Assembly: GCA_046757925.1 (NCBI GenBank)
Contig: JBHHZE010000002.1
Coordinates: 11,117-75,116 of the forward strand
Source of the DNA: Gemmatimonadales bacterium
GTDB taxonomy: Bacteria > Gemmatimonadota > Gemmatimonadetes > Gemmatimonadales > GWC2-71-9
Length of the DNA stretch: 64,000 bases
Direction: 5' to 3'
Part shown: positions 1-64,000 of the stretch, one piece after another
Layout: each line of letters begins with the position of its first letter
Position numbering within the stretch: position 1 is the stretch's first letter
Program-made: the position numbers and the translations under genes
Notes under the pieces: generated by a model
What the model was told of the DNA's origin: nothing
Database searches by the model: none
What the model saw: only the letters and a program-made list of their open reading frames with translations

Positions 1-633
1 GATTGCCCGATCGTGCCGAGGATCGCCGGTGACGGCAATTGCGCTCTCCGGCACCCCCATGCTCCGCCAGCGCCCGGCATCGTCGTTTGACACCGCACCG
101 AGCCACGTGATGCGCTCCAGCGGCAATCGGACGAAGCTGCTGGAACGCCATGTCCAGCGACGGCTGGTGGTTCGGATCTCGGCTCCGATTACGGCGATCG
201 GCACACCCTTTTGAGCGGCCTGGATAGTGAGTTCTGGCCAGAGGTCCCCGCGCGAATAGACCAGGATCGCTGGTTTCAGCGCCCCCAACACATCCGCGGT
301 TGGACCGGGTTCATCCAGCGGAATGTAGTCGGATCGGTCCGCCCCAAAGCATCCGGGCCACTCCGCCGCGGATGGTGACGAATAAGTGTGTACTGTCTGG
401 ATACTCGGCAGCGAGCGGCGGATTCGTTGGAGCACGGGTACCGCCGTCAAGCCCTCGCCGACAGATGCCCCGTGAACCCAAATCAGGGGCCCGTCCGTAC
501 GATGGTGTGAAGACCACTCGAGCCATTGCGGAGTAGCCCGCCGCCGTCCCACCACGCTCGTGGCCAACTTGCCGGAGGGAAGCGGAACCCTATGGAGGAC
601 TCGGGCCGCACAGCGATAGGCGAAATTGACCAT
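1..633 (-). CDS. waaA: 3-deoxy-D-manno-octulosonic acid (Kdo) transferase, N-terminal part. The ORF runs off the left edge, so it is absent from the ORF track.
   Basis: My own reverse-strand translation starts at ATG (complement of cat 631-633): MVNFAYRCAARVLHRVPLPSGKLATSVVGRRRATPQWLEWSSHHRTDGPLIWVHGASVGEGLTAVPVLQRIRR...DYIPLDEPGPTADVLGALKPAILVYSRGDLWPELTIQAAQKGVPIAVIGAEI... A ~60-aa leader followed by WVHGASVGE matches the WaaA/KdtA N-terminal signature (E. coli has ...HSVSVGE at the same distance). The frame stays open to position 1. Confidence 0.7.
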   Translation of the reverse strand, partial: MVNFAYRCAARVLHRVPLPSGKLATSVVGRRRATPQWLEWSSHHRTDGPLIWVHGASVGEGLTAVPVLQRIRRSLPSIQTVHTYSSPSAAEWPGCFGADRSDYIPLDEPGPTADVLGALKPAILVYSRGDLWPELTIQAAQKGVPIAVIGAEIRTTSRRWTWRSSSFVRLPLERITWLGAVSNDDAGRWRSMGVPESAIAVTGDPRHDRAI

Positions 634-657
634 ACCGAATGTTATAGATTTGATCTG

Positions 658-1401
658 ATGTCGCTACGACGATACTTCAAGGCAACCAGAGAACCGCGTT
701 ACAGCATCGTCTTCGCGGTACCGCTTCTGTTGCTCTACGAGGTTCTTGCGGTGGCCTCGTCGCATTCGGCGTTCGCCGGCGTTCGCAACGGGGCCGACGT
801 TCTGCTGAAGACACTGTTTGTTTCGCTGGGCGGGAGAAACGGACTACTCGCGTTCGACCTGCTGTTGTTGGGCGTGGGTGGTTGGTTCGTGTGGCGCGAT
901 AGGAGACACAACGGAGGCGGTGTCGACTCCCGTGTCTTCGCAGGAATGCTTGCCGAAAGCGTGTTTTACGCAGCGGTTTTGGGGAGCACGGTGTCGCTTC
1001 TCACCGCGTGGTTCCTGGGAGGGCCACTCTACATATTGCAGGCCGGCTCGGCCCAGATATCCTTGGGATCGCAACTGATAGTCTCCTTGGGTGCGGGAAT
1101 CTATGAGGAGTTGCTGTTTCGGGTATTACTGGTGGGTGCGCTGGTAGCCGTGGGCACCCGCTTGAACTGGAGCCGTCCGGTATCGGTTGCCGTTGCCGTG
1201 CTCGGCAGTGCCCTGATCTTCAGTGGGTTTCACTATGTAGGGTCACTGGGCGATCAATTCACGGTTCCATCGTTCACCTACCGAGCGATCGCGGGAATTC
1301 TCCTGAGCGGTCTCTACGTGGCGCGAGGGTTTGGGATCACCGCCTGGAGTCACGCGCTGTACGACATCGGGCTAACCTTACTCATTTCCCCTTCGTCTTA
1401 G
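658..1401 (+). CDS. CPBP-family (CAAX-type) intramembrane metalloprotease
   Basis: Polytopic membrane protein with EELLFRVLL (EExxxR) and FSGFHY (FxxxH) motifs. I moved the start from 526 to ATG 658 (MSLRRYFK...) because 526-633 overlaps the divergent waaA 5' end. Confidence 0.7.
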   Translation: MSLRRYFKATREPRYSIVFAVPLLLLYEVLAVASSHSAFAGVRNGADVLLKTLFVSLGGRNGLLAFDLLLLGVGGWFVWRDRRHNGGGVDSRVFAGMLAESVFYAAVLGSTVSLLTAWFLGGPLYILQAGSAQISLGSQLIVSLGAGIYEELLFRVLLVGALVAVGTRLNWSRPVSVAVAVLGSALIFSGFHYVGSLGDQFTVPSFTYRAIAGILLSGLYVARGFGITAWSHALYDIGLTLLISPSS

Positions 1402-2068
1402 CCAAGAACAGCGAATCCAGAATCGGACGCCAGGCGTCGATTGGCGCAGCACCCTTGAGTAGTCCGCCCTCGACGATAAAGGACGGGGTGCTGGTCACGC
1501 CACTTCGTGCAATCGCCTGAGCTTCTTGGGTGACGAGCCAGCGTTGTGCACCGGAGTCTACACAAGCATTCACGGAATCTCGATCGAGATGTGCCGAATC
1601 TGCCAGAGCCATAAAAAAGTCCCGCGGTCGATCTAGCTTCTCCCACGCTGTCTGATGGTCGTACAGCAGGTCGTGGATCGGCCAGAACCGGTCTTGTGAG
1701 GCCGCGCACATGGCGAACTCGTGGGCCGCAGCGGCATTCTGGTGGATTTGAGGGATCGGGAAGTTGAGAAATATGATGCGTGCCTTACCGGTCTGCACAT
1801 ATTCCTGCTTGATCTTGGGCAGCGTGTTCTGCCAGAACTCGCGGCAATAGGGGCATTGGAAGTCACTCGCCTCGTAGATCGTGATGGGAGCCTTCGGGTC
1901 ACCCAGAGTGCGCTGATCTATCAGCGGATCCGGTTGGCCTTGCAAGGGTGTTGCCGATTGCTCCGCCGCCGGCCGTTGCTCGCTCGGACGGGCCGCGATG
2001 GCCCAGCCGGTTCCCACGGCCGCCACTAGCACCACTCCGACACTCTGAAGGAGTCTCTTCTTATTCAC
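1382..2068 (-). CDS. DsbA-family thiol:disulfide oxidoreductase (thioredoxin fold), exported or membrane-anchored
   Basis: N-terminal hydrophobic segment LLQSVGVVLVAAVGTGWAIAA and a CPYC active-site motif in a DsbA-like context (ASDFQCPYCREFW). Confidence 0.8.
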   Translation of the reverse strand: MNKKRLLQSVGVVLVAAVGTGWAIAARPSEQRPAAEQSATPLQGQPDPLIDQRTLGDPKAPITIYEASDFQCPYCREFWQNTLPKIKQEYVQTGKARIIFLNFPIPQIHQNAAAAHEFAMCAASQDRFWPIHDLLYDHQTAWEKLDRPRDFFMALADSAHLDRDSVNACVDSGAQRWLVTQEAQAIARSGVTSTPSFIVEGGLLKGAAPIDAWRPILDSLFLAKTKGK

Positions 2069-2100
2069 GGGTTCTCACACTCCTATCGGCCGGCGTTGGG

Positions 2101-2823
2101 TCAATGTCTCCAGCTGGTACCCACATTCCCAATGTACAACGATATCACTGTCGGTCCTATGCTGCGCAGCACCACGGGTACGTTCCAGTAGTATTCCCAG
2201 AACGGATTGTTTCGCTGTGGGTAACTGGCACTGAACCACCACTTACCCGGCGATAGACGCATCCGTGCGGTTCCCGAACTGTCGGTCACGTTCCTTGACC
2301 ATCCTCGACCGGCGCGGGCGGAAGCGGAATCCGCGATCTGCGGTAACCCTGCGAATGCCTTCTTTTCCCAGGCTCTGATGCGATCCGCGGCTGCAGCCGC
2401 CCGCACGGCGAGTTCGTGGTCGTCGCCGATCTGCTTGCGGAACGCCCGGTCGCGGTCCGCTGCACGCCGTGCTAGGTCGCGGTATTTCTGTCTGAGCCGA
2501 CTGTACGCGGCGGCGTACCCCGGTGCCCCGTTCGGCACCAGACGCAACGAATCGGCCAGCTGCATGACGCTGTGTCGAGTCTCGCGCCAGGCAGCGCCCA
2601 GGGCGTCTAGTTGATGCTCCTCCGGCTTCCTATACGATTCCAACTCGACCATAAGTTCCGGAAAGCTGGGCCTTGCGACTTCGGCTGCAAGTGTCAATGA
2701 ATCGTACAGTTGCTGAAGATCGAACGGGACCGCTGTCACCTCGATCCCCACCAGAGGCATTCCATCTTCACTAAATGCGCGGATCGCCACGGAGGTTTCC
2801 GTCGGATTGCACCCGGATGTCAT
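2101..2823 (-). CDS. hypothetical protein (beta-rich ends flanking an Arg/Ala-rich helical middle)
   Basis: 240-aa ORF co-oriented with the flanking minus-strand genes and with coding-like composition. I recognise no family. Confidence 0.45.
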   Translation of the reverse strand: MTSGCNPTETSVAIRAFSEDGMPLVGIEVTAVPFDLQQLYDSLTLAAEVARPSFPELMVELESYRKPEEHQLDALGAAWRETRHSVMQLADSLRLVPNGAPGYAAAYSRLRQKYRDLARRAADRDRAFRKQIGDDHELAVRAAAAADRIRAWEKKAFAGLPQIADSASARAGRGWSRNVTDSSGTARMRLSPGKWWFSASYPQRNNPFWEYYWNVPVVLRSIGPTVISLYIGNVGTSWRH

Positions 2824-2908
2824 TGTGCCGATGGCCGACAGATAGCATACGGTAGGTACCAGACGGATTATCCTACCCGGGTTGGTGTGCAGGGAGTGCG
2901 AGCTTGGG

Positions 2909-2928
2909 GCGCTCGGATGCTCGAGCGC
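2909..2928 (-). terminator. GC-rich hairpin just downstream of the M23 peptidase stop (possible intrinsic terminator or attenuator without a U-tract)
   Basis: Perfect 7-bp inverted repeat GCGCTCG (2909-2915) / CGAGCGC (2922-2928) with a 6-nt loop. It starts 12 nt after the stop codon at 2940-2942. Confidence 0.3.
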
Positions 2929-2939
2929 TACATCGTTGG

Positions 2940-3866
2940 TCAGTCTACAATCGTCCGGAATATATACTTGAGCGGATCCTGCGGGCGGCCGTTCAGCAGA
3001 ACCTCATAGTGAAGGTGCGGCGCCGTAGCGGTCCCGCTCTTTCCTACCAGTGCAATCTTGTCACCGCGCGATACCTGCTGGCCAGTTCGCACCAACGACT
3101 TGTCGCAGTGAGCGTACCTGGTTACCAACCCATGACCATGATCGATGACAACCATCAACCCGTATCCGCTATTGCGGAAAACGCTCTTGACCGTACCGGC
3201 AGCGGCGGCCAGAATCGGTGTCCCGATGGCGGCAGCGATATCGATTCCTTCGTGCGGCCGATCCTCGTGGTAGATGGGATGCATGCGTTGCTGGGAAAAC
3301 AGGCTCGTCTGCCAGCCTTTGGTAGGTCTTATGGAGGGCGTTCGCTTCATGAGATCCACGTGGCGCTGCAGGCTGTCGGCTGCGGCGTCGAACGAGTTCG
3401 CCAGTAGGTTCGCCCGCCTGATGAGGGTTGCCAGGTCTGTGCGCATCGCCAACGTGCGGCGTCCGTTAACGCTCTCCGACAGGATCTGCTCGTCGTCGGT
3501 CCATTTTCCAATCGGTCCGCCGATACCCGCCTGTTGGACCTCGGGGTCGGTGGGCTCGAGACCAGCGAGCAAGCGCACCTTGAGATCTTGTCGCGAGATG
3601 GCGTCGATCGTGTCCCTTACAGTAGATAGAAGTGCTTGGGTTCGGTCGAGTTCCTGGGTGAGCAGCTGGTTCCGACGCTGCATCCTGTCGAGTTGCGATA
3701 AGGCGATGGCTTTGGAGATTGCGGTGTAACCCAATCCGAGCGCCGCGATGGAGAGCACGGCCGCAGCTCCCAATGCCACCCTAAGAGCGACCAGTGGGAA
3801 GCTCAACGATATGGATCTACCCGCCGCGGGCGGTACCACCACGATTGTCCAACGTCTTGCTGGCAT
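2940..3866 (-). CDS. M23-family metalloendopeptidase with N-terminal membrane anchor and coiled coil
   Basis: HEGIDIAA, DHGHGLVTRYAHC and GTATAPHLHYEV motifs (the HxxxD ... HxH pattern of LytM/M23). TM segment LRVALGAAAVLSIAALGLGY. Confidence 0.85.
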   Translation of the reverse strand: MPARRWTIVVVPPAAGRSISLSFPLVALRVALGAAAVLSIAALGLGYTAISKAIALSQLDRMQRRNQLLTQELDRTQALLSTVRDTIDAISRQDLKVRLLAGLEPTDPEVQQAGIGGPIGKWTDDEQILSESVNGRRTLAMRTDLATLIRRANLLANSFDAAADSLQRHVDLMKRTPSIRPTKGWQTSLFSQQRMHPIYHEDRPHEGIDIAAAIGTPILAAAAGTVKSVFRNSGYGLMVVIDHGHGLVTRYAHCDKSLVRTGQQVSRGDKIALVGKSGTATAPHLHYEVLLNGRPQDPLKYIFRTIVD

Positions 3867-4125
3867 CAGTAGTTTTTCTCGCTTCTCAACTTAGCAGCCG
3901 AGTCGGTGAGAGACGGCGCGAACCTAGCTCCAGCGGAGCGCGGTTGCCGTGATCTATCTCACGGGACGACGGGCTGTGGCCAAAATAAGCCAAAGCATGT
4001 TCTCGACAAGCCGGATCGAGAAAGATGATCTCTCGGCGGGCAGAAAATAGACCCCATGGAAGGGCTCTGTCAAGATTGTCGGCACCGTCTGGTCATTAGC
4101 CCCTAACTTATTGTCAGACAAGCTG

Positions 4126-5661
4126 TTACCGTGTATTTCGGCTGGGTTTGGGGAACAGAGGTGACAGCTTCTCACCGATCACGCCCGCTACCTGGGGTGC
4201 CTCAACTGCCTCCCATTTGGCTGCCTCGATCTCGCCCGTCCGTCCGAGTGCCTGCCAGACGAGTTGGGTCTTGTTGGGCATGAACGGCCAAGCCATGACC
4301 GTGATGCGACTCAGGGCCCGGGCTAGAGACGCCATCACGATCCGCAACTCGTCGTGTCTTTCTTGTTTTGCGAGTGTCCACGGAGCGCTTTCTTCAACGA
4401 ATTGGTTAGCACGTGACACGAGTAGCCATGCAGCGGTACTTGCTTCATGCAGGAGATGAGCGTCCATGGCGTCGCGATATTGGGCGACGAGCTCGTCTCC
4501 CGTCCTATCCAGCCGGGTTTCGTCGCCACCGGCCGGTATGTGCCCTCCGAGGTAGCGGTCTATCATCGCCAAGATACGGCTGGCTAGGTTGCCGTACCCG
4601 TCGGCCAACTCGGAGGTGTAGCGGGTGTCGAACCGCTCCCAGGTGAAATTACCGTCGGCGTCCCAAGGGATTTCGCGCAACAGGAAGTAACGCAGAGCAT
4701 CCGGTCCGTGTCGGTCAATCGCGTCTCTCAATGTGAGAGTGACTCCGGTGCTCTTGGAGAAACGTGCCCCCGAAGTGTTGATCCAGCCGTGGCACCAGAC
4801 GCAGCGGGGGATTGGAATATTGGCTGCCATGAGCATGGCGGGCCAGATAGCCGCGTGAAATCGGAGAATGTCGGGCCCGATGATGTGAACGTCAGCCGGC
4901 CACATTTCTTCGTACCCAGCGTCCGGGAATCCGGTGGCTGTCAGATAGTTTATCACCGCCTCGAACCACACGTAGATCACGTGCTCATTATCGCCTGGCC
5001 AGGGAATACCCCATGGCACTCGCGCGCGGCTGGCGGACATCCCGTAGTCGTCATCCCATTCGGCAACTACGTTGCGGATTTCGTTGAATTTCGAGACCGG
5101 TCTGACGAAGTCCCGGCCATCCTCATAGTTAGCCTTGTAGAATTCCAACAGGCGATTGCGAAACGATCCAAGCTTGAAGAAGTAATTAGGTTCTTCCAGC
5201 CAGCTGATTTCTCTCGTGGGATGGAGTGGACAACTTCCGTCTACCAAGTCCTTGTCCTGCTTAAAGGATTCGCAGCCAACGCAGTAATACCCACTGTAAG
5301 TGCCTCGGCTTATGAATCCCGCGTCCTGGATCCGGCCGAGCAGTTCTTGTGCGGATCGCCTGTGACGTGCCTCGGTGGTGCGAATGAAATCCGTGTTGCT
5401 GATTGACAGTTCAGTCCAGGTGGCGCGGAACTTCTCGGCTATTGCATCGACCCACTCGTATGGATCTACATCGGTTTCCTCGGCAGTTTGGGCGACTTTT
5501 TGGCCGTGTTCGTCCATCCCGATAACGAAATGGACTTGCTGGCCCCGGAGTCTCCGGTATCTCGCGATGCAGTCTGCTCCGATCTTCTCGTAGGCATGTC
5601 CCAGATGGGGTTCGCCGTTGGAGTAGTCTATTGCCGTCGTGATGTAAAACTTGTTCGACAC
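4126..5661 (-). CDS. metG: methionine--tRNA ligase
   Basis: Class I signatures PHLGHAYEKI (HIGH) and RFSKSTG (KMSKS), plus a zinc-knuckle region CVGCESF...CPLH. The GTG start overlaps the upstream stop by 1 nt (TAGTG). Confidence 0.95.
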   Translation of the reverse strand: MSNKFYITTAIDYSNGEPHLGHAYEKIGADCIARYRRLRGQQVHFVIGMDEHGQKVAQTAEETDVDPYEWVDAIAEKFRATWTELSISNTDFIRTTEARHRRSAQELLGRIQDAGFISRGTYSGYYCVGCESFKQDKDLVDGSCPLHPTREISWLEEPNYFFKLGSFRNRLLEFYKANYEDGRDFVRPVSKFNEIRNVVAEWDDDYGMSASRARVPWGIPWPGDNEHVIYVWFEAVINYLTATGFPDAGYEEMWPADVHIIGPDILRFHAAIWPAMLMAANIPIPRCVWCHGWINTSGARFSKSTGVTLTLRDAIDRHGPDALRYFLLREIPWDADGNFTWERFDTRYTSELADGYGNLASRILAMIDRYLGGHIPAGGDETRLDRTGDELVAQYRDAMDAHLLHEASTAAWLLVSRANQFVEESAPWTLAKQERHDELRIVMASLARALSRITVMAWPFMPNKTQLVWQALGRTGEIEAAKWEAVEAPQVAGVIGEKLSPLFPKPSRNTR

Positions 5662-6713
5662 TATTCTTTGGACTCGTCGGGTGTTCGATCCTCAGACTCC
5701 GGGGATGAAGGACCTTCCGGTTTCCGCGTACGGCGCCGTCTGCGCCGCCGCCGCCGCCGCTTTCTGGGAGTAACGGCATCAATGGCTTGTTCGGTGGTGA
5801 GTCGTTCCTGGCCCTCGTCAAAGGTGATCAGATCGGCGGGGGGCTTGGCCGGAGCATCCGTGGGCGCGGCTTCGGCAGCCGAAACCTCGGCTTTCAGTTC
5901 GGGGAGCGAAAGTGAACGAAGTGACCCGTCTTGTGTTCGCAGCAATACCATTTCGCGGAAGATATCGACGGCAACCACTGTTTCCTTGCCTTGTGGAGTC
6001 CTTACCGCACGGCCTTCCTTTGGAAAGCGTTTGCGGCTCGATACATAGAACTCGTGTTCGTATCGCAGACAACAGAGAAGCCTGCCACAACCTCCGGAGA
6101 TCTGCGATGGGTTGAGCGACAGTCGCTGATCCTTGGCCAGCGATAGACTTACTGGCTTTAGCTCGGGAAGCCACGACGAGCAGCAGTATTGCCGTCCACA
6201 CCTGCCAAGTCCGTCGAGCCGCTTGGCCTCATCGCGGGCACCTATCTGTCGCAGGTCTATCCTGGTGCGAAACAACCCCGCGAGATCTCGCACCAACGCA
6301 CGAAAGTCGACTCTCTTGTCGGCCGTGAAGTAGATCGTCAGTTTCTTTCTGTCCCACTGCCATTCTGCATCGCAGATCTTCATTACGAGATTGTGCGTTT
6401 TCACTCGCTCTATCACAGTGCGGCGAACATCGTTCTCGGCCTTGCGAAGTTCGTCGCTCAGGTGGCTGTCCTCATCGCTCGCCTGTCGAATGATTTCGCC
6501 GCTGACATCCTGGGACTCGGCCAAGGCACACCCCGTACATCCCCCACCGCATTTCTGTAGAGCCTTCTCACCTACTGCAGATACTCTACCGAAATCACGT
6601 CCACGCTCGACCCCAACTACTACGGGATCCCCAACCGTCAGCGCAGTTTCTTCGCCGGAGGTGAAGAACTCCCTGCGGTTGCCCTTGAAGCGGACCTCGA
6701 CTAACTCGGGCAA
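5661..6713 (-). CDS. PSP1-domain protein (RicT/YaaT-like) with an Arg-rich C-terminal tail
   Basis: PSP1 hallmark GGCGRLLCCLRYEHEFY and the overall YaaT-like layout. The C-terminus carries a run of about 10 Arg. Confidence 0.8.
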   Translation of the reverse strand: MPELVEVRFKGNRREFFTSGEETALTVGDPVVVGVERGRDFGRVSAVGEKALQKCGGGCTGCALAESQDVSGEIIRQASDEDSHLSDELRKAENDVRRTVIERVKTHNLVMKICDAEWQWDRKKLTIYFTADKRVDFRALVRDLAGLFRTRIDLRQIGARDEAKRLDGLGRCGRQYCCSSWLPELKPVSLSLAKDQRLSLNPSQISGGCGRLLCCLRYEHEFYVSSRKRFPKEGRAVRTPQGKETVVAVDIFREMVLLRTQDGSLRSLSLPELKAEVSAAEAAPTDAPAKPPADLITFDEGQERLTTEQAIDAVTPRKRRRRRRRRRRTRKPEGPSSPESEDRTPDESKE

Positions 6714-7676
6714 CTACGCCTCCCGGAACTTTCCCATGTTCAAATATTTCTCGACCCGTAGCTTCACCAATCTGTCCAGTTTGATCTCCCGGAGTTGCTG
6801 CAAGTTGGTCACCAGGGCTGCCTTCAGCGTTTCGGCGGCTCTCGCCGGATCCGCATGCGCCCCTCCAGCCGGCTCTGCTATGACCTCGTCGATTACACCT
6901 AACTCCAGCAGATCTTTGGTGGTCAGTTTCAATGCTTGAGCGGCTCGTTCCTTCTGGCTGGAGTCTTCCCACAGGATCGCGGCGCATCCTTCAGGCGAGA
7001 TAACTGAGTACACGGCGTTTTCCAGCATCAGAATTCGGTCGGACAAGCCCAGCGCTAGGGCGCCTCCCGATCCTCCTTCACCGGTAACGACGGATATGAT
7101 CGGTGTCTTGAGCGTAGCCATCGTCTCGAGGTTGCGGGCGATTGCCTCCGCCTGACCCCTTTCCTCAGCGCCGAGACCCGGGTAGGCCCCAGGAGTATCT
7201 ATCAGCGTGATTATCGGGGCTTCAAAGCGCTCGGCTTGTTGCATCAGACGCAGGGCCTTGCGGTAGCCTTCCGGATGGGGCATTCCAAAGTTGCGCCTCA
7301 GGTTCTCTTTGGTATTTCGGCCCTTTTGGTGCCCCATAACCATCACTGGCCGTCCGTCGAGCCGCGCCCAGCCACCGATGATTGCCGGGTCATTCTTGTA
7401 CAGCCTGTCACCGTTCAGCTCGATGAAGTCACTGAACACGGCCTTGATGTAGTCGAGTGTGTACGGCCTGTTTGGGTGACGTGCCACTTGCACTCGCTGC
7501 ATTGGCGTCAATTGTTCGTAGATGTCACGCCTCAATTCAGAAAGTTTGACCTCGAGGGGTGCTATCTCCTCATCCACGTCGAGTTGCTGATCTCTGGCAA
7601 GACGCTTTAGATGGGCGATCTGACGCTCCAGCTCTACAATCGGTTTCTCAAATTCTATGCTCAGGGGTGCGGACAT
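6714..7676 (-). CDS. accA: acetyl-CoA carboxylase carboxyltransferase subunit alpha
   Basis: Full-length AccA-like sequence (HPNRPYTLDY, GHQKGRNTKE, TPGAYPG, GEGGSGGALALG). Confidence 0.95.
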   Translation of the reverse strand: MSAPLSIEFEKPIVELERQIAHLKRLARDQQLDVDEEIAPLEVKLSELRRDIYEQLTPMQRVQVARHPNRPYTLDYIKAVFSDFIELNGDRLYKNDPAIIGGWARLDGRPVMVMGHQKGRNTKENLRRNFGMPHPEGYRKALRLMQQAERFEAPIITLIDTPGAYPGLGAEERGQAEAIARNLETMATLKTPIISVVTGEGGSGGALALGLSDRILMLENAVYSVISPEGCAAILWEDSSQKERAAQALKLTTKDLLELGVIDEVIAEPAGGAHADPARAAETLKAALVTNLQQLREIKLDRLVKLRVEKYLNMGKFREA

Positions 7677-7683
7677 GTGATAC

Positions 7684-10600
7684 CTATTTCGCTTTGACCA
7701 GTCTAACCCGATCCGGCCCCACGAGTTCGCGAAGAGCGTTCAAGAAGTCGTCGTCCAACTGTACACTAACTCGCCGGGAGCGGAACCGCGCGGTGGTTCC
7801 GTTGTCGGGAGCCCTCCATTCCACGAAGACCGGAGCTGGCCCGGGATGTGCCGAGCACAGCGCCACGATGCCGTTGGCCACATCGGCTATGTCTCCGTCG
7901 GGGTCCTTGTAGATCAGCTCGAGTCCCATGGCGCCCGATCGACGCAACCCGTCCAGGGGCTCTGCACCTTCGACAATGAATGGAGCCTTGTCTTCGCCCC
8001 GGTCCCGTGCGCTGTAGGTGCCGGTGAGCAACAATGCTGAGTCGGGTTGAATGATGTCGGAAAGTCTGCTCCATGCGTCAGGAAAAACCAAGGCTTCAGC
8101 CGTGCCGTGAAAATCCTCCACTGTAAGGCGCGCGTACTCGGAGCCGGTCTTGCGGCTTATCCTGCGCTTGACCGCGATAACCACAACCCCAGCAGACACC
8201 TGGTGCTCGCTCCATGTGCCGAGCGTAGCCGTCGTACGTGAGCCGAACAGCTGTACCTCGTGTCGGAACCGTTCCAGCGGGTGGCCCGAAATGAAGAATC
8301 CGAGCACAGCCTTTTCCTTGGCAAGTCGCTCTGCCTCAGTCCAAGCCGGCACATCGGGCAGCGTCTTGGAGGTAGGTCCTGATACTTCCTCCGGACGATC
8401 GCCGAAAAGATTCTCTTGGCCGGTGTCTCGCTCCATCTGTCGGAGTTGGGCCTCAGCAAACGCGGGCTCGATGGCGGCAGCAAGCTGCGCCCTGTGGGTA
8501 CCGAGGTGATCGAGAGCTCCGGCAGCTATGAGTGACTCCAACACCCTCTTGTTGCACAGTCGCAAGTCCACTCTCTCGCAGAACTCCGCCAAGCTCTGGT
8601 GCTGACCCCACCTCTCCCGGGCGGCTATGATCGACTCGATCGCGCCACGTCCCACATTCCGGACGGCGCCCAGCCCGAATCGGATGTCGCAGTCTCCGGT
8701 GACAGTGAATTTCAGTCCCGATTCATCGACCGATGGTGGTAGGACTTCCAGTCCCAGGTCACGTGCCTCGTTTATGTACGAGACGACCTTGCCCGTATCC
8801 CCGATCTCTGACGACAGGAGTGCGGCCATGAACTCAGCCGGATAATGAGCTTTGAGCCACGCGGTTCGGAACGAGATAATGCTGTATGCCACAGAGTGCG
8901 ATTTGTTGAATCCATAGCGTCCAAATGTCTTGATCTGTGCAGCAATGTCTTCGATCGCTCTCCGGGTGTGGCCACGCTCCACGCAGCGCTCCACGAATCG
9001 AAGCAGTTCTCGCTCGATCAGTACAGCATCCTTCTTACCTACCGCCTTTCTCAAGACGTCCGCTTCAGCCAGTGTGAATCCCGCAAGCACGTGGGCGATA
9101 CGCATCACTTGTTCTTGGTACAGAATGACGCCGTATGTGGGTTTCAGGATCTCTTCGAGCGCCGGATGAGGGTAGCGAACCGCTTCCTCTCCACGCTTCC
9201 GTCTGATGTACACTTGGTGCATGCCGGAATCCAGCGGGCCCGGTCTGACCAACGCGTTGGTTGCCACGAGATCGTCGAATCTGTCGGTCTGGAGTTGCCG
9301 CAAGATGTCTGTTCCTAGTGGCGACTCGAATTGGAACATCCCTGCAGTACGACCTTCCCGCAACATTTCGTAGACCTTGGGATCATCGAGATCTATTTCG
9401 TCGAAATCGACCTCCACTCCATGGCGCTGGTGGATCATCTCCACCGCATCCTGGATGACCGTCAGAGTCTTGAGCCCGAGAAAGTCTATCTTCAACATGC
9501 CAATCTTTTCCAGACTGACCATGTCGAATTGAGTGATCAGAGTGTCTTTACCATTGGCCCCCGAATTGCCGCTGCGCTGAGGTTGAGTGCAGACCGGCAC
9601 ATACTCCTGGAGCGGTCCCGGGGCGATTACTATCCCTGCAGCGTGTACCGATGCGTGTCTCGATAAACCTTCGACGCGCTCGGCCAGGTACAAGAGGCGC
9701 CCTATGGTATCGTTCTCCTGCGACAGCTCTTGGATTTCGGGAACCTTCTGCGAGGCCTCGGCCACTGAAAGAGAGTAGGCCGGCCCTGTGGGTATGAGCT
9801 TTGCAATCTTGTCGGCATCGGTGGCACTCACGCGCAAGACCCTCGCAATGTCACGGATCGCTGCACGAGCTTTCATCGTCCCGAACGTAATGATCTGACC
9901 GACGCTCTCCCTACCGTAGCGCTCACGTACGTACTCGATAACCTCCCACCGCCGCTCAAAACAGAAATCCACGTCGATGTCCGGCATCGAAACCCGGTCG
10001 GGATTGAGAAACCTTTCGAATAGAAGATCGAACTCCAGCGGGTCGACGTCGGTTATCCGCAAGGCGTAAGCGACCAACGAACCGGCAGCTGAACCACGAC
10101 CCGGTCCCACAGGGATTCCGCGCTCACGGGCAGCTTTTATGAAATCGTGGACAATCAGGAAGTAACCGGAATAACCCAATCGGGTTATAGTTTCCAGCTC
10201 GTAGTCGAGCCGCCGCCGCACCTCTGGTGTGAGAGGTTTGCAGTAGCGGTCCTCCGCCCCCCGGATGGCGAGTTCGATGAGAAGATCATCTTCCGACTTG
10301 GACTCTGCGGGGCGGGGGAATTCCGGAACAAAGTACCGCTTTTCAAAATCGAACTCGCACAAGTCGGCGACGTGCTGCGTATTCTCCAGGATATCCGGAC
10401 GATCGGGAAACAGCTCGGCCATTTCCGCTTCCGACTTGACGTAGCTTTCCTGGCCGTAGAACCGGAACCGCTTCGGGTCATCCAGATCCTTGCCGGTTCC
10501 GATGGCCAGCAGGCAGTCGTGGGCTTCGTGGTCGGCTCGTTCCAGGTAGTGCGCGTCGTTGGTTGCCACGATAGGCAAGCCAAGCTCTTCACCCAGTTGG

Positions 10601-11175
10601 AACATCCCCTGGCTAACCACTCGCTCATCCGCTATGCCGTGATCTTGTACCTCGAGCCAAAACCCGTTGGGTCCAAATGTGTGCGTAAACCACTCAGCGG
10701 ACTGCCGGGCCTGGGCTATGTCATGACGCCTCAGCCATAGCGAGATCTCACCCGAGAGACAGGCGGCGAGGCAAATGATTCCGTCACTGTATTGGGCCAG
10801 GACTTCCTTGTCTATTCTCGGCCTACGGTAAAACCCCTCTAGGAACCCGATGGAGGAGAGGCGAATGAGGTTCTTATAGCCCTTACGATTCTTTGCAAGC
10901 AGCACCAGATGGGAATACTGGGCCGGTGCATCAGCGGGCTTCTCCCGTGCCTGCCGGGGTCCGAACGACATGTAAGCCTCGAACCCTATGATAGGCCGGA
11001 TCCGCTGTGCCCTTGCCTCCTCGTAGAACCTCCAGGCAGCGTGGAGGTTACCGTGATCCGTTACGGCCAGGCTGTCCATGCCCAATTCGCCGATCTTCTT
11101 GACGAGATAGGGAATGCGGCATGCCCCGTCGAGCAGCGAGTACTCCGAATGGGTATGTAGGTGTGCGAAGCTCAT
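7684..11175 (-). CDS. dnaE: DNA polymerase III subunit alpha
   Basis: 1163 aa. The PHP domain starts MSFAHLHTHSEYSLLDGA, followed by the Pol III alpha core (FLIVHDF, PGRGSAAGSLVAYAL, MPDIDVDF) and a C-terminal OB-fold region. Confidence 0.97.
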   Translation of the reverse strand: MSFAHLHTHSEYSLLDGACRIPYLVKKIGELGMDSLAVTDHGNLHAAWRFYEEARAQRIRPIIGFEAYMSFGPRQAREKPADAPAQYSHLVLLAKNRKGYKNLIRLSSIGFLEGFYRRPRIDKEVLAQYSDGIICLAACLSGEISLWLRRHDIAQARQSAEWFTHTFGPNGFWLEVQDHGIADERVVSQGMFQLGEELGLPIVATNDAHYLERADHEAHDCLLAIGTGKDLDDPKRFRFYGQESYVKSEAEMAELFPDRPDILENTQHVADLCEFDFEKRYFVPEFPRPAESKSEDDLLIELAIRGAEDRYCKPLTPEVRRRLDYELETITRLGYSGYFLIVHDFIKAARERGIPVGPGRGSAAGSLVAYALRITDVDPLEFDLLFERFLNPDRVSMPDIDVDFCFERRWEVIEYVRERYGRESVGQIITFGTMKARAAIRDIARVLRVSATDADKIAKLIPTGPAYSLSVAEASQKVPEIQELSQENDTIGRLLYLAERVEGLSRHASVHAAGIVIAPGPLQEYVPVCTQPQRSGNSGANGKDTLITQFDMVSLEKIGMLKIDFLGLKTLTVIQDAVEMIHQRHGVEVDFDEIDLDDPKVYEMLREGRTAGMFQFESPLGTDILRQLQTDRFDDLVATNALVRPGPLDSGMHQVYIRRKRGEEAVRYPHPALEEILKPTYGVILYQEQVMRIAHVLAGFTLAEADVLRKAVGKKDAVLIERELLRFVERCVERGHTRRAIEDIAAQIKTFGRYGFNKSHSVAYSIISFRTAWLKAHYPAEFMAALLSSEIGDTGKVVSYINEARDLGLEVLPPSVDESGLKFTVTGDCDIRFGLGAVRNVGRGAIESIIAARERWGQHQSLAEFCERVDLRLCNKRVLESLIAAGALDHLGTHRAQLAAAIEPAFAEAQLRQMERDTGQENLFGDRPEEVSGPTSKTLPDVPAWTEAERLAKEKAVLGFFISGHPLERFRHEVQLFGSRTTATLGTWSEHQVSAGVVVIAVKRRISRKTGSEYARLTVEDFHGTAEALVFPDAWSRLSDIIQPDSALLLTGTYSARDRGEDKAPFIVEGAEPLDGLRRSGAMGLELIYKDPDGDIADVANGIVALCSAHPGPAPVFVEWRAPDNGTTARFRSRRVSVQLDDDFLNALRELVGPDRVRLVKAK

Positions 11176-11507
11176 GTTTTCATCGGGTCTAATAGCCGCA
11201 AACGGGTGCCATTAAGCCCAACGCAGGATGAGCAAGGTGGCTCGGTGGTCGCCGATGGCCCTGGCCGCACCACCACGTAGACGGAGGTTTCTGCTGTCAC
11301 ATAGTGTAAGCTACCGCTGCTACCGGGCGTTGTCAAAACAGCTCAGAATGCCCTATGTTACTATATAACCGGGGTTTACGGGTTGCGTGCGGCGGCGGGT
11401 GAACTGCTGCCGCTCACAGTCCACACCGGCGGCACGAGTGTGATTCCGGAACGCAATCTCCCATTCCCGGATTCCTATGGGGAAGCGAACGTTCAATAGG
11501 AGGAGCG

Positions 11508-13685
11508 GTGAAGCCTAGACCAGGTGGAATCTTAGTCGTCTGTGCAAGCCTGCTGCTCGGCGCATGTGGGGGTGGGGACAACAATCTGCCGCAGGCCGAG
11601 AGCATGACCAAGGTAGCCGATGGGGACCAACAGCGGGCCACAGCGGGCAATAGGCTTGACGTGCCGCTGACCGTCGTGGTCCGGGATGCCGTCGCGAATC
11701 CACTACCGCGGGGAGAGGTGTTATGGGAGGTGACCGAGGGGCAAGGAGCTCTCCTGTCGGACACGGTCACTGTTTCCGACGGTACGGGGCAGGCCAAGGT
11801 GTTCTTGACGCTGGGGCCGACGGAGGGAAGCTACGCGGTCCAGGCGAGCCTCTCACGTAAACCTGCGGTCAGGGTCCAGTTTTCGGCCCGAGCCGTCGCC
11901 CCGCCAAGCTTGAGCAGCGTCTCCCCCACAGTCTTTGGTGGTGGCGATACGATCGTAGTAAGTGGCAGTATGCTCACTGATTCCGTTCAGGTGGAGATCG
12001 GCGGCGTTCTAGCCGAGGTGATTGGTGTATCGGTGACTCAGACGGGACTCTTGGCAACGGTTCCCAAGTGCCTCGTCCCGGGGCCGGTCTCGATCACGGC
12101 CCGGGTTGGTCTCGCCAGCTCGCCCGCGTTGTCCGGGACCTATCAGGCGTCAAACACCACGCTGCGTCTCGGGGTCGGTGAACGCGTTTCCGCTCTCTCA
12201 ACGTCGTTGGGCGGGTGCGCAACCTTCCCAGACGCTGGTCCCTCGGGCGCCGAGTACCTGATGGTACCGCAGGCCGATGAGTCGAATACTCCGGTATCGT
12301 TCCGGCTGATGGGCGATTCGGCAGGCTCTCCTGTCACGGTGCGGAGGTTCCGGAGGAGCCCACCGACCTCCGCCGCACGGTTTCACGAGTTTCTACGCGA
12401 GTGGGAACGTGACCTCGTAGGCGTTCCGCGGGAGGCACCGAGGGCTGCGCCGGCAGCGGCCCCGATCGCGGCGAATGTCTCGGTCGGAGATACCAAGAAG
12501 TTCCGGGTCTGTTCCACGGCCAGCTGCCGCACGATCGATGACTTCCCCGAGGTCCAAGCTGAGGTGATGTATGTCGGTGCGAGAGCCGTGGTTTATCAAG
12601 ACAAGGCTGCTCCTTCTGGCGGGTTTACCGCAAAGGAGTTCCAGGATCTCGGTCGCTTGTTCGATGACGACCTTTACGGAGTGGACACGCGGGCGTTCGG
12701 TGCGGAATCAGACATCGACCGGAACGGCAGGGTGCTGATTCTATTCTCACCCAAGGTAAATGGGCTCACTCCCAAGACAGAATGTGAACTGGCTATCGTA
12801 ACGGGTTTTTTCTTCGCCTTCGACATAGATCCTGCGGCCAAAAAGGATTCTCGTTCCAACAAGGCCGAAATCTTTTATGCGATGGTGCCCGATCCCAATG
12901 GGACCGTAACTTGCGAATTGACGAAGGAGAGAGTGTTGCGGTTGGTGCCCGTCACGTTGGTTCACGAGTTCCAGCACATGATCAATTTTTACCAACATGT
13001 GCTTCTCAGGGCTGGGAACACCGAGGCAACGTGGCTGAATGAGGCCATGTCCCACTTGGCCGAGGAGCTGGGGGCTTTTCACTTCCAAGCTGCGGGTGAT
13101 CAAAGCAGGTTCACGTCATTTGCGATCGGCGATCTTTTGGACGCGTTTCGATACTTGCAGGCTCCCGGCGCGGTCTCGCCGATTTTCGATTCGGGAAGTG
13201 GCACGCTCGAGGAACGCGGTGCCAGCTGGCTCTTTGTTCGATGGGTGGCCGACCAGTTCGGGGCAGAGGTTGTTAGGCGGCTGTCTGAGACAGGGCGCAG
13301 GGGAGTGGAGAACATGGAGGCAGCTACCGGAGAACCGATCTCGGGTCTTCTGAGCGACTGGCTCATGGCGAACTATGCCTCGGATCTCCCAGGCCTGTCT
13401 CCGCCGGCGCGTCTGCGATATCAGAGTTGGAAGCTGCGCGATGTGTACGCATCCCTTCATGACCAAGATTCCACTCTTTTTGACGTTCCGTTTCCGATCG
13501 TGCCGCTGGAGTTCCAAGGCGGCACCTTCAACGTGAGTGGTACCATTGCGGGAGGGTCTGGTGAGTACTTCCTGGTCCAGCAGGCACCTGGCCAGCGTGG
13601 ATTCTCGGTGCGACTCACCGATCCCAATGGAAACGAGCTAACAGGGACTGCCGTCCCGAGGTTGAACGTGCTGCGGACTCGCTAG
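11508..13685 (+). CDS. lipoprotein with Ig-like/IPT domains and a gluzincin-type HExxH metallopeptidase domain
   Basis: AGGAGG lies 6 nt upstream of the GTG start. Lipobox: ...CASLLLGAC. Two Ig-like repeats. HEFQH at 12963-12977, then WLNEAMSH with Glu at 13041-13043 (HExxH-x21-E, reminiscent of MA-clan peptidases). Confidence 0.65.
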   Translation: MKPRPGGILVVCASLLLGACGGGDNNLPQAESMTKVADGDQQRATAGNRLDVPLTVVVRDAVANPLPRGEVLWEVTEGQGALLSDTVTVSDGTGQAKVFLTLGPTEGSYAVQASLSRKPAVRVQFSARAVAPPSLSSVSPTVFGGGDTIVVSGSMLTDSVQVEIGGVLAEVIGVSVTQTGLLATVPKCLVPGPVSITARVGLASSPALSGTYQASNTTLRLGVGERVSALSTSLGGCATFPDAGPSGAEYLMVPQADESNTPVSFRLMGDSAGSPVTVRRFRRSPPTSAARFHEFLREWERDLVGVPREAPRAAPAAAPIAANVSVGDTKKFRVCSTASCRTIDDFPEVQAEVMYVGARAVVYQDKAAPSGGFTAKEFQDLGRLFDDDLYGVDTRAFGAESDIDRNGRVLILFSPKVNGLTPKTECELAIVTGFFFAFDIDPAAKKDSRSNKAEIFYAMVPDPNGTVTCELTKERVLRLVPVTLVHEFQHMINFYQHVLLRAGNTEATWLNEAMSHLAEELGAFHFQAAGDQSRFTSFAIGDLLDAFRYLQAPGAVSPIFDSGSGTLEERGASWLFVRWVADQFGAEVVRRLSETGRRGVENMEAATGEPISGLLSDWLMANYASDLPGLSPPARLRYQSWKLRDVYASLHDQDSTLFDVPFPIVPLEFQGGTFNVSGTIAGGSGEYFLVQQAPGQRGFSVRLTDPNGNELTGTAVPRLNVLRTR

Positions 13686-14627
13686 GTGCGACACCAACGG
13701 CCGGGTAGATCTTTTCAGATTGCGACTGTGGTGACCGTGACGCTGGCGGCAAGTGTCACGGATATCGCGAGTGCGCAGATTGAGCGTCCCGGTCGCCCGT
13801 TCGTGTTATCGATGACGCCTTCCGTGCGCAGCGCCGGTATGCAGGGAGCTGGGGCCGCGCTGGTCGGATTCTCCGGGGCCGTCTTCAGTAATCCGGCAGG
13901 CCTTGCGACGCTGAGGCATATCGGATTGGAAGGCAGCTATCGAACCACGCCGTTCGGTGGATCTCTCTCGTCGGCATCCATAGGTCTCCGTCTCCGGCAG
14001 TTCGACCTGGGGTTCGGTGTAGAATACATGGATCTCGGATCCGATCCGGTTCGCTACCTGGGCAGTGGGGTGGTGCCAAACGCTGATGCGACTGAGGTGG
14101 GTACCGTGGGCTCCGGGGTGTATCGATTTGGTATGATAGCGTTCGGGGGCAGCGCGAAATACGTTCGCCGCTCGGTAGATGCAGCTCAGGACGAGGCGTT
14201 TAGCGCCGACGCAGGGTTTGCGATTGCGGTCTTCGATATCGCCGCGCTGGGCTTCTCGGTGCAGAATATCGGTGGCAATTGGAAGAACAACTCGGTCCTG
14301 GACATGCCGCGACTGACCCGGCTGGGATTTACCATGAACTACTTGGATCCCAGAGACGCGGTGCGGCTCATGAGTACCGTGGAGATACAGTGGCCGGAAG
14401 ATCGAGGGTCGCGGCTGGTGTTGGGGGGAGAGGCGGGAATCGTGACGCGTGGGATTGGGGTAATCGGACGGGCCGGGTTCAAAGCCAGGCCCTCAGGCAC
14501 CAACTTGTCCGAGTTCACCTTTGGCGCCTCTCTCATGCTGAGGAACGTGGCGTTGGACTGGGCGTTTCAGGACAACGACGTGTTCATGGACACGGCACAT
14601 CACTTCGGCCTGAGACTGGTGATCTAG
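13686..14627 (+). CDS. signal-peptide beta-barrel outer-membrane protein (PorV/PorQ- or FadL-like N-terminal motif)
   Basis: The GTG start immediately follows the upstream stop. Signal peptide ...LAASVTDIASA/QIE. SVRSAGMQGAGAALVGFSGAVFSNPAGLATL resembles the N-terminal consensus of PorV/PorQ-type barrels. Alternating beta-strand pattern throughout. Confidence 0.55.
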   Translation: MRHQRPGRSFQIATVVTVTLAASVTDIASAQIERPGRPFVLSMTPSVRSAGMQGAGAALVGFSGAVFSNPAGLATLRHIGLEGSYRTTPFGGSLSSASIGLRLRQFDLGFGVEYMDLGSDPVRYLGSGVVPNADATEVGTVGSGVYRFGMIAFGGSAKYVRRSVDAAQDEAFSADAGFAIAVFDIAALGFSVQNIGGNWKNNSVLDMPRLTRLGFTMNYLDPRDAVRLMSTVEIQWPEDRGSRLVLGGEAGIVTRGIGVIGRAGFKARPSGTNLSEFTFGASLMLRNVALDWAFQDNDVFMDTAHHFGLRLVI

Positions 14628-14628
14628 C

Positions 14629-15933
14629 CTATTGGGTGTCTCCGTTCTCGTCTGCGTGTCCCCGTAACCTCTCGGCTTCGGCAACTCTTGCGAGACTTAT
14701 CATGTAGGCGGCTGTCCTCCATGGAACGCCATTCTTTTCCGTGATATCGCGGACGCTCTCGTAAGCCACGAGCATCTTCTGTTCTAGTTCACTTCTAACC
14801 ATGTCCAGCGTCCATGGATGCTGCTGGAGGTTCTGAACCCACTCGAAATAGCTCACTATTACGCCACCTGCGTTCACCAGGAAGTCCGGTAGTACAAGGA
14901 TGCCACGGTTCTCGAGAATCCTGTCTGCGATCGGGGTGACAGGACTGTTTGCGGCTTCCACCACTACCTTGCAATCGATGGAGGATGCGTTTTTTTCCTT
15001 GGTGATCACGCTTCCCAGCGCGGCTGGCACTAGCCAGTCACAGGAGATGTTCCACAATTCATCGTTTGTAATCTTGTCGCCACCGCCCTGAAAGTCTCCT
15101 ACCGGTTTCCGCTCGATATAGCAATGTTGAAACAAACTCAGAATGTCCAGGCCGCCATCATTGTATAGCCCACAGCCTACATCCGAAATCGCCACCACTT
15201 TGGCTCCTTGCTCGTGAACCAGGCGGCACAAGTGGGCCCCGACGTTCCCGAATCCTTGAACGACTACGCGTCCGCCTTTGATAGGCACTCCGTAATCTCG
15301 GGAGTATAGCTGCATCGAGTATGCGACACCTCGGCCGGTTGCCTCTTCCCTACCGAGCGACCCTCCCAACGACACGGGCTTACCGGTAACGCACGCGGGC
15401 GTGTACCCCATTCTCTTGGAGTATTCGTCCAGCATCCACGCCATTACCTGGGCGTTGGTTCCCATATCCGGAGCCGGAATATCACGATAACGACCAAGCA
15501 CGATTGATATCCTGCTCGTGAAAGATCGGGTCAGTGCCTCCAGTTCGCGCCGCGAAAGTCTGTGTGGATCGACTTGTATACCGCCTTTGGCTCCACCGAA
15601 TGGCACTTGAGCTAGAGCCGTCTTCCAAGTCATAGTCGTTGCAAGGCCCAACACTTCGTTCCCGTCCGCCTCGGCGTGATACCGTATCCCGCCCTTGCAT
15701 GGCCCGCGGGCCCCGTTGTGCTGAACCCGGTATCCTTGAAACAGTTCGAGCGACCCGTCATCCATACGAACCGGGACCTCGACCGTAACCGAGCGAAACG
15801 GCTGGGTTAGCAGCCTCCGCATGAACGGCGGTAACTCCAAGAGATCGGCGGCGAAGTCGAACTGGCTGCGCACGATAGCACGCGTCGTCATCGAGGTTCT
15901 GTCTAACACTGACTGGGTCATAGAGCCGTCCAT
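14629..15933 (-). CDS. gdhA: glutamate dehydrogenase (Glu/Leu/Phe/Val dehydrogenase family)
   Basis: Catalytic PFGGAKGGIQVDP motif and a Rossmann GFGNVG motif. Full-length family layout. Confidence 0.92.
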   Translation of the reverse strand: MDGSMTQSVLDRTSMTTRAIVRSQFDFAADLLELPPFMRRLLTQPFRSVTVEVPVRMDDGSLELFQGYRVQHNGARGPCKGGIRYHAEADGNEVLGLATTMTWKTALAQVPFGGAKGGIQVDPHRLSRRELEALTRSFTSRISIVLGRYRDIPAPDMGTNAQVMAWMLDEYSKRMGYTPACVTGKPVSLGGSLGREEATGRGVAYSMQLYSRDYGVPIKGGRVVVQGFGNVGAHLCRLVHEQGAKVVAISDVGCGLYNDGGLDILSLFQHCYIERKPVGDFQGGGDKITNDELWNISCDWLVPAALGSVITKEKNASSIDCKVVVEAANSPVTPIADRILENRGILVLPDFLVNAGGVIVSYFEWVQNLQQHPWTLDMVRSELEQKMLVAYESVRDITEKNGVPWRTAAYMISLARVAEAERLRGHADENGDTQ

Positions 15934-16004
15934 GAAGTTGTCGTCCGGTTGGAAGAATGGTGCGAGGAGTACCGGCGACGCAAGGCATGAGGTATTATCT
16001 AGCC

Positions 16005-17375
16005 ATGGCTAATCTGGATTCGTATGTGCGATCACAGCGCTCCCGGATGCTGAGTGAACTGAGGGACCTTCTTCGTATCCCGAGTATTTCCACAGATCCG
16101 TCCCATGATGCGGACTGTCGTGTAGCGGCTCGATGGTTGGTCGACCATTTCAAGGCCATCGGCTGTTCCAAGGCGGAGCTCTTGGCGAGCGATACACACC
16201 CTGTCGTCTATGCTGAGGGTCCCCATCGGGCAGGGCGACCCACACTGCTGGTCTACGGGCACTACGACGTGCAGCCACCCGATCCAGTCGAGCTCTGGAA
16301 GTCGGCTCCCTTCGATCCCACGATCCGGGACGGCAATCTCTACGCTCGGGGCGCTACAGACGACAAAGGCCAGGTATTTTCGATCGTCAAAGCCTTCGAA
16401 GCCGTGAGTGGAAATGGTCAACCGCCGGTCAACGTGCGCTTTCTAGTCGAGGGGCAGGAAGAATCCGGCAGCGAAGTTTTGTTCGACCTGCTCGACCGTC
16501 GACCGGAGCTCACTGAGGCGGACGCCGTGCTGATTTCCGATATGCTTTACTATGCGCCCGGCTACCCCGCGGTCGAGACGGCGCTAAGAGGGCTTTGTTA
16601 CGCGGAAATCACCGCTCGGACGTTGAAAGCGGATCTGCACTCAGGTCTTTACGGGGGAGTCGCGCCCAATGCACACGAAGCGCTGGTGCGGATCCTCTCC
16701 AAACTCAAGAGTCCTACAGGTCGCATCTTGGTACCGGGTCTATACGAAGCAGTCGCAAGGCCCCCGAAGAAGGAGCGGAATGGATGGAGTAAACTGCCGT
16801 TCAAGCCCCGCAAATTCTTGAAGGACGAAGTGGGTGCCAAAGCTCTGACGGGGCTCGCGCGCTATTCTGTTTTCGAACGCATGTGGGGACTGCCGACGTT
16901 GGACATCCATGGAATAGTGGGCGGATTTGTTGGCGAGGGTGCGAAGACGGTCATACCGGCTGTTGCAATGGCCAAGGTGAGCCTGCGGCTAGTACCCAAC
17001 CAGAAGTGGAAGACCGTGCAGCGTCAGCTGAAAGCCGCGGTCAAAGCGGTGGCGCCAAAGTATGCGGATGTTGCGGTCACCTTCGTGCACGGCGCCGATC
17101 CGGTCCAGGTAGACACGTCTGCGGCACCGTTTGCCCTGATAGATCGCGCATTTCGCGAAGTCGAGGGTCGGAGTCCGGTGTCTATCCGCTCGGGCGGTTC
17201 GATTCCGGTAGTTCCCGCGCTGGCCAAGGCAGGCGCACCGGTCATACTGAGCGGTATCGGATTGCCGGATGACGGTCTCCACGCGCCCAATGAAAAAATA
17301 GGTGTGGATCAGTTTCTGAACGGTGTTAGGGTGTTCGGACGGTTTATGGAGTTGATGGGCGCGCAGGTGAGTTAG
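16005..17375 (+). CDS. M20-family dipeptidase / deacylase
   Basis: GHYDVQPPDP, ARGATDDKGQ and LVEGQEESGS metal-ligand motifs. I chose ATG 16005 (MANLDSY...). The ORF track extends to 15957. Confidence 0.85.
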   Translation: MANLDSYVRSQRSRMLSELRDLLRIPSISTDPSHDADCRVAARWLVDHFKAIGCSKAELLASDTHPVVYAEGPHRAGRPTLLVYGHYDVQPPDPVELWKSAPFDPTIRDGNLYARGATDDKGQVFSIVKAFEAVSGNGQPPVNVRFLVEGQEESGSEVLFDLLDRRPELTEADAVLISDMLYYAPGYPAVETALRGLCYAEITARTLKADLHSGLYGGVAPNAHEALVRILSKLKSPTGRILVPGLYEAVARPPKKERNGWSKLPFKPRKFLKDEVGAKALTGLARYSVFERMWGLPTLDIHGIVGGFVGEGAKTVIPAVAMAKVSLRLVPNQKWKTVQRQLKAAVKAVAPKYADVAVTFVHGADPVQVDTSAAPFALIDRAFREVEGRSPVSIRSGGSIPVVPALAKAGAPVILSGIGLPDDGLHAPNEKIGVDQFLNGVRVFGRFMELMGAQVS

Positions 17376-18072
17376 CTGCGGCAGCCGAATCCAACACGGT
17401 TTGCAGCTCCGTCATTTGGGGGCGTTGCCCAAACGTTTCCGAAAACCCAAGAATCACGCTGTCTAAGGCGCGTCCCCAAATGTCTCGCGGCGCTATCGCT
17501 CCCAACTCACGCGCCACACTTGTCATGACGACGTCCGCCATGCCGCAAGGCTCCATCAGTTCGAAATAGGAAAGATCGGTCAGCACGTTGAGCGCAAAGC
17601 CATGCCACGTAACCCAGTGTTTGACGTGGATGCCGATGCTCGCAATCTTGCGGTCCGCCGTCCACACGCCCGTGTAGCCCTCATTGCGCTCCGACCTCAC
17701 GCCCAACTCGGAAAGTGCACGCATGAGGGCGGTCTCCAGCTGCCGCAGGAACCAGTGAAGATCTCGCCGATGCTCGGTCAAGTCATAGATGGGATATCCT
17801 ACGAGTTGACCGGGGCCGTGAAACGTGACGTCACCGCCCCGGTCGATCGAGAACACCTCGATGCCGCGGTTCCGGAGTTCCTCCCGGGGAGTTGGCAGGC
17901 TCGTTTCTTTGAAATTCCGGCCCAGCGTGATGACAGGCGGGTGCTCTACCAGCAAGAGGGTGTCACGTTCCAGAGAGTGGTCGATTCGGCTCTGGGCCAG
18001 AGACCGCTGGATTCCCAGAGCTTCGGAATATGCCATTCTTCCGAGACCGACGACGTTGAGTTCACTGCTCAT
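17344..18072 (-). CDS. lipB: lipoyl(octanoyl) transferase
   Basis: LipB-like sequence (VEHPPVITLGRN, RGGDVTFHGPGQLVGYPI, KIASIGIHV with the catalytic Lys). The ATG overlaps the upstream stop (ATGA). Confidence 0.9.
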   Translation of the reverse strand: MSSELNVVGLGRMAYSEALGIQRSLAQSRIDHSLERDTLLLVEHPPVITLGRNFKETSLPTPREELRNRGIEVFSIDRGGDVTFHGPGQLVGYPIYDLTEHRRDLHWFLRQLETALMRALSELGVRSERNEGYTGVWTADRKIASIGIHVKHWVTWHGFALNVLTDLSYFELMEPCGMADVVMTSVARELGAIAPRDIWGRALDSVILGFSETFGQRPQMTELQTVLDSAAAANSPARPSTP

Positions 18073-18488
18073 GAGGCGGCGGCGGCGCGGGCCTTACGCA
18101 TCGAGTAACCTGTGAGGAGGATGAGGAGCAGCAGGTACACTGCAAGACCGGCCCTGTGTCCCGCCACATCGACCGGCACAGCGACGCCGGCCAGAACGAG
18201 GTTCCCCACCACACCGAGCGCCGCAACCATCCCGCGACGATAGTAGTCCTGGATGGCGCGTGTCAGAAGCCAGGCCGTAGCGGCAGCCGCTATCACTCCT
18301 GTCAGCAGAGATGCCTGGAGCACGATATCTAATGCGGTCAGTTGCGACGGTACCTGTTGCGAAGCTCCCTCTCCTCCGGACAGCGATCGGAGTGTGATTA
18401 GCCCGGCAGTAATGATTGTGGCGCCTGTTGCCGCGCCGGCTATCAGGCTTGCCAATGCCAACGCGACTGGGTCGTTGGTAGCCCTCAC
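18069..18488 (-). CDS. small polytopic membrane protein of unknown function (about 4 TM segments)
   Basis: Sits between lpd and lipB. A GTG at 18488 lies 5 nt after the lpd stop (the track's 18566 start would overlap lpd). The stop overlaps the lipB ATG. Hydrophobic Ala/Leu/Gly-rich helices. Confidence 0.5.
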   Translation of the reverse strand: MRATNDPVALALASLIAGAATGATIITAGLITLRSLSGGEGASQQVPSQLTALDIVLQASLLTGVIAAAATAWLLTRAIQDYYRRGMVAALGVVGNLVLAGVAVPVDVAGHRAGLAVYLLLLILLTGYSMRKARAAAAS

Positions 18489-18492
18489 GTTC

Positions 18493-19887
18493 TCAGATGT
18501 GTATCGCTCTTCCCAGCGAGTCGAGTGCAGCCTCCGCAACCGCTTCTGACAGGGTGGGATGTGCATGTATTGCGAGCTCGACTTCCTCGATGGTGTACTC
18601 GTTCTCCCGCGCTACAGCCAGCTCGTGGATCAACTCGCTCGCGTGAGATGCTACGATGTGTGCGCCAAGGATCTCACCATATTTCTTGTCACAGATGATC
18701 TTGACGAAACCGTCGGTCTCTCGACTGGCCCGAGCACGTCCGTTGGCCGTAAGGGGGAACTTGCCGATGGTATAGTTCAGTTCTCGTTCCTTACACTGAT
18801 CTTCAGTCAACCCGATGCTCGCCACCTCCGGGTGACAGTATGTGACACTGGGGATGTTGTCGTACGTTATGGCATGGGGTGTTCGGCCCGCGATCACTTC
18901 GGCAACCAGCGTTCCTTCCCGACTACCCTTATGCGCAAGCATCGGAGGTCCTGCTACGTCGCCAATGGCGTATACGCCATCGGCAGTTGTCTCGAGGCTC
19001 GAATTGACTTTGATGAACCCCTGCTCCGTGAGTTCGACGCCGACCTGCTCCAGGCCGATATTCTCAATGTTGATAGCGCGACCCGCCGCCATGAGAACTT
19101 TGTCGGCCTCGACAGTTTGGATATTCCCCCCCCGCTCGATCTCCAAGGTGACGCTGTCATCGGAGACTTTCGCTGACTTAATTGTTGCGCCGGCCAGAGT
19201 GACGATCTTTCTTCTCTTGAAGCTCTTTGCCAGCAATGCTGCCGCGTCGGCGTCCTCATTGGGGAGAATGCGTGGCAATGCTTCGATGACCGTGACCGCC
19301 GACCCGAATGCACTGAAGACATCGGCGAACTCCATGCCAACCGCTCCCGCGCCCACTATCGCCAAGGAGGCGGGTGCCTCCTGGAGGAACAGTGCCTCGT
19401 CGGACGAGATTACCGAGCGCTTGTTTATCTCCAGTCCGATTTGCGGAATGCCTTTGACCCGACTGCCCGTGGCCAGTACTACCGCCTTTGAAGCCGAGTA
19501 TGTGTCGTTTCCCACTTGTACCTTCTTGGCGGAAAGCAATGTCCCTGCGCCGCCGATCACCGTCACATTGTTTTTCTTCAGTAGGAATCCAACGCCCATG
19601 GAGTTCTGGTCGCTGACCTGTCTCGAATGCTTCACGGCGGCCGCAAAATCCAGTGCCACTTCTCCAACATTGATGCCGAGTGCCTTGGCATCGCGCTTGA
19701 TGAGATTTGCGACATACGCGCTGTGGAGCAATGCCTTGCTGGGTATGCAACCCACGTTCACACAAACGCCGCCGAGTTTTTCCCGCTCGATGACAGCCGT
19801 ATTCAGGCCAAGCTGTGCCGCACGTACCGCACAGACATATCCTGCAGGTCCTCCACCGAGCACTATGACGTCGAAGTTGTTAGCCAC
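18493..19887 (-). CDS. lpdA: dihydrolipoyl dehydrogenase (E3)
   Basis: FAD motif VIVLGGGPAGY, redox-active disulfide GGVCVNVGCIPSK, C-terminal HAHPTLSE. Confidence 0.95.
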   Translation of the reverse strand: MANNFDVIVLGGGPAGYVCAVRAAQLGLNTAVIEREKLGGVCVNVGCIPSKALLHSAYVANLIKRDAKALGINVGEVALDFAAAVKHSRQVSDQNSMGVGFLLKKNNVTVIGGAGTLLSAKKVQVGNDTYSASKAVVLATGSRVKGIPQIGLEINKRSVISSDEALFLQEAPASLAIVGAGAVGMEFADVFSAFGSAVTVIEALPRILPNEDADAAALLAKSFKRRKIVTLAGATIKSAKVSDDSVTLEIERGGNIQTVEADKVLMAAGRAINIENIGLEQVGVELTEQGFIKVNSSLETTADGVYAIGDVAGPPMLAHKGSREGTLVAEVIAGRTPHAITYDNIPSVTYCHPEVASIGLTEDQCKERELNYTIGKFPLTANGRARASRETDGFVKIICDKKYGEILGAHIVASHASELIHELAVARENEYTIEEVELAIHAHPTLSEAVAEAALDSLGRAIHI

Positions 19888-19937
19888 AATTGAATCCTAG
19901 TTGAGCCTAAGGGTCAGAACTTGACGCTCCGGAGACG

Positions 19938-21131
19938 TTACCAGACTATTGCCAGCGGGTTCTCCAGCATGAGCCTTACCGTCTGGAGAAACCTGGCGCC
20001 GGTTGCTCCGTCTATCACGCGGTGATCACAACTCATCGTGATCTTGAGGCGCCTCCGGACCGTGACTTCTCCGTTCACTACGACGGGTCGTTGGGTCATC
20101 GCGCCAATGGCTATGATCCCCGCTTCGGGCGGATTGATGACCGCCGTGAAATCGTCTATACCCAACATGCCGAGATTCGAGACCGAGAACGTACTACCGG
20201 TATACTCGTCCGGTCGCAGTCTCCGTTCTCTCGCTCTAGCAGCGAGATCTCGAGCGTCGGCGGCTATCTCGCGCAGTGACTTGAGATGTGCGTTGCGAAT
20301 CACGGGAGTGATGAGTCCGTCATTGACCGCCACCGCCATTCCGATATGCACGTCGTTGAAATAGCGAATGTGATCTCCCTGCCACCACGCATTACACGAC
20401 CGATGTTGGCGGAGACCCTCGGCAACGACTTTGATAATTATGTCGTTGAAAGAAATCCTCGGTTCATCATTCTTGGCCAATAATGCCGCTCGCGCATCTG
20501 CCACGCGCTCCATGTCGATCTCGGCCGTGAGAAAGAAATGGGGGATGGGGCCGAGCGACTCAGTGAGACGGGAGGCGATCGTCTTGCGTATCTGGGTAAG
20601 TGGAACGTCCTCGAACCCGCTGGCCGGCACGGCCGCGCGAACCGGTGCGGCACCACGCGACAAGGTCTCAATGTCTCGTTTGATTATTCGTCCACCCGGC
20701 CCCGTTCCGGTCACCGACGCCAAATCCACGTCCAACTCGCGTGCTAGACGGCGCGCCAGAGGTGAAGACTTCATTACATCACCGGCGGAGTCTATCTGGG
20801 AACTGGGCTTGGTGGGTATCGGTGGCGCCTCGGTGACTTCGCGTGCCTTGCCGTTCCCATCGTCGGGCCCTAGAAGCCCAGCGATGTCGTCGTCTGGCCC
20901 CGCAATGATTCCGATGACAGTACCGACGTTGACGGTGGTCCCCTCGCCGGCGAGTACGCGCCGGAGCACACCTTCTCCCCGCGCCTGGAGTTCCATGATG
21001 GCCTTGTCAGTTTCCACCTCGGCCAACACGTCTCCCTCTGCGACCGAATCCCCTTCGTTCTTGAGCCAGGTGACTACACGCCCCTCCTCCATGGTGGGCG
21101 AAAGCGCTTCCATATATATCTTGGTTGCCAT
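19938..21131 (-). CDS. pdhC: dihydrolipoamide acetyltransferase (E2) with one lipoyl domain
   Basis: Lipoyl-lysine motif VETDKAIME, a peripheral subunit-binding domain (SPLARRLAREL) and the catalytic SCDHRVIDGA. Confidence 0.93.
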   Translation of the reverse strand: MATKIYMEALSPTMEEGRVVTWLKNEGDSVAEGDVLAEVETDKAIMELQARGEGVLRRVLAGEGTTVNVGTVIGIIAGPDDDIAGLLGPDDGNGKAREVTEAPPIPTKPSSQIDSAGDVMKSSPLARRLARELDVDLASVTGTGPGGRIIKRDIETLSRGAAPVRAAVPASGFEDVPLTQIRKTIASRLTESLGPIPHFFLTAEIDMERVADARAALLAKNDEPRISFNDIIIKVVAEGLRQHRSCNAWWQGDHIRYFNDVHIGMAVAVNDGLITPVIRNAHLKSLREIAADARDLAARARERRLRPDEYTGSTFSVSNLGMLGIDDFTAVINPPEAGIIAIGAMTQRPVVVNGEVTVRRRLKITMSCDHRVIDGATGARFLQTVRLMLENPLAIVW

Positions 21132-21151
21132 AGAATCGGATCGCGGTTCAG

Positions 21152-22135
21152 TCAGTTCCGGTACGTAACTTTTTTCACGGCGTCGATGATTTGTCCCGGA
21201 TTGGGCTTCGCCGCTTTCTCCAGTCGCCTGTTATAGGGCATGGGGGTGTCAGCCTGCGTGATCCGTATAATGGGCGCATCCAGATGGTCGAACGCCCCCA
21301 GCTGGATCGTGTCGGCCACTTGTGCCCCGACTCCACAAAAATGCCAGCCCTCTTCAACTACGACACAGCGATTGGTCTTCTGAACGCTCTCGATCAACAG
21401 TTGGTCGTCCAAGGGTCGGATAGTGCGCAAGTCGACAACTTCAGCGGAGATCTCCAGTTGGTCCGAAATCTGCTGAGCAGCCTTGAGAGCGACTGGCACG
21501 GTCTTCCCGTAGCTCACGATGGTTACGTCTGTGCCCTCTCTCTTGATGTCGGCCTGACCCAGTGGGATCGTATACTCATCCTCGGGAACGGCGCCTTTGG
21601 CATTGTACATCATTTCACCTTCGAGGAACACGACCGGATTGTCGTCTCGGATGGAAGCTTTCAAGAGGCCTTTGGCATCGTACGCTGTCGACGGCGCCAC
21701 GACTTTCAATCCCGGGATGTGTGCGTACCAGCTATCAAATGCCTGCGAGTGTTGTGCTGCGAGCTGAAGTGCTGCACCTCCGGGACCGCGGAACACAATT
21801 GGTATCGGGATCTGCCCGCCGGACATGTACAGCATCTTGGCCGCAGAGTTGACTATCTGATCCAGCGCGAGGAGCGCGAAGTTGAACGTCATGAACTCAA
21901 TGACCGGCCGCAGTCCCGCCATCGCGGCGCCAATGCCTACACCCGTGAACCCCAGTTCTGTGATTGGAGTGTCAACCACCCGCTTCTCTCCAAACTCCTC
22001 GAGCAGCCCACGACTAACCTTGTAAGCGCCCTGGTATACTCCAACCTCCTCGCCCATGAGAAAGACGTCGGGGTCACGGCGCATCTCCTCTCCAAGAGCT
22101 TGATTCAGAGCGTCGCGATAGGTGATAGTCTGCAT
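21152..22135 (-). CDS. pdhB: pyruvate dehydrogenase E1 component beta subunit
   Basis: Begins MQTITYRDALNQAL... and is E1-beta-like throughout. I trimmed the start from 22252 to ATG 22135, which abuts the pdhA stop (22138-22140). Confidence 0.92.
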   Translation of the reverse strand: MQTITYRDALNQALGEEMRRDPDVFLMGEEVGVYQGAYKVSRGLLEEFGEKRVVDTPITELGFTGVGIGAAMAGLRPVIEFMTFNFALLALDQIVNSAAKMLYMSGGQIPIPIVFRGPGGAALQLAAQHSQAFDSWYAHIPGLKVVAPSTAYDAKGLLKASIRDDNPVVFLEGEMMYNAKGAVPEDEYTIPLGQADIKREGTDVTIVSYGKTVPVALKAAQQISDQLEISAEVVDLRTIRPLDDQLLIESVQKTNRCVVVEEGWHFCGVGAQVADTIQLGAFDHLDAPIIRITQADTPMPYNRRLEKAAKPNPGQIIDAVKKVTYRN

Positions 22136-22137
22136 TC

Positions 22138-23133
22138 TCAATTCGCGTATACGTCCGTGTAGAGTTCGTTCAGTTCCGGCTCGGGACTTTGCTCCGCGAA
22201 TGCGACGGCATCTGCTATTTCGTCGGTGACGGACTGCTCTATTTCCTTGCATTCGTCTTCCGTAATCAGGCCATCTGCAAGCAGACGCTCGCGGAACGTG
22301 GCAATCGGATCGCGCTTCTTCTGCTCTTCGATCTCATCCTTCGTCCGGTAGTGTCCGTGGATCGGGTCCGACATCGAGTGACCCATGAATCGATAAGTCC
22401 GGACTTCCAGTAACGTCGGCAGCTTGTCCGATCTTGCGCGCTGCACAGCATGCTGCATCGCTTCATATACCGCCAGCACGTCCATGCCGTCCACGGTCAC
22501 GGCTTCCATATCGTACGAACACGCCCGCGCCGCCACGTCGTAGACGGCGGACGCCCGCTCCAGTGCGGTGCCCATGCCGTAGCGGTTGTTCTCACAAATG
22601 AAGACCGCCGGAAGCTTCCAGAGTGCTGCCATGTTCAGTGCTTCGTGGAACGCCCCATTGTTTACGGCCGCTTCTCCGAAGTAACAGACGGCTACTTGGT
22701 TAGTGTCTCGATACCGAATCGCAAACGCGGCTCCCGTTGCCAACGGTATATGGCCGCCGACGATCGCGTGCCCACCCAAAAAGTTGTGTTCGACGCTGAA
22801 TAGATGCATCGAGCCACCTTTGCCGCGCGAACATCCCGTCGCCTTGCCCCACAACTCCGCCATCACTTCGCGAGCCGTAAGACCGCGGGCAAGGGCTTGA
22901 CCGTGGTCACGGTAGCTGGTCATCACGTAGTCATCGTCCCCGAGTGGAGCCATCGATCCCACCGCCACCGCTTCCTGACCGATATAAAGGTGACAGAAAC
23001 CGCCGATCTGACCCTGGGCGTATGCTTCCCCGGTACGCTCTTCGAAGCGCCTGATCAACATCATGCGCCTGAGGAGTTCCCGGTAAAACTCCCGCTGCTC
23101 CGTGTCGAGCGCGACTACCGCCGGCTGTACCAT
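22138..23133 (-). CDS. pdhA: pyruvate dehydrogenase E1 component alpha subunit
   Basis: ThDP-fold E1-alpha with YRFMGHSMSDP. I trimmed the start to ATG 23133 (MVQPAVV...), which removes the overlap with lipA. Confidence 0.92.
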   Translation of the reverse strand: MVQPAVVALDTEQREFYRELLRRMMLIRRFEERTGEAYAQGQIGGFCHLYIGQEAVAVGSMAPLGDDDYVMTSYRDHGQALARGLTAREVMAELWGKATGCSRGKGGSMHLFSVEHNFLGGHAIVGGHIPLATGAAFAIRYRDTNQVAVCYFGEAAVNNGAFHEALNMAALWKLPAVFICENNRYGMGTALERASAVYDVAARACSYDMEAVTVDGMDVLAVYEAMQHAVQRARSDKLPTLLEVRTYRFMGHSMSDPIHGHYRTKDEIEEQKKRDPIATFRERLLADGLITEDECKEIEQSVTDEIADAVAFAEQSPEPELNELYTDVYAN

Positions 23134-23158
23134 CGATTCGCTCCACTGGGGCTCTGCG

Positions 23159-24073
23159 TCATACGGTTGCCGTTGCCTGTTGTACCTGATCCCACGCATG
23201 ATAGGAAGAGCGCACGAGAGGGCCCGCCTCGACATGTCGAAATCCGATCTTCCGGCCCTCGGTAGCGAGCCTGGCGAACTCAGCAGGCGTGTAATAGCGT
23301 GCCACCGCCAGGTGAGACCCGGAGGGTCGGAGGTACTGTCCCAACGTGATGATATCTACGTTCGCGTTCCGAAGATCACCCATCGCTCCAAGAAGCTCGT
23401 CCCACTCCTCACCCATCCCACAGATGATACCGGATTTGGTCAGTTGCCCAGGATGCAGTTCCTTGGCTTTGGCAAGCAGCCGCAGCGCACGGCGGTAGCC
23501 GCCTCCCGGCCGGACCAACGGATACAGGCGGTCGACGGTTTCGAGGTTGTGATTCAAAATGTCCGGTTCCGCCTCGAGCACTATCTCCAAAGCCCGCTCC
23601 GACCCCTTGAAATCCGGTATCAGAAGCTCCACGGACGTACTTGGCAATCGTCTCCGGATCTCTCTCACACATCCGGCGAATAACTCAGCACCCCCGTTGG
23701 GCAGATCGTCGCGGTCGACGCTGGTAATGACAACATGCTCCAGCCTCATTTGAGTAACTGCTTCAGCAAGCCGCGCCGGTTCCTCGGGGTCGTACTGGGC
23801 CGGTGTCCCGTGAGTCACCGCGCAGTAGGCGCAGTTGCGGGTACAAACGTCTCCCAGCACCATGAATGTCGCCGCCCGGTGCTGCCAGCATTCGCCCACG
23901 TTGGGGCAGCGGGCTTCCTCGCACACCGTGTGGAGCCGGAGCTCGCGCATCAGGCTGCGGATTTCCGCGTAGTTCTCTCCGCCAGGAGCCCTGACTTTGA
24001 GCCACGGAGGCTTCCGCGGGCGCGCGGGTGACGCAGATTCCCGGCGGCGGGAGGTCAGTTGAATGAGTTCCAT
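23159..24073 (-). CDS. lipA: lipoyl synthase (radical SAM)
   Basis: Auxiliary cluster motif CEEARCPNVGEC and radical-SAM CTRNCAYC. Confidence 0.95.
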   Translation of the reverse strand: MELIQLTSRRRESASPARPRKPPWLKVRAPGGENYAEIRSLMRELRLHTVCEEARCPNVGECWQHRAATFMVLGDVCTRNCAYCAVTHGTPAQYDPEEPARLAEAVTQMRLEHVVITSVDRDDLPNGGAELFAGCVREIRRRLPSTSVELLIPDFKGSERALEIVLEAEPDILNHNLETVDRLYPLVRPGGGYRRALRLLAKAKELHPGQLTKSGIICGMGEEWDELLGAMGDLRNANVDIITLGQYLRPSGSHLAVARYYTPAEFARLATEGRKIGFRHVEAGPLVRSSYHAWDQVQQATATV

Positions 24074-24202
24074 GAAATCGAAACATAGTCACAGGAGTTA
24101 CGCTATTCCAGGCACTTACGTCAGTTTCTCAACCAAATGGTTGAAAAGTTCGTTGTTCGGTGGCGCTTGCTGATGGCGGATGAAGTGATTTGTGTCGCGC
24201 TG

Positions 24203-25312
24203 TTATGACGACCAGAACCGTGCTGGATCGATCGCGCTGAGATCCAGGTCGGTTGGCGTGCCCGAGTGGAGTTGGGCGAGCAGTTCGCCGGTTAGGCCGG
24301 CCAGGAGTATCCCGTTTCGCCCGTGTCCGGTTGCGTACCACAGGCCGGTGACATCCGGGTCGGGCCCCACGATAGGTCGGCCGTCCGGCGTGCCCGGTCT
24401 GAATCCGGCCCAGGTTCGCTTGAACTCAACGCCTGTCAGGACGGGATACAGCCGGCCCATGGTGCGAGAGAGATGCTGCAATCCCGCAGTGGTGACACTG
24501 GCGTCGAACCCCGCGTATTCCATGGTCGAGCCGACTATCGCCTCGTGCTGGCGGTGCATGACGTATCCACCGGCTCCGTAGACGATTGCCGGCGGTTCGT
24601 CGGTGGGCCAGTCGACGGCAGCCATCTGTCCCCGGACCGGCTCCACGGAGAGTGGCCGCGGCAGCCCGGTGATCCGGCCCGACCACGCCCCCGCTGCGAC
24701 TACGACGTCCCCCGAGCGGTATGTCTGGTTGGAGGTGCGAACGCCTGTGACTCGGGCGTCGCTTCTGAGCACTTCTTGCACGGACTCGCCCCGAACAAGG
24801 GTCGTGCCCTTCAATTCGGCACTCTTCATGAGGGCATCCAGCAGGGCCAGAGGCTCGAGTCCACCATCCTCAGGGGCCAGAGCCGCCCCGATGGCATCTT
24901 GCGAGACACCAGGAGCATGTTTCTGCAGTTCTTCTGCCGACAACCACTCGGCCCGGAACCCGCTCTGGCGTTGCCAAGCGATTTCGCTCCTGGCCGCCGC
25001 CGCGTCGGCTTTGCGGAAAGTCACCTGGAGAATCCCCCCCGTCCACAGTCCGATATCTATACCTGTTTCTTCCAGCAGTTGGGGCGCGAGTTCGTTATAG
25101 AGATCGCGTGCGCGCACCCCCAGGCCTAGCAGCGGGTCTTCGGCCACGGTCTCGGCGAGCGGCGCAAGCATGCCGGCGGCGGCAATAGAGGCAGTGCCCG
25201 ACTTGGGCCCGGCCTCTATCACGGTTACGGCCAGGCCGTCGTGAGCGAGCGATCGTGCGCACGCGGCCCCGATCACGCCGCCGCCTACTACGATGACGTC
25301 AGGTGATGGCAT
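24203..25312 (-). CDS. FAD-dependent oxidoreductase, glycine oxidase (ThiO)/DAO family
   Basis: VIVVGGGVIGAACA dinucleotide fold, PVRGQM, and a C-terminal GHGRNGILLAG typical of the DAO/ThiO family. Confidence 0.8.
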   Translation of the reverse strand: MPSPDVIVVGGGVIGAACARSLAHDGLAVTVIEAGPKSGTASIAAAGMLAPLAETVAEDPLLGLGVRARDLYNELAPQLLEETGIDIGLWTGGILQVTFRKADAAAARSEIAWQRQSGFRAEWLSAEELQKHAPGVSQDAIGAALAPEDGGLEPLALLDALMKSAELKGTTLVRGESVQEVLRSDARVTGVRTSNQTYRSGDVVVAAGAWSGRITGLPRPLSVEPVRGQMAAVDWPTDEPPAIVYGAGGYVMHRQHEAIVGSTMEYAGFDASVTTAGLQHLSRTMGRLYPVLTGVEFKRTWAGFRPGTPDGRPIVGPDPDVTGLWYATGHGRNGILLAGLTGELLAQLHSGTPTDLDLSAIDPARFWSS

Positions 25313-25387
25313 CTCTGGATCCAGACGAAACTTTGTGAAACATTGCTTCGTAGGGACTAACGGACAAGGAAAGGTAGGAGCGAGTCA

Positions 25388-25609
25388 ATGATTCGGACAA
25401 TAGTCGGTTATTCCGTTCTGGCGATCATCGGCATCATAGCCTTGAAGTTGGTACTTGGCTTGATCGGCTTTGCCGTTTCCCTCTTCATGTCACTACTATG
25501 GTTTGCCGCTATCGGCTTCGCGTTCTATCTTGTTCTCAAATTGGTCAGTCCATCGGCGGCGCGCAGCGTCCGTGAGACAATTCGGGGAGAGCCGGACGCT
25601 CCCGAGTAG
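25388..25609 (+). CDS. small two-TM membrane protein, unknown function
   Basis: 73 aa, two long hydrophobic helices, GGAG-like SD upstream of the ATG. Confidence 0.45.
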   Translation: MIRTIVGYSVLAIIGIIALKLVLGLIGFAVSLFMSLLWFAAIGFAFYLVLKLVSPSAARSVRETIRGEPDAPE

Positions 25610-25627
25610 ATCGGGCCGGACCCGAAC

Positions 25628-26428
25628 CTAGTTTTTCTTGCTGCCCCCTGCATTGACACTCAACATGTTGGCGGGGGGCTCTTCTGTAATGTCGGTCAGG
25701 CGCAGTGTGATGGCAAACGATGAAAACTTCACGCGCAACTGCACCATGAGTCGTCGGTCGTCGTCGCTGATCCACATCCTCGCTTCTCTGCTCTCAGCCA
25801 AAATGCCTCGTCCCTGGATTATGGGATGAACAACGATGGTGGGGAACGTTCCAGCCGGTAAATCCAAGGTGTCCTTCTCCAGCACCTTGAGGACGACCGG
25901 ATTGCGGTCGGGCCGGAAGTATCGGTTGAATTCGTAGGTTTCCCCCACGGCAAGATCGAGCGTTCGGGCGAAGTAGAAGAACGCGTAGTCGTCGAGTGGC
26001 GAATCTGACGTCACCATGGTCGAATCGATGCCATCTTGCCGGTAGTAACCCGAGTCGGGGTAGATATCCCACTCGGTGTGCCGGTAGCTACCACCTTCGT
26101 GGAAGTCTTGTACGAACCGTCGTGAGTTGAAGTCGGGAATGCCGATCCACGAGTCCATACGGTCATCCAATTTGTAAAACACGGGTCCTCCTCTGAGCAC
26201 GAAGAGCACGTGTAGCGACGGGACTCCGCGCACGGTGTCAATCCCCGCTACGTACATCATGCCCTTGCCAACTTTGAACAGACCGAATTTCGCCTCATAC
26301 AATAGCGTTTCGCCCACGGGGAACGGTGGGTTTGCGGCCGAGTCCGGCAATACGTCCATCTCGGACTGCGCCCAAAGCGGGGTAACCCCCAACAACAGGA
26401 ACAACCATGCTTGCCAAAACTGCGTCAC
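25628..26428 (-). CDS. DUF3108-like exported protein
   Basis: Signal peptide FWQAWLFLLLGVTPLWA and the pattern GETLLYEAKFGLFKVGKG...LHVLFVLRGG typical of DUF3108. ATGA overlap with the upstream GT2. Confidence 0.65.
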   Translation of the reverse strand: MTQFWQAWLFLLLGVTPLWAQSEMDVLPDSAANPPFPVGETLLYEAKFGLFKVGKGMMYVAGIDTVRGVPSLHVLFVLRGGPVFYKLDDRMDSWIGIPDFNSRRFVQDFHEGGSYRHTEWDIYPDSGYYRQDGIDSTMVTSDSPLDDYAFFYFARTLDLAVGETYEFNRYFRPDRNPVVLKVLEKDTLDLPAGTFPTIVVHPIIQGRGILAESREARMWISDDDRRLMVQLRVKFSSFAITLRLTDITEEPPANMLSVNAGGSKKN

Positions 26429-27174
26429 GATGCCCTCTGAACCGTGGCCTCGGCGGCAGGAACCTGGAGCCTACGGCCGGCGAGAAGAAGATTGAGTGCC
26501 AGTATGGTAGGCTTGCACCTCTTGCCCGTTGAGGGACCGGGACTCGCTGAGACGGGAACCACGGTGATCTGCCGAGCGGCTCGGGCTGCACGGGCCACCA
26601 ACTCGGCGTTGGCACATTCGCCGCCGGTCTCGAGCAGAGGCTGATGCTGGTCCTGCAAGCAGTGCTTGAGGGTGATGAGGCGAATGGCGTATAGGCCCGA
26701 CATCACGTCGCGGAACCCGGCAAGCTTCAGTCCCGGCTTGAGTAACCAGGGTGCCATGCGGCGGACCAAGCGAAGCGCGGTCGACGGAATGTTCTCGATC
26801 GCATCCGCGACGACGACGTCGGCACCCGACTCTGTACGCTTGATGATGTCGGGCAGCACGGCTGGCGAGATCGAAAAATCGGCCGGTACAGTCACCACGC
26901 AATCCCGTCGCGGTCGGTCGGAACGTTGTAACGCTGCACGAAACAACTCTTCGAGGCTCGCCGCGTAGCCTCTTGGTCTCTCGTGATGAATCACGGTGGC
27001 TGGCAGGGCCTGCTGATATGGTACCAATACCTCCGCCGTATCGTCGGTCGATCCGTCCTCGGCGATGAGTAAGTGATATTCGCGCGGGAATTCTTCGAAA
27101 ATCTGCCGGACCTTCCAGAGGACGAGTCCCACAGTTGGGGCGTCGTTCTTGGCCGCAATACATATGTAGATCAT
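26425..27174 (-). CDS. family 2 glycosyltransferase
   Basis: N-terminal IYICIAAKNDAPTVG...LLIAEDGSTDDT (GT-A fold, DxD-type region). Confidence 0.85.
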   Translation of the reverse strand: MIYICIAAKNDAPTVGLVLWKVRQIFEEFPREYHLLIAEDGSTDDTAEVLVPYQQALPATVIHHERPRGYAASLEELFRAALQRSDRPRRDCVVTVPADFSISPAVLPDIIKRTESGADVVVADAIENIPSTALRLVRRMAPWLLKPGLKLAGFRDVMSGLYAIRLITLKHCLQDQHQPLLETGGECANAELVARAARAARQITVVPVSASPGPSTGKRCKPTILALNLLLAGRRLQVPAAEATVQRAS

Positions 27175-27506
27175 TACGTGACTTCCGTTACGGTATTCTC
27201 AAGCCACCAGCGCTATACTACCCCAGCGGCAACACAATGTCTCGGAATATAGGTGGGTCTTGGCCGATGTGTGGAGACGTAGGTGGAAGTTGTTGAATCT
27301 CAGGGACTTCCGTCGACTAACGAAATAGTGTGGCGGCTCCGGATCTCTTAGCAGCCTAGGAGCACTACCGATAACAAGCCGGAATATGCTTGCGCGAGAT
27401 CCCATTGTGTTGTAACGAGGCTCATAGGCCGGTGGGCAAGTGTAACACAAATGTTGGGATGGGGTAACAAGTTATAGAGAGGCAACGATCCATCGGAGGT
27501 GCATTG

Positions 27507-28235
27507 ATGATTATGGCCAATCTACAGCAGCGCCTTGCGCCCAGCGATGTGAGTTTGGTTTTGCACGTGTTGTCGCGCGGCGATCCTTCGCGGCGTCGTG
27601 AGTTGGAACGCGTGGCTCAGGAACAGGGTATCGATGAACTACTCGACGCCCCCGATCTGCTGGAATTGCTGCGTGATCTGCCGGATGTGGCGAGTCCGTC
27701 CCCGGCGCTCTTCATCAGCGTTGCCGTCCGGCGCACACTTCGCCTGGTTGGTATCGAGGACCGGCGCCTGAGTGACTACGTGGGATCGCTATTGTCCGAG
27801 TTCGGTGCCCGAGCGCGTGCCTACCAGATCTCCAGACACGACGACCAGGTCTACAGATACATCACTGATATTGTCGCCGATATCGAGGCCGGCTCGGGTC
27901 GGCGTCGATTCCTGCTGCAGGCTCATCTTGGCAATTTCAGTCTTTGGCTGACCGGGGTGTTCCCCGATCACGTAACTGCTAGGGTACACCGGCGTGGAGC
28001 TCCCAACATGCGGTACTTCGAGGAAATGGGGATGATGGGCTTCAAGTTGGCATCCGAACACCGCCTGGCTCGCGACTTCGACATGGTAGACATTTACTCG
28101 GGAGCGGCCGAGTGTTTTGCGCAGATCCGTGTGGGGTTGAACAAGCTGTCGGACGAACTGTTCTTCCCGAACCGTTCCAATCCCGACCGACTCATGAGGC
28201 AAGTGGTAGACGAGTTTCGGTATCCCCTCGATTGA
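27507..28235 (+). CDS. hypothetical protein
   Basis: 242-aa ORF. GGAGG at 27495-27499 lies 7 nt before ATG 27507. I recognise no family. Confidence 0.5.
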   Translation: MIMANLQQRLAPSDVSLVLHVLSRGDPSRRRELERVAQEQGIDELLDAPDLLELLRDLPDVASPSPALFISVAVRRTLRLVGIEDRRLSDYVGSLLSEFGARARAYQISRHDDQVYRYITDIVADIEAGSGRRRFLLQAHLGNFSLWLTGVFPDHVTARVHRRGAPNMRYFEEMGMMGFKLASEHRLARDFDMVDIYSGAAECFAQIRVGLNKLSDELFFPNRSNPDRLMRQVVDEFRYPLD

Positions 28236-28244
28236 TTGAGATAT

Positions 28245-28733
28245 CTAGTGCGTTGTGGTATCGATTGGGGCGAATAAGGGACATCGTTCGCTGCTCACCG
28301 AACTCCAGTTGACGCGAAGACCGAACAGTGGGATTGTGGAACTCGAACTTGAGATGCTTCCCAAGCCCAATATTCCCTGTGGCGGGTCGATGTCGTAGAT
28401 GAGCACTCCTTTGAACGTATCGAGAGAATCTTCCACCATGAGGATTCCAAACCCCGGGGTCTTGGGGAAACCTTCTCCCTCATAACCGAGAATGAGGCCA
28501 CCGGGACCACGGCCGGTGATGGCCCGTGCCGTTCCATAACCGACTACTTTGGCCGGCACTACACCTTCCACCCCTTCGGGGACTTCTTGTATCAACTTGC
28601 CGGGTGTGGCGAATTGTTCGAGAGCCATGGATGCTGCAGCCATACTGGAGATTCCGCAGACGGGATTGTTTTCCGGATTGCCCTCGGTACAGGCGGCGAG
28701 AGCAATTGCTAGTAGCAGGACAGCGATTTTCAT
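28245..28733 (-). CDS. small lipoprotein, unknown function
   Basis: MKIAVLLLAIALAAC lipobox signal peptide, then a Gly-rich beta-type sequence. Confidence 0.6.
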   Translation of the reverse strand: MKIAVLLLAIALAACTEGNPENNPVCGISSMAAASMALEQFATPGKLIQEVPEGVEGVVPAKVVGYGTARAITGRGPGGLILGYEGEGFPKTPGFGILMVEDSLDTFKGVLIYDIDPPQGILGLGSISSSSSTIPLFGLRVNWSSVSSERCPLFAPIDTTTH

Positions 28734-28857
28734 GTAACGAAGTCTATCGTTGCCGGTGGCACCTGGCCAGGGGTGCTGTTGGTCCCGTTAGCTTGACCGA
28801 CCGGGGAGCCGGGCGTATCGTTTTCTTTATATCACTAACATAGTGGAATGCGGGTCT

Positions 28858-29022
28858 ATGCCAATCTACGAATACCTGTGTGATACTTGTCACGAGCGTT
28901 TTACTCATAGGTCGTCGATGAAAGGCGCTCAAGCTACACCTCCGCGTTGTCCAAAGTGTGATTCGAAGGCCGTGCGGAGGATTTTCACCCCCTTCTACGC
29001 CAAGACGATTCGCAAGAGCTAG
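28858..29022 (+). CDS. FmdB-family zinc-ribbon protein (54 aa, below the ORF-track length cutoff)
   Basis: My translation: MPIYEYLCDTCHERFTHRSSMKGAQATPPRCPKCDSKAVRRIFTPFYAKTIRKS*. The MPIYEYxCxxC ... CPxC pattern is the FmdB-family signature. The stop TAG 29020-29022 overlaps the next gene's GTG by 1 nt. Confidence 0.8.
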   Translation: MPIYEYLCDTCHERFTHRSSMKGAQATPPRCPKCDSKAVRRIFTPFYAKTIRKS

Positions 29023-29564
29023 TGTTCGAGCGTCTTCGTGCGGCAATCAACGCGGCACTCGATGCTGCTACGGTATCGCACGATCCGCGCGAGGCGGCGA
29101 GCAAGATGCGAGAGGCGGTGATCGAGGCGAGAGCGGGAATCGAACTGATGCGTAGGGGCGTTCTCGAGGTAGAAACGGAACTCTCATCTCAGCGCTCTCA
29201 GCTCGCAGATGCCGAACGCCGCGGCCGATTGGCCGATGGCATCGATGATGTGGAGACCGTTGCCGTGGCCAATCGCTTCGTCGAGAAGCATCGGGCCAGG
29301 ATCGGGGTCCTGGAGCAAAAGCTCGAGGCTCAGAGGGCGGAGTTGGCTCTGGCCGAGCGAGAATTAGAAGAGATGAAGAGCGATCTCAAGCGAGTTGGGT
29401 CGAGTCAAGCGGAGGCGGCATGGCGCGAGATCGAAAACGCGGGAGGCACGCGTCCCGCCACCGACGTCGACGGCGATCTGTTGCGTTCCCGATTGGACCG
29501 GGCTGCGCGCGAGGCACACGCGGAGGCTCAGCTAGAGGCATTGAAGAAGAAAATGGGCAAATAG
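29022..29564 (+). CDS. PspA/IM30-like coiled-coil protein (short form)
   Basis: N-terminus MFERLRAAINAALDAA...DP...MREAVIEARAGI parallels the PspA N-terminus ([22 protein letters not shown]...). The rest is heptad-rich. Confidence 0.5.
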   Translation: MFERLRAAINAALDAATVSHDPREAASKMREAVIEARAGIELMRRGVLEVETELSSQRSQLADAERRGRLADGIDDVETVAVANRFVEKHRARIGVLEQKLEAQRAELALAERELEEMKSDLKRVGSSQAEAAWREIENAGGTRPATDVDGDLLRSRLDRAAREAHAEAQLEALKKKMGK

Positions 29565-29576
29565 GAAAGGCGCCGC

Positions 29577-29972
29577 ATGGAAATCAAACCGGACCGTATG
29601 GTTTCGTTGGGTTACGGCAAGTACTGGCGATCGGATGCGATCGTGGGGCTCATGCCGATTGAGTCCGACCGAGGGCCAGGGCGGCGGACTGAAGTCTACA
29701 CTGCCACGGTAGACGAGCCGATCATCGCATCCCGAAGCGAGCGAGCCATTCTGCACGACATGGCGGTGGCTAGCGATGAGCATTTCCAGATTCAGGAAGC
29801 GCGCGAAATCCTGTCAGATCTCTTGGACGCGTTCGACGATTTTCCCGACGTCCTCAGCAGGATGCTTCTCACGGAATCACGCTTCGATGTCGGCAGCTGG
29901 ACTCGGCGACTCAAAACTTTCTTGGTCTCAGACAGCGCGGAAAGCACGGAACAGAACGACCTATTTGCCTAG
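29577..29972 (+). CDS. RemA/DUF370-like protein with a C-terminal extension
   Basis: VSLGYGKYWRSDAIVGLMPIES...GRRTEVYTATVDEPIIASRSERAIL parallels B. subtilis RemA [22 protein letters not shown]...[25 protein letters not shown] (from memory). Confidence 0.5.
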   Translation: MEIKPDRMVSLGYGKYWRSDAIVGLMPIESDRGPGRRTEVYTATVDEPIIASRSERAILHDMAVASDEHFQIQEAREILSDLLDAFDDFPDVLSRMLLTESRFDVGSWTRRLKTFLVSDSAESTEQNDLFA

Positions 29973-30977
29973 GTTGGCGGGTTTGCGCTCCGTTGTCATC
30001 GGTTCGCTGGCGTGGTGACAAGCAACGAGCCGGCCCGGTCTCAGTTCTTCCAACGGCGGCGTTTCTGCCCGACATCTTTCGTCTCTCTTGACGTGCGGGC
30101 ATCTACGCTCGAAAACGCACCCTGCTTGGGGACGTCTACTCGATGCATCTCCCTTCAAGACTATGCGGTCCCGCTGGACTCTCGGGTCTGGCACGGGAAC
30201 TGCCGAGAGCAGCGACGTAGTGTATGGATGCAGAGGTTCATCGTACGTATCGGTTACGAACGCAACTTCCATCAACTTACCCAAGTACATTACAGCAACC
30301 CGGTCGGCGATGTGGCGGACGACAGCGAGATCGTGTGCGATGAACAGGTACGTAAGACCACGCTTCGCCCGCAGATCGGATAGAAGATTGAGGACCTGAG
30401 CCTGGACGGAGACATCCAGCGCGGACACCGGCTCGTCGAGTACGATGAACTCGGGCTCGACCGAGAGAGCTCGGGCAATGCCCACTCGCTGTCTCTGCCC
30501 GCCCGAGAGTTGGTGCGGATAGCTCGAGGTGTATGATGGGTCCAGGCCCACTTCTTCAAACAGCGATTCGACCCTCTCACGAGCCTCATGCTTATCCGCC
30601 AGCTTGTGGGCTTCGATCGGTTCCCGGACAGCCGCACCCACCGTCATGCGAGGATTGAGTGAACCGAATGGATCTTGGAACACGATCTGCATGCGCTGGC
30701 GCAGAGACCGGAGGGTGCGCGTATCTGCACCCAATACGTCGATACCATCGAATTCCACACTGCCCGCCGTCGCCTTCACGAGCCTGAGAATGCATCGGCC
30801 TAGCGTCGTCTTGCCGCTGCCGCTCTCGCCCACGAGCCCCAGTGCCTCCCCTTGGCTTATCGCGAGATCCACATGGTCGATTGCACGTACCGGATCTGAC
30901 TTCGCAAACAACCCTCTGGAGCTGGAATAGTCCTTCACCAGTCCCTCGACCTTGAGTAGCGGAGTCTTGTCGGTCAT
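29961..30977 (-). CDS. peptide ABC transporter ATP-binding protein (OppF/DppF-type)
   Basis: Walker A GESGSGKTT, signature LSGGQRQR, Walker B FIVLDEP. I trimmed the start to ATG 30977 (MTDKTPLLKVEGL), which gives an ATGA overlap with the upstream gene. Confidence 0.9.
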   Translation of the reverse strand: MTDKTPLLKVEGLVKDYSSSRGLFAKSDPVRAIDHVDLAISQGEALGLVGESGSGKTTLGRCILRLVKATAGSVEFDGIDVLGADTRTLRSLRQRMQIVFQDPFGSLNPRMTVGAAVREPIEAHKLADKHEARERVESLFEEVGLDPSYTSSYPHQLSGGQRQRVGIARALSVEPEFIVLDEPVSALDVSVQAQVLNLLSDLRAKRGLTYLFIAHDLAVVRHIADRVAVMYLGKLMEVAFVTDTYDEPLHPYTTSLLSAVPVPDPRVQRDRIVLKGDASSRRPQAGCVFERRCPHVKRDERCRAETPPLEELRPGRLVACHHASEPMTTERKPANLGK

Positions 30978-31951
30978 GGTTCGGCTCGCTGGGCCAGCCA
31001 ACACCGCGACTGGTGTCCCGGGTCTATGGATTCGAGTTCCGGCTCCTTCGAACTGCACAGTTCCCACGCCCGCGAACAACGGGGATGAAAGCGACAAGCG
31101 GGGGGCCAATCCGTAGCCGGTGGTACGGATCCCGGGATCACCGCGAGTCTATCGACGGGTTGATCGAGTCTTGGTATGGCCCGCAGGAGCGCCCGAGTGT
31201 AGGGATGTTCTGGGCTCTCGAACAGCCTCTTGGTGGGAGCGTGCTCTACCAGCCTACCTGCATACATCACCGCCACTCGGTCGGCGACACCGGCTACGAT
31301 TCCCAGATCGTGCGTTATCAGGATCATTGCCATACCCAGGCGCTGCTTGAGTTCCAGTAGCAGATCGAGGATCTGTGCCTGGATCGTAACGTCGAGCGCA
31401 GTCGTAGGCTCATCTGCGATCAGAATCTTGGGGCTGCACGATAGTGCCATGGCGATCATGACTCGCTGCTGCATGCCGCCACTCAGTTCGTGCGGGTAGT
31501 AGCGGACGCGTTTTTCCGGCTCGGCGATGCCAACCATGGACAGTAGCTCGACCGCGCGGTCGCGGGCGTCCTTGCGCGTGATATCGAGGTGTGCTCGGAG
31601 GGTCTCGGATATCTGGGTCCCCACGGTCAACACGGGATTCAGGCTGGTGGCAGGCTCCTGAAAGATCATCGATATCTCCGCACCCCTGATGGCCCGGAGA
31701 TCGCGAGGTTTCAGCAGCAGTAGATTGCGACCCGCGTACCTGATCTTGCTGCCCTCCATGATGCGACCGGGATGCTCGATAAGGCGAAGTATGGAAAGAG
31801 CAGTGGCGGTTTTGCCACACCCCGACTCGCCCACTATGCCGAGGGTCTCGCCTTCGTAGAGGTCGAACGACACGTCGTCCACGGCCCGCGCCTCGCCGTC
31901 GTCCGTGGCGAAGTACGTTCGAAGATCGCGTATGCTGAGCAGACAGTTCAT
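30974..31951 (-). CDS. peptide ABC transporter ATP-binding protein (OppD/DppD-type)
   Basis: Walker A GESGCGKTA, signature LSGGMQQR, Walker B ILIADEPTTALD. I trimmed the start to ATG 31951 (MNCLLSIRDL), which gives an ATGA overlap with the permease stop. Confidence 0.9.
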   Translation of the reverse strand: MNCLLSIRDLRTYFATDDGEARAVDDVSFDLYEGETLGIVGESGCGKTATALSILRLIEHPGRIMEGSKIRYAGRNLLLLKPRDLRAIRGAEISMIFQEPATSLNPVLTVGTQISETLRAHLDITRKDARDRAVELLSMVGIAEPEKRVRYYPHELSGGMQQRVMIAMALSCSPKILIADEPTTALDVTIQAQILDLLLELKQRLGMAMILITHDLGIVAGVADRVAVMYAGRLVEHAPTKRLFESPEHPYTRALLRAIPRLDQPVDRLAVIPGSVPPATDWPPACRFHPRCSRAWELCSSKEPELESIDPGHQSRCWLAQRAEP

Positions 31952-32781
31952 CGAGCTCGTGGGTCCATGGTGTTGCGCAATCCGTCGGCGAGCAGGCTGA
32001 AGCCGATCACGGTGAGTACGATAATCAGCCCGGGAAAGATAGATAGCCAAGGGGCTGTTTGAAGCATCGAGCTCCCGCCTTGCATCATCCTTCCGAGCGA
32101 CGCCGTAGGCTCTTGCACCCCTACACCCAGATACGATAGGCCCGCTTCGATCAGAATGATCTGGCCAATTCCCAGAGTAGATATGACTCCGATCGGCGCA
32201 ACTACGTTTGGCAAGAGGTGGTGGAGTAGAATGCGTGTCTTACCGATTCCGAGCGACTGGGCCGCCGTGATGAAATCGCGCCGTCTGAGACTCAGTACCT
32301 CTGCTCGTACGATCCTGCTCGTGCCGAACCAGCTCGTGAATCCGAGGATCGTAATGAGGCCGACTACGTCCACGCGTTCCCAGAGCGCCAACACCACCAG
32401 AAGTAAGAAGACCCGGGGGATAGCCAGCGCTGCATCGACCGCGCGCATCAAGACCGTGTCGACTACGCTGCCGGAGAGACCCGAAATGAGACCTACACCG
32501 GTACCAACCGTCACCGAAATCAGAATTGATAGGAACGCGATCACAAGCGATATCCTAGCGCCATAGAGGACCCTGCTCAATAGATCGCGGCTAAAAATAT
32601 CGGTGCCAAAAGGGTGAAGCCACGAGGGCGGCTGCGATTGCCCTGTGGCGAGGTCGAGTTGGGCTGACGGGTCAAACGATGTGAGAAAAGGCGCAAGCGA
32701 TGTGATGCCCACCAGGAACAAGACCACTGCCGCACCTACTATGATCTGTCTGTGGCGCAGCAAGCGGCGCAGTTCGTTCAT
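31948..32781 (-). CDS. peptide ABC transporter permease (OppC/DppC-type)
   Basis: Six-TM BPD-transporter permease with an EAA-like loop (AAQSLGIGKTRILLHHLLPN). Confidence 0.9.
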   Translation of the reverse strand: MNELRRLLRHRQIIVGAAVVLFLVGITSLAPFLTSFDPSAQLDLATGQSQPPSWLHPFGTDIFSRDLLSRVLYGARISLVIAFLSILISVTVGTGVGLISGLSGSVVDTVLMRAVDAALAIPRVFLLLVVLALWERVDVVGLITILGFTSWFGTSRIVRAEVLSLRRRDFITAAQSLGIGKTRILLHHLLPNVVAPIGVISTLGIGQIILIEAGLSYLGVGVQEPTASLGRMMQGGSSMLQTAPWLSIFPGLIIVLTVIGFSLLADGLRNTMDPRAR

Positions 32782-33755
32782 GCTTGTTCCCCCCGGGTGC
32801 GGGGGTCGACAACGCGATATAGGACGTCTGCGAGCAAGTTGCCAACGACGACCATTACCGCAGCGACGACCGCCGCGCTGGTTACGACGTTGTAGTCGCG
32901 ACGAGCAATGGAGTCGACCACGAACTTGCCGAGGCCGGGCCAGGCAAACACGGACTCTACCAGCACCGTGCCTGAAAGGAGGATCGGAAACGACAAACCG
33001 AACAACGTGATTATCGGCAGCAAGGCATTACGAAGTGCGTGACGAAGTAGCACGGTGCGCTCAGTCAATCCTTTCGCGCGAGCCGTGCGGATGAACTCCT
33101 GGCGTACACAATCGAGCATGGCGGCCCGTTCGTATCGTGCGATTCCGGCAGCTCCCACCAGCCCGAGGGTCACGGCCGGCAGAAACAGATGCTGTGCTCG
33201 GTCCCAGAGCTTGCCCAAGGGAGGCAGATGATCGTAGACCGCAGTCGTTGTGACACCACTGACCGGGAGGATTGCGAGACCCTGCCCGAACACCAGGAGC
33301 AGCATCAATCCCAGCCAAAACACCGGAAGGGAATAGAGCGTCAGGGTCGTTGCAGTGAGCGCATCGTCGGTGCGACTACCGGGGTAAGTCCCTTGCAAAG
33401 CGCCGATCGTGATGCCCAGAATGAACTCGATTGTCAGTGCTGCCAGAGCAAGTACGACAGTGGCCGGAATACGTTCCCTCATTGCATCCCAAACAGGCCT
33501 GTGTTCCGAGTAGGAAAGTCCCCAGTCACCCTTTGCGAGGTTGCCAAGGTAAGTGAAGTACTGGCGGTGCACAGGGAGATCCAGTCCTAGCTTGTGGCGC
33601 GCGCGCGCAACCAGCTCGGGGGAGGCTGAGGATGCCTCCCACATTCTCGTAAACGGATCCCCGGGAGCCACCCTGATCAACACGAACGACAGGGTAGCTA
33701 CGAGAAAAACGATCCCCGCCCCGTGGGTTAGCCGGCCGGCAACATACCGTACCAC
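32778..33755 (-). CDS. peptide ABC transporter permease (OppB/DppB-type)
   Basis: Starts MVRYVAGRL... and has TARAKGLTERTVLLRHALRNALLP (EAA loop). Confidence 0.9.
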   Translation of the reverse strand: MVRYVAGRLTHGAGIVFLVATLSFVLIRVAPGDPFTRMWEASSASPELVARARHKLGLDLPVHRQYFTYLGNLAKGDWGLSYSEHRPVWDAMRERIPATVVLALAALTIEFILGITIGALQGTYPGSRTDDALTATTLTLYSLPVFWLGLMLLLVFGQGLAILPVSGVTTTAVYDHLPPLGKLWDRAQHLFLPAVTLGLVGAAGIARYERAAMLDCVRQEFIRTARAKGLTERTVLLRHALRNALLPIITLFGLSFPILLSGTVLVESVFAWPGLGKFVVDSIARRDYNVVTSAAVVAAVMVVVGNLLADVLYRVVDPRTRGEQA

Positions 33756-33756
33756 G

Positions 33757-35421
33757 CTAGTTGGCTGCTATCAGGTCTCGATCGATCACACGTGAGGGAT
33801 CCACACGCCATTGCCAGATCGTCTTCCACCACTCGTCGGGTGCGAAGGAGACGTTCTCGAGCCGATCATGCAGTCCCGCTACCGGAGTGGGAGCGTAAAC
33901 CCAAATCGCGGGCGCGTCGGCGTTGATCATTTCTATCGCTTGCTGCCACTCCACGCGGGCCGAGTCGCGATTGAACGTGGACAGGGCATTGTGAACCATC
34001 CGGTCGACCGAGGGGTTGGAGTAGCCGCCGTAATTCGGTCCACCTATAGCTGTGCTCGTCCATGTCTCCTCAATGGAAGCCGGACTCGGGTCTTGTTGCC
34101 ACCCACCGAAATATGTGTCGAATTTGCCCTTAGTAACCCTGTTGCCCAGAGAGTTGGGCTCGAGTTCCGTGATCGACATCGCAATACCTACCTGCTTCAA
34201 CTGGTCTTGGATGATTACAGCAGAGCGCTTTCGGCCTGTGCTGGTGCCGACTACCAGAAGTTCGAAACTCAGCGACCGTCCGTGGCGATCCAAGATCCCA
34301 TCGCCATCGGTGTCCTGCCAGCCCATCCGCTGCAGCTCTCGACGGGCGGCCGCACGGTCGAAACCGATTCCCTCGATATCGTCCGACCAAATCCATTGCG
34401 CGCGCGTGAGAGGTCCCACAGGTACTTCAGCGGTCTCGTCCAGTACGGCCTTCACAATGGACTCGCGATCGACCGCCTTGGTAATGGCGCGCCGCAGTCC
34501 CCGGTCGGCAAACAGGGGATGGGGCCGATTCGGGTCGTCCGGATCGCGGAAGTTGAACGCGATATAGGTGTAGACGCCCAGCAGATAACTCTGCGTTCTC
34601 AGGTGCGGTCGCTTGGCCACCTGAGGAACGTCTTCCGGAGTTTGAATCACATTCAAAAAGTCGACTTCTCCGGCAATCAGTTGCGAGACCATGGTTTGAG
34701 GATCCGACGAGAACCGCCAAATCAGCCGTCTAAGTCCGGGTCTGCCCGCAAAGAAAGTGGAGTCAGCCGCGAGCTCGATCGACCGTCCGGCGTACCATTT
34801 CCGGAACATGAACGGACCGTTACCGATAGGACTTCGCGCAAACGGGGCGGAGGCCAACTCGGCATATGGGATATCCTTTAGAAGATGTTCCGGGATGATG
34901 CGCATATGGTAGACAGCGTCGAAAAACTGTTCTGGGTAGTGTTCGCGAAACCGGAACACCGCAGTGAGGGAATCTCGTGCTGTTACCGATGCGATCTTTC
35001 CGATCCGTTCTCGCGCAAGTGCATTTATCTCGGGGCTCCTGTAAACGCCGAACGTAAAGACCACGTCCGTCGCCCGTACCGGCTGGCCGTCATGCCATTT
35101 GGCCGCGGGATTCAGGTGGAAGCTGATGGTGAGAGAATCCTCCAATGTCCAGTGATCTGCCAGGCGCGGTACGAAGCCCGAGTCTCCAACCGTAGTCGCC
35201 CGTGGCTTGACGTCGGCAAGTCTCCAGAATATGAGGTCCGCCAAAGCAATATGTGTGTCGAACTGGGCGAGTGGGGGCAGCAGCACTTCAGGCTCGGCGC
35301 CCGATACCACTACGACCGTACCGCACCAGTCTCCGGTGCACTCGAGATCCGGCGAGCATGCGGCTAGCCACCCAATGAGCGGTAGTGCCATCCAGGCAAG
35401 CTGCGTATTCCGTCTGATCAT
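33757..35421 (-). CDS. family-5 ABC substrate-binding lipoprotein (peptide/nickel type)
   Basis: SBP_bac_5-like sequence. I trimmed the start to ATG 35421, giving MIRRNTQLAWMALPLIGWLAAC (lipobox). Confidence 0.88.
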   Translation of the reverse strand: MIRRNTQLAWMALPLIGWLAACSPDLECTGDWCGTVVVVSGAEPEVLLPPLAQFDTHIALADLIFWRLADVKPRATTVGDSGFVPRLADHWTLEDSLTISFHLNPAAKWHDGQPVRATDVVFTFGVYRSPEINALARERIGKIASVTARDSLTAVFRFREHYPEQFFDAVYHMRIIPEHLLKDIPYAELASAPFARSPIGNGPFMFRKWYAGRSIELAADSTFFAGRPGLRRLIWRFSSDPQTMVSQLIAGEVDFLNVIQTPEDVPQVAKRPHLRTQSYLLGVYTYIAFNFRDPDDPNRPHPLFADRGLRRAITKAVDRESIVKAVLDETAEVPVGPLTRAQWIWSDDIEGIGFDRAAARRELQRMGWQDTDGDGILDRHGRSLSFELLVVGTSTGRKRSAVIIQDQLKQVGIAMSITELEPNSLGNRVTKGKFDTYFGGWQQDPSPASIEETWTSTAIGGPNYGGYSNPSVDRMVHNALSTFNRDSARVEWQQAIEMINADAPAIWVYAPTPVAGLHDRLENVSFAPDEWWKTIWQWRVDPSRVIDRDLIAAN

Positions 35422-35447
35422 ATCGACAACAAGTCCTTTCGACCGAG

Positions 35448-36203
35448 TCAACGCCGCCAAGTCCAAGCCTCGTCGGCGAATCTGTGCCGATCAACCGGCT
35501 CCACAGTGAGGTTGGTTATCTGCCAGTTCCCGCTCCACGATTCCACCACTTCGGCTTCGATAGCGCCCGCTAGCTCGGAGAAGGTTACCGAACGTGCGAG
35601 CAGGGCGGAGAGCGACGTTGCCTTGGGGCCTACCGCGTCGCCTTGAGTTACCTGCTCTACCACCTCCTGGTTTCCCTCGAGCAGAATGGATCCGTGCTGT
35701 AGGAATGCGTCTCCTTCACGTATTTGGGCACTTCCCACCAGTTTCCGGCCGTCGACGACGAGCTCGCCTCCGACGGCTGAGCTGAAGCAGGAGCCCCTCG
35801 TGATTCCCGGTCGCCTCCCGCTGGGGCGAGGTGCCAATTCGGCTTTTACGCCTAGCCGTCTCAGAGCCGCCGCCAGCGTGGCATGAACAATATTGTATGT
35901 TTCCCGCAGCGATCCAAACGTTGCGGCAGGTGCGGCCACGGCATAGGTCAGTTCTGCGTCGTGCCAGACCGCCCGTCCCCCGGTGGGTCGGCGAACCGTG
36001 TCAATGCCCAGTCGAGCGATCTTGGCAGCGTTGTAGCGCATCTTGGCGGGCTCATTGCGTCCGAACGACAGGCAAGGCGGACACCAGCGGTAGAGCCGCA
36101 CGTACCCGCAGCCTCTCTGAGCACCGCACAGAAGGGCGTAATCGATGGCCATGTTGTCAGTGCCCGACCGGCCGCTGGGGTCGGCTGACAGCGTCCAGAG
36201 CAC
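35448..36203 (-). CDS. lipoate-protein ligase family protein, catalytic (BPL/LPL) domain only
   Basis: 251 aa. LYRWCPPCLSFGRNE, RRPTGGRAVWHD and GRKLVGSAQ (conserved Lys) match the LplA/LipM/LipL family. There is no C-terminal accessory domain. Confidence 0.8.
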   Translation of the reverse strand: MLWTLSADPSGRSGTDNMAIDYALLCGAQRGCGYVRLYRWCPPCLSFGRNEPAKMRYNAAKIARLGIDTVRRPTGGRAVWHDAELTYAVAAPAATFGSLRETYNIVHATLAAALRRLGVKAELAPRPSGRRPGITRGSCFSSAVGGELVVDGRKLVGSAQIREGDAFLQHGSILLEGNQEVVEQVTQGDAVGPKATSLSALLARSVTFSELAGAIEAEVVESWSGNWQITNLTVEPVDRHRFADEAWTWRR

Positions 36204-36211
36204 GCTTGCCG

Positions 36212-39118
36212 CTACACGCCGATCGGCTCCGCCCTCTCCTCATACGCCTCCACGGGCGGGCGGGTACAGACGAGATTGCGGTCGCCGTAGGCTCCGTCGA
36301 CGCGACCGACCGTCGGCCAGCTCTTGTGATCGCGGGTTTCGGGCGAGGGAAATGCGGCGCGCTCGCGGGAATAGGGCCGGTCCCAGTTATCCGCCGTCAC
36401 GATGTCGAGAGTGTGAGGAGCCATCTTGAGCAGGTTTATCTCGCGATCGGCTCGTCCGTCCTCGATCTCTCTGATCTCTTCCCTGATCGCGATCATTGCG
36501 GCGCAGAATCGGTCCAGTTCTTCCTTGGATTCGCTCTCGGTAGGTTCCACCATCAGCGTCTCGTGTACCGGCCATGACACCGTTGGGGCATGGAACCCAT
36601 AGTCCATCAATCGCTTGGCTATGTCCCCGACGTCGACCCCGCAGCTGGCCTTGAACGGACGAGCGTCGATAATGCACTCGTGGGCAATGAGGCCGTTCTT
36701 GCCGAAATATACCAAAGGAAAGTGGTCCTTTAGCCGGTGGGCTATGTAGTTGGCGTTCAGGATCGCAATTTGGCTTGCTTTCTTTTGTCCATCGGGACCG
36801 GTGAGGGCGATGTAAGCCCACGAGATGGGCAGAATCGATGGACTGCCCCAGGGTGCGGCGGCCACGGTGCCACAGGATCTCTCGCGACCCAGTGGAACCA
36901 CGGGGTGATCGGGCAGAAACGGTGCCAGATGGCTCGCTGCACAGATCGGGCCCATCCCTGGGCCACCTCCGCCATGGGGGATGCAGAACGTCTTGTGAAG
37001 GTTTATGTGGCAGACATCAGCACCGATGTCACCCGGGCGGCACAACCCGACCTGGGCATTGAGATTGGCTCCGTCCATGTACACTTGACCGCCATACTCG
37101 TGGACGATCGCGCAGACGTCGCGAATCGTGCTCTCGAACACGCCGTGGGTCGACGGATAAGTCACCATCAGAGCAGCTAGGTCGATTTGGTGTTCCTGGG
37201 CCTTGGTCTTCAAATCATCCAGGTCGATGTTCCCGCGATCGTCTGTGGCGACCGCCACGACTCGGAATCCAGCCATTACAGCGCTGGCCGGATTGGTTCC
37301 GTGAGCCGAGTCGGGTATCAGACAAACCGATCTGGTGTGCTCCCCCCGGGAACGGTGATAAGCCCTTATAGTCAGTAGGCCGGAGAACTCTCCCTGCGAA
37401 CCGGCATTGGGCTGCAGCGAGGTATGTGGCAGTCCCGATATCTCTGCGAGTTGCTGCTCGAGTAACTCGAACAGAATCCCATAGCCTTTGGCCTGCTCGC
37501 GTGGTGCGAACGGGTGGATGTTGGCAACACTCGGCCAAGTTATGGGAATCATTTCAGTAGTGGCATTGAGCTTCATTGTGCAGGAACCCAGAGGGATCAT
37601 TGCCGATGTCAACGAAAGATCGCGGGCCTCGAGCGTCTTCAAGTAGCGCAGCATTCCCGTCTCGGAGCGGTACCTCTGGAACACCGAATGTGTTAGAAAG
37701 GGCGAATTACGGCGGAGCGATTCCGGTATGGTAGTTGCGTTTCCGATCTCTGCGGCCACGCTCTCGAGGTCCGGTGGCGGGGATCCGTCCGGTGCGAACG
37801 CTGCGGCAAGGTCGGAGACGTCTGCCAGGGTTGTAGTCTCGTCCAGTGAGATCCCGATCTTTCCGCTCGGCATGGCCCGCAGGTTGATCCTGCGCTGCCG
37901 CGCCGCCTCGAGGACGTCGCTCGCAGTGGATGCTTCGAGCTCCACGCACAGGGTATCGAAGTACGCGGTGTGTAATACGTCATGTCCCAGCCGCTTGAGT
38001 AGTTCACCTAGAGTGGCGGTGAGTGCATGTACTCGTCGGGCGATTCTCAGGAGGCCGTCAGGGCCGTGATAGGTCGCATACATGCCGGCGACGACCGCAA
38101 GTAGCACCTGCGCGGTGCAGATGTTACTGGTTGCTTTGTCGCGCCGTATGTGCTGTTCGCGGGTCTGGAGCGCCATTCTGAGTGCCGGCTTGCCGGAGCT
38201 GTCCAGTGACACGCCGATTATGCGTCCGGGCACCCGTCTCTTGTATTCGGCACGGGTAGCAAAGAAGGCAGCGTGCGGTCCACCGTACCCCAGCGGTACG
38301 CCAAACCGCTGTGAGTTACCGACTGCTATGTCAGCACCCAGGTCGCCGGGTGCTCGGAGCATCGTCAGAGCCAGCAGATCGGTTGCAACGGTGACCAGCG
38401 CACCCGCGCCATGAGCCCGATCGCACACCGGCCTCGGGTCGATCAGCGAGCCGTCGCTTCCCGGATACTGAACCAAGGCGCCGATCACGTGGTCGGTAAA
38501 CTCGAACTCAGCTGGATCGCCTAATGCGATTCTTATGCCTCGTGTACCGGCCCGCGTTTCGAGAACCGCGATTGTTTGAGGATGACAGTTTTGGTCTACG
38601 AGGTAGATGGGAGCGTCGCCGGATTTGGTGACAGCGACTGTCATCGTCATCGCTTCTGCCGCGGCAGTCGCCTCGTCCAGGAGCGAGGCATTGGCTATAT
38701 CCAGCCCGGTGAGATCCGATACCATGGTTTGAAAATTCAGGAGCGCCTCGAGCCTGCCCTGGGCGATCTCAGCTTGGTAGGGTGTGTATGCCGTATACCA
38801 GCCTGGATTCTCCAAGATATTCCGTTGGATTACGGCGGGTGTGATACAGTTGGCATACCCCATTCCGATGAACGATCGATACTGTTCATTCTGAGCGGTG
38901 ATCTCGGCCAGCGTGCGTAATACTTCGGGTTCGGGCTTGGCGGCCGGCAGGTCCAGCGGGCGTTCCAGCCGGATATCTCGGGGCACGACGTCGTCTGTCA
39001 AGGCATCTAGAGAATCGTAGCCCAAGGTCTCCAGGATCGCCTCTATGTCGGCGGGTCGCGGTCCGATATGTCGGGTGATGAATTGTTCGGTATCAGTATG
39101 GGGCAGTGCCGTACCCAT
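36212..39118 (-). CDS. gcvP: glycine dehydrogenase (decarboxylating), single-chain P protein
   Basis: 968 aa, GcvP-like end to end ([20 protein letters not shown]-like [30 protein letters not shown] with the PLP Lys). Confidence 0.97.
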
Positions 39119-39140
39119 CGCAGGTGGTCCTTTAATGCAA

Positions 39141-39167
39141 ACGCCCCGGGGGTCGGGTCCGGGGCGT
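39141..39167 (-). terminator. strong GC hairpin between gcvH and gcvP (possible attenuator or partial terminator)
   Basis: Perfect 9-bp stem ACGCCCCGG (39141-39149) / CCGGGGCGT (39159-39167) with a 9-nt loop. On the minus-strand transcript it is followed by UUUGCAUUAAAGG and then the gcvP ATG. Confidence 0.35.
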
Positions 39168-39209
39168 CTTGGTTGAGTGCCTCTAGGCGGATAGGCCGCT
39201 CCCGGTGAT

Positions 39210-39605
39210 TTACTCGCCGATATGCTGTGCGTAGTCGGCGGCAGTCAATAGCTGATTGACCTGGTCCGGATTGGTCGGCCGCATCTTTATCATCCATCCT
39301 TCGCCGTAGGGATCCTGGTTCACCAAGTTGGGGTTCCCATCCAATTCCTCGTTCACCGCCACGATCTCACCAGCGATTGGACAAAATAGCTCCGAAACCG
39401 CCTTCACGGCCTCGATCGTTCCGAACACTTCCATCTGGGCGAAACTCGATCCGACCGCGGGGAGATCTACGTAAACAATGTCTCCGAGTTCACCTTGCGC
39501 ATAGTCAGTGATGCCTATTAGAACGACGCCATCTCCTTCTCCTTCGGCCACGGTAACGTACTCGTGTTCCTCACTGTAGTGTAATTCCTCAGGGATGTTC
39601 GACAT
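39210..39605 (-). CDS. gcvH: glycine cleavage system H protein
   Basis: YSEEHEYV..., lipoyl-lysine motif [11 protein letters not shown] trimmed the start to ATG 39605 (MSNIPEEL). Confidence 0.93.
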
Positions 39606-39642
39606 CTCTACCGTAATCCTGGTATTGTTGGCGAGGCGTAGC

Positions 39643-40266
39643 TTATCCGGGCGCCGACTGGCTGTCAACCGCCCGTTGCTGAATCTGCTCCCAGGCTGCC
39701 AGCGCCCGTTCTCTCAACTGCTCCTCGGTGCCGTCGTTCTCTATGATGAGATCACTCCGAGGGCGTTTCAGTTCTGCCGGCATCTGAGACGCGATCAGTC
39801 GATCGGTGTCATCCTCGCTCAGTCCACGTAGCTCCATGAGGCGGCGGCGGCGCACCTCCGTGGGTGCGTCCACGAGCACGACCAGATCGAAATCTCTTGG
39901 GTCTAGAACTTCGAAGAGAAGCGGGATGTCGTTTACGAGAATGTGCACTCCGCCGTCCGCAGCCTCGCGGGCCAGGTCGGCGCGCTGTCGTCGGACGGCA
40001 GGGTGGATGATGGCGTTCAGGGACGCCAATGCCTTGTCGTCAGCCAACACGATCCCTCGCAACGCCGCCCGGTCGAGTGACCCGTCTTCCTTCAGCACTT
40101 GCTTGCCAAAGCGCCTCGCGATTGCCGCCATGGTGTCAGTGCCTGGCTGCTGTGCCTCTCGGACGAGGGCATCGGCGTCTATGATCCTCGCTCCCCATTC
40201 CGCGAACCAGTTGAGCACGGTTGACTTGCCGGCCGCGACATTGCCAGTGAGGGCTACATTCAGCAC
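39643..40266 (-). CDS. coaE: dephospho-CoA kinase
   Basis: MLNVALTGNVAAGKSTV P-loop at the N-terminus and CoaE-like length and layout. Confidence 0.88.
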   Translation of the reverse strand: MLNVALTGNVAAGKSTVLNWFAEWGARIIDADALVREAQQPGTDTMAAIARRFGKQVLKEDGSLDRAALRGIVLADDKALASLNAIIHPAVRRQRADLAREAADGGVHILVNDIPLLFEVLDPRDFDLVVLVDAPTEVRRRRLMELRGLSEDDTDRLIASQMPAELKRPRSDLIIENDGTEEQLRERALAAWEQIQQRAVDSQSAPG

Positions 40267-40278
40267 GGGGATTCTCTA

Positions 40279-40884
40279 TTACAGGAAAGCTACCTGGCTT
40301 TGGTCTACCCTCGGCACTTCGTGACATGCTCGGCAGCGGGCTTCGTATTTCTCGCTACCGCCAACCATGATAGTGGGCGAATCGTAGAGCGCGGGCTTTC
40401 CATTGATGAGGCGTTGGTTCCTGCAGGCCGGCTCGCCGCATACGACGCATATGGCATGGAGCTTGTCGACCTGCTCGGCAACGGCCATGAGTTGCGGCAT
40501 CGAACCGAACGGCAGACCACGGAAGTCGGTATCGGTCCCCGCCAGGATGATGCGCCTCCCCTCGTTCGCCAGGAATGTGCAGACGTTCACTATCTCGCTG
40601 TCTAGGAATTGGGCCTCATCGATGGCGATGACTTCTGCGTCCGGCCTCGCTTCCCGAACGATCTCGCGCGCGGAATCGATGGGTTGGGCCTCAACCGTAA
40701 GTCCGTCGTGAGTCGTCACTGCTTGGACGCCGACATATCGGTCATCGAGGTGGGATTTGAAGACTTGAACGGTTCTCCGTGCTATGACGGCGCGCCTGAC
40801 GCGACGGATCATTTCCTCGCTCTTGCCCGAGAACATGACTCCCGCAATGACTTCAATATGGCCCGCACGCTCGCTGGGTGCCAC
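40279..40884 (-). CDS. tdk: thymidine kinase
   Basis: VIAGVMFSGKSEEMIRR P-loop, IDEAQFL, zinc-binding CVVCGEPA...CRAC. Confidence 0.93.
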   Translation of the reverse strand: MAPSERAGHIEVIAGVMFSGKSEEMIRRVRRAVIARRTVQVFKSHLDDRYVGVQAVTTHDGLTVEAQPIDSAREIVREARPDAEVIAIDEAQFLDSEIVNVCTFLANEGRRIILAGTDTDFRGLPFGSMPQLMAVAEQVDKLHAICVVCGEPACRNQRLINGKPALYDSPTIMVGGSEKYEARCRACHEVPRVDQSQVAFL

Positions 40885-41051
40885 GCTAGCGACCTTTCCA
40901 GATGGGTTGTCCTGAGGTTATCGCCAGCCCCCGGCAGAATCAAGACGCTTGCCAGAAGGGGGTCGAGTTACTACTTGTTTTGTGGTCTAATGGCCGCGCG
41001 GGGCGGGCACATGAGAGGATTTGGGACCAAACTTCAAAGACTGGGGGAAAG

Positions 41052-41339
41052 GTGAACAAGTCAGAGCTGGTGGATGCGATTGCGTCCAGAGCCGCACTCT
41101 CGAAGGCAGATGCGACCAGGGCCATCGAAGGGCTGTTCGGATCGGACGGCATCATTGCGGGCGAGCTGGCCAAGGGCGGGAAGGTGCAAATAACGGGATT
41201 TGGGAGTTTCGTGGCACGTGAGAGAGCTGCGCGAATCGGTCGGGACCCCCGAACCGGTCAATCTCTTCAGATCGCCGCTGCCACGGTGCCGGCCTTCAAG
41301 GCAGGACAGGCGCTGAAGGACGCGGTCAACAAGAAATAG
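41052..41339 (+). CDS. hup: HU-family DNA-binding protein
   Basis: VNKSELVDAIASRAALSKADATRAIEGLF...FGSFVARERAARIGRDPRTGQSLQIAA. GTG 41052 is preceded by GGGGAAAGG. The track's upstream extension to 40902 is non-homologous. Confidence 0.9.
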   Translation: MNKSELVDAIASRAALSKADATRAIEGLFGSDGIIAGELAKGGKVQITGFGSFVARERAARIGRDPRTGQSLQIAAATVPAFKAGQALKDAVNKK

Positions 41340-41377
41340 TTCCGGCGCCCAGCGTCCCGCCTTCGGATTGCAGGTGC

Positions 41378-42733
41378 CTATCGGCGGTCGAGCCGCGCTT
41401 TGATGCTCGTACCTCGGATTGCTATGCCGTTCAGGCCGTCCAGGGCCTTCGACACGGCCTCGGATCGCACCTCGACGAGCGAAAATCTGTCGCGCTGCTC
41501 GATCTTGCCAATCTGGTCTTTCGCCAGGCCTACGGCGTTTAACAGCGCCCCGACGATGTCACCGATTCTGACGTGATCTGCGCGGCCCGCGTTGATGCGA
41601 ACGCTGGCCCATGCCTCTTGCAGTTCATACTCGGCTTCGGCTCCGACGCCGGAAGTCGTGCCCCGTTGAGCGGCCAGAGCGGCCGCTACCACCGCGGGAT
41701 CGTATTCGTCGAACAAAGGTGCGAGCGTGAGCATAGCACCGGAGTTGTCGTGCTTCGCAATTGTGTCGCGAATCTGCTCGCGGAGCATTGCGGCGCGCTC
41801 GCGGGCCAAGTCTACTTCGGATTGCAGCCGGAACGCACGTGGCTTGAGTACCACCGACGAGAGGCTCGCGACCTGGGTGGGGCGAATCAACAGTAATACC
41901 TGGTCGGCCACCTCGGTCAATTTTTCGAGGATCTGACGCGTCGGAAGCTCCACCGAGATCGCCAGATCAGTCGGAGCGGGCGGATCGGTGTTCACTGAAA
42001 TTGCCGAATCGCAAAGCATCTCCTTCCAGGTCGGACTGCGAGCCTGGTCGGGATCCCAGATCACCACGGACCTGGGGTTCAGGATATCGAGTGCGGATCT
42101 CACCGCGCGGGACAGATGTAGAGAGTCGACGGCGGCATAGCGTATGGTAAGCTCTATCGGTTCGGAGATCGGGGCGGCCCGCGCGACAGGCGCTCGCCGA
42201 GCGTGACGGTCCAGAAAGTCGCTAATCTCCACCTCGTTTTCCGTTAACACTATTCGTTGCACGCCGCCCAGTTGGGATAGGGCGGTGTCCAGGGCTTCCG
42301 ATGAGCCAAGGGCGAACTGGGACCTGGGCCACGCAAGTACAATGCGCTTGACCGAGGTGAGATCTATGGCTGAGCGCCGCATGAGCTGGATGAAATCCGG
42401 TGCGGTGGCTATCAAGGTCGCTATTTCATGCCGTGCCAACAGGCGGGTCGTACGGGCAAAACCGGTGAGAGGGTGCACCTCTCCCAAGGGCTCGAGGGAT
42501 CGCAAGGCTCGCGCGCCGTCTTCCACTGTCGCGCGATCTGGGGCGAGGATGAGGGTGATTCCATTCGACGGTCCAAGGGTCCCGAGTTTCGCGAACAATG
42601 GAGCGGTGGTCCACCAAGCGGGCGGGCACACATATACCAAACTCTTTCCCGCACCCAGCGCTCCGCGCTGAGCGGCATCGAACTCCGGCGCAAATTCCCA
42701 AGACACTTCACCCTCGATTGTCAAAAAGGACAC
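41378..42733 (-). CDS. DEAD-box-helicase-like protein with degenerate catalytic motifs and an intact C-terminal DbpA-type RNA-binding domain
   Basis: C-terminus WASVRINAGRADHVRIGDIVGALLNAVGLAKDQIGKIEQRDRFSLVEVRSEAV matches the DbpA RBD pattern. The N-terminal part follows the DEAD-box order (GAGKS; LILAPDRA; ATAPDF), but DEAD is replaced by LAWP, SAT by TEN, and no HRIGRTGR is present. Confidence 0.65.
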   Translation of the reverse strand: MSFLTIEGEVSWEFAPEFDAAQRGALGAGKSLVYVCPPAWWTTAPLFAKLGTLGPSNGITLILAPDRATVEDGARALRSLEPLGEVHPLTGFARTTRLLARHEIATLIATAPDFIQLMRRSAIDLTSVKRIVLAWPRSQFALGSSEALDTALSQLGGVQRIVLTENEVEISDFLDRHARRAPVARAAPISEPIELTIRYAAVDSLHLSRAVRSALDILNPRSVVIWDPDQARSPTWKEMLCDSAISVNTDPPAPTDLAISVELPTRQILEKLTEVADQVLLLIRPTQVASLSSVVLKPRAFRLQSEVDLARERAAMLREQIRDTIAKHDNSGAMLTLAPLFDEYDPAVVAAALAAQRGTTSGVGAEAEYELQEAWASVRINAGRADHVRIGDIVGALLNAVGLAKDQIGKIEQRDRFSLVEVRSEAVSKALDGLNGIAIRGTSIKARLDRR

Positions 42734-42806
42734 CGACTACTGTGACTATGATGCTACCTTCCGAGTGTGCGGAGCGCAACTACGATGACGCAGAGGAGGA
42801 ACCGCG

Positions 42807-43604
42807 ATGGGCAGGCACTGGAATCAAGTGAAGTCGGCCTTGTACACTCGCATTCCGTGGCTGACAGAAGCCTACATCCGGCTCAAGGGCAAGCGCTGGG
42901 AGGATGCCATCCCGTCGCCGGGTCTCGCCAAGCCGGGGCGCCCGCTGGCAGAGGCGAAAGTCGGACTTCTTACCTCCGCCGGCGTACACCTCCACACGCA
43001 AGAACCGTTCGATATGATCAATCCCGAAGGTGATGCCACCTATCGCGTGATTCCGGAAGATGTAGCCGTGACCGATCTGCGGATCACGCACGACTACTAC
43101 GATCACGGCGCCGCCGACCGAGACGTGAACTGTGTTTTCCCACTGGAGCGGCTGCGCGAGATGGCGCGGGAGGGTATCCTCGGAGCGACGGCGCCCAGGC
43201 ACGTCGGTTTCATGGGCCACATTTTGGGCAGCGAGAGAGGGAAACTTGTTGCAAGGAGCGCCGGCGAGATCGCCGAGCTCTTCGCCGCCGACGGCGTCGA
43301 TATCGTCCTGGCTTCGCCCGGCTGACCTACGTGCCACCAGTCCGTGAGTCTGGTAGCCCGTAAAGTAGAGGCCCGCGGAATCGCGACGGTGGTGGTAAGC
43401 GTGATGCCAAGTGCCACGGCGGCACTGCCGGCGCCCCGGAACGTGGTCGTGCGGTTCAGGCTGGGGCAGGTATTTGGCGAGCCACAACGGAGGTTACAGC
43501 ACGTCACGATCATGCGGCACGCGCTCGAACTAGTGGAAACCGCGACGCAAACCGGGACCGTAGTCGAACTGCCGTATCGCTGGAAACGAAACAGCTACGG
43601 TTGA
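42807..43604 (+). CDS. GrdB-family (glycine/sarcosine/betaine/proline reductase protein-B-like) protein with an in-frame TGA at 43323-43325, predicted to encode selenocysteine
   Basis: GAGGAGGA SD 6 nt before ATG 42807. Track ORFs 42807..43325 and 43344..43604 share a frame and are separated only by one TGA. Read-through gives ...GVDIVLASPG-U-PTCHQSVSLVARKVEARGIATVVV..., which parallels the GrdB Sec region. Confidence 0.6.
43328..43362 (+). promoter_or_regulatory. SECIS-like imperfect hairpin starting 3 nt after the in-frame TGA
   Basis: 12 Watson-Crick pairs: 43328-31/43359-62, 43333-34/43356-57, 43336-40/43350-54 and 43342/43348. Three mismatches. 5-nt apical loop CGUGA. Confidence 0.4.
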
Positions 43605-43654
43605 ATTTGACATTCGATCGAGTCCGGGATCTTATTCTGGTGAGAGAGAATGCG

Positions 43655-44788
43655 ATGCTGCTAAGATCATCTATGTTGCTGGGCACGGTCCTCGCGGCCC
43701 TTGCCATCCAACTATCTGCCCAGGCCCGCAAGGGAGCTCGAGAATTGGGCGTCGTGGTGGGGATCCTTGCTCCGGGCCCGTGGAACGCCATTACAGATGT
43801 CACGGGAGTGCGCGTGGGGCACACAACTGTGGTCGACGGCGATTCCATCAACACCGGCGTTACGGTCGTTCTACCACCAGGTGAGAATCCATTTCAGAAC
43901 AAGGTGCCAGCGGCCGTCGCAGTCGGAAACGGATTCGGCAAGCTGATGGGGTTTACCCAGGTGAGAGAGCTGGGCGAGATCGAATCCCCTATAGTGCTAA
44001 CCTGCACGCTCTGCGTCCCGCGGGCGGGAGACGCGGTGCTCACATACTTGCTTTCTCTGCCGGGTAACGAGGAGGTACGCTCGGCCAATGTCGTTGTCGG
44101 CGAAACCAACGACGGGTTTCTCAGCCGCATCCGATTGCGGCCGATCGACGAGCAGGATGTGCTCTCGGCCATACGGGATGCGCGGTCGGGACCCGTGGAG
44201 CAGGGCAGCGTGGGTGCCGGCAGAGGCACTGTCGCCTTCGGATGGAAGGGTGGAATGGGTACCTCGAGCCGCCGGCTGCCGGGGAGCTTGGGAGGTTGGA
44301 CAGTTGGGGTGCTCGTACAAACCAACTTTGGGGGAGTCCTTACGATCGACGGGGCGCCCGTTGGTGAGGAACTCGGGAAGTATTACTTGCGGGACCGGCT
44401 GTCGGGGGGCCCACGGGAGGACTCGGGTGACGGGTCGATCATGATCGTGGTTGCGACCGATGCTCCGCTCGACAGCCGTAACCTGACCCGTGTCGCGCGA
44501 AGGGCGTTGGCGGGAGTGGCTCGGACGGGAAGTGCCATGACAAACGGATCTGGGGACTACGTGATTTCATTCAGTGCCGTGCCGGTGTCCCGGCTCGCGG
44601 CTGCTGGACCACTCGGCAACGACAGCATGAGCCCGATCTTCGAGGCGACCATCGAGGCCACCGAAGAGGCGATCTACAATTCGCTGTTTTACGCCACAAC
44701 GGTCAAGGGAGATCGTGGCGTGGTCGAGGCTCTACCGTTGGATGAAACTCTCGAGATACTGCACCGCTACGGGGTATTGAACCGATGA
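43655..44788 (+). CDS. DmpA/S58-family (P1) aminopeptidase, exported
   Basis: Signal peptide MLLRSSMLLGTVLAALAIQLSAQA from ATG 43655. GVRVGHTT, GVTVVLPP, ETNDG and IMIVVATDAPL are typical of DmpA/BapA-type Ntn hydrolases. Confidence 0.82.
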   Translation: MLLRSSMLLGTVLAALAIQLSAQARKGARELGVVVGILAPGPWNAITDVTGVRVGHTTVVDGDSINTGVTVVLPPGENPFQNKVPAAVAVGNGFGKLMGFTQVRELGEIESPIVLTCTLCVPRAGDAVLTYLLSLPGNEEVRSANVVVGETNDGFLSRIRLRPIDEQDVLSAIRDARSGPVEQGSVGAGRGTVAFGWKGGMGTSSRRLPGSLGGWTVGVLVQTNFGGVLTIDGAPVGEELGKYYLRDRLSGGPREDSGDGSIMIVVATDAPLDSRNLTRVARRALAGVARTGSAMTNGSGDYVISFSAVPVSRLAAAGPLGNDSMSPIFEATIEATEEAIYNSLFYATTVKGDRGVVEALPLDETLEILHRYGVLNR

Positions 44789-45993
44789 CGTTCAAGCCCT
44801 CCCACAATCTGGGGCACCTCGAACCTTCGGCAACGGTCTCCATCAATCAAGAGGCGCAAAGACGTCGGTCCGCCGGCGAGGACATCCTCGACCTGTCGGC
44901 TGGTGAGCCGGATTTCGGGACTCCAAAGATCATTGCCGAGGCCGGTATCAAGGCGATACAACAGGGGAAGACTCACTATCCGCCGAACGCCGGGATTCTC
45001 GACCTACGGGCGGCGGTCGCCCGACAGCTTTCGCTCCTCTCGGGAGGACGCCCGGTCAACGCCGACAACATAGTTGTGTCCACTGGGGCCAAGCAGGCAC
45101 TGTTCAACGCGTGCTTCAGCCTGTTCGGGCCCGGCGACGAGGTACTGATACCCAGTCCGGCGTGGGTGTCCTATCCGCAAATCATCCATCTTGCCCGAGC
45201 GACGCCGGTCATGGTACCCGGTGACATCGAGTGGAGCCTAAAAGTCGGAGTGGATCAGCTCGACGCAGTGATGACTTCCAGGACCAGGGGCATCATTCTG
45301 TGTACGCCAGTCAATCCCACTGGTGCGGTTTACACCCGGGCGGAACTCAAGGCCATTCTCACTTGGGCGCGCGACCGGAAGCTGTGGGTGGTCTCGGACG
45401 AAATCTATCGCCGCATTCACTACGGCTCCGGTCCGGCGCCCTCCGTATTGGACTTTCCCGACGACTTGTTGGAGCACGTGGTCGTGATCTCCGGCGCCAG
45501 CAAATCATTCGCTATGACGGGCTGGCGCATCGGCTTTGCCCTGGCACCCGGTCCACTGGCCAATGCCATGGCCGCCCTGCAGACGCACGTGACGAGCGGC
45601 GCTTCGCAACCGTCGCAGTGGGCTGCCGCTGCGGCATTCGACGATCCGCGGGTCGATCTGGAGGTAGAGCAAATGGTCGGTGAGTTTCGCCGACGCCGCG
45701 ATCTAGTAGTCGAACATTTCCATGACAACATTCCGGGTGTTGAGTTCGTAGATCCACTCGGCGCGTTTTATCTGTTTTTCCGTGTCGACAGTTACTTCGG
45801 TGGCGAGATCCAATCGGCCAAGGGGTTCTGCGAACGACTTCTAGCCGATCGGGGAGTTGCGGTGGTGCCGGGGGAGGCGTTTGGCGACGAGCGATGGGTG
45901 AGGTTGTCGTATGCAGCCTCGGAGAAGGATCTCTTGAGCGCACTCATGCGTGTGGCCGACTTCGTAAGTGCGCTCATGGTCCGGTCGGGCTGA
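44785..45993 (+). CDS. class I PLP-dependent aminotransferase (aspartate aminotransferase-like)
   Basis: GEPDFGTP, and PLP-lysine motif SGASKSFAMTGWRIGF. ATGA overlap with the upstream stop. Confidence 0.92.
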   Translation: MTFKPSHNLGHLEPSATVSINQEAQRRRSAGEDILDLSAGEPDFGTPKIIAEAGIKAIQQGKTHYPPNAGILDLRAAVARQLSLLSGGRPVNADNIVVSTGAKQALFNACFSLFGPGDEVLIPSPAWVSYPQIIHLARATPVMVPGDIEWSLKVGVDQLDAVMTSRTRGIILCTPVNPTGAVYTRAELKAILTWARDRKLWVVSDEIYRRIHYGSGPAPSVLDFPDDLLEHVVVISGASKSFAMTGWRIGFALAPGPLANAMAALQTHVTSGASQPSQWAAAAAFDDPRVDLEVEQMVGEFRRRRDLVVEHFHDNIPGVEFVDPLGAFYLFFRVDSYFGGEIQSAKGFCERLLADRGVAVVPGEAFGDERWVRLSYAASEKDLLSALMRVADFVSALMVRSG

Positions 45994-46025
45994 ACCAGCT
46001 TCCAGAAGCGAATTGGGAAGCTGCC

Positions 46026-46658
46026 GTGAATGAGAACGTGCTTGCCTGGATGGATCGCCTTTACGCGGTGGAGGATGACGTCCTCGAAGAAATACGCCAA
46101 AGGCACGAGAGAGAGAATCTTCCGCCGATCTGCATTTCGCCGAACGAAGCGAAGATCATAACCGTACTCCTGCGGGCGATTGGTGCGAAGCGAGTACTGG
46201 AGATCGGTACACTGGGAGGATACAGTGGGACGTGGATCGCTCGCGCACTACCCTCGGACGGCCGGCTTCACACCATCGAATGCAACCCGCGGCATGCGGC
46301 CATAGCGCGCGAGAACTTCCAATTTGCGGGAGTGTCGCACAAGATCGATCTCATCGAAGGGGATGCACTGGACGTGATCCGAGGACTGAAACCGGAATTC
46401 GACGCCGTGTTCTTGGATGCAGACAAGGAGCGGTTGGAAACCTACTACCGGATGTCCTTCGACCTGCTCCGGATCGGTGGATTACTCTTGTGTGATAACG
46501 TATTCATGAATGGAAGGATCGCAGACTCCACCGACGAAGCCTTGGACGTAGAGGGCGCTCGCGCGTTCAGTCGGGTTGCATCCGGTGATCCCAGGCTCAT
46601 GGCCGCGACTATTCCCGTCCGGGACGGCCTTGCGGTGGGAGTAAAGGTCGCCAACTGA
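46026..46658 (+). CDS. class I SAM-dependent O-methyltransferase (family 3, caffeoyl-CoA OMT-like)
   Basis: VLEIGTLGGYSGTWIA (SAM motif I), IECNP, FDAVFLDADKE. The start is uncertain (GTG 46026 or ATG 46050). The track's 45894 start overlaps the aminotransferase. Confidence 0.85.
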   Translation: MNENVLAWMDRLYAVEDDVLEEIRQRHERENLPPICISPNEAKIITVLLRAIGAKRVLEIGTLGGYSGTWIARALPSDGRLHTIECNPRHAAIARENFQFAGVSHKIDLIEGDALDVIRGLKPEFDAVFLDADKERLETYYRMSFDLLRIGGLLLCDNVFMNGRIADSTDEALDVEGARAFSRVASGDPRLMAATIPVRDGLAVGVKVAN

Positions 46659-46729
46659 GAGGAGGCCGTCTGGCGGCCCAGTCTTCGAAGAATCTTCTCG
46701 ATAGCGCAATCCGCAGCGTCGGCGGTGTT

Positions 46730-47611
46730 GTGGGAGCAGGTGCTATCCTCAGTCACGTCCCGGAACCCATACGCAGGCCCTTTGGATCGGCGGAGCTGGT
46801 CGAAACCAAGCGGCTCGAAGCTATTCCGGTGGGCGAGCCCGTTGCCGAGCCCCCGGCTGCGGGGTTCCTAGACGGTATTCAACGCTACTCGCTTGCAGGA
46901 AGACTGGGCCTGAACCCGGTTGTGCGCGCGCACGTTGCAGCGGCCGTGCTGGCTAGATCGGACGGCGAACTCCGAGTTGCGTCGGAAGATGACGAGCAGT
47001 TCGTCGCAGTTCCGCTCGATCGATTGTCCGAACGACAGCGACAGCGACTGGCAGAAGTTGGAATGCCCATTCACGACTGTGGTGCTGATGCGCGTGCCCA
47101 CCCATTTCTGGATCTGCAGCGGGCGGCTGAGCTCGTTCAGCAACGCCGCGAATTGCTGGAAGTCCGCGTGGCCCGTGAGTACGCCAGGTCGTCCCATGCC
47201 GGATGGTTGGTGGTGGACGGGTCAATAATGGGTCACGATCTGGATTGCCGCATCCTGGGGGTGATAAAGAGTCACGAAACCCAATTCTTTGAAGGTGAAG
47301 AACTCGAGACCGCCCTCACTCTTGCACCGGGCTGCCGAACGAGCGTGTTTGCTCGTATTGTGCAAGGACGGGGTAGAGTGCACAGTTGGTATCTCAGGCT
47401 TTGGCCATGGGAGGAACACGATCTCTTGTACGGATTATTGCGAATAGAGTGCATGTGCAGGGAGCCGGTGCAGGAAGCGACGGAAGTAAGCCGCTGGTTA
47501 CTTGCCGAACGTGCTCCCCTGTCAGCACCTGACGGGAGATGGGATCGCCTCATTTATCCGATCAGACAGGTGGAAGAATATCTCCGCGCGCGCACGGGCG
47601 GATGGATATGA
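46730..47611 (+). CDS. nurA: NurA-like nuclease
   Basis: Acidic motifs in NurA order: GFLDGIQ, ELLEVRVARE, WLVVDGSI, plus C-terminal RLIYPIRQVEEYL. It sits immediately upstream of herA and overlaps it. Confidence 0.6.
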   Translation: MGAGAILSHVPEPIRRPFGSAELVETKRLEAIPVGEPVAEPPAAGFLDGIQRYSLAGRLGLNPVVRAHVAAAVLARSDGELRVASEDDEQFVAVPLDRLSERQRQRLAEVGMPIHDCGADARAHPFLDLQRAAELVQQRRELLEVRVAREYARSSHAGWLVVDGSIMGHDLDCRILGVIKSHETQFFEGEELETALTLAPGCRTSVFARIVQGRGRVHSWYLRLWPWEEHDLLYGLLRIECMCREPVQEATEVSRWLLAERAPLSAPDGRWDRLIYPIRQVEEYLRARTGGWI

Positions 47612-49551
47612 TCCGTCTGGGCAGCGACGATTATGTGGGCAGGGTGGTCGCCACCGAGGCGATGCCGGCGGGGCCGCACCAGTTTTACTTTTGGACCGCG
47701 GTCGATGCGACGCTCGGTATAGGCGCCATCGTGAGAGTAGATGGTGACGATGATCGTATCGTTTTTGCGGTCGTGGTCGATGGGCGGGCATACACGGATC
47801 TCGCCACGGCGTTGCATGACGTTCTGGCTACGGATGGTGACCCGTCCGGCACCCGTCCGCCGACCAAACGTGTGGAGGTCCGGCTCTGGACGGCTGCGGT
47901 GCTACGTCAAGAACCGGAGGAGCCGGTCCAGCCTGTGCCGCTGGCGGGTGTGCGATTGGCGACGCGGGACGATGTCGCCGCGGCCTTACGGATGGATTTG
48001 TATGTTGGAACGGATCGCTCTACAGGTCTACCGATTGGTCTGTATACGGCGGGCGGAACGAGTGCGCCGATCCACTTGGACGCCGAGTTCCTGCTCGGTC
48101 CTGAATCGGCGCATCTGAACCTGTCCGGAGTGTCAGGGCTGGCCACCAAGACCAGCGCGGTACAGTTCTTCTTGTCGAGCATTTTCCAGACGTTTCCAGC
48201 TCACAAGGGAAGTATTGCGGCGGTGTGCATCAACGTTAAGGGTCCCGATCTATGTTTCCTCGACCAACCGGGAGAGCTGACCGACGGAGATCGGGCGATG
48301 TATGCCGAGCTGAAGTTGGAACCGCGGCCGTTCGACCGGGTGCGCTACTACGCTCCCTTCAAGGGAGATGGTGTAAACCTCAACACACTGCGTTCGCATC
48401 CCGATCTAGTTGGCTCGGTGCAGCCCCTCGTTTGGGGACTGCGCGAAGTGTTGGATTATCACGAAGTACTGATGAGCCGTGACGACATAGACGCCAAGTC
48501 AGACGGTCTGATCGATTTTTTGGCAGAGCGAGTCGTTGAGAAGCAATTCGACGACGAGTGGGGCAACTCGCACCGCGTGAGAACGTTCGCAGATCTGGAG
48601 CGGCTCTTTCGGGCAATCTTCGATGGACTGGAATCGCAAGGGCGGGGCGATATGTGGCGCACGCATCACATCGCCACCATACGGAAAGTGCGCAACAGGT
48701 TGCTCAACATATCTACACGATGCAAGGGGCTGGTTACCGATGATGGCACGGTAAGCGACCTCCCGTTCGGCGAGTTTGAAGACCGTTCGGTACATGTGGT
48801 GGACGTTGCCGGAATGGACCAACTCGCACAGGATCTAGCGTTCACGCGGGTAGTCTCAGAGTTGCGCGATCGTTTGGAGCGACGCGATCTGGGTGTAGAC
48901 CATGTAATCGTCTTTGTAGATGAGTTGAACAAATATGCGCCGGGCGACGGTCCCGAGACTTACGTCCGGAAGATGCTGTTGGATATTTCCGAGCGCGGTA
49001 GGTATCTGGGTCTGGTACTTTTCTCGGCACAGCAATTCCGCTCCCAGGTGCACCGCAGGGTCGTCGGCAATGCCGGCACTACGATCTACGGACGAATGGA
49101 CATGGATGAGTTGGCTACACCGGGGTATCAGGTTCTCTCTCCAGCCACCAAGATCAAGTTGGCAACTCTGCCCAAAGGGCAGCTGATGATCCGCCACCCG
49201 CATTTCACGCAACCTGTCTTCGTGCGATTCCCCCGCCCCCCGGTGCTGCCCGGTCCGGTCGGCATTCAGAGATATCCTCCGGCCAAGGACATGGAGTTTG
49301 AAGATGCGGTGGTGCTGCAGCTAGTTGGCCTGGATAGGCAACTCGAGCCGGGAAAGGTCAAAGCGGTGATAGCGGGGCGCAGGGAAGTTGATGTCAGGCG
49401 GGCCCTATTGGCGACCCGGCGGGCGCGCCCGGACGACGTCTTGGCGTTCTTTAGAGCCGCCTTGGGTCCCGCTGTGGAGAGAGAGAATGTGGGGGTGTCA
49501 CGGGTGCGAGCAGCACCTCTCAGATCGGTGGAGGATCCATATGTTTCCTGA
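47602..49551 (+). CDS. herA: HerA-like (FtsK/HerA superfamily) ATPase
   Basis: N-terminal barrel-like domain (GRVVATEAMPAGPHQFYFW...IVRVDGDDDRIVFAVVVD), P-loop-like NLSGVSGLATKTS (48127-48153) and Walker B HVIVFVDELNKYAP (DE at 48919-48924). ATG 47602 or 47608 overlaps the nurA stop. Confidence 0.72.
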   Translation: MDMIRLGSDDYVGRVVATEAMPAGPHQFYFWTAVDATLGIGAIVRVDGDDDRIVFAVVVDGRAYTDLATALHDVLATDGDPSGTRPPTKRVEVRLWTAAVLRQEPEEPVQPVPLAGVRLATRDDVAAALRMDLYVGTDRSTGLPIGLYTAGGTSAPIHLDAEFLLGPESAHLNLSGVSGLATKTSAVQFFLSSIFQTFPAHKGSIAAVCINVKGPDLCFLDQPGELTDGDRAMYAELKLEPRPFDRVRYYAPFKGDGVNLNTLRSHPDLVGSVQPLVWGLREVLDYHEVLMSRDDIDAKSDGLIDFLAERVVEKQFDDEWGNSHRVRTFADLERLFRAIFDGLESQGRGDMWRTHHIATIRKVRNRLLNISTRCKGLVTDDGTVSDLPFGEFEDRSVHVVDVAGMDQLAQDLAFTRVVSELRDRLERRDLGVDHVIVFVDELNKYAPGDGPETYVRKMLLDISERGRYLGLVLFSAQQFRSQVHRRVVGNAGTTIYGRMDMDELATPGYQVLSPATKIKLATLPKGQLMIRHPHFTQPVFVRFPRPPVLPGPVGIQRYPPAKDMEFEDAVVLQLVGLDRQLEPGKVKAVIAGRREVDVRRALLATRRARPDDVLAFFRAALGPAVERENVGVSRVRAAPLRSVEDPYVS

Positions 49552-50428
49552 GTTGCGTCGTTTGAGATCGATCTGCCTGACAGTTGGGCTGGTTTGCCCA
49601 GCGGTTGCGGCCAGTCAAGTACCTGAGGCCCTTCGCTTTAGGCCTGCGGAAAGCTCTCTGATCCACACGGTTTTGCGCTCCGAGATCGAGATGAGCGTGA
49701 TCACGCCGGATGGATCGGACACGGTGCGTGTAGTAGCGACTAGACTGGAAAGTCTGACTGAAGAGATCACCGCAGTAGCGGGCGATCGGTATTCTGTCAG
49801 ATTGACCTACGATTCGGTCCGGGCCCGTCTCCGACCTGCCGGAGGGACGTGGAAAATCCTCGATCCCGGTCCCAGGGAGGAAGCTACGGTCCGCGTCGTG
49901 CTGGGCCCCACGATGCAGGTACTGGCCTCTGCCGAGTACATCGACCAACCCAATGTAAATGTTTCCGATTCCGAAGCCCTGCGGGGAATGGCGGGCGGGT
50001 TCCAATTATCCCTGCCCGATACTCTGGTTGCGGTCGGGGGGTCGTGGACGGCGGAACTCAAGTATCCGATCACTGTCCTGGCGAGCGTGGCCGGCGATCT
50101 GGGAGTACCCAACACCGGAGAACTGATGTCGCTGGCCACGGTGACGCTCGACAGCGTGACTGCTCGCGGTACCGACCGACTGAGTTACATGACCGTGCGC
50201 GGCCGATTTCATCCCACTAGGATCGAGTCTTCGGCACAGGACGCCGGCGTTGCCGATGTGGCCGGTTCTCTGGTAGCGACGCTCATTTGGTCGTCCGGTT
50301 GGAACGCATATGTGTCGGGCGGGGTCCGCATGGTGATCAATCTGGTGACGTATAACGACACCAACGACAAAGACGTGACGTCACGGCTGCGGTTTGAGAT
50401 CGCGACGCAGTTTCAGCTTCGGGCCTAG
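49541..50428 (+). CDS. exported protein of unknown function, paralog 1 of a tandem pair
   Basis: ATG 49541 overlaps the herA 3' end by 11 nt. Signal-peptide-like MFPELRRLRSICLTVGLVCPAVAA/SQ. Beta-rich. Clearly paralogous to the next gene. Confidence 0.6.
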   Translation: MFPELRRLRSICLTVGLVCPAVAASQVPEALRFRPAESSLIHTVLRSEIEMSVITPDGSDTVRVVATRLESLTEEITAVAGDRYSVRLTYDSVRARLRPAGGTWKILDPGPREEATVRVVLGPTMQVLASAEYIDQPNVNVSDSEALRGMAGGFQLSLPDTLVAVGGSWTAELKYPITVLASVAGDLGVPNTGELMSLATVTLDSVTARGTDRLSYMTVRGRFHPTRIESSAQDAGVADVAGSLVATLIWSSGWNAYVSGGVRMVINLVTYNDTNDKDVTSRLRFEIATQFQLRA

Positions 50429-50431
50429 CTC

Positions 50432-51268
50432 TTGTTCAGGCTCGTAAAGGTCTGGCTGTTGCTGCAGATGGTTCCCGGTGTAGTCTCGGGCCAGGGCGCA
50501 CTGTTGCTTCGTCGCAGGCTCGACCTGAACGCCACGGTGCATACGGCGTTTCAAACGGTGACGCGGGTAACGTCGAGTTCGGGCCGTTACACCGAGAGCG
50601 CGGACCTGGGAGCCATGCGATGGATCGAGACCACTGATGGAGGGGGCAATGAGGTCCTTCACCTCACATATGATTCGGTACGAGTGCGAACCAGAGATCA
50701 CGGTGGCTCCTGGAGGGGCTTGGCGATCACGGACGTGGATACAGCCTGGGTTCAGATCCACATGGACGACCGCATGCGGGTAAAGCGGGTTCTCGTAGGT
50801 GGGGAATTGGCGGGGGTCACCAAGCTTCTACCTGTATTGACGGGCCTCCCGCACTTGGTGCTTCCTGAACGGGAGCTGGCGGTGGGTGACAGGTGGTTGA
50901 GTGAAACGGAGATCGCAGTCACGGGCCCGGGTATTGAAGGCGCCACCGGCCGGCCGGGCATACTTGGCCGTGCCGAGCTCAAATTGGATAGCATAGTGGC
51001 ACGCAGCAGCGACACGCTCGGGTTCATTACGGTGGTTGGGCATGTCGGACCCACGACACTCGTCAGCGTCGGTAGGGCGGGCGCCAAGGTCGTGGCGTCT
51101 GGAGCGGTCAGGGGAGGTCTAGTGTGGTCGACGGGATGGGGTTTGTTCGTGAGCGGTGCGATCCAAACTCGGCTCGAGATGACCCGAGGGACGAAGGGAG
51201 CCTCGGGTGATGGGGATGGAGATTCTCTAGTGATGGAAAAGACCACACGTTATCAAGTTCGACCATAA
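50432..51268 (+). CDS. exported protein of unknown function, paralog 2 of a tandem pair
   Basis: TTG start 3 nt after the upstream stop. Signal-like MFRLVKVWLLLQMVPGVVSG/QG. Shares LTYDSVRxRxRxxGGxW, AVGxxW, LDSxxARxxDxL and WSxGWxxxVSG blocks with paralog 1. Confidence 0.6.
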   Translation: MFRLVKVWLLLQMVPGVVSGQGALLLRRRLDLNATVHTAFQTVTRVTSSSGRYTESADLGAMRWIETTDGGGNEVLHLTYDSVRVRTRDHGGSWRGLAITDVDTAWVQIHMDDRMRVKRVLVGGELAGVTKLLPVLTGLPHLVLPERELAVGDRWLSETEIAVTGPGIEGATGRPGILGRAELKLDSIVARSSDTLGFITVVGHVGPTTLVSVGRAGAKVVASGAVRGGLVWSTGWGLFVSGAIQTRLEMTRGTKGASGDGDGDSLVMEKTTRYQVRP

Positions 51269-51272
51269 CACC

Positions 51273-52463
51273 TTGAAGCTCGCTCACCTCGCTGATATTC
51301 ATCTCGGGTTCAGGCAGTACTACCGTCAGACACCCGCGGGCATAAACCAACGAGAGGCCGATGTAGCCAACGCCTTCAGGAGAGCCATCGACGACGTCGT
51401 GTCTGCCCGGCCCGACCTGGTGCTAATCGCGGGTGATTTTTTTCATTCTGTGCGGCCCACGAACCAGGCGATCATCCACGCCTTCAGCCAACTTGGCAGA
51501 CTGAGGACAGATCTTCCCGGGGCGCCCGTGGTCATCATCGCCGGCGATCACGACACTCCCAGGTCGGTCGAGACAGGATCCATCCTCAAGCTCTTCGAAG
51601 CCATCGGTGGTGTCCATGTAGTCTCGGAGTCTGTCAAAGAAATTGCGTTCGAGGAACTCGACCTCGCCGTCACGTGCGTTCCCTTCGTGACCCATTTGAC
51701 GGGCTCTCTGCATGTTCTTGAGCCGGAACGCCAAGGTGCGAAACTGCGAGTACTGGTCACGCACGCGGAGATCGCCGGCGTTCTGCCGTCCGAACGGTCG
51801 GCGGCGGAGTATGGAGGAGTCGTGATTGAACCCGGCGCCCTGCACGCCGAGAGTTGGGACTACGTTGCCTTGGGCCACTATCACGTGGCCCATCGAGTCC
51901 GCAAGAACGCCTGGTATTCGGGCGCGTTGGAGCATGTTACACGCAATCCTTGGGGTGAACTCAAGGACGAGGCACGAGAGGGTCGGCAGGGGCAGAAGGG
52001 CTGGCTGCTGGTCACCCTGGGTGCCGAATTGCGTGTCGAATTCCAACCGATAACTATGGAGCGCCAGTACATAGACCTGGAGCCGATTCATGGCGCCGGG
52101 CTTACTGCAGGACAACTCGACCGACTGATAGCCGAACGCATAGAGGGTGTGTCGTGCGGCATCACCGGTCAGATCGTGAGGCAGGTTGTTTGGGATGTTC
52201 CGCGGGCGATTGTCCGCGATCTCGATCACGCAAGAATCCGCGACTTCAAATCGAAGGCCTTGCATTTCAATCTGGATATACGGCGACCGATGCCCGAGCG
52301 GGTGGTAGGGATTGGGACGCCAAATGGTAGACAGACGCTGGCGGAATTAGTGGCGGACTACCTGGCTCGTCGCGACATGCCGTCGAAAGCCGAGTCGAAA
52401 CGACTCGTCGGGCTGGGGACCAAGTACATGAAAGCTGTTGAGCAGGATTTTCTAGAGGAATAG
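51273..52463 (+). CDS. sbcD: Mre11/SbcD-type DNA repair exonuclease (calcineurin-like phosphoesterase)
   Basis: MKLAHLADIHLG (motif I), LIAGDFFH (II), IIAGDHD (III), LVTHAEI (IV), ALGHYH (V). TTG start 4 nt after the upstream stop. Confidence 0.88.
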   Translation: MKLAHLADIHLGFRQYYRQTPAGINQREADVANAFRRAIDDVVSARPDLVLIAGDFFHSVRPTNQAIIHAFSQLGRLRTDLPGAPVVIIAGDHDTPRSVETGSILKLFEAIGGVHVVSESVKEIAFEELDLAVTCVPFVTHLTGSLHVLEPERQGAKLRVLVTHAEIAGVLPSERSAAEYGGVVIEPGALHAESWDYVALGHYHVAHRVRKNAWYSGALEHVTRNPWGELKDEAREGRQGQKGWLLVTLGAELRVEFQPITMERQYIDLEPIHGAGLTAGQLDRLIAERIEGVSCGITGQIVRQVVWDVPRAIVRDLDHARIRDFKSKALHFNLDIRRPMPERVVGIGTPNGRQTLAELVADYLARRDMPSKAESKRLVGLGTKYMKAVEQDFLEE

Positions 52464-54878
52464 GTGCGACTCCACAGGGTAAAACTGGTCAATTTTCGGC
52501 AGCATGCTGATACCGAAATCGTGCTGGGGCCGGGGATCACAGCGGTTGTCGGACCCAACGGAGCCGGCAAGTCGACATTGCTGGAAGCCATTGCGTGGGC
52601 CTTCTACGGCAACCAAGCGGCTCGGGGCAGTCGCGACACGATTCGAAGAATCAATGCACCGGCGCGCTCGAAGGTTCAGGTGGAGGTGGACTTTGCGCTG
52701 GGTTCCCATGAATTTCACGTGGTGCGCGGTGTCTACAACGCCGAGCTGTTTCAGGACGGGCAACGCGAGGCAATAGCGAATAGCCAGCAAGAGGTCACCA
52801 GAGGAATCACTCGTGTGCTGGGGATGACACACGACGAATTCTTCAACACGTACTTCACCGGTCAGAAGGAGTTGGCCGTCATGGCCAACTTGGGTCCCGC
52901 CGACCGCGCTCGCTTTCTCTCTAGGATTCTCGGTTACGACAAACTCAAGTTGGCTCAGGATCGCTTGCGCAAGACGCGCTCTGGTTTGAAGGGAGAGCTG
53001 ACCGGGTTGGAACAGGGGTTGGGTGACAAAGAGGCACTGCTAGCTGAGTTGCAAGGAGCCAAAGAACGCACGCGCGAGATCGAGCAAAGAGTTGAAACGG
53101 CCACCGCGTCGCTTCAGCGTGCCAAGGAAGTGCTCGAAGTAGAGGGTCCTGAGTGGAGCCGCATGGTCTCGGTGCGGGAGTCGGTACTGTCTCTCGAGAG
53201 CGAAATGCGTGTTGCCGAGAGGGATGTCGAAGAGGCGCGGCGCGAATTCGAGCGGCTGGACAAGGAATTAGCAGAGGCGCTCGCTGCCAGATCGCAGCTG
53301 GAGACCATCGGGCCCGAACTCGCGCGCATCCGGCCGCTATCTGAAGAGCTGGACCGGTTGGACAATGAGGCACAGGCGTCGGGGCGGAAACGGGCTCTAT
53401 CCGGCCAGCTGCGAGAGGTTGAGAAACAGGGTCGATCCCTGTCGCAGCGTGCGGCTGAGATCGACGATGCGCCCAAGCAATTGGAAATCGCTCGCCAGGA
53501 GTTGGAGGACCTGCGTAAGCTGCTGCGTCAGGCGGAAGGAGACGTGGAGAAAGCAAACACGGCGTGGATTCGGGACAAGCAGGATGCTGAGACTAAGCGC
53601 CAATCTCTGCGCGACCGATACCGGGATTTGCAGGACCAACGAGAGCGAATTGTTGCGGCGGGCTCGGAGGGCGAGTGCCCCACGTGCGCACGACCTCTCG
53701 GACCAGAATACGGGAGCGTTCTAAAGGCGTTGGAGCGCCAACTGGAAGAGATCGAGATTGACGGCAGATACTTTGCACAGCGCGTCGAACAGCTGTCGAA
53801 GGAACCGTCGGAGCTGGCGGATAAACGTGAGATCCTGGCGCAGTCCAACCGTGACTACGAGCGTGGCGTGGAGCGTGTTACCAACTGTGAGAGTCGAGTG
53901 CGAGAGAGAGAGCAAGTGGCGTCTCAGCTGCGGGAGTTGGAAGATCGGAAGGCTCAACTGGAGCAAGAAATCAAGGATCTTCCGGAAGTGTACGATGCCG
54001 ACAGGCACGAGGCAGTGAGGGACGAGTTGCGGTCGCTCGAACCAGTCAAGACGCGCGGCGTGGAACTGCGGGTCAAGGCTGAGGCCGCCGAGACCCTGGT
54101 CCAGAGGGCGGAGGCGGCTGAGTCCGTGGTATCGGAAGCCGAGACCCGATTCGATCAGTTGCGCAAGGCCCTGGAGGACCTGGGCTACAGTGACGATCTG
54201 TTTGCACGGGCTCGGGAAAGCTACGAGCAGGCCGAGTCAGCGGTGAGGGAGGCGGAACTCCAATTGGTGGCGGTTGAAGGCGACCGTAAAGCTGCCAGGG
54301 CGGCTGTGGAGTTGGCGGAGCGGCGTGTTCGGGAACGTGAGGAGCGAGCGGCACGTGTGGACAACATCAAGGCAGACCTGCACTTGCATGATGAGCTGGA
54401 TGCTGCCTTGGGAGATCTTCGTGTGGAGTTGAACGCTACGATGCGGCCGGAAATAGCGGAGCGCGCCTCGGTTTTCTTTTCGGATCTCACTGACGGACGC
54501 TACGACGAACTCGAACTCGACGATCACTATCGCGTCCTAGTGGTTGAGAACGGCCTGCCAAAGTCGGTAATTTCTGGTGGAGAAGAAGACTTGGTAAACC
54601 TCGTCCTCAGGCTGGCTATCAGCCAGATGGTGGCGGAGCGTGCGGGTCAGCCGCTGTCGCTGTTGGTGCTCGATGAGGTGTTTGGCAGTCTCGATGAGGA
54701 TCGCAGGCATCATGTGGTCGAGCTGTTACGGCGACTTACGGGGCGATTCCCGCAGGTGGTGCTGATCACTCACATCGAGTCCATCAAGGAAGGAGTAGAC
54801 CGAGTTTTGCGTGTGGAGTTCGACCAGGACAGAGGTGCTGCGGCTGTTACCGAGAGTAGGGAAGCCTCGACTTGGTAA
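52464..54878 (+). CDS. sbcC: Rad50/SbcC-type SMC-like ATPase with zinc hook
   Basis: Walker A GPNGAGKSTLLEAI, a long coiled coil, CxxC hook CPTC at 53676-53687, signature ISGGEEDLVNLVLRLAI, Walker B LLVLDEVFGSLD, H-loop LITH. The GTG start directly abuts the sbcD stop. Confidence 0.9.
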   Translation: MRLHRVKLVNFRQHADTEIVLGPGITAVVGPNGAGKSTLLEAIAWAFYGNQAARGSRDTIRRINAPARSKVQVEVDFALGSHEFHVVRGVYNAELFQDGQREAIANSQQEVTRGITRVLGMTHDEFFNTYFTGQKELAVMANLGPADRARFLSRILGYDKLKLAQDRLRKTRSGLKGELTGLEQGLGDKEALLAELQGAKERTREIEQRVETATASLQRAKEVLEVEGPEWSRMVSVRESVLSLESEMRVAERDVEEARREFERLDKELAEALAARSQLETIGPELARIRPLSEELDRLDNEAQASGRKRALSGQLREVEKQGRSLSQRAAEIDDAPKQLEIARQELEDLRKLLRQAEGDVEKANTAWIRDKQDAETKRQSLRDRYRDLQDQRERIVAAGSEGECPTCARPLGPEYGSVLKALERQLEEIEIDGRYFAQRVEQLSKEPSELADKREILAQSNRDYERGVERVTNCESRVREREQVASQLRELEDRKAQLEQEIKDLPEVYDADRHEAVRDELRSLEPVKTRGVELRVKAEAAETLVQRAEAAESVVSEAETRFDQLRKALEDLGYSDDLFARARESYEQAESAVREAELQLVAVEGDRKAARAAVELAERRVREREERAARVDNIKADLHLHDELDAALGDLRVELNATMRPEIAERASVFFSDLTDGRYDELELDDHYRVLVVENGLPKSVISGGEEDLVNLVLRLAISQMVAERAGQPLSLLVLDEVFGSLDEDRRHHVVELLRRLTGRFPQVVLITHIESIKEGVDRVLRVEFDQDRGAAAVTESREASTW

Positions 54879-55849
54879 AGCTGTGGCATCCGGCGAAAGG
54901 CCTTCACGGTCCTCGGCGTCCGACGACCGAGGACATACCCCTGTTGAACCAGTTGTTTTCCGACTCGTTCACCGATCGCTACAGGCGGGACGGACTGGTG
55001 GGCGTACGGGTCCCGCAGCTCAATCCCGAAATCTGGCACTACGCCATCCGGGATGCGGGAGACGGTGCCATGCTTTGGTTCGACGAAAGCGACGAGTTGG
55101 TGGCGTTCAACATCGCCCATCACTCGGGAGTCGAGGGGTGGATGGGTCCGCTGGCGGTGCGTTCAGACAGGCAGGGCTTGGGTGTCGGTCGGGCGATAGT
55201 CCAGACCGCGGTCGATTGGCTTAAGGAGGCCGGAGTCAGAACCCTGGGACTCGAAACAATGCCTCGGACGGTGGAGAACATCGGTTTCTACACCAGGTTG
55301 GGGTTCGTCCCGCAGCATCTCACGATGACCATGACGTGCGATGCGGCCGGACGGAGCGTGAGAGGTCGCTTCACGCAGGTGGGTCGCTTGGCAACACCGG
55401 ACCGGGCAGACGTGCTGCGACGGTGTCGCGACAGACTGGCCCGCTCGGCGGAGGGATACGACTTTACTCGTGAGTTGGAACTCAGCCGCGAGCTGGATAT
55501 CGGCGATGCAGTGGTTGTGACACAGGAAGGGCAAGTGCAGGGTTTCGCTCTGTGGCATTCAGCTCCCCTGGCGCAGGAGCGATCGGTTGATGAGCTCAGA
55601 GTGCTCAAGCTGTTCGCGGATTCTCCAGCCACGTTTGAAAAGCTGGTGGTGGCTGCCGAGAGATGCGCGAGGCGACTGAAAATTCCGAAGGTTGCAATTC
55701 GCTGCCAGACCGCGTTCGCCGATTCCTACATGAAGTTGGTGGAGTTGGGATACCGTGTGAGATGGACGGATCTCAGAATGACTCTCAACAGGTTTCCCGA
55801 AGTAGTGCTGCCGCCCGGAGAGGTTCTTTTCTCCAACTGGGAGATATGA
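54872..55849 (+). CDS. GNAT-family N-acetyltransferase (two-lobed, about 325 aa)
   Basis: Acetyl-CoA site-like RQGLGVGRAIVQTAVDWLKEAG...FYTRLGF. The TTG start overlaps the rad50 3' end by 7 nt (start codon uncertain). Confidence 0.78.
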   Translation: MVKLWHPAKGLHGPRRPTTEDIPLLNQLFSDSFTDRYRRDGLVGVRVPQLNPEIWHYAIRDAGDGAMLWFDESDELVAFNIAHHSGVEGWMGPLAVRSDRQGLGVGRAIVQTAVDWLKEAGVRTLGLETMPRTVENIGFYTRLGFVPQHLTMTMTCDAAGRSVRGRFTQVGRLATPDRADVLRRCRDRLARSAEGYDFTRELELSRELDIGDAVVVTQEGQVQGFALWHSAPLAQERSVDELRVLKLFADSPATFEKLVVAAERCARRLKIPKVAIRCQTAFADSYMKLVELGYRVRWTDLRMTLNRFPEVVLPPGEVLFSNWEI

Positions 55850-56047
55850 CTAGCTTGGCTTGCCAGTAGCAATTCGCACCGCAATTAAGACGACACCGAC
55901 GGCCAGCGGCAGGTTGACCCACCCCGTGGGTAACTGGGTAATAAACGCAAGAATCACCCACAGCACAATGCTGAATATGGCGCCGGGCATTATGAAACTC
56001 TGCTTTAGCATTTCTGCAATCTCATGTAGTTGACGTTCATTGGCCAC
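55850..56047 (-). CDS. possible small membrane protein
   Basis: 65-aa ORF with two hydrophobic helices (AIFSIVLWVILAFI, LPLAVGVVLIAVRIA). GTG start. Its 5' end overlaps a promoter-like element on the other strand, so the true start may be an internal Met. Confidence 0.35.
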   Translation of the reverse strand: MANERQLHEIAEMLKQSFIMPGAIFSIVLWVILAFITQLPTGWVNLPLAVGVVLIAVRIATGKPS

Positions 56048-56058
56048 ACCTCTATATT
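56030..56058 (+). promoter_or_regulatory. near-consensus sigma70-type promoter-like element
   Basis: TTGACG (56030-56035), an exact 17-nt spacer, then TATATT (56053-56058). It points toward folE, about 320 nt upstream of the folE GTG. Confidence 0.3.
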
Positions 56059-56382
56059 CGCGACAGTTGCGGGGCGAAGAGGTTCATTATTGAGCCAACA
56101 AGCTCGACGACGTGCCCGCTTGCTGGTGCGGATGTCAGGCCCTAGAGATGGGGACGACAGATGTTGTGGCGAGGGCACGGGAAGTACTGATTCGGGCTTC
56201 AATAATTCTCTTCGTTCCGCCTCTTTCTTTGAGAGCTATACACTTTCTCATCTGTCATAGTCCCAGCGCTGCTTGACTGGCGCCGAGTGTCAAAATAGCC
56301 TTCACATATCCTTGAGTACAACTTCACCCTATCCTCGCTGCCTTGCGTGGGCAGGAGGTGTATAACATAGTCCGGAGCCACC

Positions 56383-57006
56383 GTGTCGGTACCCCAACAT
56401 CTAAAGAGCAATCCAGCCGCCGGTTCGCGACCGGCGGAAACCGGCTCGATCATTCAAGAGTTGGTTCGTCGTACCCTCCTTTTCGTGGGGGAAGATCCCG
56501 ACAGGCCGGGACTCGTGAGAACACCGCAGCGTGTGGAGACGTCGCTCAAATGGCTCACACGAGGCTATGCGACGTCGGTTGACGAAGTGGTTGCGGGAGC
56601 GGTCTTCGAGGAGTCCCACGATAGCATGGTCCTGGTCAGGGACATAGAGCTTTATTCACTATGTGAACACCACATCCTGCCATTCTTCGGCAAAGCCCAC
56701 GTAGCGTATTTGCCGAACGGTAAGATCCTGGGCCTTTCGAAGATTCCCCGGGTGGTCGATGTCTTTGCACGTCGACTCCAGATCCAGGAGCGCCTGACGG
56801 ACCAGATCGCCGATGCACTCATGCAAACCGTCCAGCCTCATGGAGTGGGAGTGGTGGTTGAAGCATACCACCTTTGCATGATGATGCGTGGCGTTGAGAA
56901 GCAACACTCCAAGACAGTTACCAGTGCCCTGAGGGGACAGTTTCTCGAAGACAGAACACGAGACGAATTCCTGAGGCTCGTGAACGGCGGGAGCTGGCTG
57001 GATTAG
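56383..57006 (+). CDS. folE: GTP cyclohydrolase I
   Basis: [51 protein letters not shown] lies 5 nt before the GTG. Confidence 0.93.
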
Positions 57007-57704
57007 TGTCGCTCGACGGTAAAATCGCGGTTGTTACGGGTGCGAGCCGCGGCATAGGCTTGGCCGTAGCAGAAAAACTGCGCGCTTCCGGGGCGCACGT
57101 CGTCAGGATCGCTCGTAGCCTGGTCGCAGGAGAAGAGGCGGGCCGTACCGACATACCCTGCGACATCACGAATTCCGGAGCCGTGGAGCGGGCCGCCGGC
57201 GATATCTTGAACCGGATAGGTACCCCAGACATAGTCGTGAACAACGCCGGGAGTTTCATGCTCAAGGCGTTGTCGGAGACGACGGCAAACGAGTTCCGCG
57301 ATCAAATTGCGGTCAATCTAACGGGATCGTTCCTGGTGCTGCACGAATTTCTGCCGCACATGATCCGCAAGGGAGGGGGTCACGTGGTGACCGTCGGCAG
57401 CATATCGGACCACGTTGCGTTTCCGGGCAACGCAGCTTACGGTGCCAGCAAATTCGGGTTGCGAGGATTGCACGAAGTCCTTGCGCGCGAACTCGCCAAT
57501 ACCGACGTCAGGACTACGCTCATCTCCCCGGGTGCCACGGATACCTCCGTCTGGGACGATCTGGACACGGCAGGACAGGATGATTTGTTGGACAGGTCGG
57601 AGATGCTACATGTGGAGGACGTGGCTGATGCCGTCTTGTTCGCGGTTACGCGACCGGCTAGGGCAAACATTGATCTGATACGGGTGAGCCCGTCTTCGAT
57701 ATAG
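57006..57704 (+). CDS. short-chain dehydrogenase/reductase (SDR)
   Basis: VVTGASRGIG cofactor motif, NNAG, catalytic YGASK. The GTG overlaps the folE stop by 1 nt (TAGTG). Confidence 0.9.
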   Translation: MSLDGKIAVVTGASRGIGLAVAEKLRASGAHVVRIARSLVAGEEAGRTDIPCDITNSGAVERAAGDILNRIGTPDIVVNNAGSFMLKALSETTANEFRDQIAVNLTGSFLVLHEFLPHMIRKGGGHVVTVGSISDHVAFPGNAAYGASKFGLRGLHEVLARELANTDVRTTLISPGATDTSVWDDLDTAGQDDLLDRSEMLHVEDVADAVLFAVTRPARANIDLIRVSPSSI

Positions 57705-57839
57705 CAGTGCGCCAGAGAGTGGCGTCTGGGGTTGGCCACCCATGCCATCCCATGTCTCGGGACTGTCGGTGTTCAAGATCGGCCGGAGGGCGGACAATGC
57801 GAAAGAGAATCATGAGACGCTATACCGGGGTGTCGTGAC

Positions 57840-58448
57840 ATGTATATCGAATTGGCTGAGTTCCTCGTGTGTCCTGCCGGCTCCGACCACCATCCGTGTG
57901 TCGTTTCATCCGATGACATGAAAGAACGGAGTGTTGTCGTAGGCACCGTCGGTTGTCCGACGTGCAAGGCGGAATATCCCATCGTCGACGGTATCGTCCA
58001 CTTCGGCCGGGACCCTCTACTCGGCTCCGACAGCCGTTCTGATGATATGACCGTCGAGGAAACACTGGACTCAGCAGTAGTGCATCCCCTGCTGGCCATC
58101 GGCGACTCGGGAGGATACGTGGTGTTGCTGGGGTCGGCCGGTCGAGTCGTGCAGGACTTGGCGGCTCAGCTGCCGGAAGTACAGCTTGTAGCGGTGAATC
58201 CGCCGCCGGATGTCCACCCGTTCTCCTCTCTGAGCGTCCTGCGCGCTACGGCCACGGTGCCGCTCAAGTCCGCCATGGCAAGGGGAGTCGTGGTCGGTGT
58301 CGAGTATTCGCGAGATGACTGGTTGGCCGAAGCCGTACGTGTGCTGATCTCGGATTCGCACCTGGTGGTGGGAGGGAGGAAAGTGTCGGTCCCGGGTGTT
58401 GCAGAACTTGCGGTGGGCGAAGGTCTATGGGTGGGACAGAAGAATTGA
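57840..58448 (+). CDS. Trm112-like zinc-ribbon domain fused to a degenerate methyltransferase-like domain
   Basis: LAEFLVCPAG...VGCPTCKAEYPIVDGIVHF matches the Trm112/DUF343 pattern. The downstream GGYVVLLGSAGRVVQDL resembles a degraded SAM motif I. Confidence 0.55.
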   Translation: MYIELAEFLVCPAGSDHHPCVVSSDDMKERSVVVGTVGCPTCKAEYPIVDGIVHFGRDPLLGSDSRSDDMTVEETLDSAVVHPLLAIGDSGGYVVLLGSAGRVVQDLAAQLPEVQLVAVNPPPDVHPFSSLSVLRATATVPLKSAMARGVVVGVEYSRDDWLAEAVRVLISDSHLVVGGRKVSVPGVAELAVGEGLWVGQKN

Positions 58449-58459
58449 CCTCATCCCGG

Positions 58460-60250
58460 TCATTCGGCATAGAGTTCTTCAATAAGGTCCGCGTACTTCT
58501 GCTCGACCACTCTGCGTTTGACCTTTAGGGTTGGAGTGAGTTCGCCGTCCTCTTGAGTAAAGTCCTTCTCGATAATCAGTATCTTCTTTGGCATCTGGTA
58601 GTGTGCCAAGCCGCGCAAGCTGCCCATGACCTCTACTTCTATCTTCGCGATCACATCGGGCTGCTTGAGAAGCTCATCAGGTTTTGCGAGAATCCGGCGC
58701 TCCGCCGCCCATTTTTCCAGCGCCTCCACGTTGGGAACGATCAGAATAGACGGGAACTTGCGTCTGTCACCGGTCATCATTGCGTTTAACACGAACTTAT
58801 TGGTTTTGACCGTGTTCTCTATGGGCTGCGGAGCTATATTCTTGCCCCCCGCCGTAACGATTATGTCCTTCTTGCGGTCTGTGATCCTGAGGTAGCTGTC
58901 GCTGTCGAGTTCTCCGATATCGCCGGTGTGAAGCCACCCGTCATGGTCAACCGCTTCGCTCGTGGCATCGGGTTTCTGGTAGTAGCCCTTCATGATGTTC
59001 GGACCCCGTGCCAGGATCTCCCCGTCATCGGCAATCCTGACCTCGACGCCGGGCAACGGCTGTCCCACTGTGCCAATGCGTGGAGCGTCGAACGGGTTGA
59101 CAGCTATGACCGGGGACGACTCGGTGAGACCGTAGCCCTCTAGAATTGGGATACCCACGGCGTAGAAGAAGCGGGCGATCTCGGGTGCGAGTGGCGCACC
59201 GCCCGAAACGAAGAATCGGATGCGTCCCCCAGTCCTGGCCTTGAGTTTGGAGAATACGAGTGCGTCGGCCAACCGCTTTTTCATGGCGAGACCGGCTGGA
59301 ATGGCTTGGCGGCTCAACGAGAGATCGGCCCAGGCGTCGGCCGTCTTGCGGGCCCAATAGAAGATCCTCCGCTTGACTGACCCCCCCGACATCGCGTTCT
59401 CCAAGACCCGAGCATAGATCTTCTCGAACAGTCGCGGCACAGAGAGGACAACCGTGGGTTTGACCTCGAGCAGGTTGGCGGGAACGTGGTCCATGTCTTC
59501 GGCGTAGTTGATAGTGACTCCGGCCTTGAACATCGTATAGTGGCCGGCCATGCGCTCGAAGCTGTGCGACAGCGGTAGGAGCGAAAGGCAACTGTCGTCC
59601 GGCCCGATCGGGATCACTTGCAGTGCCCCTTCGACGTTGGAGGCGATGTTGCGATGCGTCAGGATCACGCCCTTTGGCGGCCCCGTCGTTCCCGATGTAT
59701 AGATCAAGGTCGCTGCCTCGTCGGGGTCTATCCGGCACGCCAAATCGCGGTAGTCAGTGTATTTCGATTCGGCGGACCTGCCGAGTTGGCAGAGGGAGTC
59801 TAGACTGAGTATGTCAGGGTCGTCCATGTCGGGGTCAAACGTGATGACATGTCTCAGGCGTGGCATCTCGTTGCGAAGCCCGCTAATCTTTTCAAACTGC
59901 TTACGGCCGGAAACGAAGATGGCGCAGCTTGCGGAATCCTTGATGATGTAGGACACCTGTTTCGGGGGAATCGTGGGATATATTGGGACATCTGTGCAGC
60001 GTGCCGTTAAGCACGCGAAATCCGCAATCGCCCACTCGGGACGGTTGACGGACAGAATTGCCACGCGGTCACCGGGTTGCATACCGAGCTCCATGAGCCC
60101 GATGGCGGCATGGTGAACTCGACGTTCGAGTTCACGGTGGGTGATATCGTGCCAGCTATCGTTCTGCTTGTACCTCACCGCAGCACGCTTGGAACCGAAG
60201 CGCTCGATGGCATCGAAGTAGAGCTGCGTCAGCGTGTCGCTCGAGTTCAC
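58460..60250 (-). CDS. long-chain acyl-CoA synthetase (AMP-dependent synthetase/ligase)
   Basis: AMP-binding motif IYTSGTTGPPKGV, GYGLTES, TGDIGELD, KDIIVTAGGKNI. Confidence 0.92.
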   Translation of the reverse strand: MNSSDTLTQLYFDAIERFGSKRAAVRYKQNDSWHDITHRELERRVHHAAIGLMELGMQPGDRVAILSVNRPEWAIADFACLTARCTDVPIYPTIPPKQVSYIIKDSASCAIFVSGRKQFEKISGLRNEMPRLRHVITFDPDMDDPDILSLDSLCQLGRSAESKYTDYRDLACRIDPDEAATLIYTSGTTGPPKGVILTHRNIASNVEGALQVIPIGPDDSCLSLLPLSHSFERMAGHYTMFKAGVTINYAEDMDHVPANLLEVKPTVVLSVPRLFEKIYARVLENAMSGGSVKRRIFYWARKTADAWADLSLSRQAIPAGLAMKKRLADALVFSKLKARTGGRIRFFVSGGAPLAPEIARFFYAVGIPILEGYGLTESSPVIAVNPFDAPRIGTVGQPLPGVEVRIADDGEILARGPNIMKGYYQKPDATSEAVDHDGWLHTGDIGELDSDSYLRITDRKKDIIVTAGGKNIAPQPIENTVKTNKFVLNAMMTGDRRKFPSILIVPNVEALEKWAAERRILAKPDELLKQPDVIAKIEVEVMGSLRGLAHYQMPKKILIIEKDFTQEDGELTPTLKVKRRVVEQKYADLIEELYAE

Positions 60251-60283
60251 TGTGACACCTCAGGCATGGCGCCGGCTATGGGT

Positions 60284-61084
60284 TTACGGGTTGCTCTGAA
60301 AATCTACGACGAATCGGATTGGAGACCCTGGTACCGTGTCGCCCCGGGCCGTGAGCCCAACTGCTTGGACCACCGCTGAGTCGGGTACGGTCGAACCGCT
60401 CACACGTCTTATTACTACAAATGCAAGGCCGGAGCCGTCTGTCGTAGCGATGAACTGATGCGGTGTGCTACCCGGCACCGTGTCTGTCTGCGTTAGAAAG
60501 AACCCTTCCGTCTCCACTCCACCAGGTGTGGGGACAGTGACTGAAAAATGCACCGGTTTACCCAGAAGCGCGATCTGGGAATCGGGCACCGTGGTGAGGT
60601 CATAAACCATGGTGCTCAGATTGGGAGAAGTTGTAGCGCCAACTGCCAGCGTGATCGGAGAATCGCCCGACAATCCGATGGAATCCGGAGCCGGTGTCAC
60701 CGTGACCGTAACTATACCCGACCGCAGAGATCCCACCCTTGCCTGCACCCGTCCCATGCCAGGGGATAGTGCGCTCACCAGTCCGGACGTTCCGTCTATG
60801 GTAAAGCCCACTTGGCCACTGTCCACATCCAGCGTTTCCCAGATGATGTCCGCATCGGCTATCGGGTTGTTGCCTGCGTCGACCGCCCGCGCCATCAGCG
60901 AGAGCGTGTCTCCTTCCTCGAGCGAGCGCTGGGCGAGTCCGTCCAGCTCGATGGCGACAACGCCTCCCGGCCCGCTTGGTATGGATGTGCATGCCGCCGT
61001 TAGTGCTATCAGGATCGTGGGCGGCCTCAGGTTTCCTCCTTGACTCCCAGATCGTCCAAAGCGCTGCGAGCGTGCTGGATCCAC
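60284..61084 (-). CDS. lipoprotein with Ig-like (Big_2-type) domains
   Basis: Lipobox ...ILIALTAAC and repeated Ig-like segments (ARAVDAGNNPIADADIIWETLD...). The start is uncertain (ATG 61084 or CTG 61030). Confidence 0.6.
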   Translation of the reverse strand: MDPARSQRFGRSGSQGGNLRPPTILIALTAACTSIPSGPGGVVAIELDGLAQRSLEEGDTLSLMARAVDAGNNPIADADIIWETLDVDSGQVGFTIDGTSGLVSALSPGMGRVQARVGSLRSGIVTVTVTPAPDSIGLSGDSPITLAVGATTSPNLSTMVYDLTTVPDSQIALLGKPVHFSVTVPTPGGVETEGFFLTQTDTVPGSTPHQFIATTDGSGLAFVVIRRVSGSTVPDSAVVQAVGLTARGDTVPGSPIRFVVDFQSNP

Positions 61085-61461
61085 TTGGCGGCGTCTGGAC
61101 CGCTGGGTGGTCGTGCAAGGAAAATCTGGAGGTGCTTAACCGCATAGTCGGTTTCGCCGCGTCGCATGAGGAGGAAAGCCAGGCCGTAGTGGGCACCGGC
61201 CAGATTGTCATCGATCTCCAGGGCGCGGCGATAATATCGAATCGCCTCGTCGACGCGCTGCGTCTTGGTATAGGCGATTGCCATGTTCTGCAGAATACGG
61301 GGGTCTGCCGGATGATCCCGCAGCGCGAGTCTGTAGGATGTTAGAGCGGCATCGTAGTCGCCCTGACGCTCAAGGGCCAACGCCTCGTTGAGGTAGTCGA
61401 GCCTCTGGGGCCTGAGCGATGCGCCCCGGCGCCGTCCAAAGAGGCGATTCCAGAAAGCCAT
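61027..61461 (-). CDS. TPR-repeat protein
   Basis: Three to four TPR-like repeats (ALALERQGDYDAALTSYRLAL, AIAYTKTQRVDEAIRYYRRALEID, LAFLLMRRGETDYAVKHLQIFL). I moved the start to ATG 61461 because 61566 would overlap the divergent PRTase start codon. Confidence 0.6.
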   Translation of the reverse strand: MAFWNRLFGRRRGASLRPQRLDYLNEALALERQGDYDAALTSYRLALRDHPADPRILQNMAIAYTKTQRVDEAIRYYRRALEIDDNLAGAHYGLAFLLMRRGETDYAVKHLQIFLARPPSGPDAAKWIQHARSALDDLGVKEET

Positions 61462-61564
61462 GACCACGCGCAAGATACCGCCGCATCTGGTGGGAGGCAA
61501 CGCATGAACGTTCATTGCCGGAGTTCGACCTACCGCAGGGTAGGGCAATAGAGCATCTTGCACC

Positions 61565-62086
61565 ATGATGATATCACATGGTCACCGCGACATCCTGGAC
61601 ATCGATTGGGCCTTTTTCGGGGAACTATGCCGCTCTCTAGCGCTCCGTATCCAAGGTCATTACGATCCGGAGCTGGTTTTGGGGATTACCAAGGCGGGCG
61701 TGATTCCGGGGGTCGTGGTGGCGTCCATCATGCAACGTGACTTCGCGTCAATGGGAGTTACGCGGCTGGGCGACGCGGTCAGCCCCACCCTGGTGACGGA
61801 ACCTCCGCCGGGAGTTGCGGGGCGCCGCATCTTGGTGGTGGACGAGACGTGCGATTCGGGCGATACGCTGAAACTGGCAACTGCCGCCGTCAAAGAGTTG
61901 GGACCGGCTGCCGTCAAGACCGCCGTTTCCTTCCAAACGGGATCCTACGAGCCCGACTTCTATGGTATGGCTACGAAGAGCACGATAATACTGCCGTGGG
62001 ATCGCGAAGTCATTGTGGATGGGGAACTGGTGCCGCGGACTGAGTATGCCGCGCGGCTCGCTCAGGAAGAGAGCGCCGATTCGTAG
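61565..62086 (+). CDS. phosphoribosyltransferase (purine PRTase-like)
   Basis: PRPP-binding motif RILVVDETCDSGDTL and a type I PRTase layout. Confidence 0.82.
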   Translation: MMISHGHRDILDIDWAFFGELCRSLALRIQGHYDPELVLGITKAGVIPGVVVASIMQRDFASMGVTRLGDAVSPTLVTEPPPGVAGRRILVVDETCDSGDTLKLATAAVKELGPAAVKTAVSFQTGSYEPDFYGMATKSTIILPWDREVIVDGELVPRTEYAARLAQEESADS

Positions 62087-62643
62087 TCGTCGCCGTTGGT
62101 TAGGGCTTCGTAGACCGACTCCATGGTTTCCGGGGCGCCGAGGAGGAACTTACAGCGACTTTCGTTCCGCGTGCGGCACTCGACCTCCATCACCGCCACC
62201 GGCGTGCCGGCCAGCCGTCCCATGAAGTCGGCGAACATCCCGGACGCCACGTAGCAGGAGGGTAAGTCGGCGTGGGCGCCAGGATCTGATTCCGCCCAGT
62301 TGGAGGAAGTGATCGCAATGCCCGATTTCCCTGCGCGTTCAACGGTCAATCTTCCCCAGCCAATAGCCTCAAAATAGGCTGACAGCACCTCACCAAGGGC
62401 ATTGGAATCGAGATCCGACGGATCGTCTATGCCCGTGTAGCCAGGCAGCCAGGCACAAAAGCTTTGATAGATCTGCGCGCCGGCTGCATAGCCCGCCTCT
62501 TGGAGGCAAACCGCAGACTTAACACCCAAGTCGCGGTCCAACGATCTGCGCAGCGTGTGCAAGAAGGCGCGCCCCACACCGAGCATCGCGCCGTTGAGTT
62601 CTATTGGGGTCATACGATGATTGCTGGGCTCATGTACTGGCAA
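62062..62643 (-). CDS. V4R (4-vinyl reductase-like) domain protein
   Basis: C-terminal VAVMEVECRTRNESRCKFLLG resembles the V4R small-molecule-binding domain Cys pattern. Confidence 0.5.
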   Translation of the reverse strand: MPVHEPSNHRMTPIELNGAMLGVGRAFLHTLRRSLDRDLGVKSAVCLQEAGYAAGAQIYQSFCAWLPGYTGIDDPSDLDSNALGEVLSAYFEAIGWGRLTVERAGKSGIAITSSNWAESDPGAHADLPSCYVASGMFADFMGRLAGTPVAVMEVECRTRNESRCKFLLGAPETMESVYEALTNGDDYESALSS

Positions 62644-62673
62644 CTTAGGTCGTGCACTGCAGACTTGGCAAGT

Positions 62674-63468
62674 CTACCGTCCCTTGGCTTCTTCCTGAAT
62701 GACGGTCATGGCGACGTCCACGAGTCGATCCAGCTCTTCACCCGATGCCCGCGACAGCAATCCCTCACTCCAGGCCCCTTCGCGATTCGCATATGCATCG
62801 AGTAACCGCCTCAGAAAGCCGATCAGCGCCGTGCGTTCCGAGTCGGCCCTACTGTTGCGCTCCGACGCGTCCGACTCGCGCTCGGCCATTTGTTCGAAGC
62901 GGTAGGCATTGCGCAGCATCTTTGCAGCCAGTTCCGCAACCACTTGGGTGAATTTCACGTCCGCATCCGAAAACGCCGGGCCATCGCGGAATGTGCGAAG
63001 GAAGATGGCACCGATCGACGTATCGCGCCACGTGATCGGCACGACCGTAATGCTTTGGACCTTGCGGTTCTCCAAGACGCCTCTGATGCTCTTGAGAGTG
63101 GAATCTGTCTGTGCATCCGGGATGTATACGGTCTCACCCGATGTAAAGGCTCTTTCGAGTTCCGGATAGCGTGTTAGGTCAACGACGTGGTTCCTGATGC
63201 TCGGGTCTTCGTAGGATGCTACGAGCCGTGCGGTTGCGTTGCCCTGTTCACTCAGGAATATGGAACAACGGTCTAGTCCGAAGGTCTCGCCCAGCTTGCG
63301 GGCTATAGTTTGCAGGATATCCACAAAATGCAGCGTGCCCGAGATTTCCTGCAGAATATCGACCACGACCTGCAGATGTCTGCGCTCCTGTTCCAACTCC
63401 TGAACGCGCAGCCTGAGCCGCGTCAGCTCAGCACTATCCGGAGAGGTTTGGATGTCTGTCATTACCAT
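62674..63468 (-). CDS. GAF-domain protein with N-terminal coiled coil
   Basis: LQTIARKLGETFGLDRCSIFL...VVPITWRDTSIGAIFLRTF is a typical GAF-domain pattern. I see no output domain. Confidence 0.65.
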   Translation of the reverse strand: MVMTDIQTSPDSAELTRLRLRVQELEQERRHLQVVVDILQEISGTLHFVDILQTIARKLGETFGLDRCSIFLSEQGNATARLVASYEDPSIRNHVVDLTRYPELERAFTSGETVYIPDAQTDSTLKSIRGVLENRKVQSITVVPITWRDTSIGAIFLRTFRDGPAFSDADVKFTQVVAELAAKMLRNAYRFEQMAERESDASERNSRADSERTALIGFLRRLLDAYANREGAWSEGLLSRASGEELDRLVDVAMTVIQEEAKGR

Positions 63469-63562
63469 TCCTGTCGACTCGAGGTAGGAGTATAGTCTGC
63501 CGGACTCGACGGAGGTAAGTCAAGGCACTAGAATCCGGTGTCAAATGTAAGGAGGATTCTGC

Positions 63563-64000
63563 ATGCGCTTGGCGTTTGCACTGGTATTGATGACGACCGT
63601 CGCTTCGGCCGCTGTCGCACAAGTCTCCGGCGTTGCACCTGACCCAGTACCCGGTTTGCCGGGGGCGGGGCGTCCCGTCGATATAGAGGCGTTCAGGGCA
63701 CGGCGAGCCGCATTGATGGATAGGATTGGTGACGGCGTGATCGCGGTCCCGGCAGCAAAGCAGCGGGACTTGGAAACGGTGGTGCTGCAGGACAATGACT
63801 TTCGGCAGGACGACTATTTTTTCTATCTGACGGGGATCGAGACTCCGAACGCCTGGTTGCTGTTGCTGGCCTCGAGCGACGGTGAAGACCGCGCGGTCCT
63901 GTATCTCCCTCCGCGAGATCCCAATAGAGAACAGTGGACCGGCAGGAAGCTGGGACCCGATGACCCTGCCGTCAGATTGATCGGCATTGAAGATGTAAGG
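63563..64000 (+). CDS. Xaa-Pro aminopeptidase (M24B), N-terminal part. The ORF runs off the right edge, so it is absent from the ORF track.
   Basis: AAGGAGG precedes ATG 63563. My translation: MRLAFALVLMTTVASAAVAQ (signal) ...FRARRAALMDRIGDGVIAVPAAK...FRQDDYFFYLTGIETPNAWLLL...REQWTGRKLGP, the AMP_N domain pattern. The frame is open to position 64000. Confidence 0.78.
   Translation, partial: MRLAFALVLMTTVASAAVAQVSGVAPDPVPGLPGAGRPVDIEAFRARRAALMDRIGDGVIAVPAAKQRDLETVVLQDNDFRQDDYFFYLTGIETPNAWLLLLASSDGEDRAVLYLPPRDPNREQWTGRKLGPDDPAVRLIGIEDVR

Follow-up and report, generated by a model that had tools for sequence, protein, structure and literature searches.

Organization of the gene cluster

The window considered here is a 64,000-nucleotide stretch of contig JBHHZE010000002.1 from a Gemmatimonadales bacterium, and it carries between positions 46730 and 55849 seven genes on the + strand that encode, in order, a NurA-family nuclease, a HerA-type translocase, two predicted exported proteins, Mre11, Rad50 and a GNAT acetyltransferase. 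Reading the sequence confirmed all seven open reading frames and coordinates given in the initial annotation, and places every junction between -11 and +4 nt. The nurA and herA genes overlap in an ATGA at 47608-47611, and the herA stop (TGA, 49549-49551) overlaps the ATG of the third gene at 49541. The stop of this gene (TAG, 50426-50428) is separated by 3 nt from the TTG of the fourth (50432), whose own stop (TAA, 51266-51268) precedes the TTG of mre11 (51273) by 4 nt. Finally, the mre11 stop (TAG, 52461-52463) abuts the GTG of rad50 (52464), and the rad50 stop (TAA, 54876-54878) overlaps the TTG of the GNAT gene (54872). Such overlapping and abutting stop and start codons would permit coupled, roughly stoichiometric expression.

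The sole non-coding gap at the 5' end of the cluster is a 71-nt intergenic stretch (46659..46729, + strand), which presumably houses the promoter and leader, and in which a simple scan returned no match to the sigma-70 consensus. Inside 46730-55849, a simple scan turned up neither a sigma-70-like promoter nor a terminator on the + strand, and a promoter-like site is picked up only downstream of the GNAT gene, at 56030-56058. On the basis of geometry and conservation, the seven genes are probably transcribed as a single operon. Tight junctions are frequent in this genome, with the two genes upstream of the operon overlapping by 4 nt and the downstream folE and SDR genes by 1 nt; because they are so common, conservation across species speaks more strongly for an operon.

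NurA and HerA belong to a bacterial clade

Searches of Pfam and NCBIfam, the kind of profile search on which the initial annotation proposed to settle these identities, gave zero matches for the products of nurA and herA, but both names stand on sequence and profile matches to the PDB and on structure. The nurA product (46730..47611, + strand; 293 aa) is assigned to the NurA nuclease family by a family profile, whose top two PDB matches are Deinococcus radiodurans NurA (7f6d_H, E 0.0012) and Thermotoga maritima TM1739 (1zup, E 0.0068), and by the fold of its AlphaFold model (pLDDT 87.1). This model matches D. radiodurans NurA (7f6d_G, E 1.2e-13, TMq 0.64), as well as 1zup (6.8e-11) and Sulfolobus solfataricus NurA (2ygk, 1.1e-6). 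The family conserves D48, E144, D163 and H182, except that about 8 orthologous sequences have N for the first catalytic Asp.

The herA gene (47608..49551, + strand, with its start at ATG 47608) encodes a hexameric translocase ATPase of the HerA type, of 647 aa, homologues of which carry the JGI label 'DNA helicase HerA-like ATPase'. Its best match in a phmmer search of the PDB is D. radiodurans HerA (7f6d_B, E 2.5e-38), and a profile of the family aligns with the same protein over its full length (E 2.2e-92). Both a deviant Walker A motif, GVSGLATKTS (residues 174-183), and the Walker B motif VDELNKYAP (437-445) are invariant among 81 orthologues.

Of the solved structures, D. radiodurans NurA-HerA (PDB 7F6D) is thus the nearest to both proteins, and the deviant Walker A is common to HerA of the Deinococcus/Thermus type and that of Gemmatimonadales. 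In the Thermus NurA-HepA pair, nurA likewise precedes herA with an overlapping stop and start (PMC5448004). The Gemmatimonadales NurA is shorter than its D. radiodurans counterpart, to which it is ~18% identical by structural alignment. In contrast, even the HerA family profile fails to detect S. solfataricus HerA, and the only match to S. solfataricus NurA is by fold. NurA and HerA are members of a bacterial, Deinococcus-type clade.

Mre11 and Rad50 resemble the archaeal proteins

The mre11/sbcD gene (51273..52463, + strand) encodes a 396-aa Mre11 nuclease (Pfam Metallophos, E 3.5e-11), the first residue of which aligns to position 1 of Pyrococcus furiosus Mre11, lending independent support to its start. 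Among NCBIfam models Mre11_Sulfo (1.2e-23) scores ahead of sbcD (4.9e-18), all of them below their curated cut-offs, and the top PDB match is P. furiosus Mre11 (1ii7, 1.6e-15), followed by SbcD (7dog, 6e-9) and the T. maritima protein (9e-9). Motifs DxH, GD and GHxH are conserved. The initial annotation had remarked on GDHD in place of GNHD, and the variant is indeed present at residues 91-94 (51543..51554, + strand), where P. furiosus Mre11 has GNHD; most orthologues have GNHD, which accounts for 53 of 74 sequences, beside GEHD in 14, GDHD in 4 and GTHD in 2. GDHD is thus a local N-to-D change, and the metal-ligand position concerned can be N, E, D or T within the phylum.

The adjoining rad50/sbcC gene (52464..54878, + strand) encodes a Rad50 ABC-ATPase whose coiled coil is short; the protein is matched by Pfam SMC_N, AAA_23 and SbcC_Walker_B, and its first residue aligns to position 1 of Rad50 models, which independently supports this start too. 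Its length of 804 aa and its CPTC hook, both reported earlier, are borne out: the zinc-hook motif lies at residues 405-408 (53676..53687, + strand), its CPxC is kept in the orthologue alignment, and the Walker A motif GPNGAGKS is conserved. In common with E. coli-type SbcCD, the pair combines an SMC-like ABC-ATPase bearing a CxxC hook with a metallophosphoesterase nuclease. However, the archaeal Rad50 model PRK03918 (5.9e-65, 220 bits) far outscores the bacterial SbcC models (104, 48 and 42 bits, the first being sbcC TIGR00618 at 4.6e-30), and the protein is shorter than E. coli SbcC, which has about 1,050 aa. The best PDB matches of Rad50 are those of Methanocaldococcus jannaschii (3.7e-29), P. 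furiosus and T. maritima, and the PDB matches listed for Mre11 and Rad50 at the thresholds applied are all archaeal or from T. maritima, save for one SbcCD subunit D chain and, for Rad50, weaker SMC chains. In these comparisons both proteins are more similar to archaeal Mre11/Rad50 than to E. coli-type SbcCD.

Exported paralogues and a GNAT acetyltransferase

Between herA and mre11 lie two genes for exported paralogues, as the initial annotation had it; the products are 28% identical (E 7e-23) and both have signal-peptide-like N-termini. Gene 3 (49541..50428, + strand) encodes a predicted exported all-beta protein of 295 aa with the N-terminal signal peptide MFPELRRLRSICLTVGLVCPAVAASQ. It has no match in Pfam, NCBIfam or PADLOC, and a word-indexed search found only 5 homologues, while a family HMM places members, many with a lipobox Cys, in the herA-mre11 slot of 32 loci. 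Its AlphaFold model (pLDDT 77.5) is all-beta, with no convincing structural relatives (TM <= 0.3). Gene 4 (50432..51268, + strand) encodes 278 aa, also predicted to be exported, although its signal-like N-terminus requires the TTG start at 50432 and one public gene call starts later, giving 266 aa.

The last gene (54872..55849, + strand) encodes a GNAT acetyltransferase of 325 aa, whose N-terminal domain matches Pfam Acetyltransf_1 (E 3.4e-13, residues 54-145); among named profiles, RimI-like ones come nearest, with weak scores. The C-terminal ~170 aa show only a faint GNAT_LYC1-like match (E 0.11).

Conservation across Gemmatimonadota

Conservation was assessed in 80 species-level Gemmatimonadota loci, with denominators that differ per gene pair. 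The nurA gene lies upstream of herA in 67 of 72 loci, mre11 downstream of herA in 63 of 65 and rad50 next to mre11 in 53 of 54. The GNAT gene had been counted among the passengers, a description that does not hold, since it adjoins rad50 in 47 of the 48 loci with enough sequence and is a conserved fifth member of the operon. All five genes were found in 53 loci. The exported genes, by comparison, are the variable part, with 0, 1 or 2 copies per locus, and they evolve fast (28-45% identity, against 66-79% for HerA); they may be lineage-variable hitch-hikers. Some loci hold unrelated insertions, namely an FAD oxidoreductase gene between nurA and herA or a PAS histidine kinase gene between herA and mre11, which implies that strict translational coupling is unnecessary.

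The flanks are syntenic and of a housekeeping nature, with genes for an S58 peptidase, an aminotransferase and an O-methyltransferase upstream, and folE and SDR downstream. Beyond the flanks, the window is made up of core chromosome, with genes for DnaE, MetRS, GcvP and others, and its G+C content is uniform. The gene order is not unique to one genome but recurs across the phylum, and its presence in dozens of species-level genomes means that the arrangement is not due to chance. The central claim of the initial annotation, that four families sit in one tightly packed gene string, is upheld, and the operon is chromosomal, conserved across Gemmatimonadota and probably vertically inherited.

Archaeal and bacterial precedents

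The four families are most familiar from thermophilic archaea. The archaeal operons of Sulfolobus, Pyrococcus and Thermococcus unite all of them, including a Rad50 with a zinc hook, and presumably share the same job, in which recognition of DNA ends is followed by HerA-driven resection by NurA (PMC3326311, PMC4351679). The order differs, however, being herA-mre11-rad50-nurA in archaea, as in Sulfolobus (PMC4351679), and nurA-herA-mre11-rad50 in Gemmatimonadales, where the host is bacterial with no sign of thermophily and the locus adds the conserved GNAT gene and variable exported genes. Given this difference in order and the Deinococcus-type NurA and HerA, the operon seems to have been built on a bacterial nurA-herA pair, to which mre11-rad50 was added, rather than transplanted whole from archaea.

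The initial annotation described bacterial NurA/HerA as unlinked to sbcCD. This is so in Deinococcus and Thermus (PMC5448004, PMC4663267), unlike Gemmatimonadales, but not in Oceanithermus profundus, in which sbcD-sbcC lie directly downstream of nurA-hepA (Blesa et al. 2017, PMC5448004). The likeness to this operon is one of published gene order, taken from a passing mention of just one thermophilic genus, placed in the order Thermales, in which GNAT or exported genes are unreported. Mre11-rad50 is also attached to 1 of 43 distant metagenome nurA-herA pairs with at least 3 kb of downstream sequence; this locus (L160), the single metagenome locus from outside Gemmatimonadota with the same four genes, has an Eco57I-type methylase on one side and an N6/N4 DNA methylase on the other. 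The four-gene linkage in a bacterium is thus real, yet precedented.

A probable role in double-strand-break end resection

We consider it probable that this is a chromosomal, vertically inherited operon for double-strand-break end processing in the phylum Gemmatimonadota, and that its most likely function is routine DNA repair, not protection against phages. In a mechanism modelled on the biochemistry of the archaeal and D. radiodurans proteins, Mre11-Rad50, a metallophosphoesterase nuclease with a zinc-hook ABC-ATPase, would recognize and trim DNA ends, after which the HerA hexamer would drive the duplex into a NurA dimer, which would resect it 5'-3' over long distances and leave a 3' tail for RecA. 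The GNAT enzyme might modify or regulate a component of this machine or its substrate. In archaea, HerA-NurA and Mre11-Rad50 do cooperate in resection (PMC3326311, PMC4351679), and D. radiodurans NurA-HerA acts in DNA-end resection (PMC9960219); we infer similar cooperation and a repair role here. As D. radiodurans nurA and herA mutants show little radiation sensitivity (PMC4663267), such a role in bacteria is not guaranteed.

A defence function, the alternative raised in the initial annotation, would have a HerA-nuclease module and an SMC-like ATPase/nuclease pair destroy invading linear DNA, in the manner of SIR2-HerA, DUF4297-HerA, TdpAB or Lamassu-like systems. HerA weakly matches PADLOC mad8 (E 1.6e-5), its family profile weakly matches further PDB HerA chains, 8xau (1.5e-6) and 8ziq, which we take to be HerAs of defence systems, and the NurA model matches the TdpAB nuclease subunit 8wfd_G (E 1.2e-5). 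Rad50 matches generic SMC-type models such as LmuB and mad3, but these scores reflect shared P-loop/SMC similarity and fall below those of Rad50 models. PADLOC yields nothing specific for the locus, and NurA, the GNAT protein and the products of genes 3 and 4 match none of its models. Degradation of foreign DNA by HerA-NurA has been speculated upon (PMC3326311), and the methylases beside L160 would fit it. In Gemmatimonadota, by contrast, the locus keeps its synteny, as do the flanks on either side, amid housekeeping genes in >60 species-level genomes; a variable defence island would show the reverse, and we reject the idea of such an island. Base composition is uniform, and plasmids nearly lack HerA relatives (5 weak matches in 72,556). 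We find defence unsupported in this phylum and highly unlikely.

Alternatively, HerA could pump DNA across or near the envelope for transfer, uptake or segregation, with the exported or lipoprotein paralogues as envelope partners, which would accord with the fixed slot of that family and with the influence of Thermus HerA/NurA homologues on transjugation (PMC5448004). However, about half of the loci do without the exported gene, herA and mre11 then lying <= 250 bp apart (35 loci), its rapid divergence is at odds with such a role, HerA has no membrane-associated features, and no transfer or competence genes were found at the locus or in the wider window; we regard this as extremely improbable. 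The genes might also be mere neighbours, co-transcribed while NurA-HerA and Mre11-Rad50 serve separate pathways (HerA-NurA might, for example, partner RecJ or help to process replication forks, as has been proposed for Deinococcus) and the GNAT and exported genes are unrelated. This unlikely reading draws on the interaction of D. radiodurans HerA with RecJ (PMC4663267), the unlinked pairs of Thermus and Deinococcus (PMC5448004), the 42 of 43 distant metagenome loci without mre11-rad50, and the accumulation of insertions, exported genes or others, at the herA-mre11 junction. Against it, those 35 loci keep herA and mre11 close, and the four genes and the GNAT gene stay adjacent in nearly every sampled Gemmatimonadota genome despite 45-80% protein divergence. 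That the same four genes have arisen or persisted together in archaea, Oceanithermus and L160 also argues for functional coupling.

An operon conserved across Gemmatimonadota

Seven plus-strand open reading frames, encoding NurA, HerA, two exported proteins (genes 3 and 4), Mre11/SbcD, Rad50/SbcC and a GNAT acetyltransferase, fill positions 46730-55849 of the window, which comes from a Gemmatimonadales metagenome-assembled genome. The junctions, all on the + strand, are tight: nurA and herA overlap in the ATGA at 47608, the stop codon of herA (TGA, 49549-49551) overlaps the reading frame that opens with the ATG of gene 3 at 49541, gene 4 begins at TTG 50432 after a 3-nt gap and mre11 at TTG 51273 after a 4-nt gap, the mre11 stop (TAG, 52461-52463) abuts the rad50 GTG at 52464, and the rad50 stop (TAA, 54876-54878) overlaps the GNAT TTG at 54872. 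Direct reading of the sequence bore out every junction coordinate that the initial annotation had listed for the string. A simple consensus scan, which is weak evidence because Gemmatimonadota promoters may deviate from the sigma-70 consensus, found no sigma-70-like promoter inside the string, and a simple terminator scan found none on the + strand within 46730-55849. The sole sigma-70-like match between 45.8 and 56.6 kb (TTGACG, a 17-nt spacer and TATATT, at 56030-56058, + strand) falls in the 533 nt that separate the GNAT stop codon from folE, suggesting that folE and an SDR gene are transcribed as a unit of their own. Minus-strand reading frames of 280 aa within mre11 (51423-52265) and 203 aa within rad50 (52945-53556) are probably high-G+C artefacts and not genes.

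When a genome collection was scanned from the Walker B motif of HerA, at least 579 species genomes showed a relative, and the best 80 loci all belonged to Gemmatimonadota. Gene order at these loci was read from tblastn coordinates obtained with the window's proteins, counting those loci with enough flanking sequence. The gene for NurA lies upstream of herA in 67 of 72 loci, mre11 lies downstream of herA on the same strand in 63 of 65, rad50 adjoins mre11 in 53/54 and the GNAT gene adjoins rad50 in 47/48. All four core genes were found at 61 of the 80 loci, and all five at 53. The cluster is therefore real, its order recurring across the phylum beyond chance, and the concern that it might be unique to this genome falls away. 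Judged from these counts and from the variable slot between herA and mre11, the core of the operon is nurA-herA-mre11-rad50-GNAT.

Identity to the window's proteins is highest for HerA (66-79%), followed by GNAT, Mre11 and Rad50 (roughly 45-66%), NurA (38-57%) and the products of genes 3 and 4 (28-45%). The variable point of the operon is the herA-mre11 junction, where 35 loci have no more than 250 bp, 13 a gap of one-gene size (700-1100 bp), 11 one of two-gene size (1500-1900 bp) and four one of another size. In some Gemmatimonadales lineages the operon is interrupted by unrelated genes: a PAS-histidine-kinase-receiver hybrid sits between herA and mre11 in one locus (L072:12056-14065), the same spacing reaches 2-4 kb in two others (L033 and L048), and a glycerol-3-phosphate-oxidase-like FAD oxidoreductase separates nurA from herA in L054, which shares a nurA-herA spacing of about 1.7 kb with L070, L073 and L080. 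The operon junctions are thus insertion hot spots.

The surroundings are conserved on both sides, with an S58 peptidase, an aminotransferase and an O-methyltransferase upstream and folE and the SDR gene downstream, and elsewhere the window holds core chromosomal genes (DnaE, MetRS, glutamate dehydrogenase, lipoamide dehydrogenase, GcvP and an Opp transporter). Its G+C content is even. A horizontally acquired island was rejected on account of this uniform composition and the syntenic flanks.

Divergent NurA and HerA

The curated libraries (Pfam, NCBIfam) recognise just Mre11, Rad50 and GNAT among the operon products. The gene 1 product, 100% identical to NCBI protein ACE5HT_01090, has no match in Pfam even at E <= 10, in NCBIfam at E <= 1 or in PADLOC, while gene 2 matches none of the Pfam DUF87/HerA models and finds one spurious NCBIfam match (E 0.075) and, in PADLOC, a weak mad8 match alone. 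The initial annotation had named failure of such profile searches as grounds for giving up its NurA and HerA assignments; the curated profiles do fail, but both identities hold on more sensitive profile searches of the PDB and on structure prediction.

For gene 1, a single-sequence search of the PDB returned nothing and the family profile alone succeeded, the two top matches of a 38-sequence profile being weak ones to D. radiodurans NurA (E 0.0012) and T. maritima TM1739 (E 0.0068). Its AlphaFold model (pLDDT 87.1, pTM 0.84) adopts the RNase H-like, PIWI-like fold of NurA, and its top three Foldseek matches in the PDB are all of NurA type, namely the D. radiodurans chain 7f6d_G (1.2e-13, TMq 0.64), TM1739 (1zup, 6.8e-11) and S. 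solfataricus NurA (2ygk, 1.1e-6), the next being EndoV and Argonaute PIWI domains. The family alignment shows conservation of D48 (FLDG), E144 and D163 (VVDGS) and an invariant H182; these residues are putatively catalytic, their equivalence being drawn from sequence, and D163 is aligned with the 'QDG' motif of D. radiodurans NurA in the profile match. In about 8 of 73 Gemmatimonadota orthologues Asn replaces D48 (SFLNGIER) with E144, D163 and H182 unchanged, and these proteins may be nuclease-attenuated variants. An HMM of the Gemmatimonadota family also matches proteins of about 380 aa encoded just upstream of distant HerA genes (E 1e-11 to 1e-41). Together, the profile and fold matches, the conserved residues and the HMM matches beside distant herA place gene 1 in the bacterial NurA family, as a short and highly divergent member.

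Gene 2 is homologous over its full length to an experimentally characterised HerA, including the N-terminal HAS-barrel region and the RecA-like ATPase: its residues 8-280 and 344-544 align with D. radiodurans HerA (7f6d_B) at E 2.5e-38, and the family profile matches that HerA at E 2.2e-92 over profile positions 5-555. Among 81 sequences the Walker A (GVSGLATKTS) and Walker B (VDELNKYAP) motifs are invariant or nearly so and the ERGRYL motif is invariant, and K181, D438 and E439 are retained without exception even in relatives that are about 30% identical, as befits a translocase of the FtsK-HerA superfamily.

Mre11 and Rad50 of archaeal affinity

The gene 5 product matches Pfam Metallophos (E 3.5e-11) and carries motifs I-V of the calcineurin-like phosphoesterases (DxH, GD, GNHD, H, GHxH), with DIH at residue 8, GDFF at 54, GDHD at 91 and GHYH at 201. 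The replacement of N by D in motif III, which leaves the catalytic His in place, is present as first noted, but it is no hallmark: across 74 sequences the motif reads GNHD in 53, GEHD in 14, GDHD in four and GTHD in two. GDHD as a sign of an unusual Mre11 was accordingly rejected; on this alignment it is a local variant at a position that tolerates change. In NCBIfam the protein reaches 84 bits on Mre11_Sulfo (cut-off 500) and 65.8 on the sbcd subfamily (cut-off 77.65), below the curated equivalog cut-offs for either Mre11 or SbcD. By its motifs, its adjacency to rad50 and its PDB matches, it is a divergent Mre11/SbcD member.

Rad50 combines Pfam SMC_N (residues 3-788), AAA_23 and SbcC_Walker_B (703-756) with GPNGAGKS at residue 30 and SGGE at 704. 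The CPTC hook reported earlier is indeed there, at residues 405-408, and orthologues retain CPxC. Rad50 head domains in the PDB match both ends of the protein, which thus has the split ABC-ATPase head, coiled coil and central CxxC zinc hook of its family. The archaeal model PRK03918 gives it 220 bits, against 104 from sbcC TIGR00618, 48 from Bacillus SbcC and 42 from Staphylococcus SbcC. The best PDB matches are the Mre11/Rad50 proteins of P. furiosus and M. jannaschii, then of T. maritima, and both Mre11 and Rad50 score higher on archaeal than on bacterial models; as all these scores lie under the curated equivalog cut-offs, both are divergent members of their families. The highest skews of the window fall here (GC skew +0.16 in 52001-56000, AT skew +0.125 at 52-54 kb) and probably stem from the purine-rich codons that encode the Glu/Arg/Ala-rich coiled coil of Rad50 and not from a foreign origin.

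Exported riders and a terminal acetyltransferase

Genes 3 and 4 are, as proposed, exported paralogues (28% identity, E 7e-23), both with predicted signal peptides, and neither has a family match in Pfam (even at E <= 10), NCBIfam or PADLOC. The AlphaFold model of gene 3 is all-beta (pLDDT 77.5); kinship with porins, PsbO or LmcA was rejected, the Foldseek similarity to PDB and viral structures being of low TM and typical of long beta strands. The deposited NCBI call of gene 3 (P0121, 245 aa) starts about 50 codons later and lacks the signal peptide; we favour ATG 49541 given the full-length homologues P0122 and P0123 and the signal peptides predicted across the family. One public call likewise starts gene 4 at ATG 50468 (266 aa) and not at TTG 50432. 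A family HMM places members in the herA-mre11 slot of 32 loci, all with predicted signal peptides and many with a lipobox cysteine. The seven-gene form is confined to the closest relatives (roughly L003-L011), and the exported genes are dispensable riders.

The GNAT protein has its acetyltransferase domain in the N-terminal part (residues 54-145); its C-terminal half shows just a faint GNAT_LYC1-like Pfam match, and a comparison of profiles of the two halves gave no clear outcome. Its near-perfect linkage to rad50 suggests a functional tie to the operon, perhaps through regulatory acetylation, and makes the conserved GNAT a candidate regulator.

Probable assembly of the operon

The HerA family is modest, with 1,321 clusters at 50% identity (E <= 1e-3), and its breadth beyond Gemmatimonadota was gauged by a metagenome scan that used HerA representatives about 30% identical to the window's and returned 80 loci. 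In these distant loci nurA immediately precedes herA in 61 of 65, and mre11-rad50 follows herA in one of the 43 with at least 3 kb downstream. Set against the Gemmatimonadota counts, four-gene linkage is, in the loci compared, rare among bacterial nurA-herA pairs and the rule in this phylum. The single exception, and the only such locus found outside Gemmatimonadota (L160:6774-13199, Ga0315280_10004190), encodes nurA-herA-mre11-rad50 with overlapping junctions at about 50% G+C.

The initial annotation had described an archaeal-style operon, a description that stands in so far as the four families are linked in one operon but not as regards gene order or the type of HerA and NurA. The archaeal operon reads herA-mre11-rad50-nurA, with all four genes essential in S. 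islandicus (PMC4351679), whereas nurA comes first in the window's operon, and the window's HerA and NurA, unlike those of the archaeal operon, are closest to bacterial Deinococcus proteins. Neither archaeal order nor archaeal-type HerA/NurA, as whole-operon transfer would entail, was found. Given the bacterial type of HerA and NurA, and the leading position that nurA also has in other bacterial pairs, the operon most likely formed when an archaeal-like mre11-rad50 was joined to a nurA-herA pair of bacterial origin, rather than being taken over whole from archaea. Linkage of NurA/HerA with sbcCD in bacteria, which the initial annotation took to be absent, has a published precedent in Oceanithermus profundus, with the same gene order as the window's operon (PMC5448004).

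End resection or defence

We consider the operon probably to be a vertically inherited system for double-strand-break end resection, in which Mre11-Rad50 would process DNA ends and long-range resection would fall to HerA-NurA. In D. radiodurans, NurA-HerA takes part in the resection of DNA ends (PMC9960219), while nurA/herA mutants show little radiation sensitivity and a connection to SbcCD was left open (PMC4663267); reviews assign resection by HerA-NurA to archaea and by RecBCD, AddAB or AdnAB to bacteria (PMC7752040). The alternative raised at the outset, that the cluster is an anti-phage or DNA-surveillance system, is poorly supported in Gemmatimonadota, where the locus has conserved housekeeping surroundings and no variable or island-like context, PADLOC gives generic or weak matches to operon components with none specific, and HerA relatives on plasmids amount to five weak matches. 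It may apply elsewhere, since L160, unlike the window, has a setting resembling a defence island, flanked by DNA methylases: an Eco57I-type restriction-modification methylase (2343-5285, - strand) and an N6/N4 DNA methylase (16266-17567, - strand). The earlier interpretation is thus partly right: the linkage of the four families survives, the archaeal type of NurA and HerA does not, and the defence alternative has little support in this lineage.

A stronger form of the resection reading, in which the operon is the main resection machine, taking the role of RecBCD or AddAB, and GNAT a dedicated fifth component that gates resection by acetylating a subunit or a DNA-end-binding partner, strikes us as unlikely; if it is true, a bacterial phylum that is not thermophilic would serve as a natural model of 'archaeal-type' resection with a previously undescribed acetylation control.

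Because the protein families and their mechanism are known, and linkage in one bacterium (O. profundus) is published, the advance is incremental. What is new is a phylum-wide instance of a known system, with both modules locked in one operon across a whole bacterial phylum, together with a conserved GNAT and a variable exported family that are unexplored; a literature search found no link of Gemmatimonadetes with HerA/NurA in this sense. Such linkage is genomic evidence that NurA-HerA and Mre11-Rad50 cooperate in bacteria too, and cultivated Gemmatimonas species, if they carry the operon, would provide a test system for that cooperation.

Neighbouring genes

A 450-aa protein encoded upstream (41378-42733, - strand) has a DbpA RNA-binding domain at its C-terminus (E 6e-19), a faint match for DeaD dimerisation and no DEAD/Helicase_C Pfam match in its first ~300 residues; syntenic genes in L002 and L163 are likewise annotated DbpA-only. 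Also upstream are gcvH and gcvP (36212-39118), glycine-cleavage genes lying within about 8-10 kb of nurA, as they do in L002. In Thermus, the nurA-hepA pair (hepA being its herA) is set among metabolic genes, with gcvT 13 bp downstream of hepA (PMC5448004), and the proximity of glycine-cleavage genes to nurA-herA in both settings may be coincidence or the remnant of a shared ancestral context.

What the first reader, a model, noticed from the sequence alone, without database searches (positions are those of the whole stretch)
49541..51268. Tandem paralogous signal-peptide proteins of unknown function wedged between herA and mre11
The two ORFs (295 and 278 aa) share blocks in the same order:
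- RLTYDSVRARLRPAGGTWK / HLTYDSVRVRTRDHGGSWR
- LVAVGGSWTAE / LAVGDRWLSE
- VTLDSVTARGTDRLSYMTVRGRF / LKLDSIVARSSDTLGFITVVGHV
- LIWSSGWNAYVSGGV / LVWSTGWGLFVSGAI

Both begin with a basic n-region, a hydrophobic core and a small-residue cleavage-like site (CPAVAA/SQ and GVVSG/QG). Similarity begins right after these segments (LRFRPAESSLIHTV / LRRRLDLNATVHTA), so the N-termini are genuinely coding.

Exported, beta-rich proteins embedded by start/stop overlap inside a cytoplasmic DNA-end-processing operon are unexpected. I recognise no family; the AVGxxW pattern is vaguely like periplasmic beta-barrel DUFs.
Basis: seen in the sequence. Interest (0 to 1): 0.6.

Follow-up and report, generated by a model that had tools for sequence, protein, structure and literature searches.

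The report
Exported DUF6263-like paralogues inside repair operon
Two duplicated genes for secreted, all-beta proteins of an uncharacterised family (distant DUF6263 relatives) sit inside the HerA-Mre11-Rad50 DNA-break-repair operon of a Gemmatimonadota bacterium; the arrangement is old, but many relatives have deleted the gene, so it is most likely a co-transcribed envelope passenger and not part of the repair machine.

Summary
ORF1 (49541-50428, 295 aa) and ORF2 (50432-51268, 278 aa) are real full-length paralogues (BLASTP E 7e-23, 28% identity). Both carry a Sec-type signal peptide with a cleavage site just before a nearly invariant Gln.

The organism is a Gemmatimonadota MAG. The family has about 230 clusters at 50% identity. 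It scores below Pfam thresholds but is a remote branch of DUF6263 (PF19777):
- Bridging members and the same-position genes of a sister family pass the Pfam cut-off.
- hhalign against canonical DUF6263 gives 84% probability over the full length.

AlphaFold models (pLDDT 85 and 81) show a meander of long beta strands. The best structural matches are only weak, to the soluble N-terminal barrel of large lipid-transfer proteins (TM 0.35-0.48), not to porins (TM about 0.2).

In two Gemmatimonadales families and one further genome of the class the gene sits directly upstream of mre11 in 0, 1 or 2 copies. About 60% of same-family genomes lack it, 11 of 20 checked have herA abutting mre11, and one keeps a remnant. 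DUF6263 genes elsewhere in the phylum lie in unrelated contexts.

Best reading: an old, dispensable, co-transcribed periplasmic passenger, possibly an acidic/basic heterodimer. Earlier reports of this scan reached the same conclusion on other genomes.

The parts
49541..50428 (+). X1: upstream paralogue, 295 aa, an acidic (mature pI 5.1) exported all-beta protein and remote DUF6263 relative
   Evidence: ORF and translation. Orthologues at 61-63% identity with full coverage. AlphaFold pLDDT 84.7. Falls in the upstream-copy group of the tree. pI.
49541..49615 (+). Predicted Sec signal peptide of X1 (residues 1-25, MFPELRRLRSICLTVGLVCPAVAAS, cleavage before Q26)
   Evidence: Q26 is invariant in 15 sequences and present in at least 90% of 116. 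Family-wide hydrophobic core plus small-x-small|Q motif. No dedicated signal-peptide predictor was available.
50432..51268 (+). X2: downstream paralogue, 278 aa, a basic (mature pI 9.4) exported all-beta protein
   Evidence: ORF and translation. Orthologues at 64-65% identity. AlphaFold pLDDT 81.3. Falls in the downstream-copy clade with 100/100 support.
50432..50491 (+). Predicted Sec signal peptide of X2 (residues 1-20, MFRLVKVWLLLQMVPGVVSG, cleavage before Q21). It requires the TTG start.
   Evidence: The orthologue P0011 begins MSRYVIVGLCLLGLPGSLRG|Q. The gene caller's later ATG removes the signal peptide.
47539..49551 (+). herA-like ATPase gene. Its stop overlaps the X1 start by 11 nt.
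   Evidence: PDB 7f6d HerA, E 2e-38. Junction sequence.
46730..47611 (+). ORF in the nurA position upstream of herA. Its identity was not confirmed here.
   Evidence: No Pfam, NCBIfam or PDB sequence match. A homologous ORF precedes herA in relatives.
51273..52463 (+). mre11/sbcD, starting 4 nt after the X2 stop
   Evidence: Metallophos plus the NCBIfam Mre11 models.
52464..54878 (+). rad50
   Evidence: NCBIfam Rad50 PRK03918, E 6e-65.
54872..55849 (+). GNAT acetyltransferase gene overlapping the rad50 stop; the last gene of the block
   Evidence: Pfam Acetyltransf_1. Present after rad50 in nearly all loci long enough to show it.

Best explanation
X1 and X2 are genuine genes for Sec-exported, soluble, all-beta proteins of about 260 mature residues. 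They belong to a Gemmatimonadota branch of the uncharacterised DUF6263 superfamily.

Proposed history:
- A DUF6263 gene entered the slot between herA and mre11 in an ancestor of at least two Gemmatimonadales families.
- It duplicated once in tandem.
- It has since been inherited vertically, diverging about twice as fast as its neighbours.
- It was deleted many times.

In this genome both copies are co-transcribed, and probably translationally coupled, with nurA-like/herA/mre11/rad50/GNAT. After export they most likely form an acidic (X1) plus basic (X2) heterodimer in the periplasm. There they would have an envelope role, perhaps binding a hydrophobic or lipid ligand in a barrel-like cavity, and this role is not needed for DNA end resection.

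Shown here: gene reality, paralogy, a signal-peptide-like N-terminus, remote DUF6263 homology, position, and repeated absence.

Inferred: actual export, co-transcription, heterodimer formation, ligand binding, and independence from repair.
For: **Paralogy and family**
- Paralogy. Family of about 230 clusters, all 260-300 aa and single-domain.
- Signal peptides in 120 of 123 representatives; a few members have a Cys lipobox instead, which fits soluble, anchored proteins.

**Link to DUF6263**
- P0165 scores 28.1 bits against a cut-off of 26.7. P0166 has E 3e-5.
- PF19777 hits the gene directly upstream of mre11 in about 25 genomes (coordinates compared).
- hhalign gives 84% probability and E 7e-6 over 257 columns.

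**Fold**
- Two independent models (pLDDT 84.7 and 81.3) show 11-13 strands, mostly long and joined by short loops.
- The best TM-scores in both searches are to soluble barrels of large lipid-transfer proteins, 0.35-0.48.

**Position**
- The gene is next to mre11 in 33 of 34 matching genomes of the window's own family, 24 of 25 in the sister family, and the single genome of a third family.

**Dispensability**
- 61 of 95 same-family genomes have no match although 94 of 95 have mre11.
- herA abuts mre11 in 11 of 20 checked genomes.
- A 62-aa N-terminal remnant lies in the 195-nt herA-mre11 spacer of one genome.

**Wider homologues**
- DUF6263 genes elsewhere in the phylum lie by an S15 peptidase and radC, after MacB/FtsX permease genes, or by a gamma-glutamyltranspeptidase-like gene (named from its sequence, not scanned). 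None lies by herA or mre11.

**Duplication and charge**
- One old duplication: a 100/100 split puts all 15 downstream copies on one side.
- The downstream copy is more basic in 14 of 15 pairs, median pI 9.6 against 5.4.

**Single transcription unit and native composition**
- GC3 equals that of the neighbours, and there is no + strand terminator or promoter match inside the block.
Against: - The gene has kept exactly this slot over deep divergence. It stays upstream of mre11 even where herA/nurA are gone (L006, L020, L021). That would also fit a real functional tie to Mre11-Rad50.
- The whole 15-kb neighbourhood is syntenic, so position alone cannot settle the question either way.
- The window's own proteins do not reach any Pfam threshold.
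- Structural matches all have TM below 0.5, so the ligand-binding idea is weak.
- No complex prediction was possible, so the heterodimer rests only on tandem co-retention and charge.
Confidence: 0.65

Rival explanations
1. X1/X2 are functional accessories of the HerA-NurA-Mre11-Rad50 system. They would be an envelope-side component that links DNA-end processing to DNA uptake or export (HerA is an FtsK-like translocase) or to sensing of envelope damage.
For: - Tight packing with start/stop overlap.
- The slot directly upstream of mre11 is kept in three taxonomic families, and also where herA is lost.
- The duplicated pair is retained in the same order in 15 loci.
Against: - The protein is exported, so it is separated from the cytoplasmic enzymes.
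- It is absent from about 60% of same-family genomes that keep the complete enzyme set, with herA abutting mre11, and one genome keeps only a remnant.
- Wider homologues are never near repair genes.
- There is no membrane-spanning partner in the operon and no DNA-binding domain hit.
Confidence: 0.1
2. X1/X2 are integral outer-membrane beta-barrels (small porin or OpcA-like channels), not soluble periplasmic proteins.
For: - The lowest Foldseek E-values are to porins, OmpG, FapF, BrkA and OpcA.
- The fold is an all-beta meander behind a signal peptide.
Against: - TM-scores to porins are only about 0.2, and 0.3-0.4 to OpcA.
- Loops are short on both sides of very long strands.
- The C-terminus ends in V-R-P or L-R-A, not in an aromatic beta-signal residue.
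- Some family members are lipoproteins.
- Mature proteins have a GRAVY near 0 and many Arg residues.
Confidence: 0.12
3. The ORFs are not real genes: chance open frames in GC-rich spacer DNA, or decaying pseudogenes.
For: - No Pfam or NCBIfam hit for the window's proteins.
- X2 uses a TTG start without a clear Shine-Dalgarno sequence.
Against: - Hundreds of homologues share invariant motifs (D-S, P, D-S, W-S-x-G-W) across 116 sequences.
- Two confident AlphaFold models.
- Codon-position GC matches the neighbours.
- The frames are intact, with no internal stops.
Confidence: 0.01

Closest known systems
Pfam PF19777 (DUF6263), an uncharacterised family of bacterial exported proteins and lipoproteins
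   Same: - Similar length, an N-terminal signal peptide or lipobox, and all-beta content.
- Shared motifs L-x-L-(R/K)-x-x-P/x-x-G near the mature N-terminus, Y-D-S, P-x-x-P-V-x-x-G-x-x-W and T-G-W.
- Full-length hhalign match at 84% probability.
- Bridging members and same-slot genes of the sister family pass the Pfam cut-off.
   Different: - The window's two proteins score below any reportable Pfam E-value.
- Pfam matches to the Gemmatimonadales genes cover only model positions of about 100-196.
- Only this branch sits inside a herA-mre11-rad50 operon; canonical and other Gemmatimonadota DUF6263 genes do not.
- No function is known for DUF6263, and the paper library holds no paper naming it.
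N-terminal beta-barrel domain of large lipid-transfer proteins (lipovitellin 1lsh, vitellogenin 9ens, ApoB100 9bd8, MTP 6i7s) and mycobacterial LmcA (7n3v)
   Same: These are the best TM-scores for both models: 0.35-0.48 normalised to the query, Foldseek probability 1.00. They are soluble barrels of long antiparallel strands that bind lipids.
   Different: - TM is below 0.5, rmsd is about 8-9 A, and sequence identity is 6-11%.
- There is no sequence homology.
- This is a resemblance of architecture only, and lipid binding was not tested.
Archaeal herA-mre11-rad50-nurA operon (Sulfolobus, Pyrococcus; e.g. PMC2288612, PMC3326311) and the bacterial NurA-HerA pair of Deinococcus (PMC9960219)
   Same: The flanking genes are the same enzyme kit. 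HerA matches D. radiodurans HerA, and Mre11/Rad50 match the archaeal NCBIfam models best.
   Different: As far as I know, none of the described operons contains an exported protein gene in its middle. The gene order here is nurA-like, herA, X, X, mre11, rad50, GNAT.

Membership tests
Pfam DUF6263 (PF19777) | Whole-protein score at or above the gathering cut-off (26.7 bits) | tested here: not met
   - X1 and X2 have no PF19777 hit at E<=1, and the six-frame search of the own genome has none at E<=10.
- The cut-off is met by family member P0165 (28.1 bits) and by the same-slot genes of about 20 sister-family genomes.
Pfam DUF6263 (PF19777) | Homology detectable by profile-profile comparison over the whole domain | tested here: met
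   hhalign of A1 against five canonical Gemmatimonadota DUF6263 proteins: 84.4% probability, E 7e-6, 257 aligned columns covering 10-285 against 10-314. The support is moderate, not overwhelming.
Pfam DUF6263 (PF19777) | Exported: N-terminal signal peptide or lipobox | tested here: met
   120 of 123 representatives have a hydrophobic N-terminus and 108 have small-x-small|Q. Canonical members also begin with signal peptides. This came from my own heuristic, not from SignalP.
Outer-membrane beta-barrel (porin, OmpG, OpcA-like) | C-terminal beta-signal ending in an aromatic residue, and a closed barrel superposable on known outer-membrane proteins | tested here: not met
   The C-termini are ...FQLRA and ...YQVRP, and the family consensus is R-x-Q-V-R-P. 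TM to porins is about 0.2 and to OpcA 0.32-0.40.
Lipid-binding barrel of large lipid-transfer proteins / LmcA-like carriers | Same fold (TM at least 0.5) with a hydrophobic cavity | tested here: inconclusive
   The best TM is 0.46-0.48 (lipovitellin, vitellogenin) and 0.35 for LmcA.
LolA/LolB/LppX-like lipoprotein carriers | Structural match to the unclosed 11-strand barrel with a helical lid | tested here: not met
   No LolA, LolB, LppX, LprG or RseB entry is among the 50 listed PDB matches of either model.
Core subunit of the HerA-NurA-Mre11-Rad50 end-resection system | Present wherever the enzyme set is present, and cytoplasmic | tested here: not met
   mre11 is found in 94 of 95 same-family genomes but X in only 34 of 95. 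herA abuts mre11 in 11 of 20 checked genomes. The protein carries an export signal.

The most novel reading that the evidence does not exclude
The X1/X2 pair is a periplasmic heterodimer that works with the operon's FtsK-like HerA translocase and the Mre11-Rad50 nuclease. It could be the envelope-side part of a DNA import, export or damage-response route peculiar to Gemmatimonadales. Under this reading its slot next to mre11 has been held for so long because stoichiometric co-expression matters.
Probability: 0.07. Interest if true: 0.75.

Novelty: new member of a known kind. Interest (0 to 1): 0.3.

Why it matters
- It gives a name (a remote DUF6263 branch) and a corrected gene model to two hypothetical proteins. 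The true starts restore signal peptides that automatic calls cut off.
- It shows that a gene embedded with start/stop overlap in a conserved DNA-repair operon need not belong to that machine. This is a caution for guilt-by-association annotation.
- It gives DUF6263, a family with no literature, some first descriptors: export, a barrel-like all-beta model with weak likeness to lipid-transfer barrels, tandem acidic/basic pairs, and occasional lipoprotein forms.
- If the minority reading were true, it would reveal an envelope partner of an archaeal-type end-resection system in bacteria.

Tried and rejected
- **Family scans.** Pfam, NCBIfam and PADLOC scans of X1/X2 found nothing.
- **PDB sequence searches.** Searches with profiles A1 and A3 gave only chance-level hits.
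- **Viral structures.** Foldseek against the viral structure library found nothing below E 1e-3.
- **Internal duplication.** I considered it because TYDSVRAR and LDSVTAR recur. hhalign of the N half against the C half gives 8% probability and aligns only 11 residues, so I rejected it.
- **Giant repeat protein.** A 5043-aa protein (P0162) hit by the family profile is a repeat protein that matches only around the L-x-x-G-E-x-W motif. I treated it as spurious.
- **Defence system.** PADLOC gives Rad50 against mad3/LmuB and HerA against mad8. These are generic SMC and HerA similarities. The block is single-copy, syntenic and nearly universal in the order, so I did not read it as a defence island.
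- **Recent horizontal transfer of X.** Rejected because GC3 is identical to the neighbours and the tree fits vertical inheritance.
- **Locus search with A1.** The search for related loci with alignment A1 failed for lack of a conserved stretch; A2 worked.
- **nurA-like ORF.** It has no PDB sequence match.
Full report
**1. Observation**

The window has a run of + strand genes with almost no spacers:
- an ORF in the nurA position (46730-47611)
- herA (47539-49551)
- ORF1 (49541-50428)
- ORF2 (50432-51268)
- mre11 (51273-52463)
- rad50 (52464-54878)
- a GNAT gene (54872-55849)

HerA matches the solved Deinococcus radiodurans HerA (7f6d, E 2e-38). Mre11 and Rad50 match the archaeal NCBIfam models best.

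ORF1 starts at an ATG preceded by GGAGG and overlaps the herA stop by 11 nt. ORF2 starts at a TTG 3 nt after the ORF1 stop. The mre11 TTG follows 4 nt after the ORF2 stop.

Codon-position GC is the same as in the flanking genes, with GC3 at 0.67. The consensus scan finds no + strand promoter or terminator match inside the block.

**2. Export signal**

Orthologues align from the first residue. Q26 of ORF1, which is Q21 of ORF2, is invariant in 15 sequences and present in at least 90% of 116.

Among 123 full-length representatives of the family:
- 120 have a hydrophobic 10-residue window (Kyte-Doolittle score at least 1.6) near the N-terminus.
- 108 have a small-x-small motif immediately before that Gln (AAAQ, VAAQ, LSAQ and so on).
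- A few have a Cys lipobox instead.

This is the pattern of a signal-peptidase-I site, AAS|Q in ORF1 and VSG|Q in ORF2. It is my own heuristic, because no dedicated predictor was available. The database gene calls for both proteins (245 and 266 aa) start too late and remove the signal peptides.

**3. Organism and family**

Related loci carry titles of Gemmatimonadota, Gemmatimonadales and Gemmatimonadaceae MAGs.

A word-indexed search found only 5 and 12 homologues. A full HMMER pass over 1.84 billion representatives found 230 clusters, 112 of them below E 1e-30. Apart from shorter pieces and one spurious giant repeat protein, the 150 listed are single-domain proteins of about 260-340 aa.

The window's proteins have no Pfam, NCBIfam, PADLOC or PDB sequence match.

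**4. The family is a remote branch of DUF6263**

- A distant paralogue elsewhere in a relative's genome gave a sub-threshold PF19777 hit.
- Scanning 116 family members one by one gave 5 DUF6263 hits, the best at E 1.8e-6. This member, P0165, scores 28.1 bits against a cut-off of 26.7.
- A six-frame search of 201 Gemmatimonadota genomes with PF19777 hit, mostly above the cut-off, the gene directly upstream of mre11 in about 25 genomes. Examples are G103, G170, G156, G050, G088, G040, G110, G071, G076 and G047. I compared the coordinates with the Mre11 table.
- Profile-profile comparison of the family with five canonical DUF6263 proteins from another class of the phylum gives 84% probability and E 7e-6 over 257 columns. 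The P-V-x-x-G-x-x-W and T-G-W blocks are aligned.

The own genome has no direct PF19777 match. I therefore file X1 and X2 as remote relatives, not as threshold members. The paper library holds no paper that mentions DUF6263.

**5. Structure**

AlphaFold2 models of X1 (15-sequence alignment, pLDDT 84.7, pTM 0.81) and X2 (8 sequences, pLDDT 81.3, pTM 0.78) agree. After the signal peptide come three long strands of 14-20 residues. A middle part follows with short strands and one or more short helices. It ends with a strand of about nine residues followed by five long strands. Nearly all loops are short.

In both Foldseek searches of the PDB the lowest E-values go to porins and other outer-membrane barrels, but with TM of only about 0.2. 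The best superpositions are to soluble barrels:
- vitellogenin, 0.48
- lipovitellin, 0.46-0.47
- ApoB100 barrel, 0.35-0.45
- MTP, 0.40-0.41
- LmcA, 0.35

All are below 0.5, so this is a likeness of architecture and not a fold assignment.

Several points argue against an integral outer-membrane barrel:
- The C-terminal residue is not aromatic.
- Some family members are lipoproteins.
- Overall hydropathy is near zero and the proteins are rich in Arg.

**6. Genomic distribution**

In every locus recovered with the family the gene lies directly upstream of mre11-rad50-GNAT, and after herA when herA is present. The copy number is one or two. In L006/L008, L020 and L021 herA and the nurA-like ORF are absent but X remains upstream of mre11.

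Across 201 sampled genomes of the phylum, a close Mre11 homologue (E at most 1e-30) is found in these fractions of the anonymised taxonomic families f1-f8 (f1 is the window's own family):

| Family | Mre11 | Broad family profile |
|---|---|---|
| f1 | 94/95 | 34/95 |
| f2 | 38/38 | 25/38 |
| f3 | 3/3 | 3/3 |
| f5 | 1/1 | 1/1 |
| f6 | 0/11 | 10/11 |
| f7 | 2/24 | 7/24 |

By comparing coordinates, the match is adjacent to mre11 in 33 of 34 f1 genomes. One of these is split across two contig ends. It is also adjacent in 24 of 25 f2 genomes and in the single f5 genome. It is not adjacent in f3, f6, f7 or f9.

I fetched the mre11 upstream region from 20 genomes that had no match:
- 11 have herA abutting mre11, with spacers of 16-157 nt.
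- 3 have very divergent X copies.
- The other 6 have unrelated content or none. In three of them this includes opposite-strand genes.

In G119 the 195-nt herA-mre11 spacer still encodes a 62-residue frame that matches positions 8-52 of the family profile, which is a deletion remnant. In G001 the second copy is broken across frames.

DUF6263 genes of f6 and f7 lie in other places:
- as a tandem pair between an S15 peptidase gene and a divergently transcribed radC
- directly after MacB/FtsX-type permease genes
- between a gamma-glutamyltranspeptidase-like gene (named from its sequence, not scanned) and a gene for a 1684-aa protein

**7. Duplication**

A maximum-likelihood tree of 48 proteins has one 100/100 split. 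All 15 downstream copies plus 5 single copies fall on one side. All 15 upstream copies plus 13 single copies fall on the other. I left out three exact duplicates (L043, and both copies from L030). The tree therefore supports one old tandem duplication with the gene order kept, followed by loss of one or both copies.

Upstream copies are acidic (median mature pI 5.4) and downstream copies basic (9.6). The downstream copy is the more basic in 14 of 15 pairs. These lineages are related, so this is a pattern and not a statistical test. It suggests a heterodimer.

Between the window and its closest relative (L003) the amino-acid identities are:

| Protein | Identity |
|---|---|
| HerA | 85% |
| Rad50 | 76% |
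| GNAT | 76% |
| Mre11 | 75% |
| X2 | 64% |
| X1 | 61% |

X thus evolves roughly twice as fast as its neighbours.

**8. Interpretation**

The simplest account is this. An exported DUF6263 protein gene was inserted between herA and mre11 long ago. It is transcribed with the repair genes. It has an envelope role of its own, and it is dispensable for the repair enzymes because many lineages have removed it cleanly.

The alternative is that it is an envelope partner of the HerA/Mre11/Rad50 system. The very stable position does not exclude this. However, the protein is exported, it has been lost often, and wider homologues are not linked to repair genes, all of which argue against it. I put this alternative at about 0.07-0.1.

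**9. Limits**

- There was no dedicated signal-peptide predictor, no multimer prediction, and no access to model coordinates.
- Genome samples are related lineages, and absences mean 'not found in those searched'.

**10. Earlier scan reports**

After I had reached the DUF6263 and passenger reading, a look-up showed follow-up reports on other Gemmatimonadota genomes with the same conclusions. The scan has therefore found this before on other DNA.

Noticed in passing
window 48127-48153 (within herA): The HerA-like ATPase has an unusual P-loop region...SGVSGLATKTS..., instead of GxxxxGK[ST]. The Walker B region VFVDELNKYAP looks intact. It has no Pfam HerA or AAA hit at E<=0.01, although it matches PDB 7f6d HerA.
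   Followed up: no
window 46730-47611: The ORF in the nurA position has no Pfam, NCBIfam, PADLOC or PDB sequence match. A homologous ORF precedes herA in many relatives. Its identity as NurA is not confirmed here.
   Followed up: partly
window 49541-49690 and 50432-50470: Database gene calls for both proteins start at later ATGs (245 and 266 aa) and so lose the signal peptides. This is an annotation error that probably recurs across the family.
   Followed up: yes
L046 (G171), L052 (G045), L050 (G107): region between herA and mre11: In some relatives the herA-mre11 junction holds 3.5 kb or more of unrelated genes, including opposite-strand ORFs of 531-618 aa. The slot is therefore a recurrent site of gene gain and loss.
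   Followed up: partly
L084 3773-3958 (G119, herA-mre11 spacer): A 62-residue frame matches family profile positions 8-52 (E 1e-6). It looks like the N-terminal remnant of a deleted X gene.
   Followed up: yes
L079 3354-8573 (G122): A bona fide DUF6263 gene (49.7 bits) starts 1 nt after the stop of the last of three MacB/FtsX-type permease genes. This is the only context seen that hints at an envelope transport link.
   Followed up: partly
L076 8053-9712 (G058) and the same place in L077 and L078: Genomes of a family that showed no Mre11 match carry a tandem DUF6263 pair, one copy with a lipobox (LASC). It lies between an S15 peptidase gene and a divergently transcribed radC.
   Followed up: partly
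L066 4002-4790 (G089, another contig): A second, distant family paralogue lies away from the repair operon, between an M20 peptidase gene and a TPR protein gene. It gave the first weak DUF6263 hit.
   Followed up: yes
window 54872-55849 and loci: A 325-aa GNAT gene overlaps the rad50 stop and follows rad50 in nearly all loci long enough to show it. It is more constant than X.
   Followed up: no
window 52464-54878: Rad50 scores E 2e-37 against PADLOC mad3 and E 1.5e-30 against LmuB. I read these as generic SMC/Rad50 similarity, because the gene is single-copy and nearly universal in the order.
   Followed up: partly
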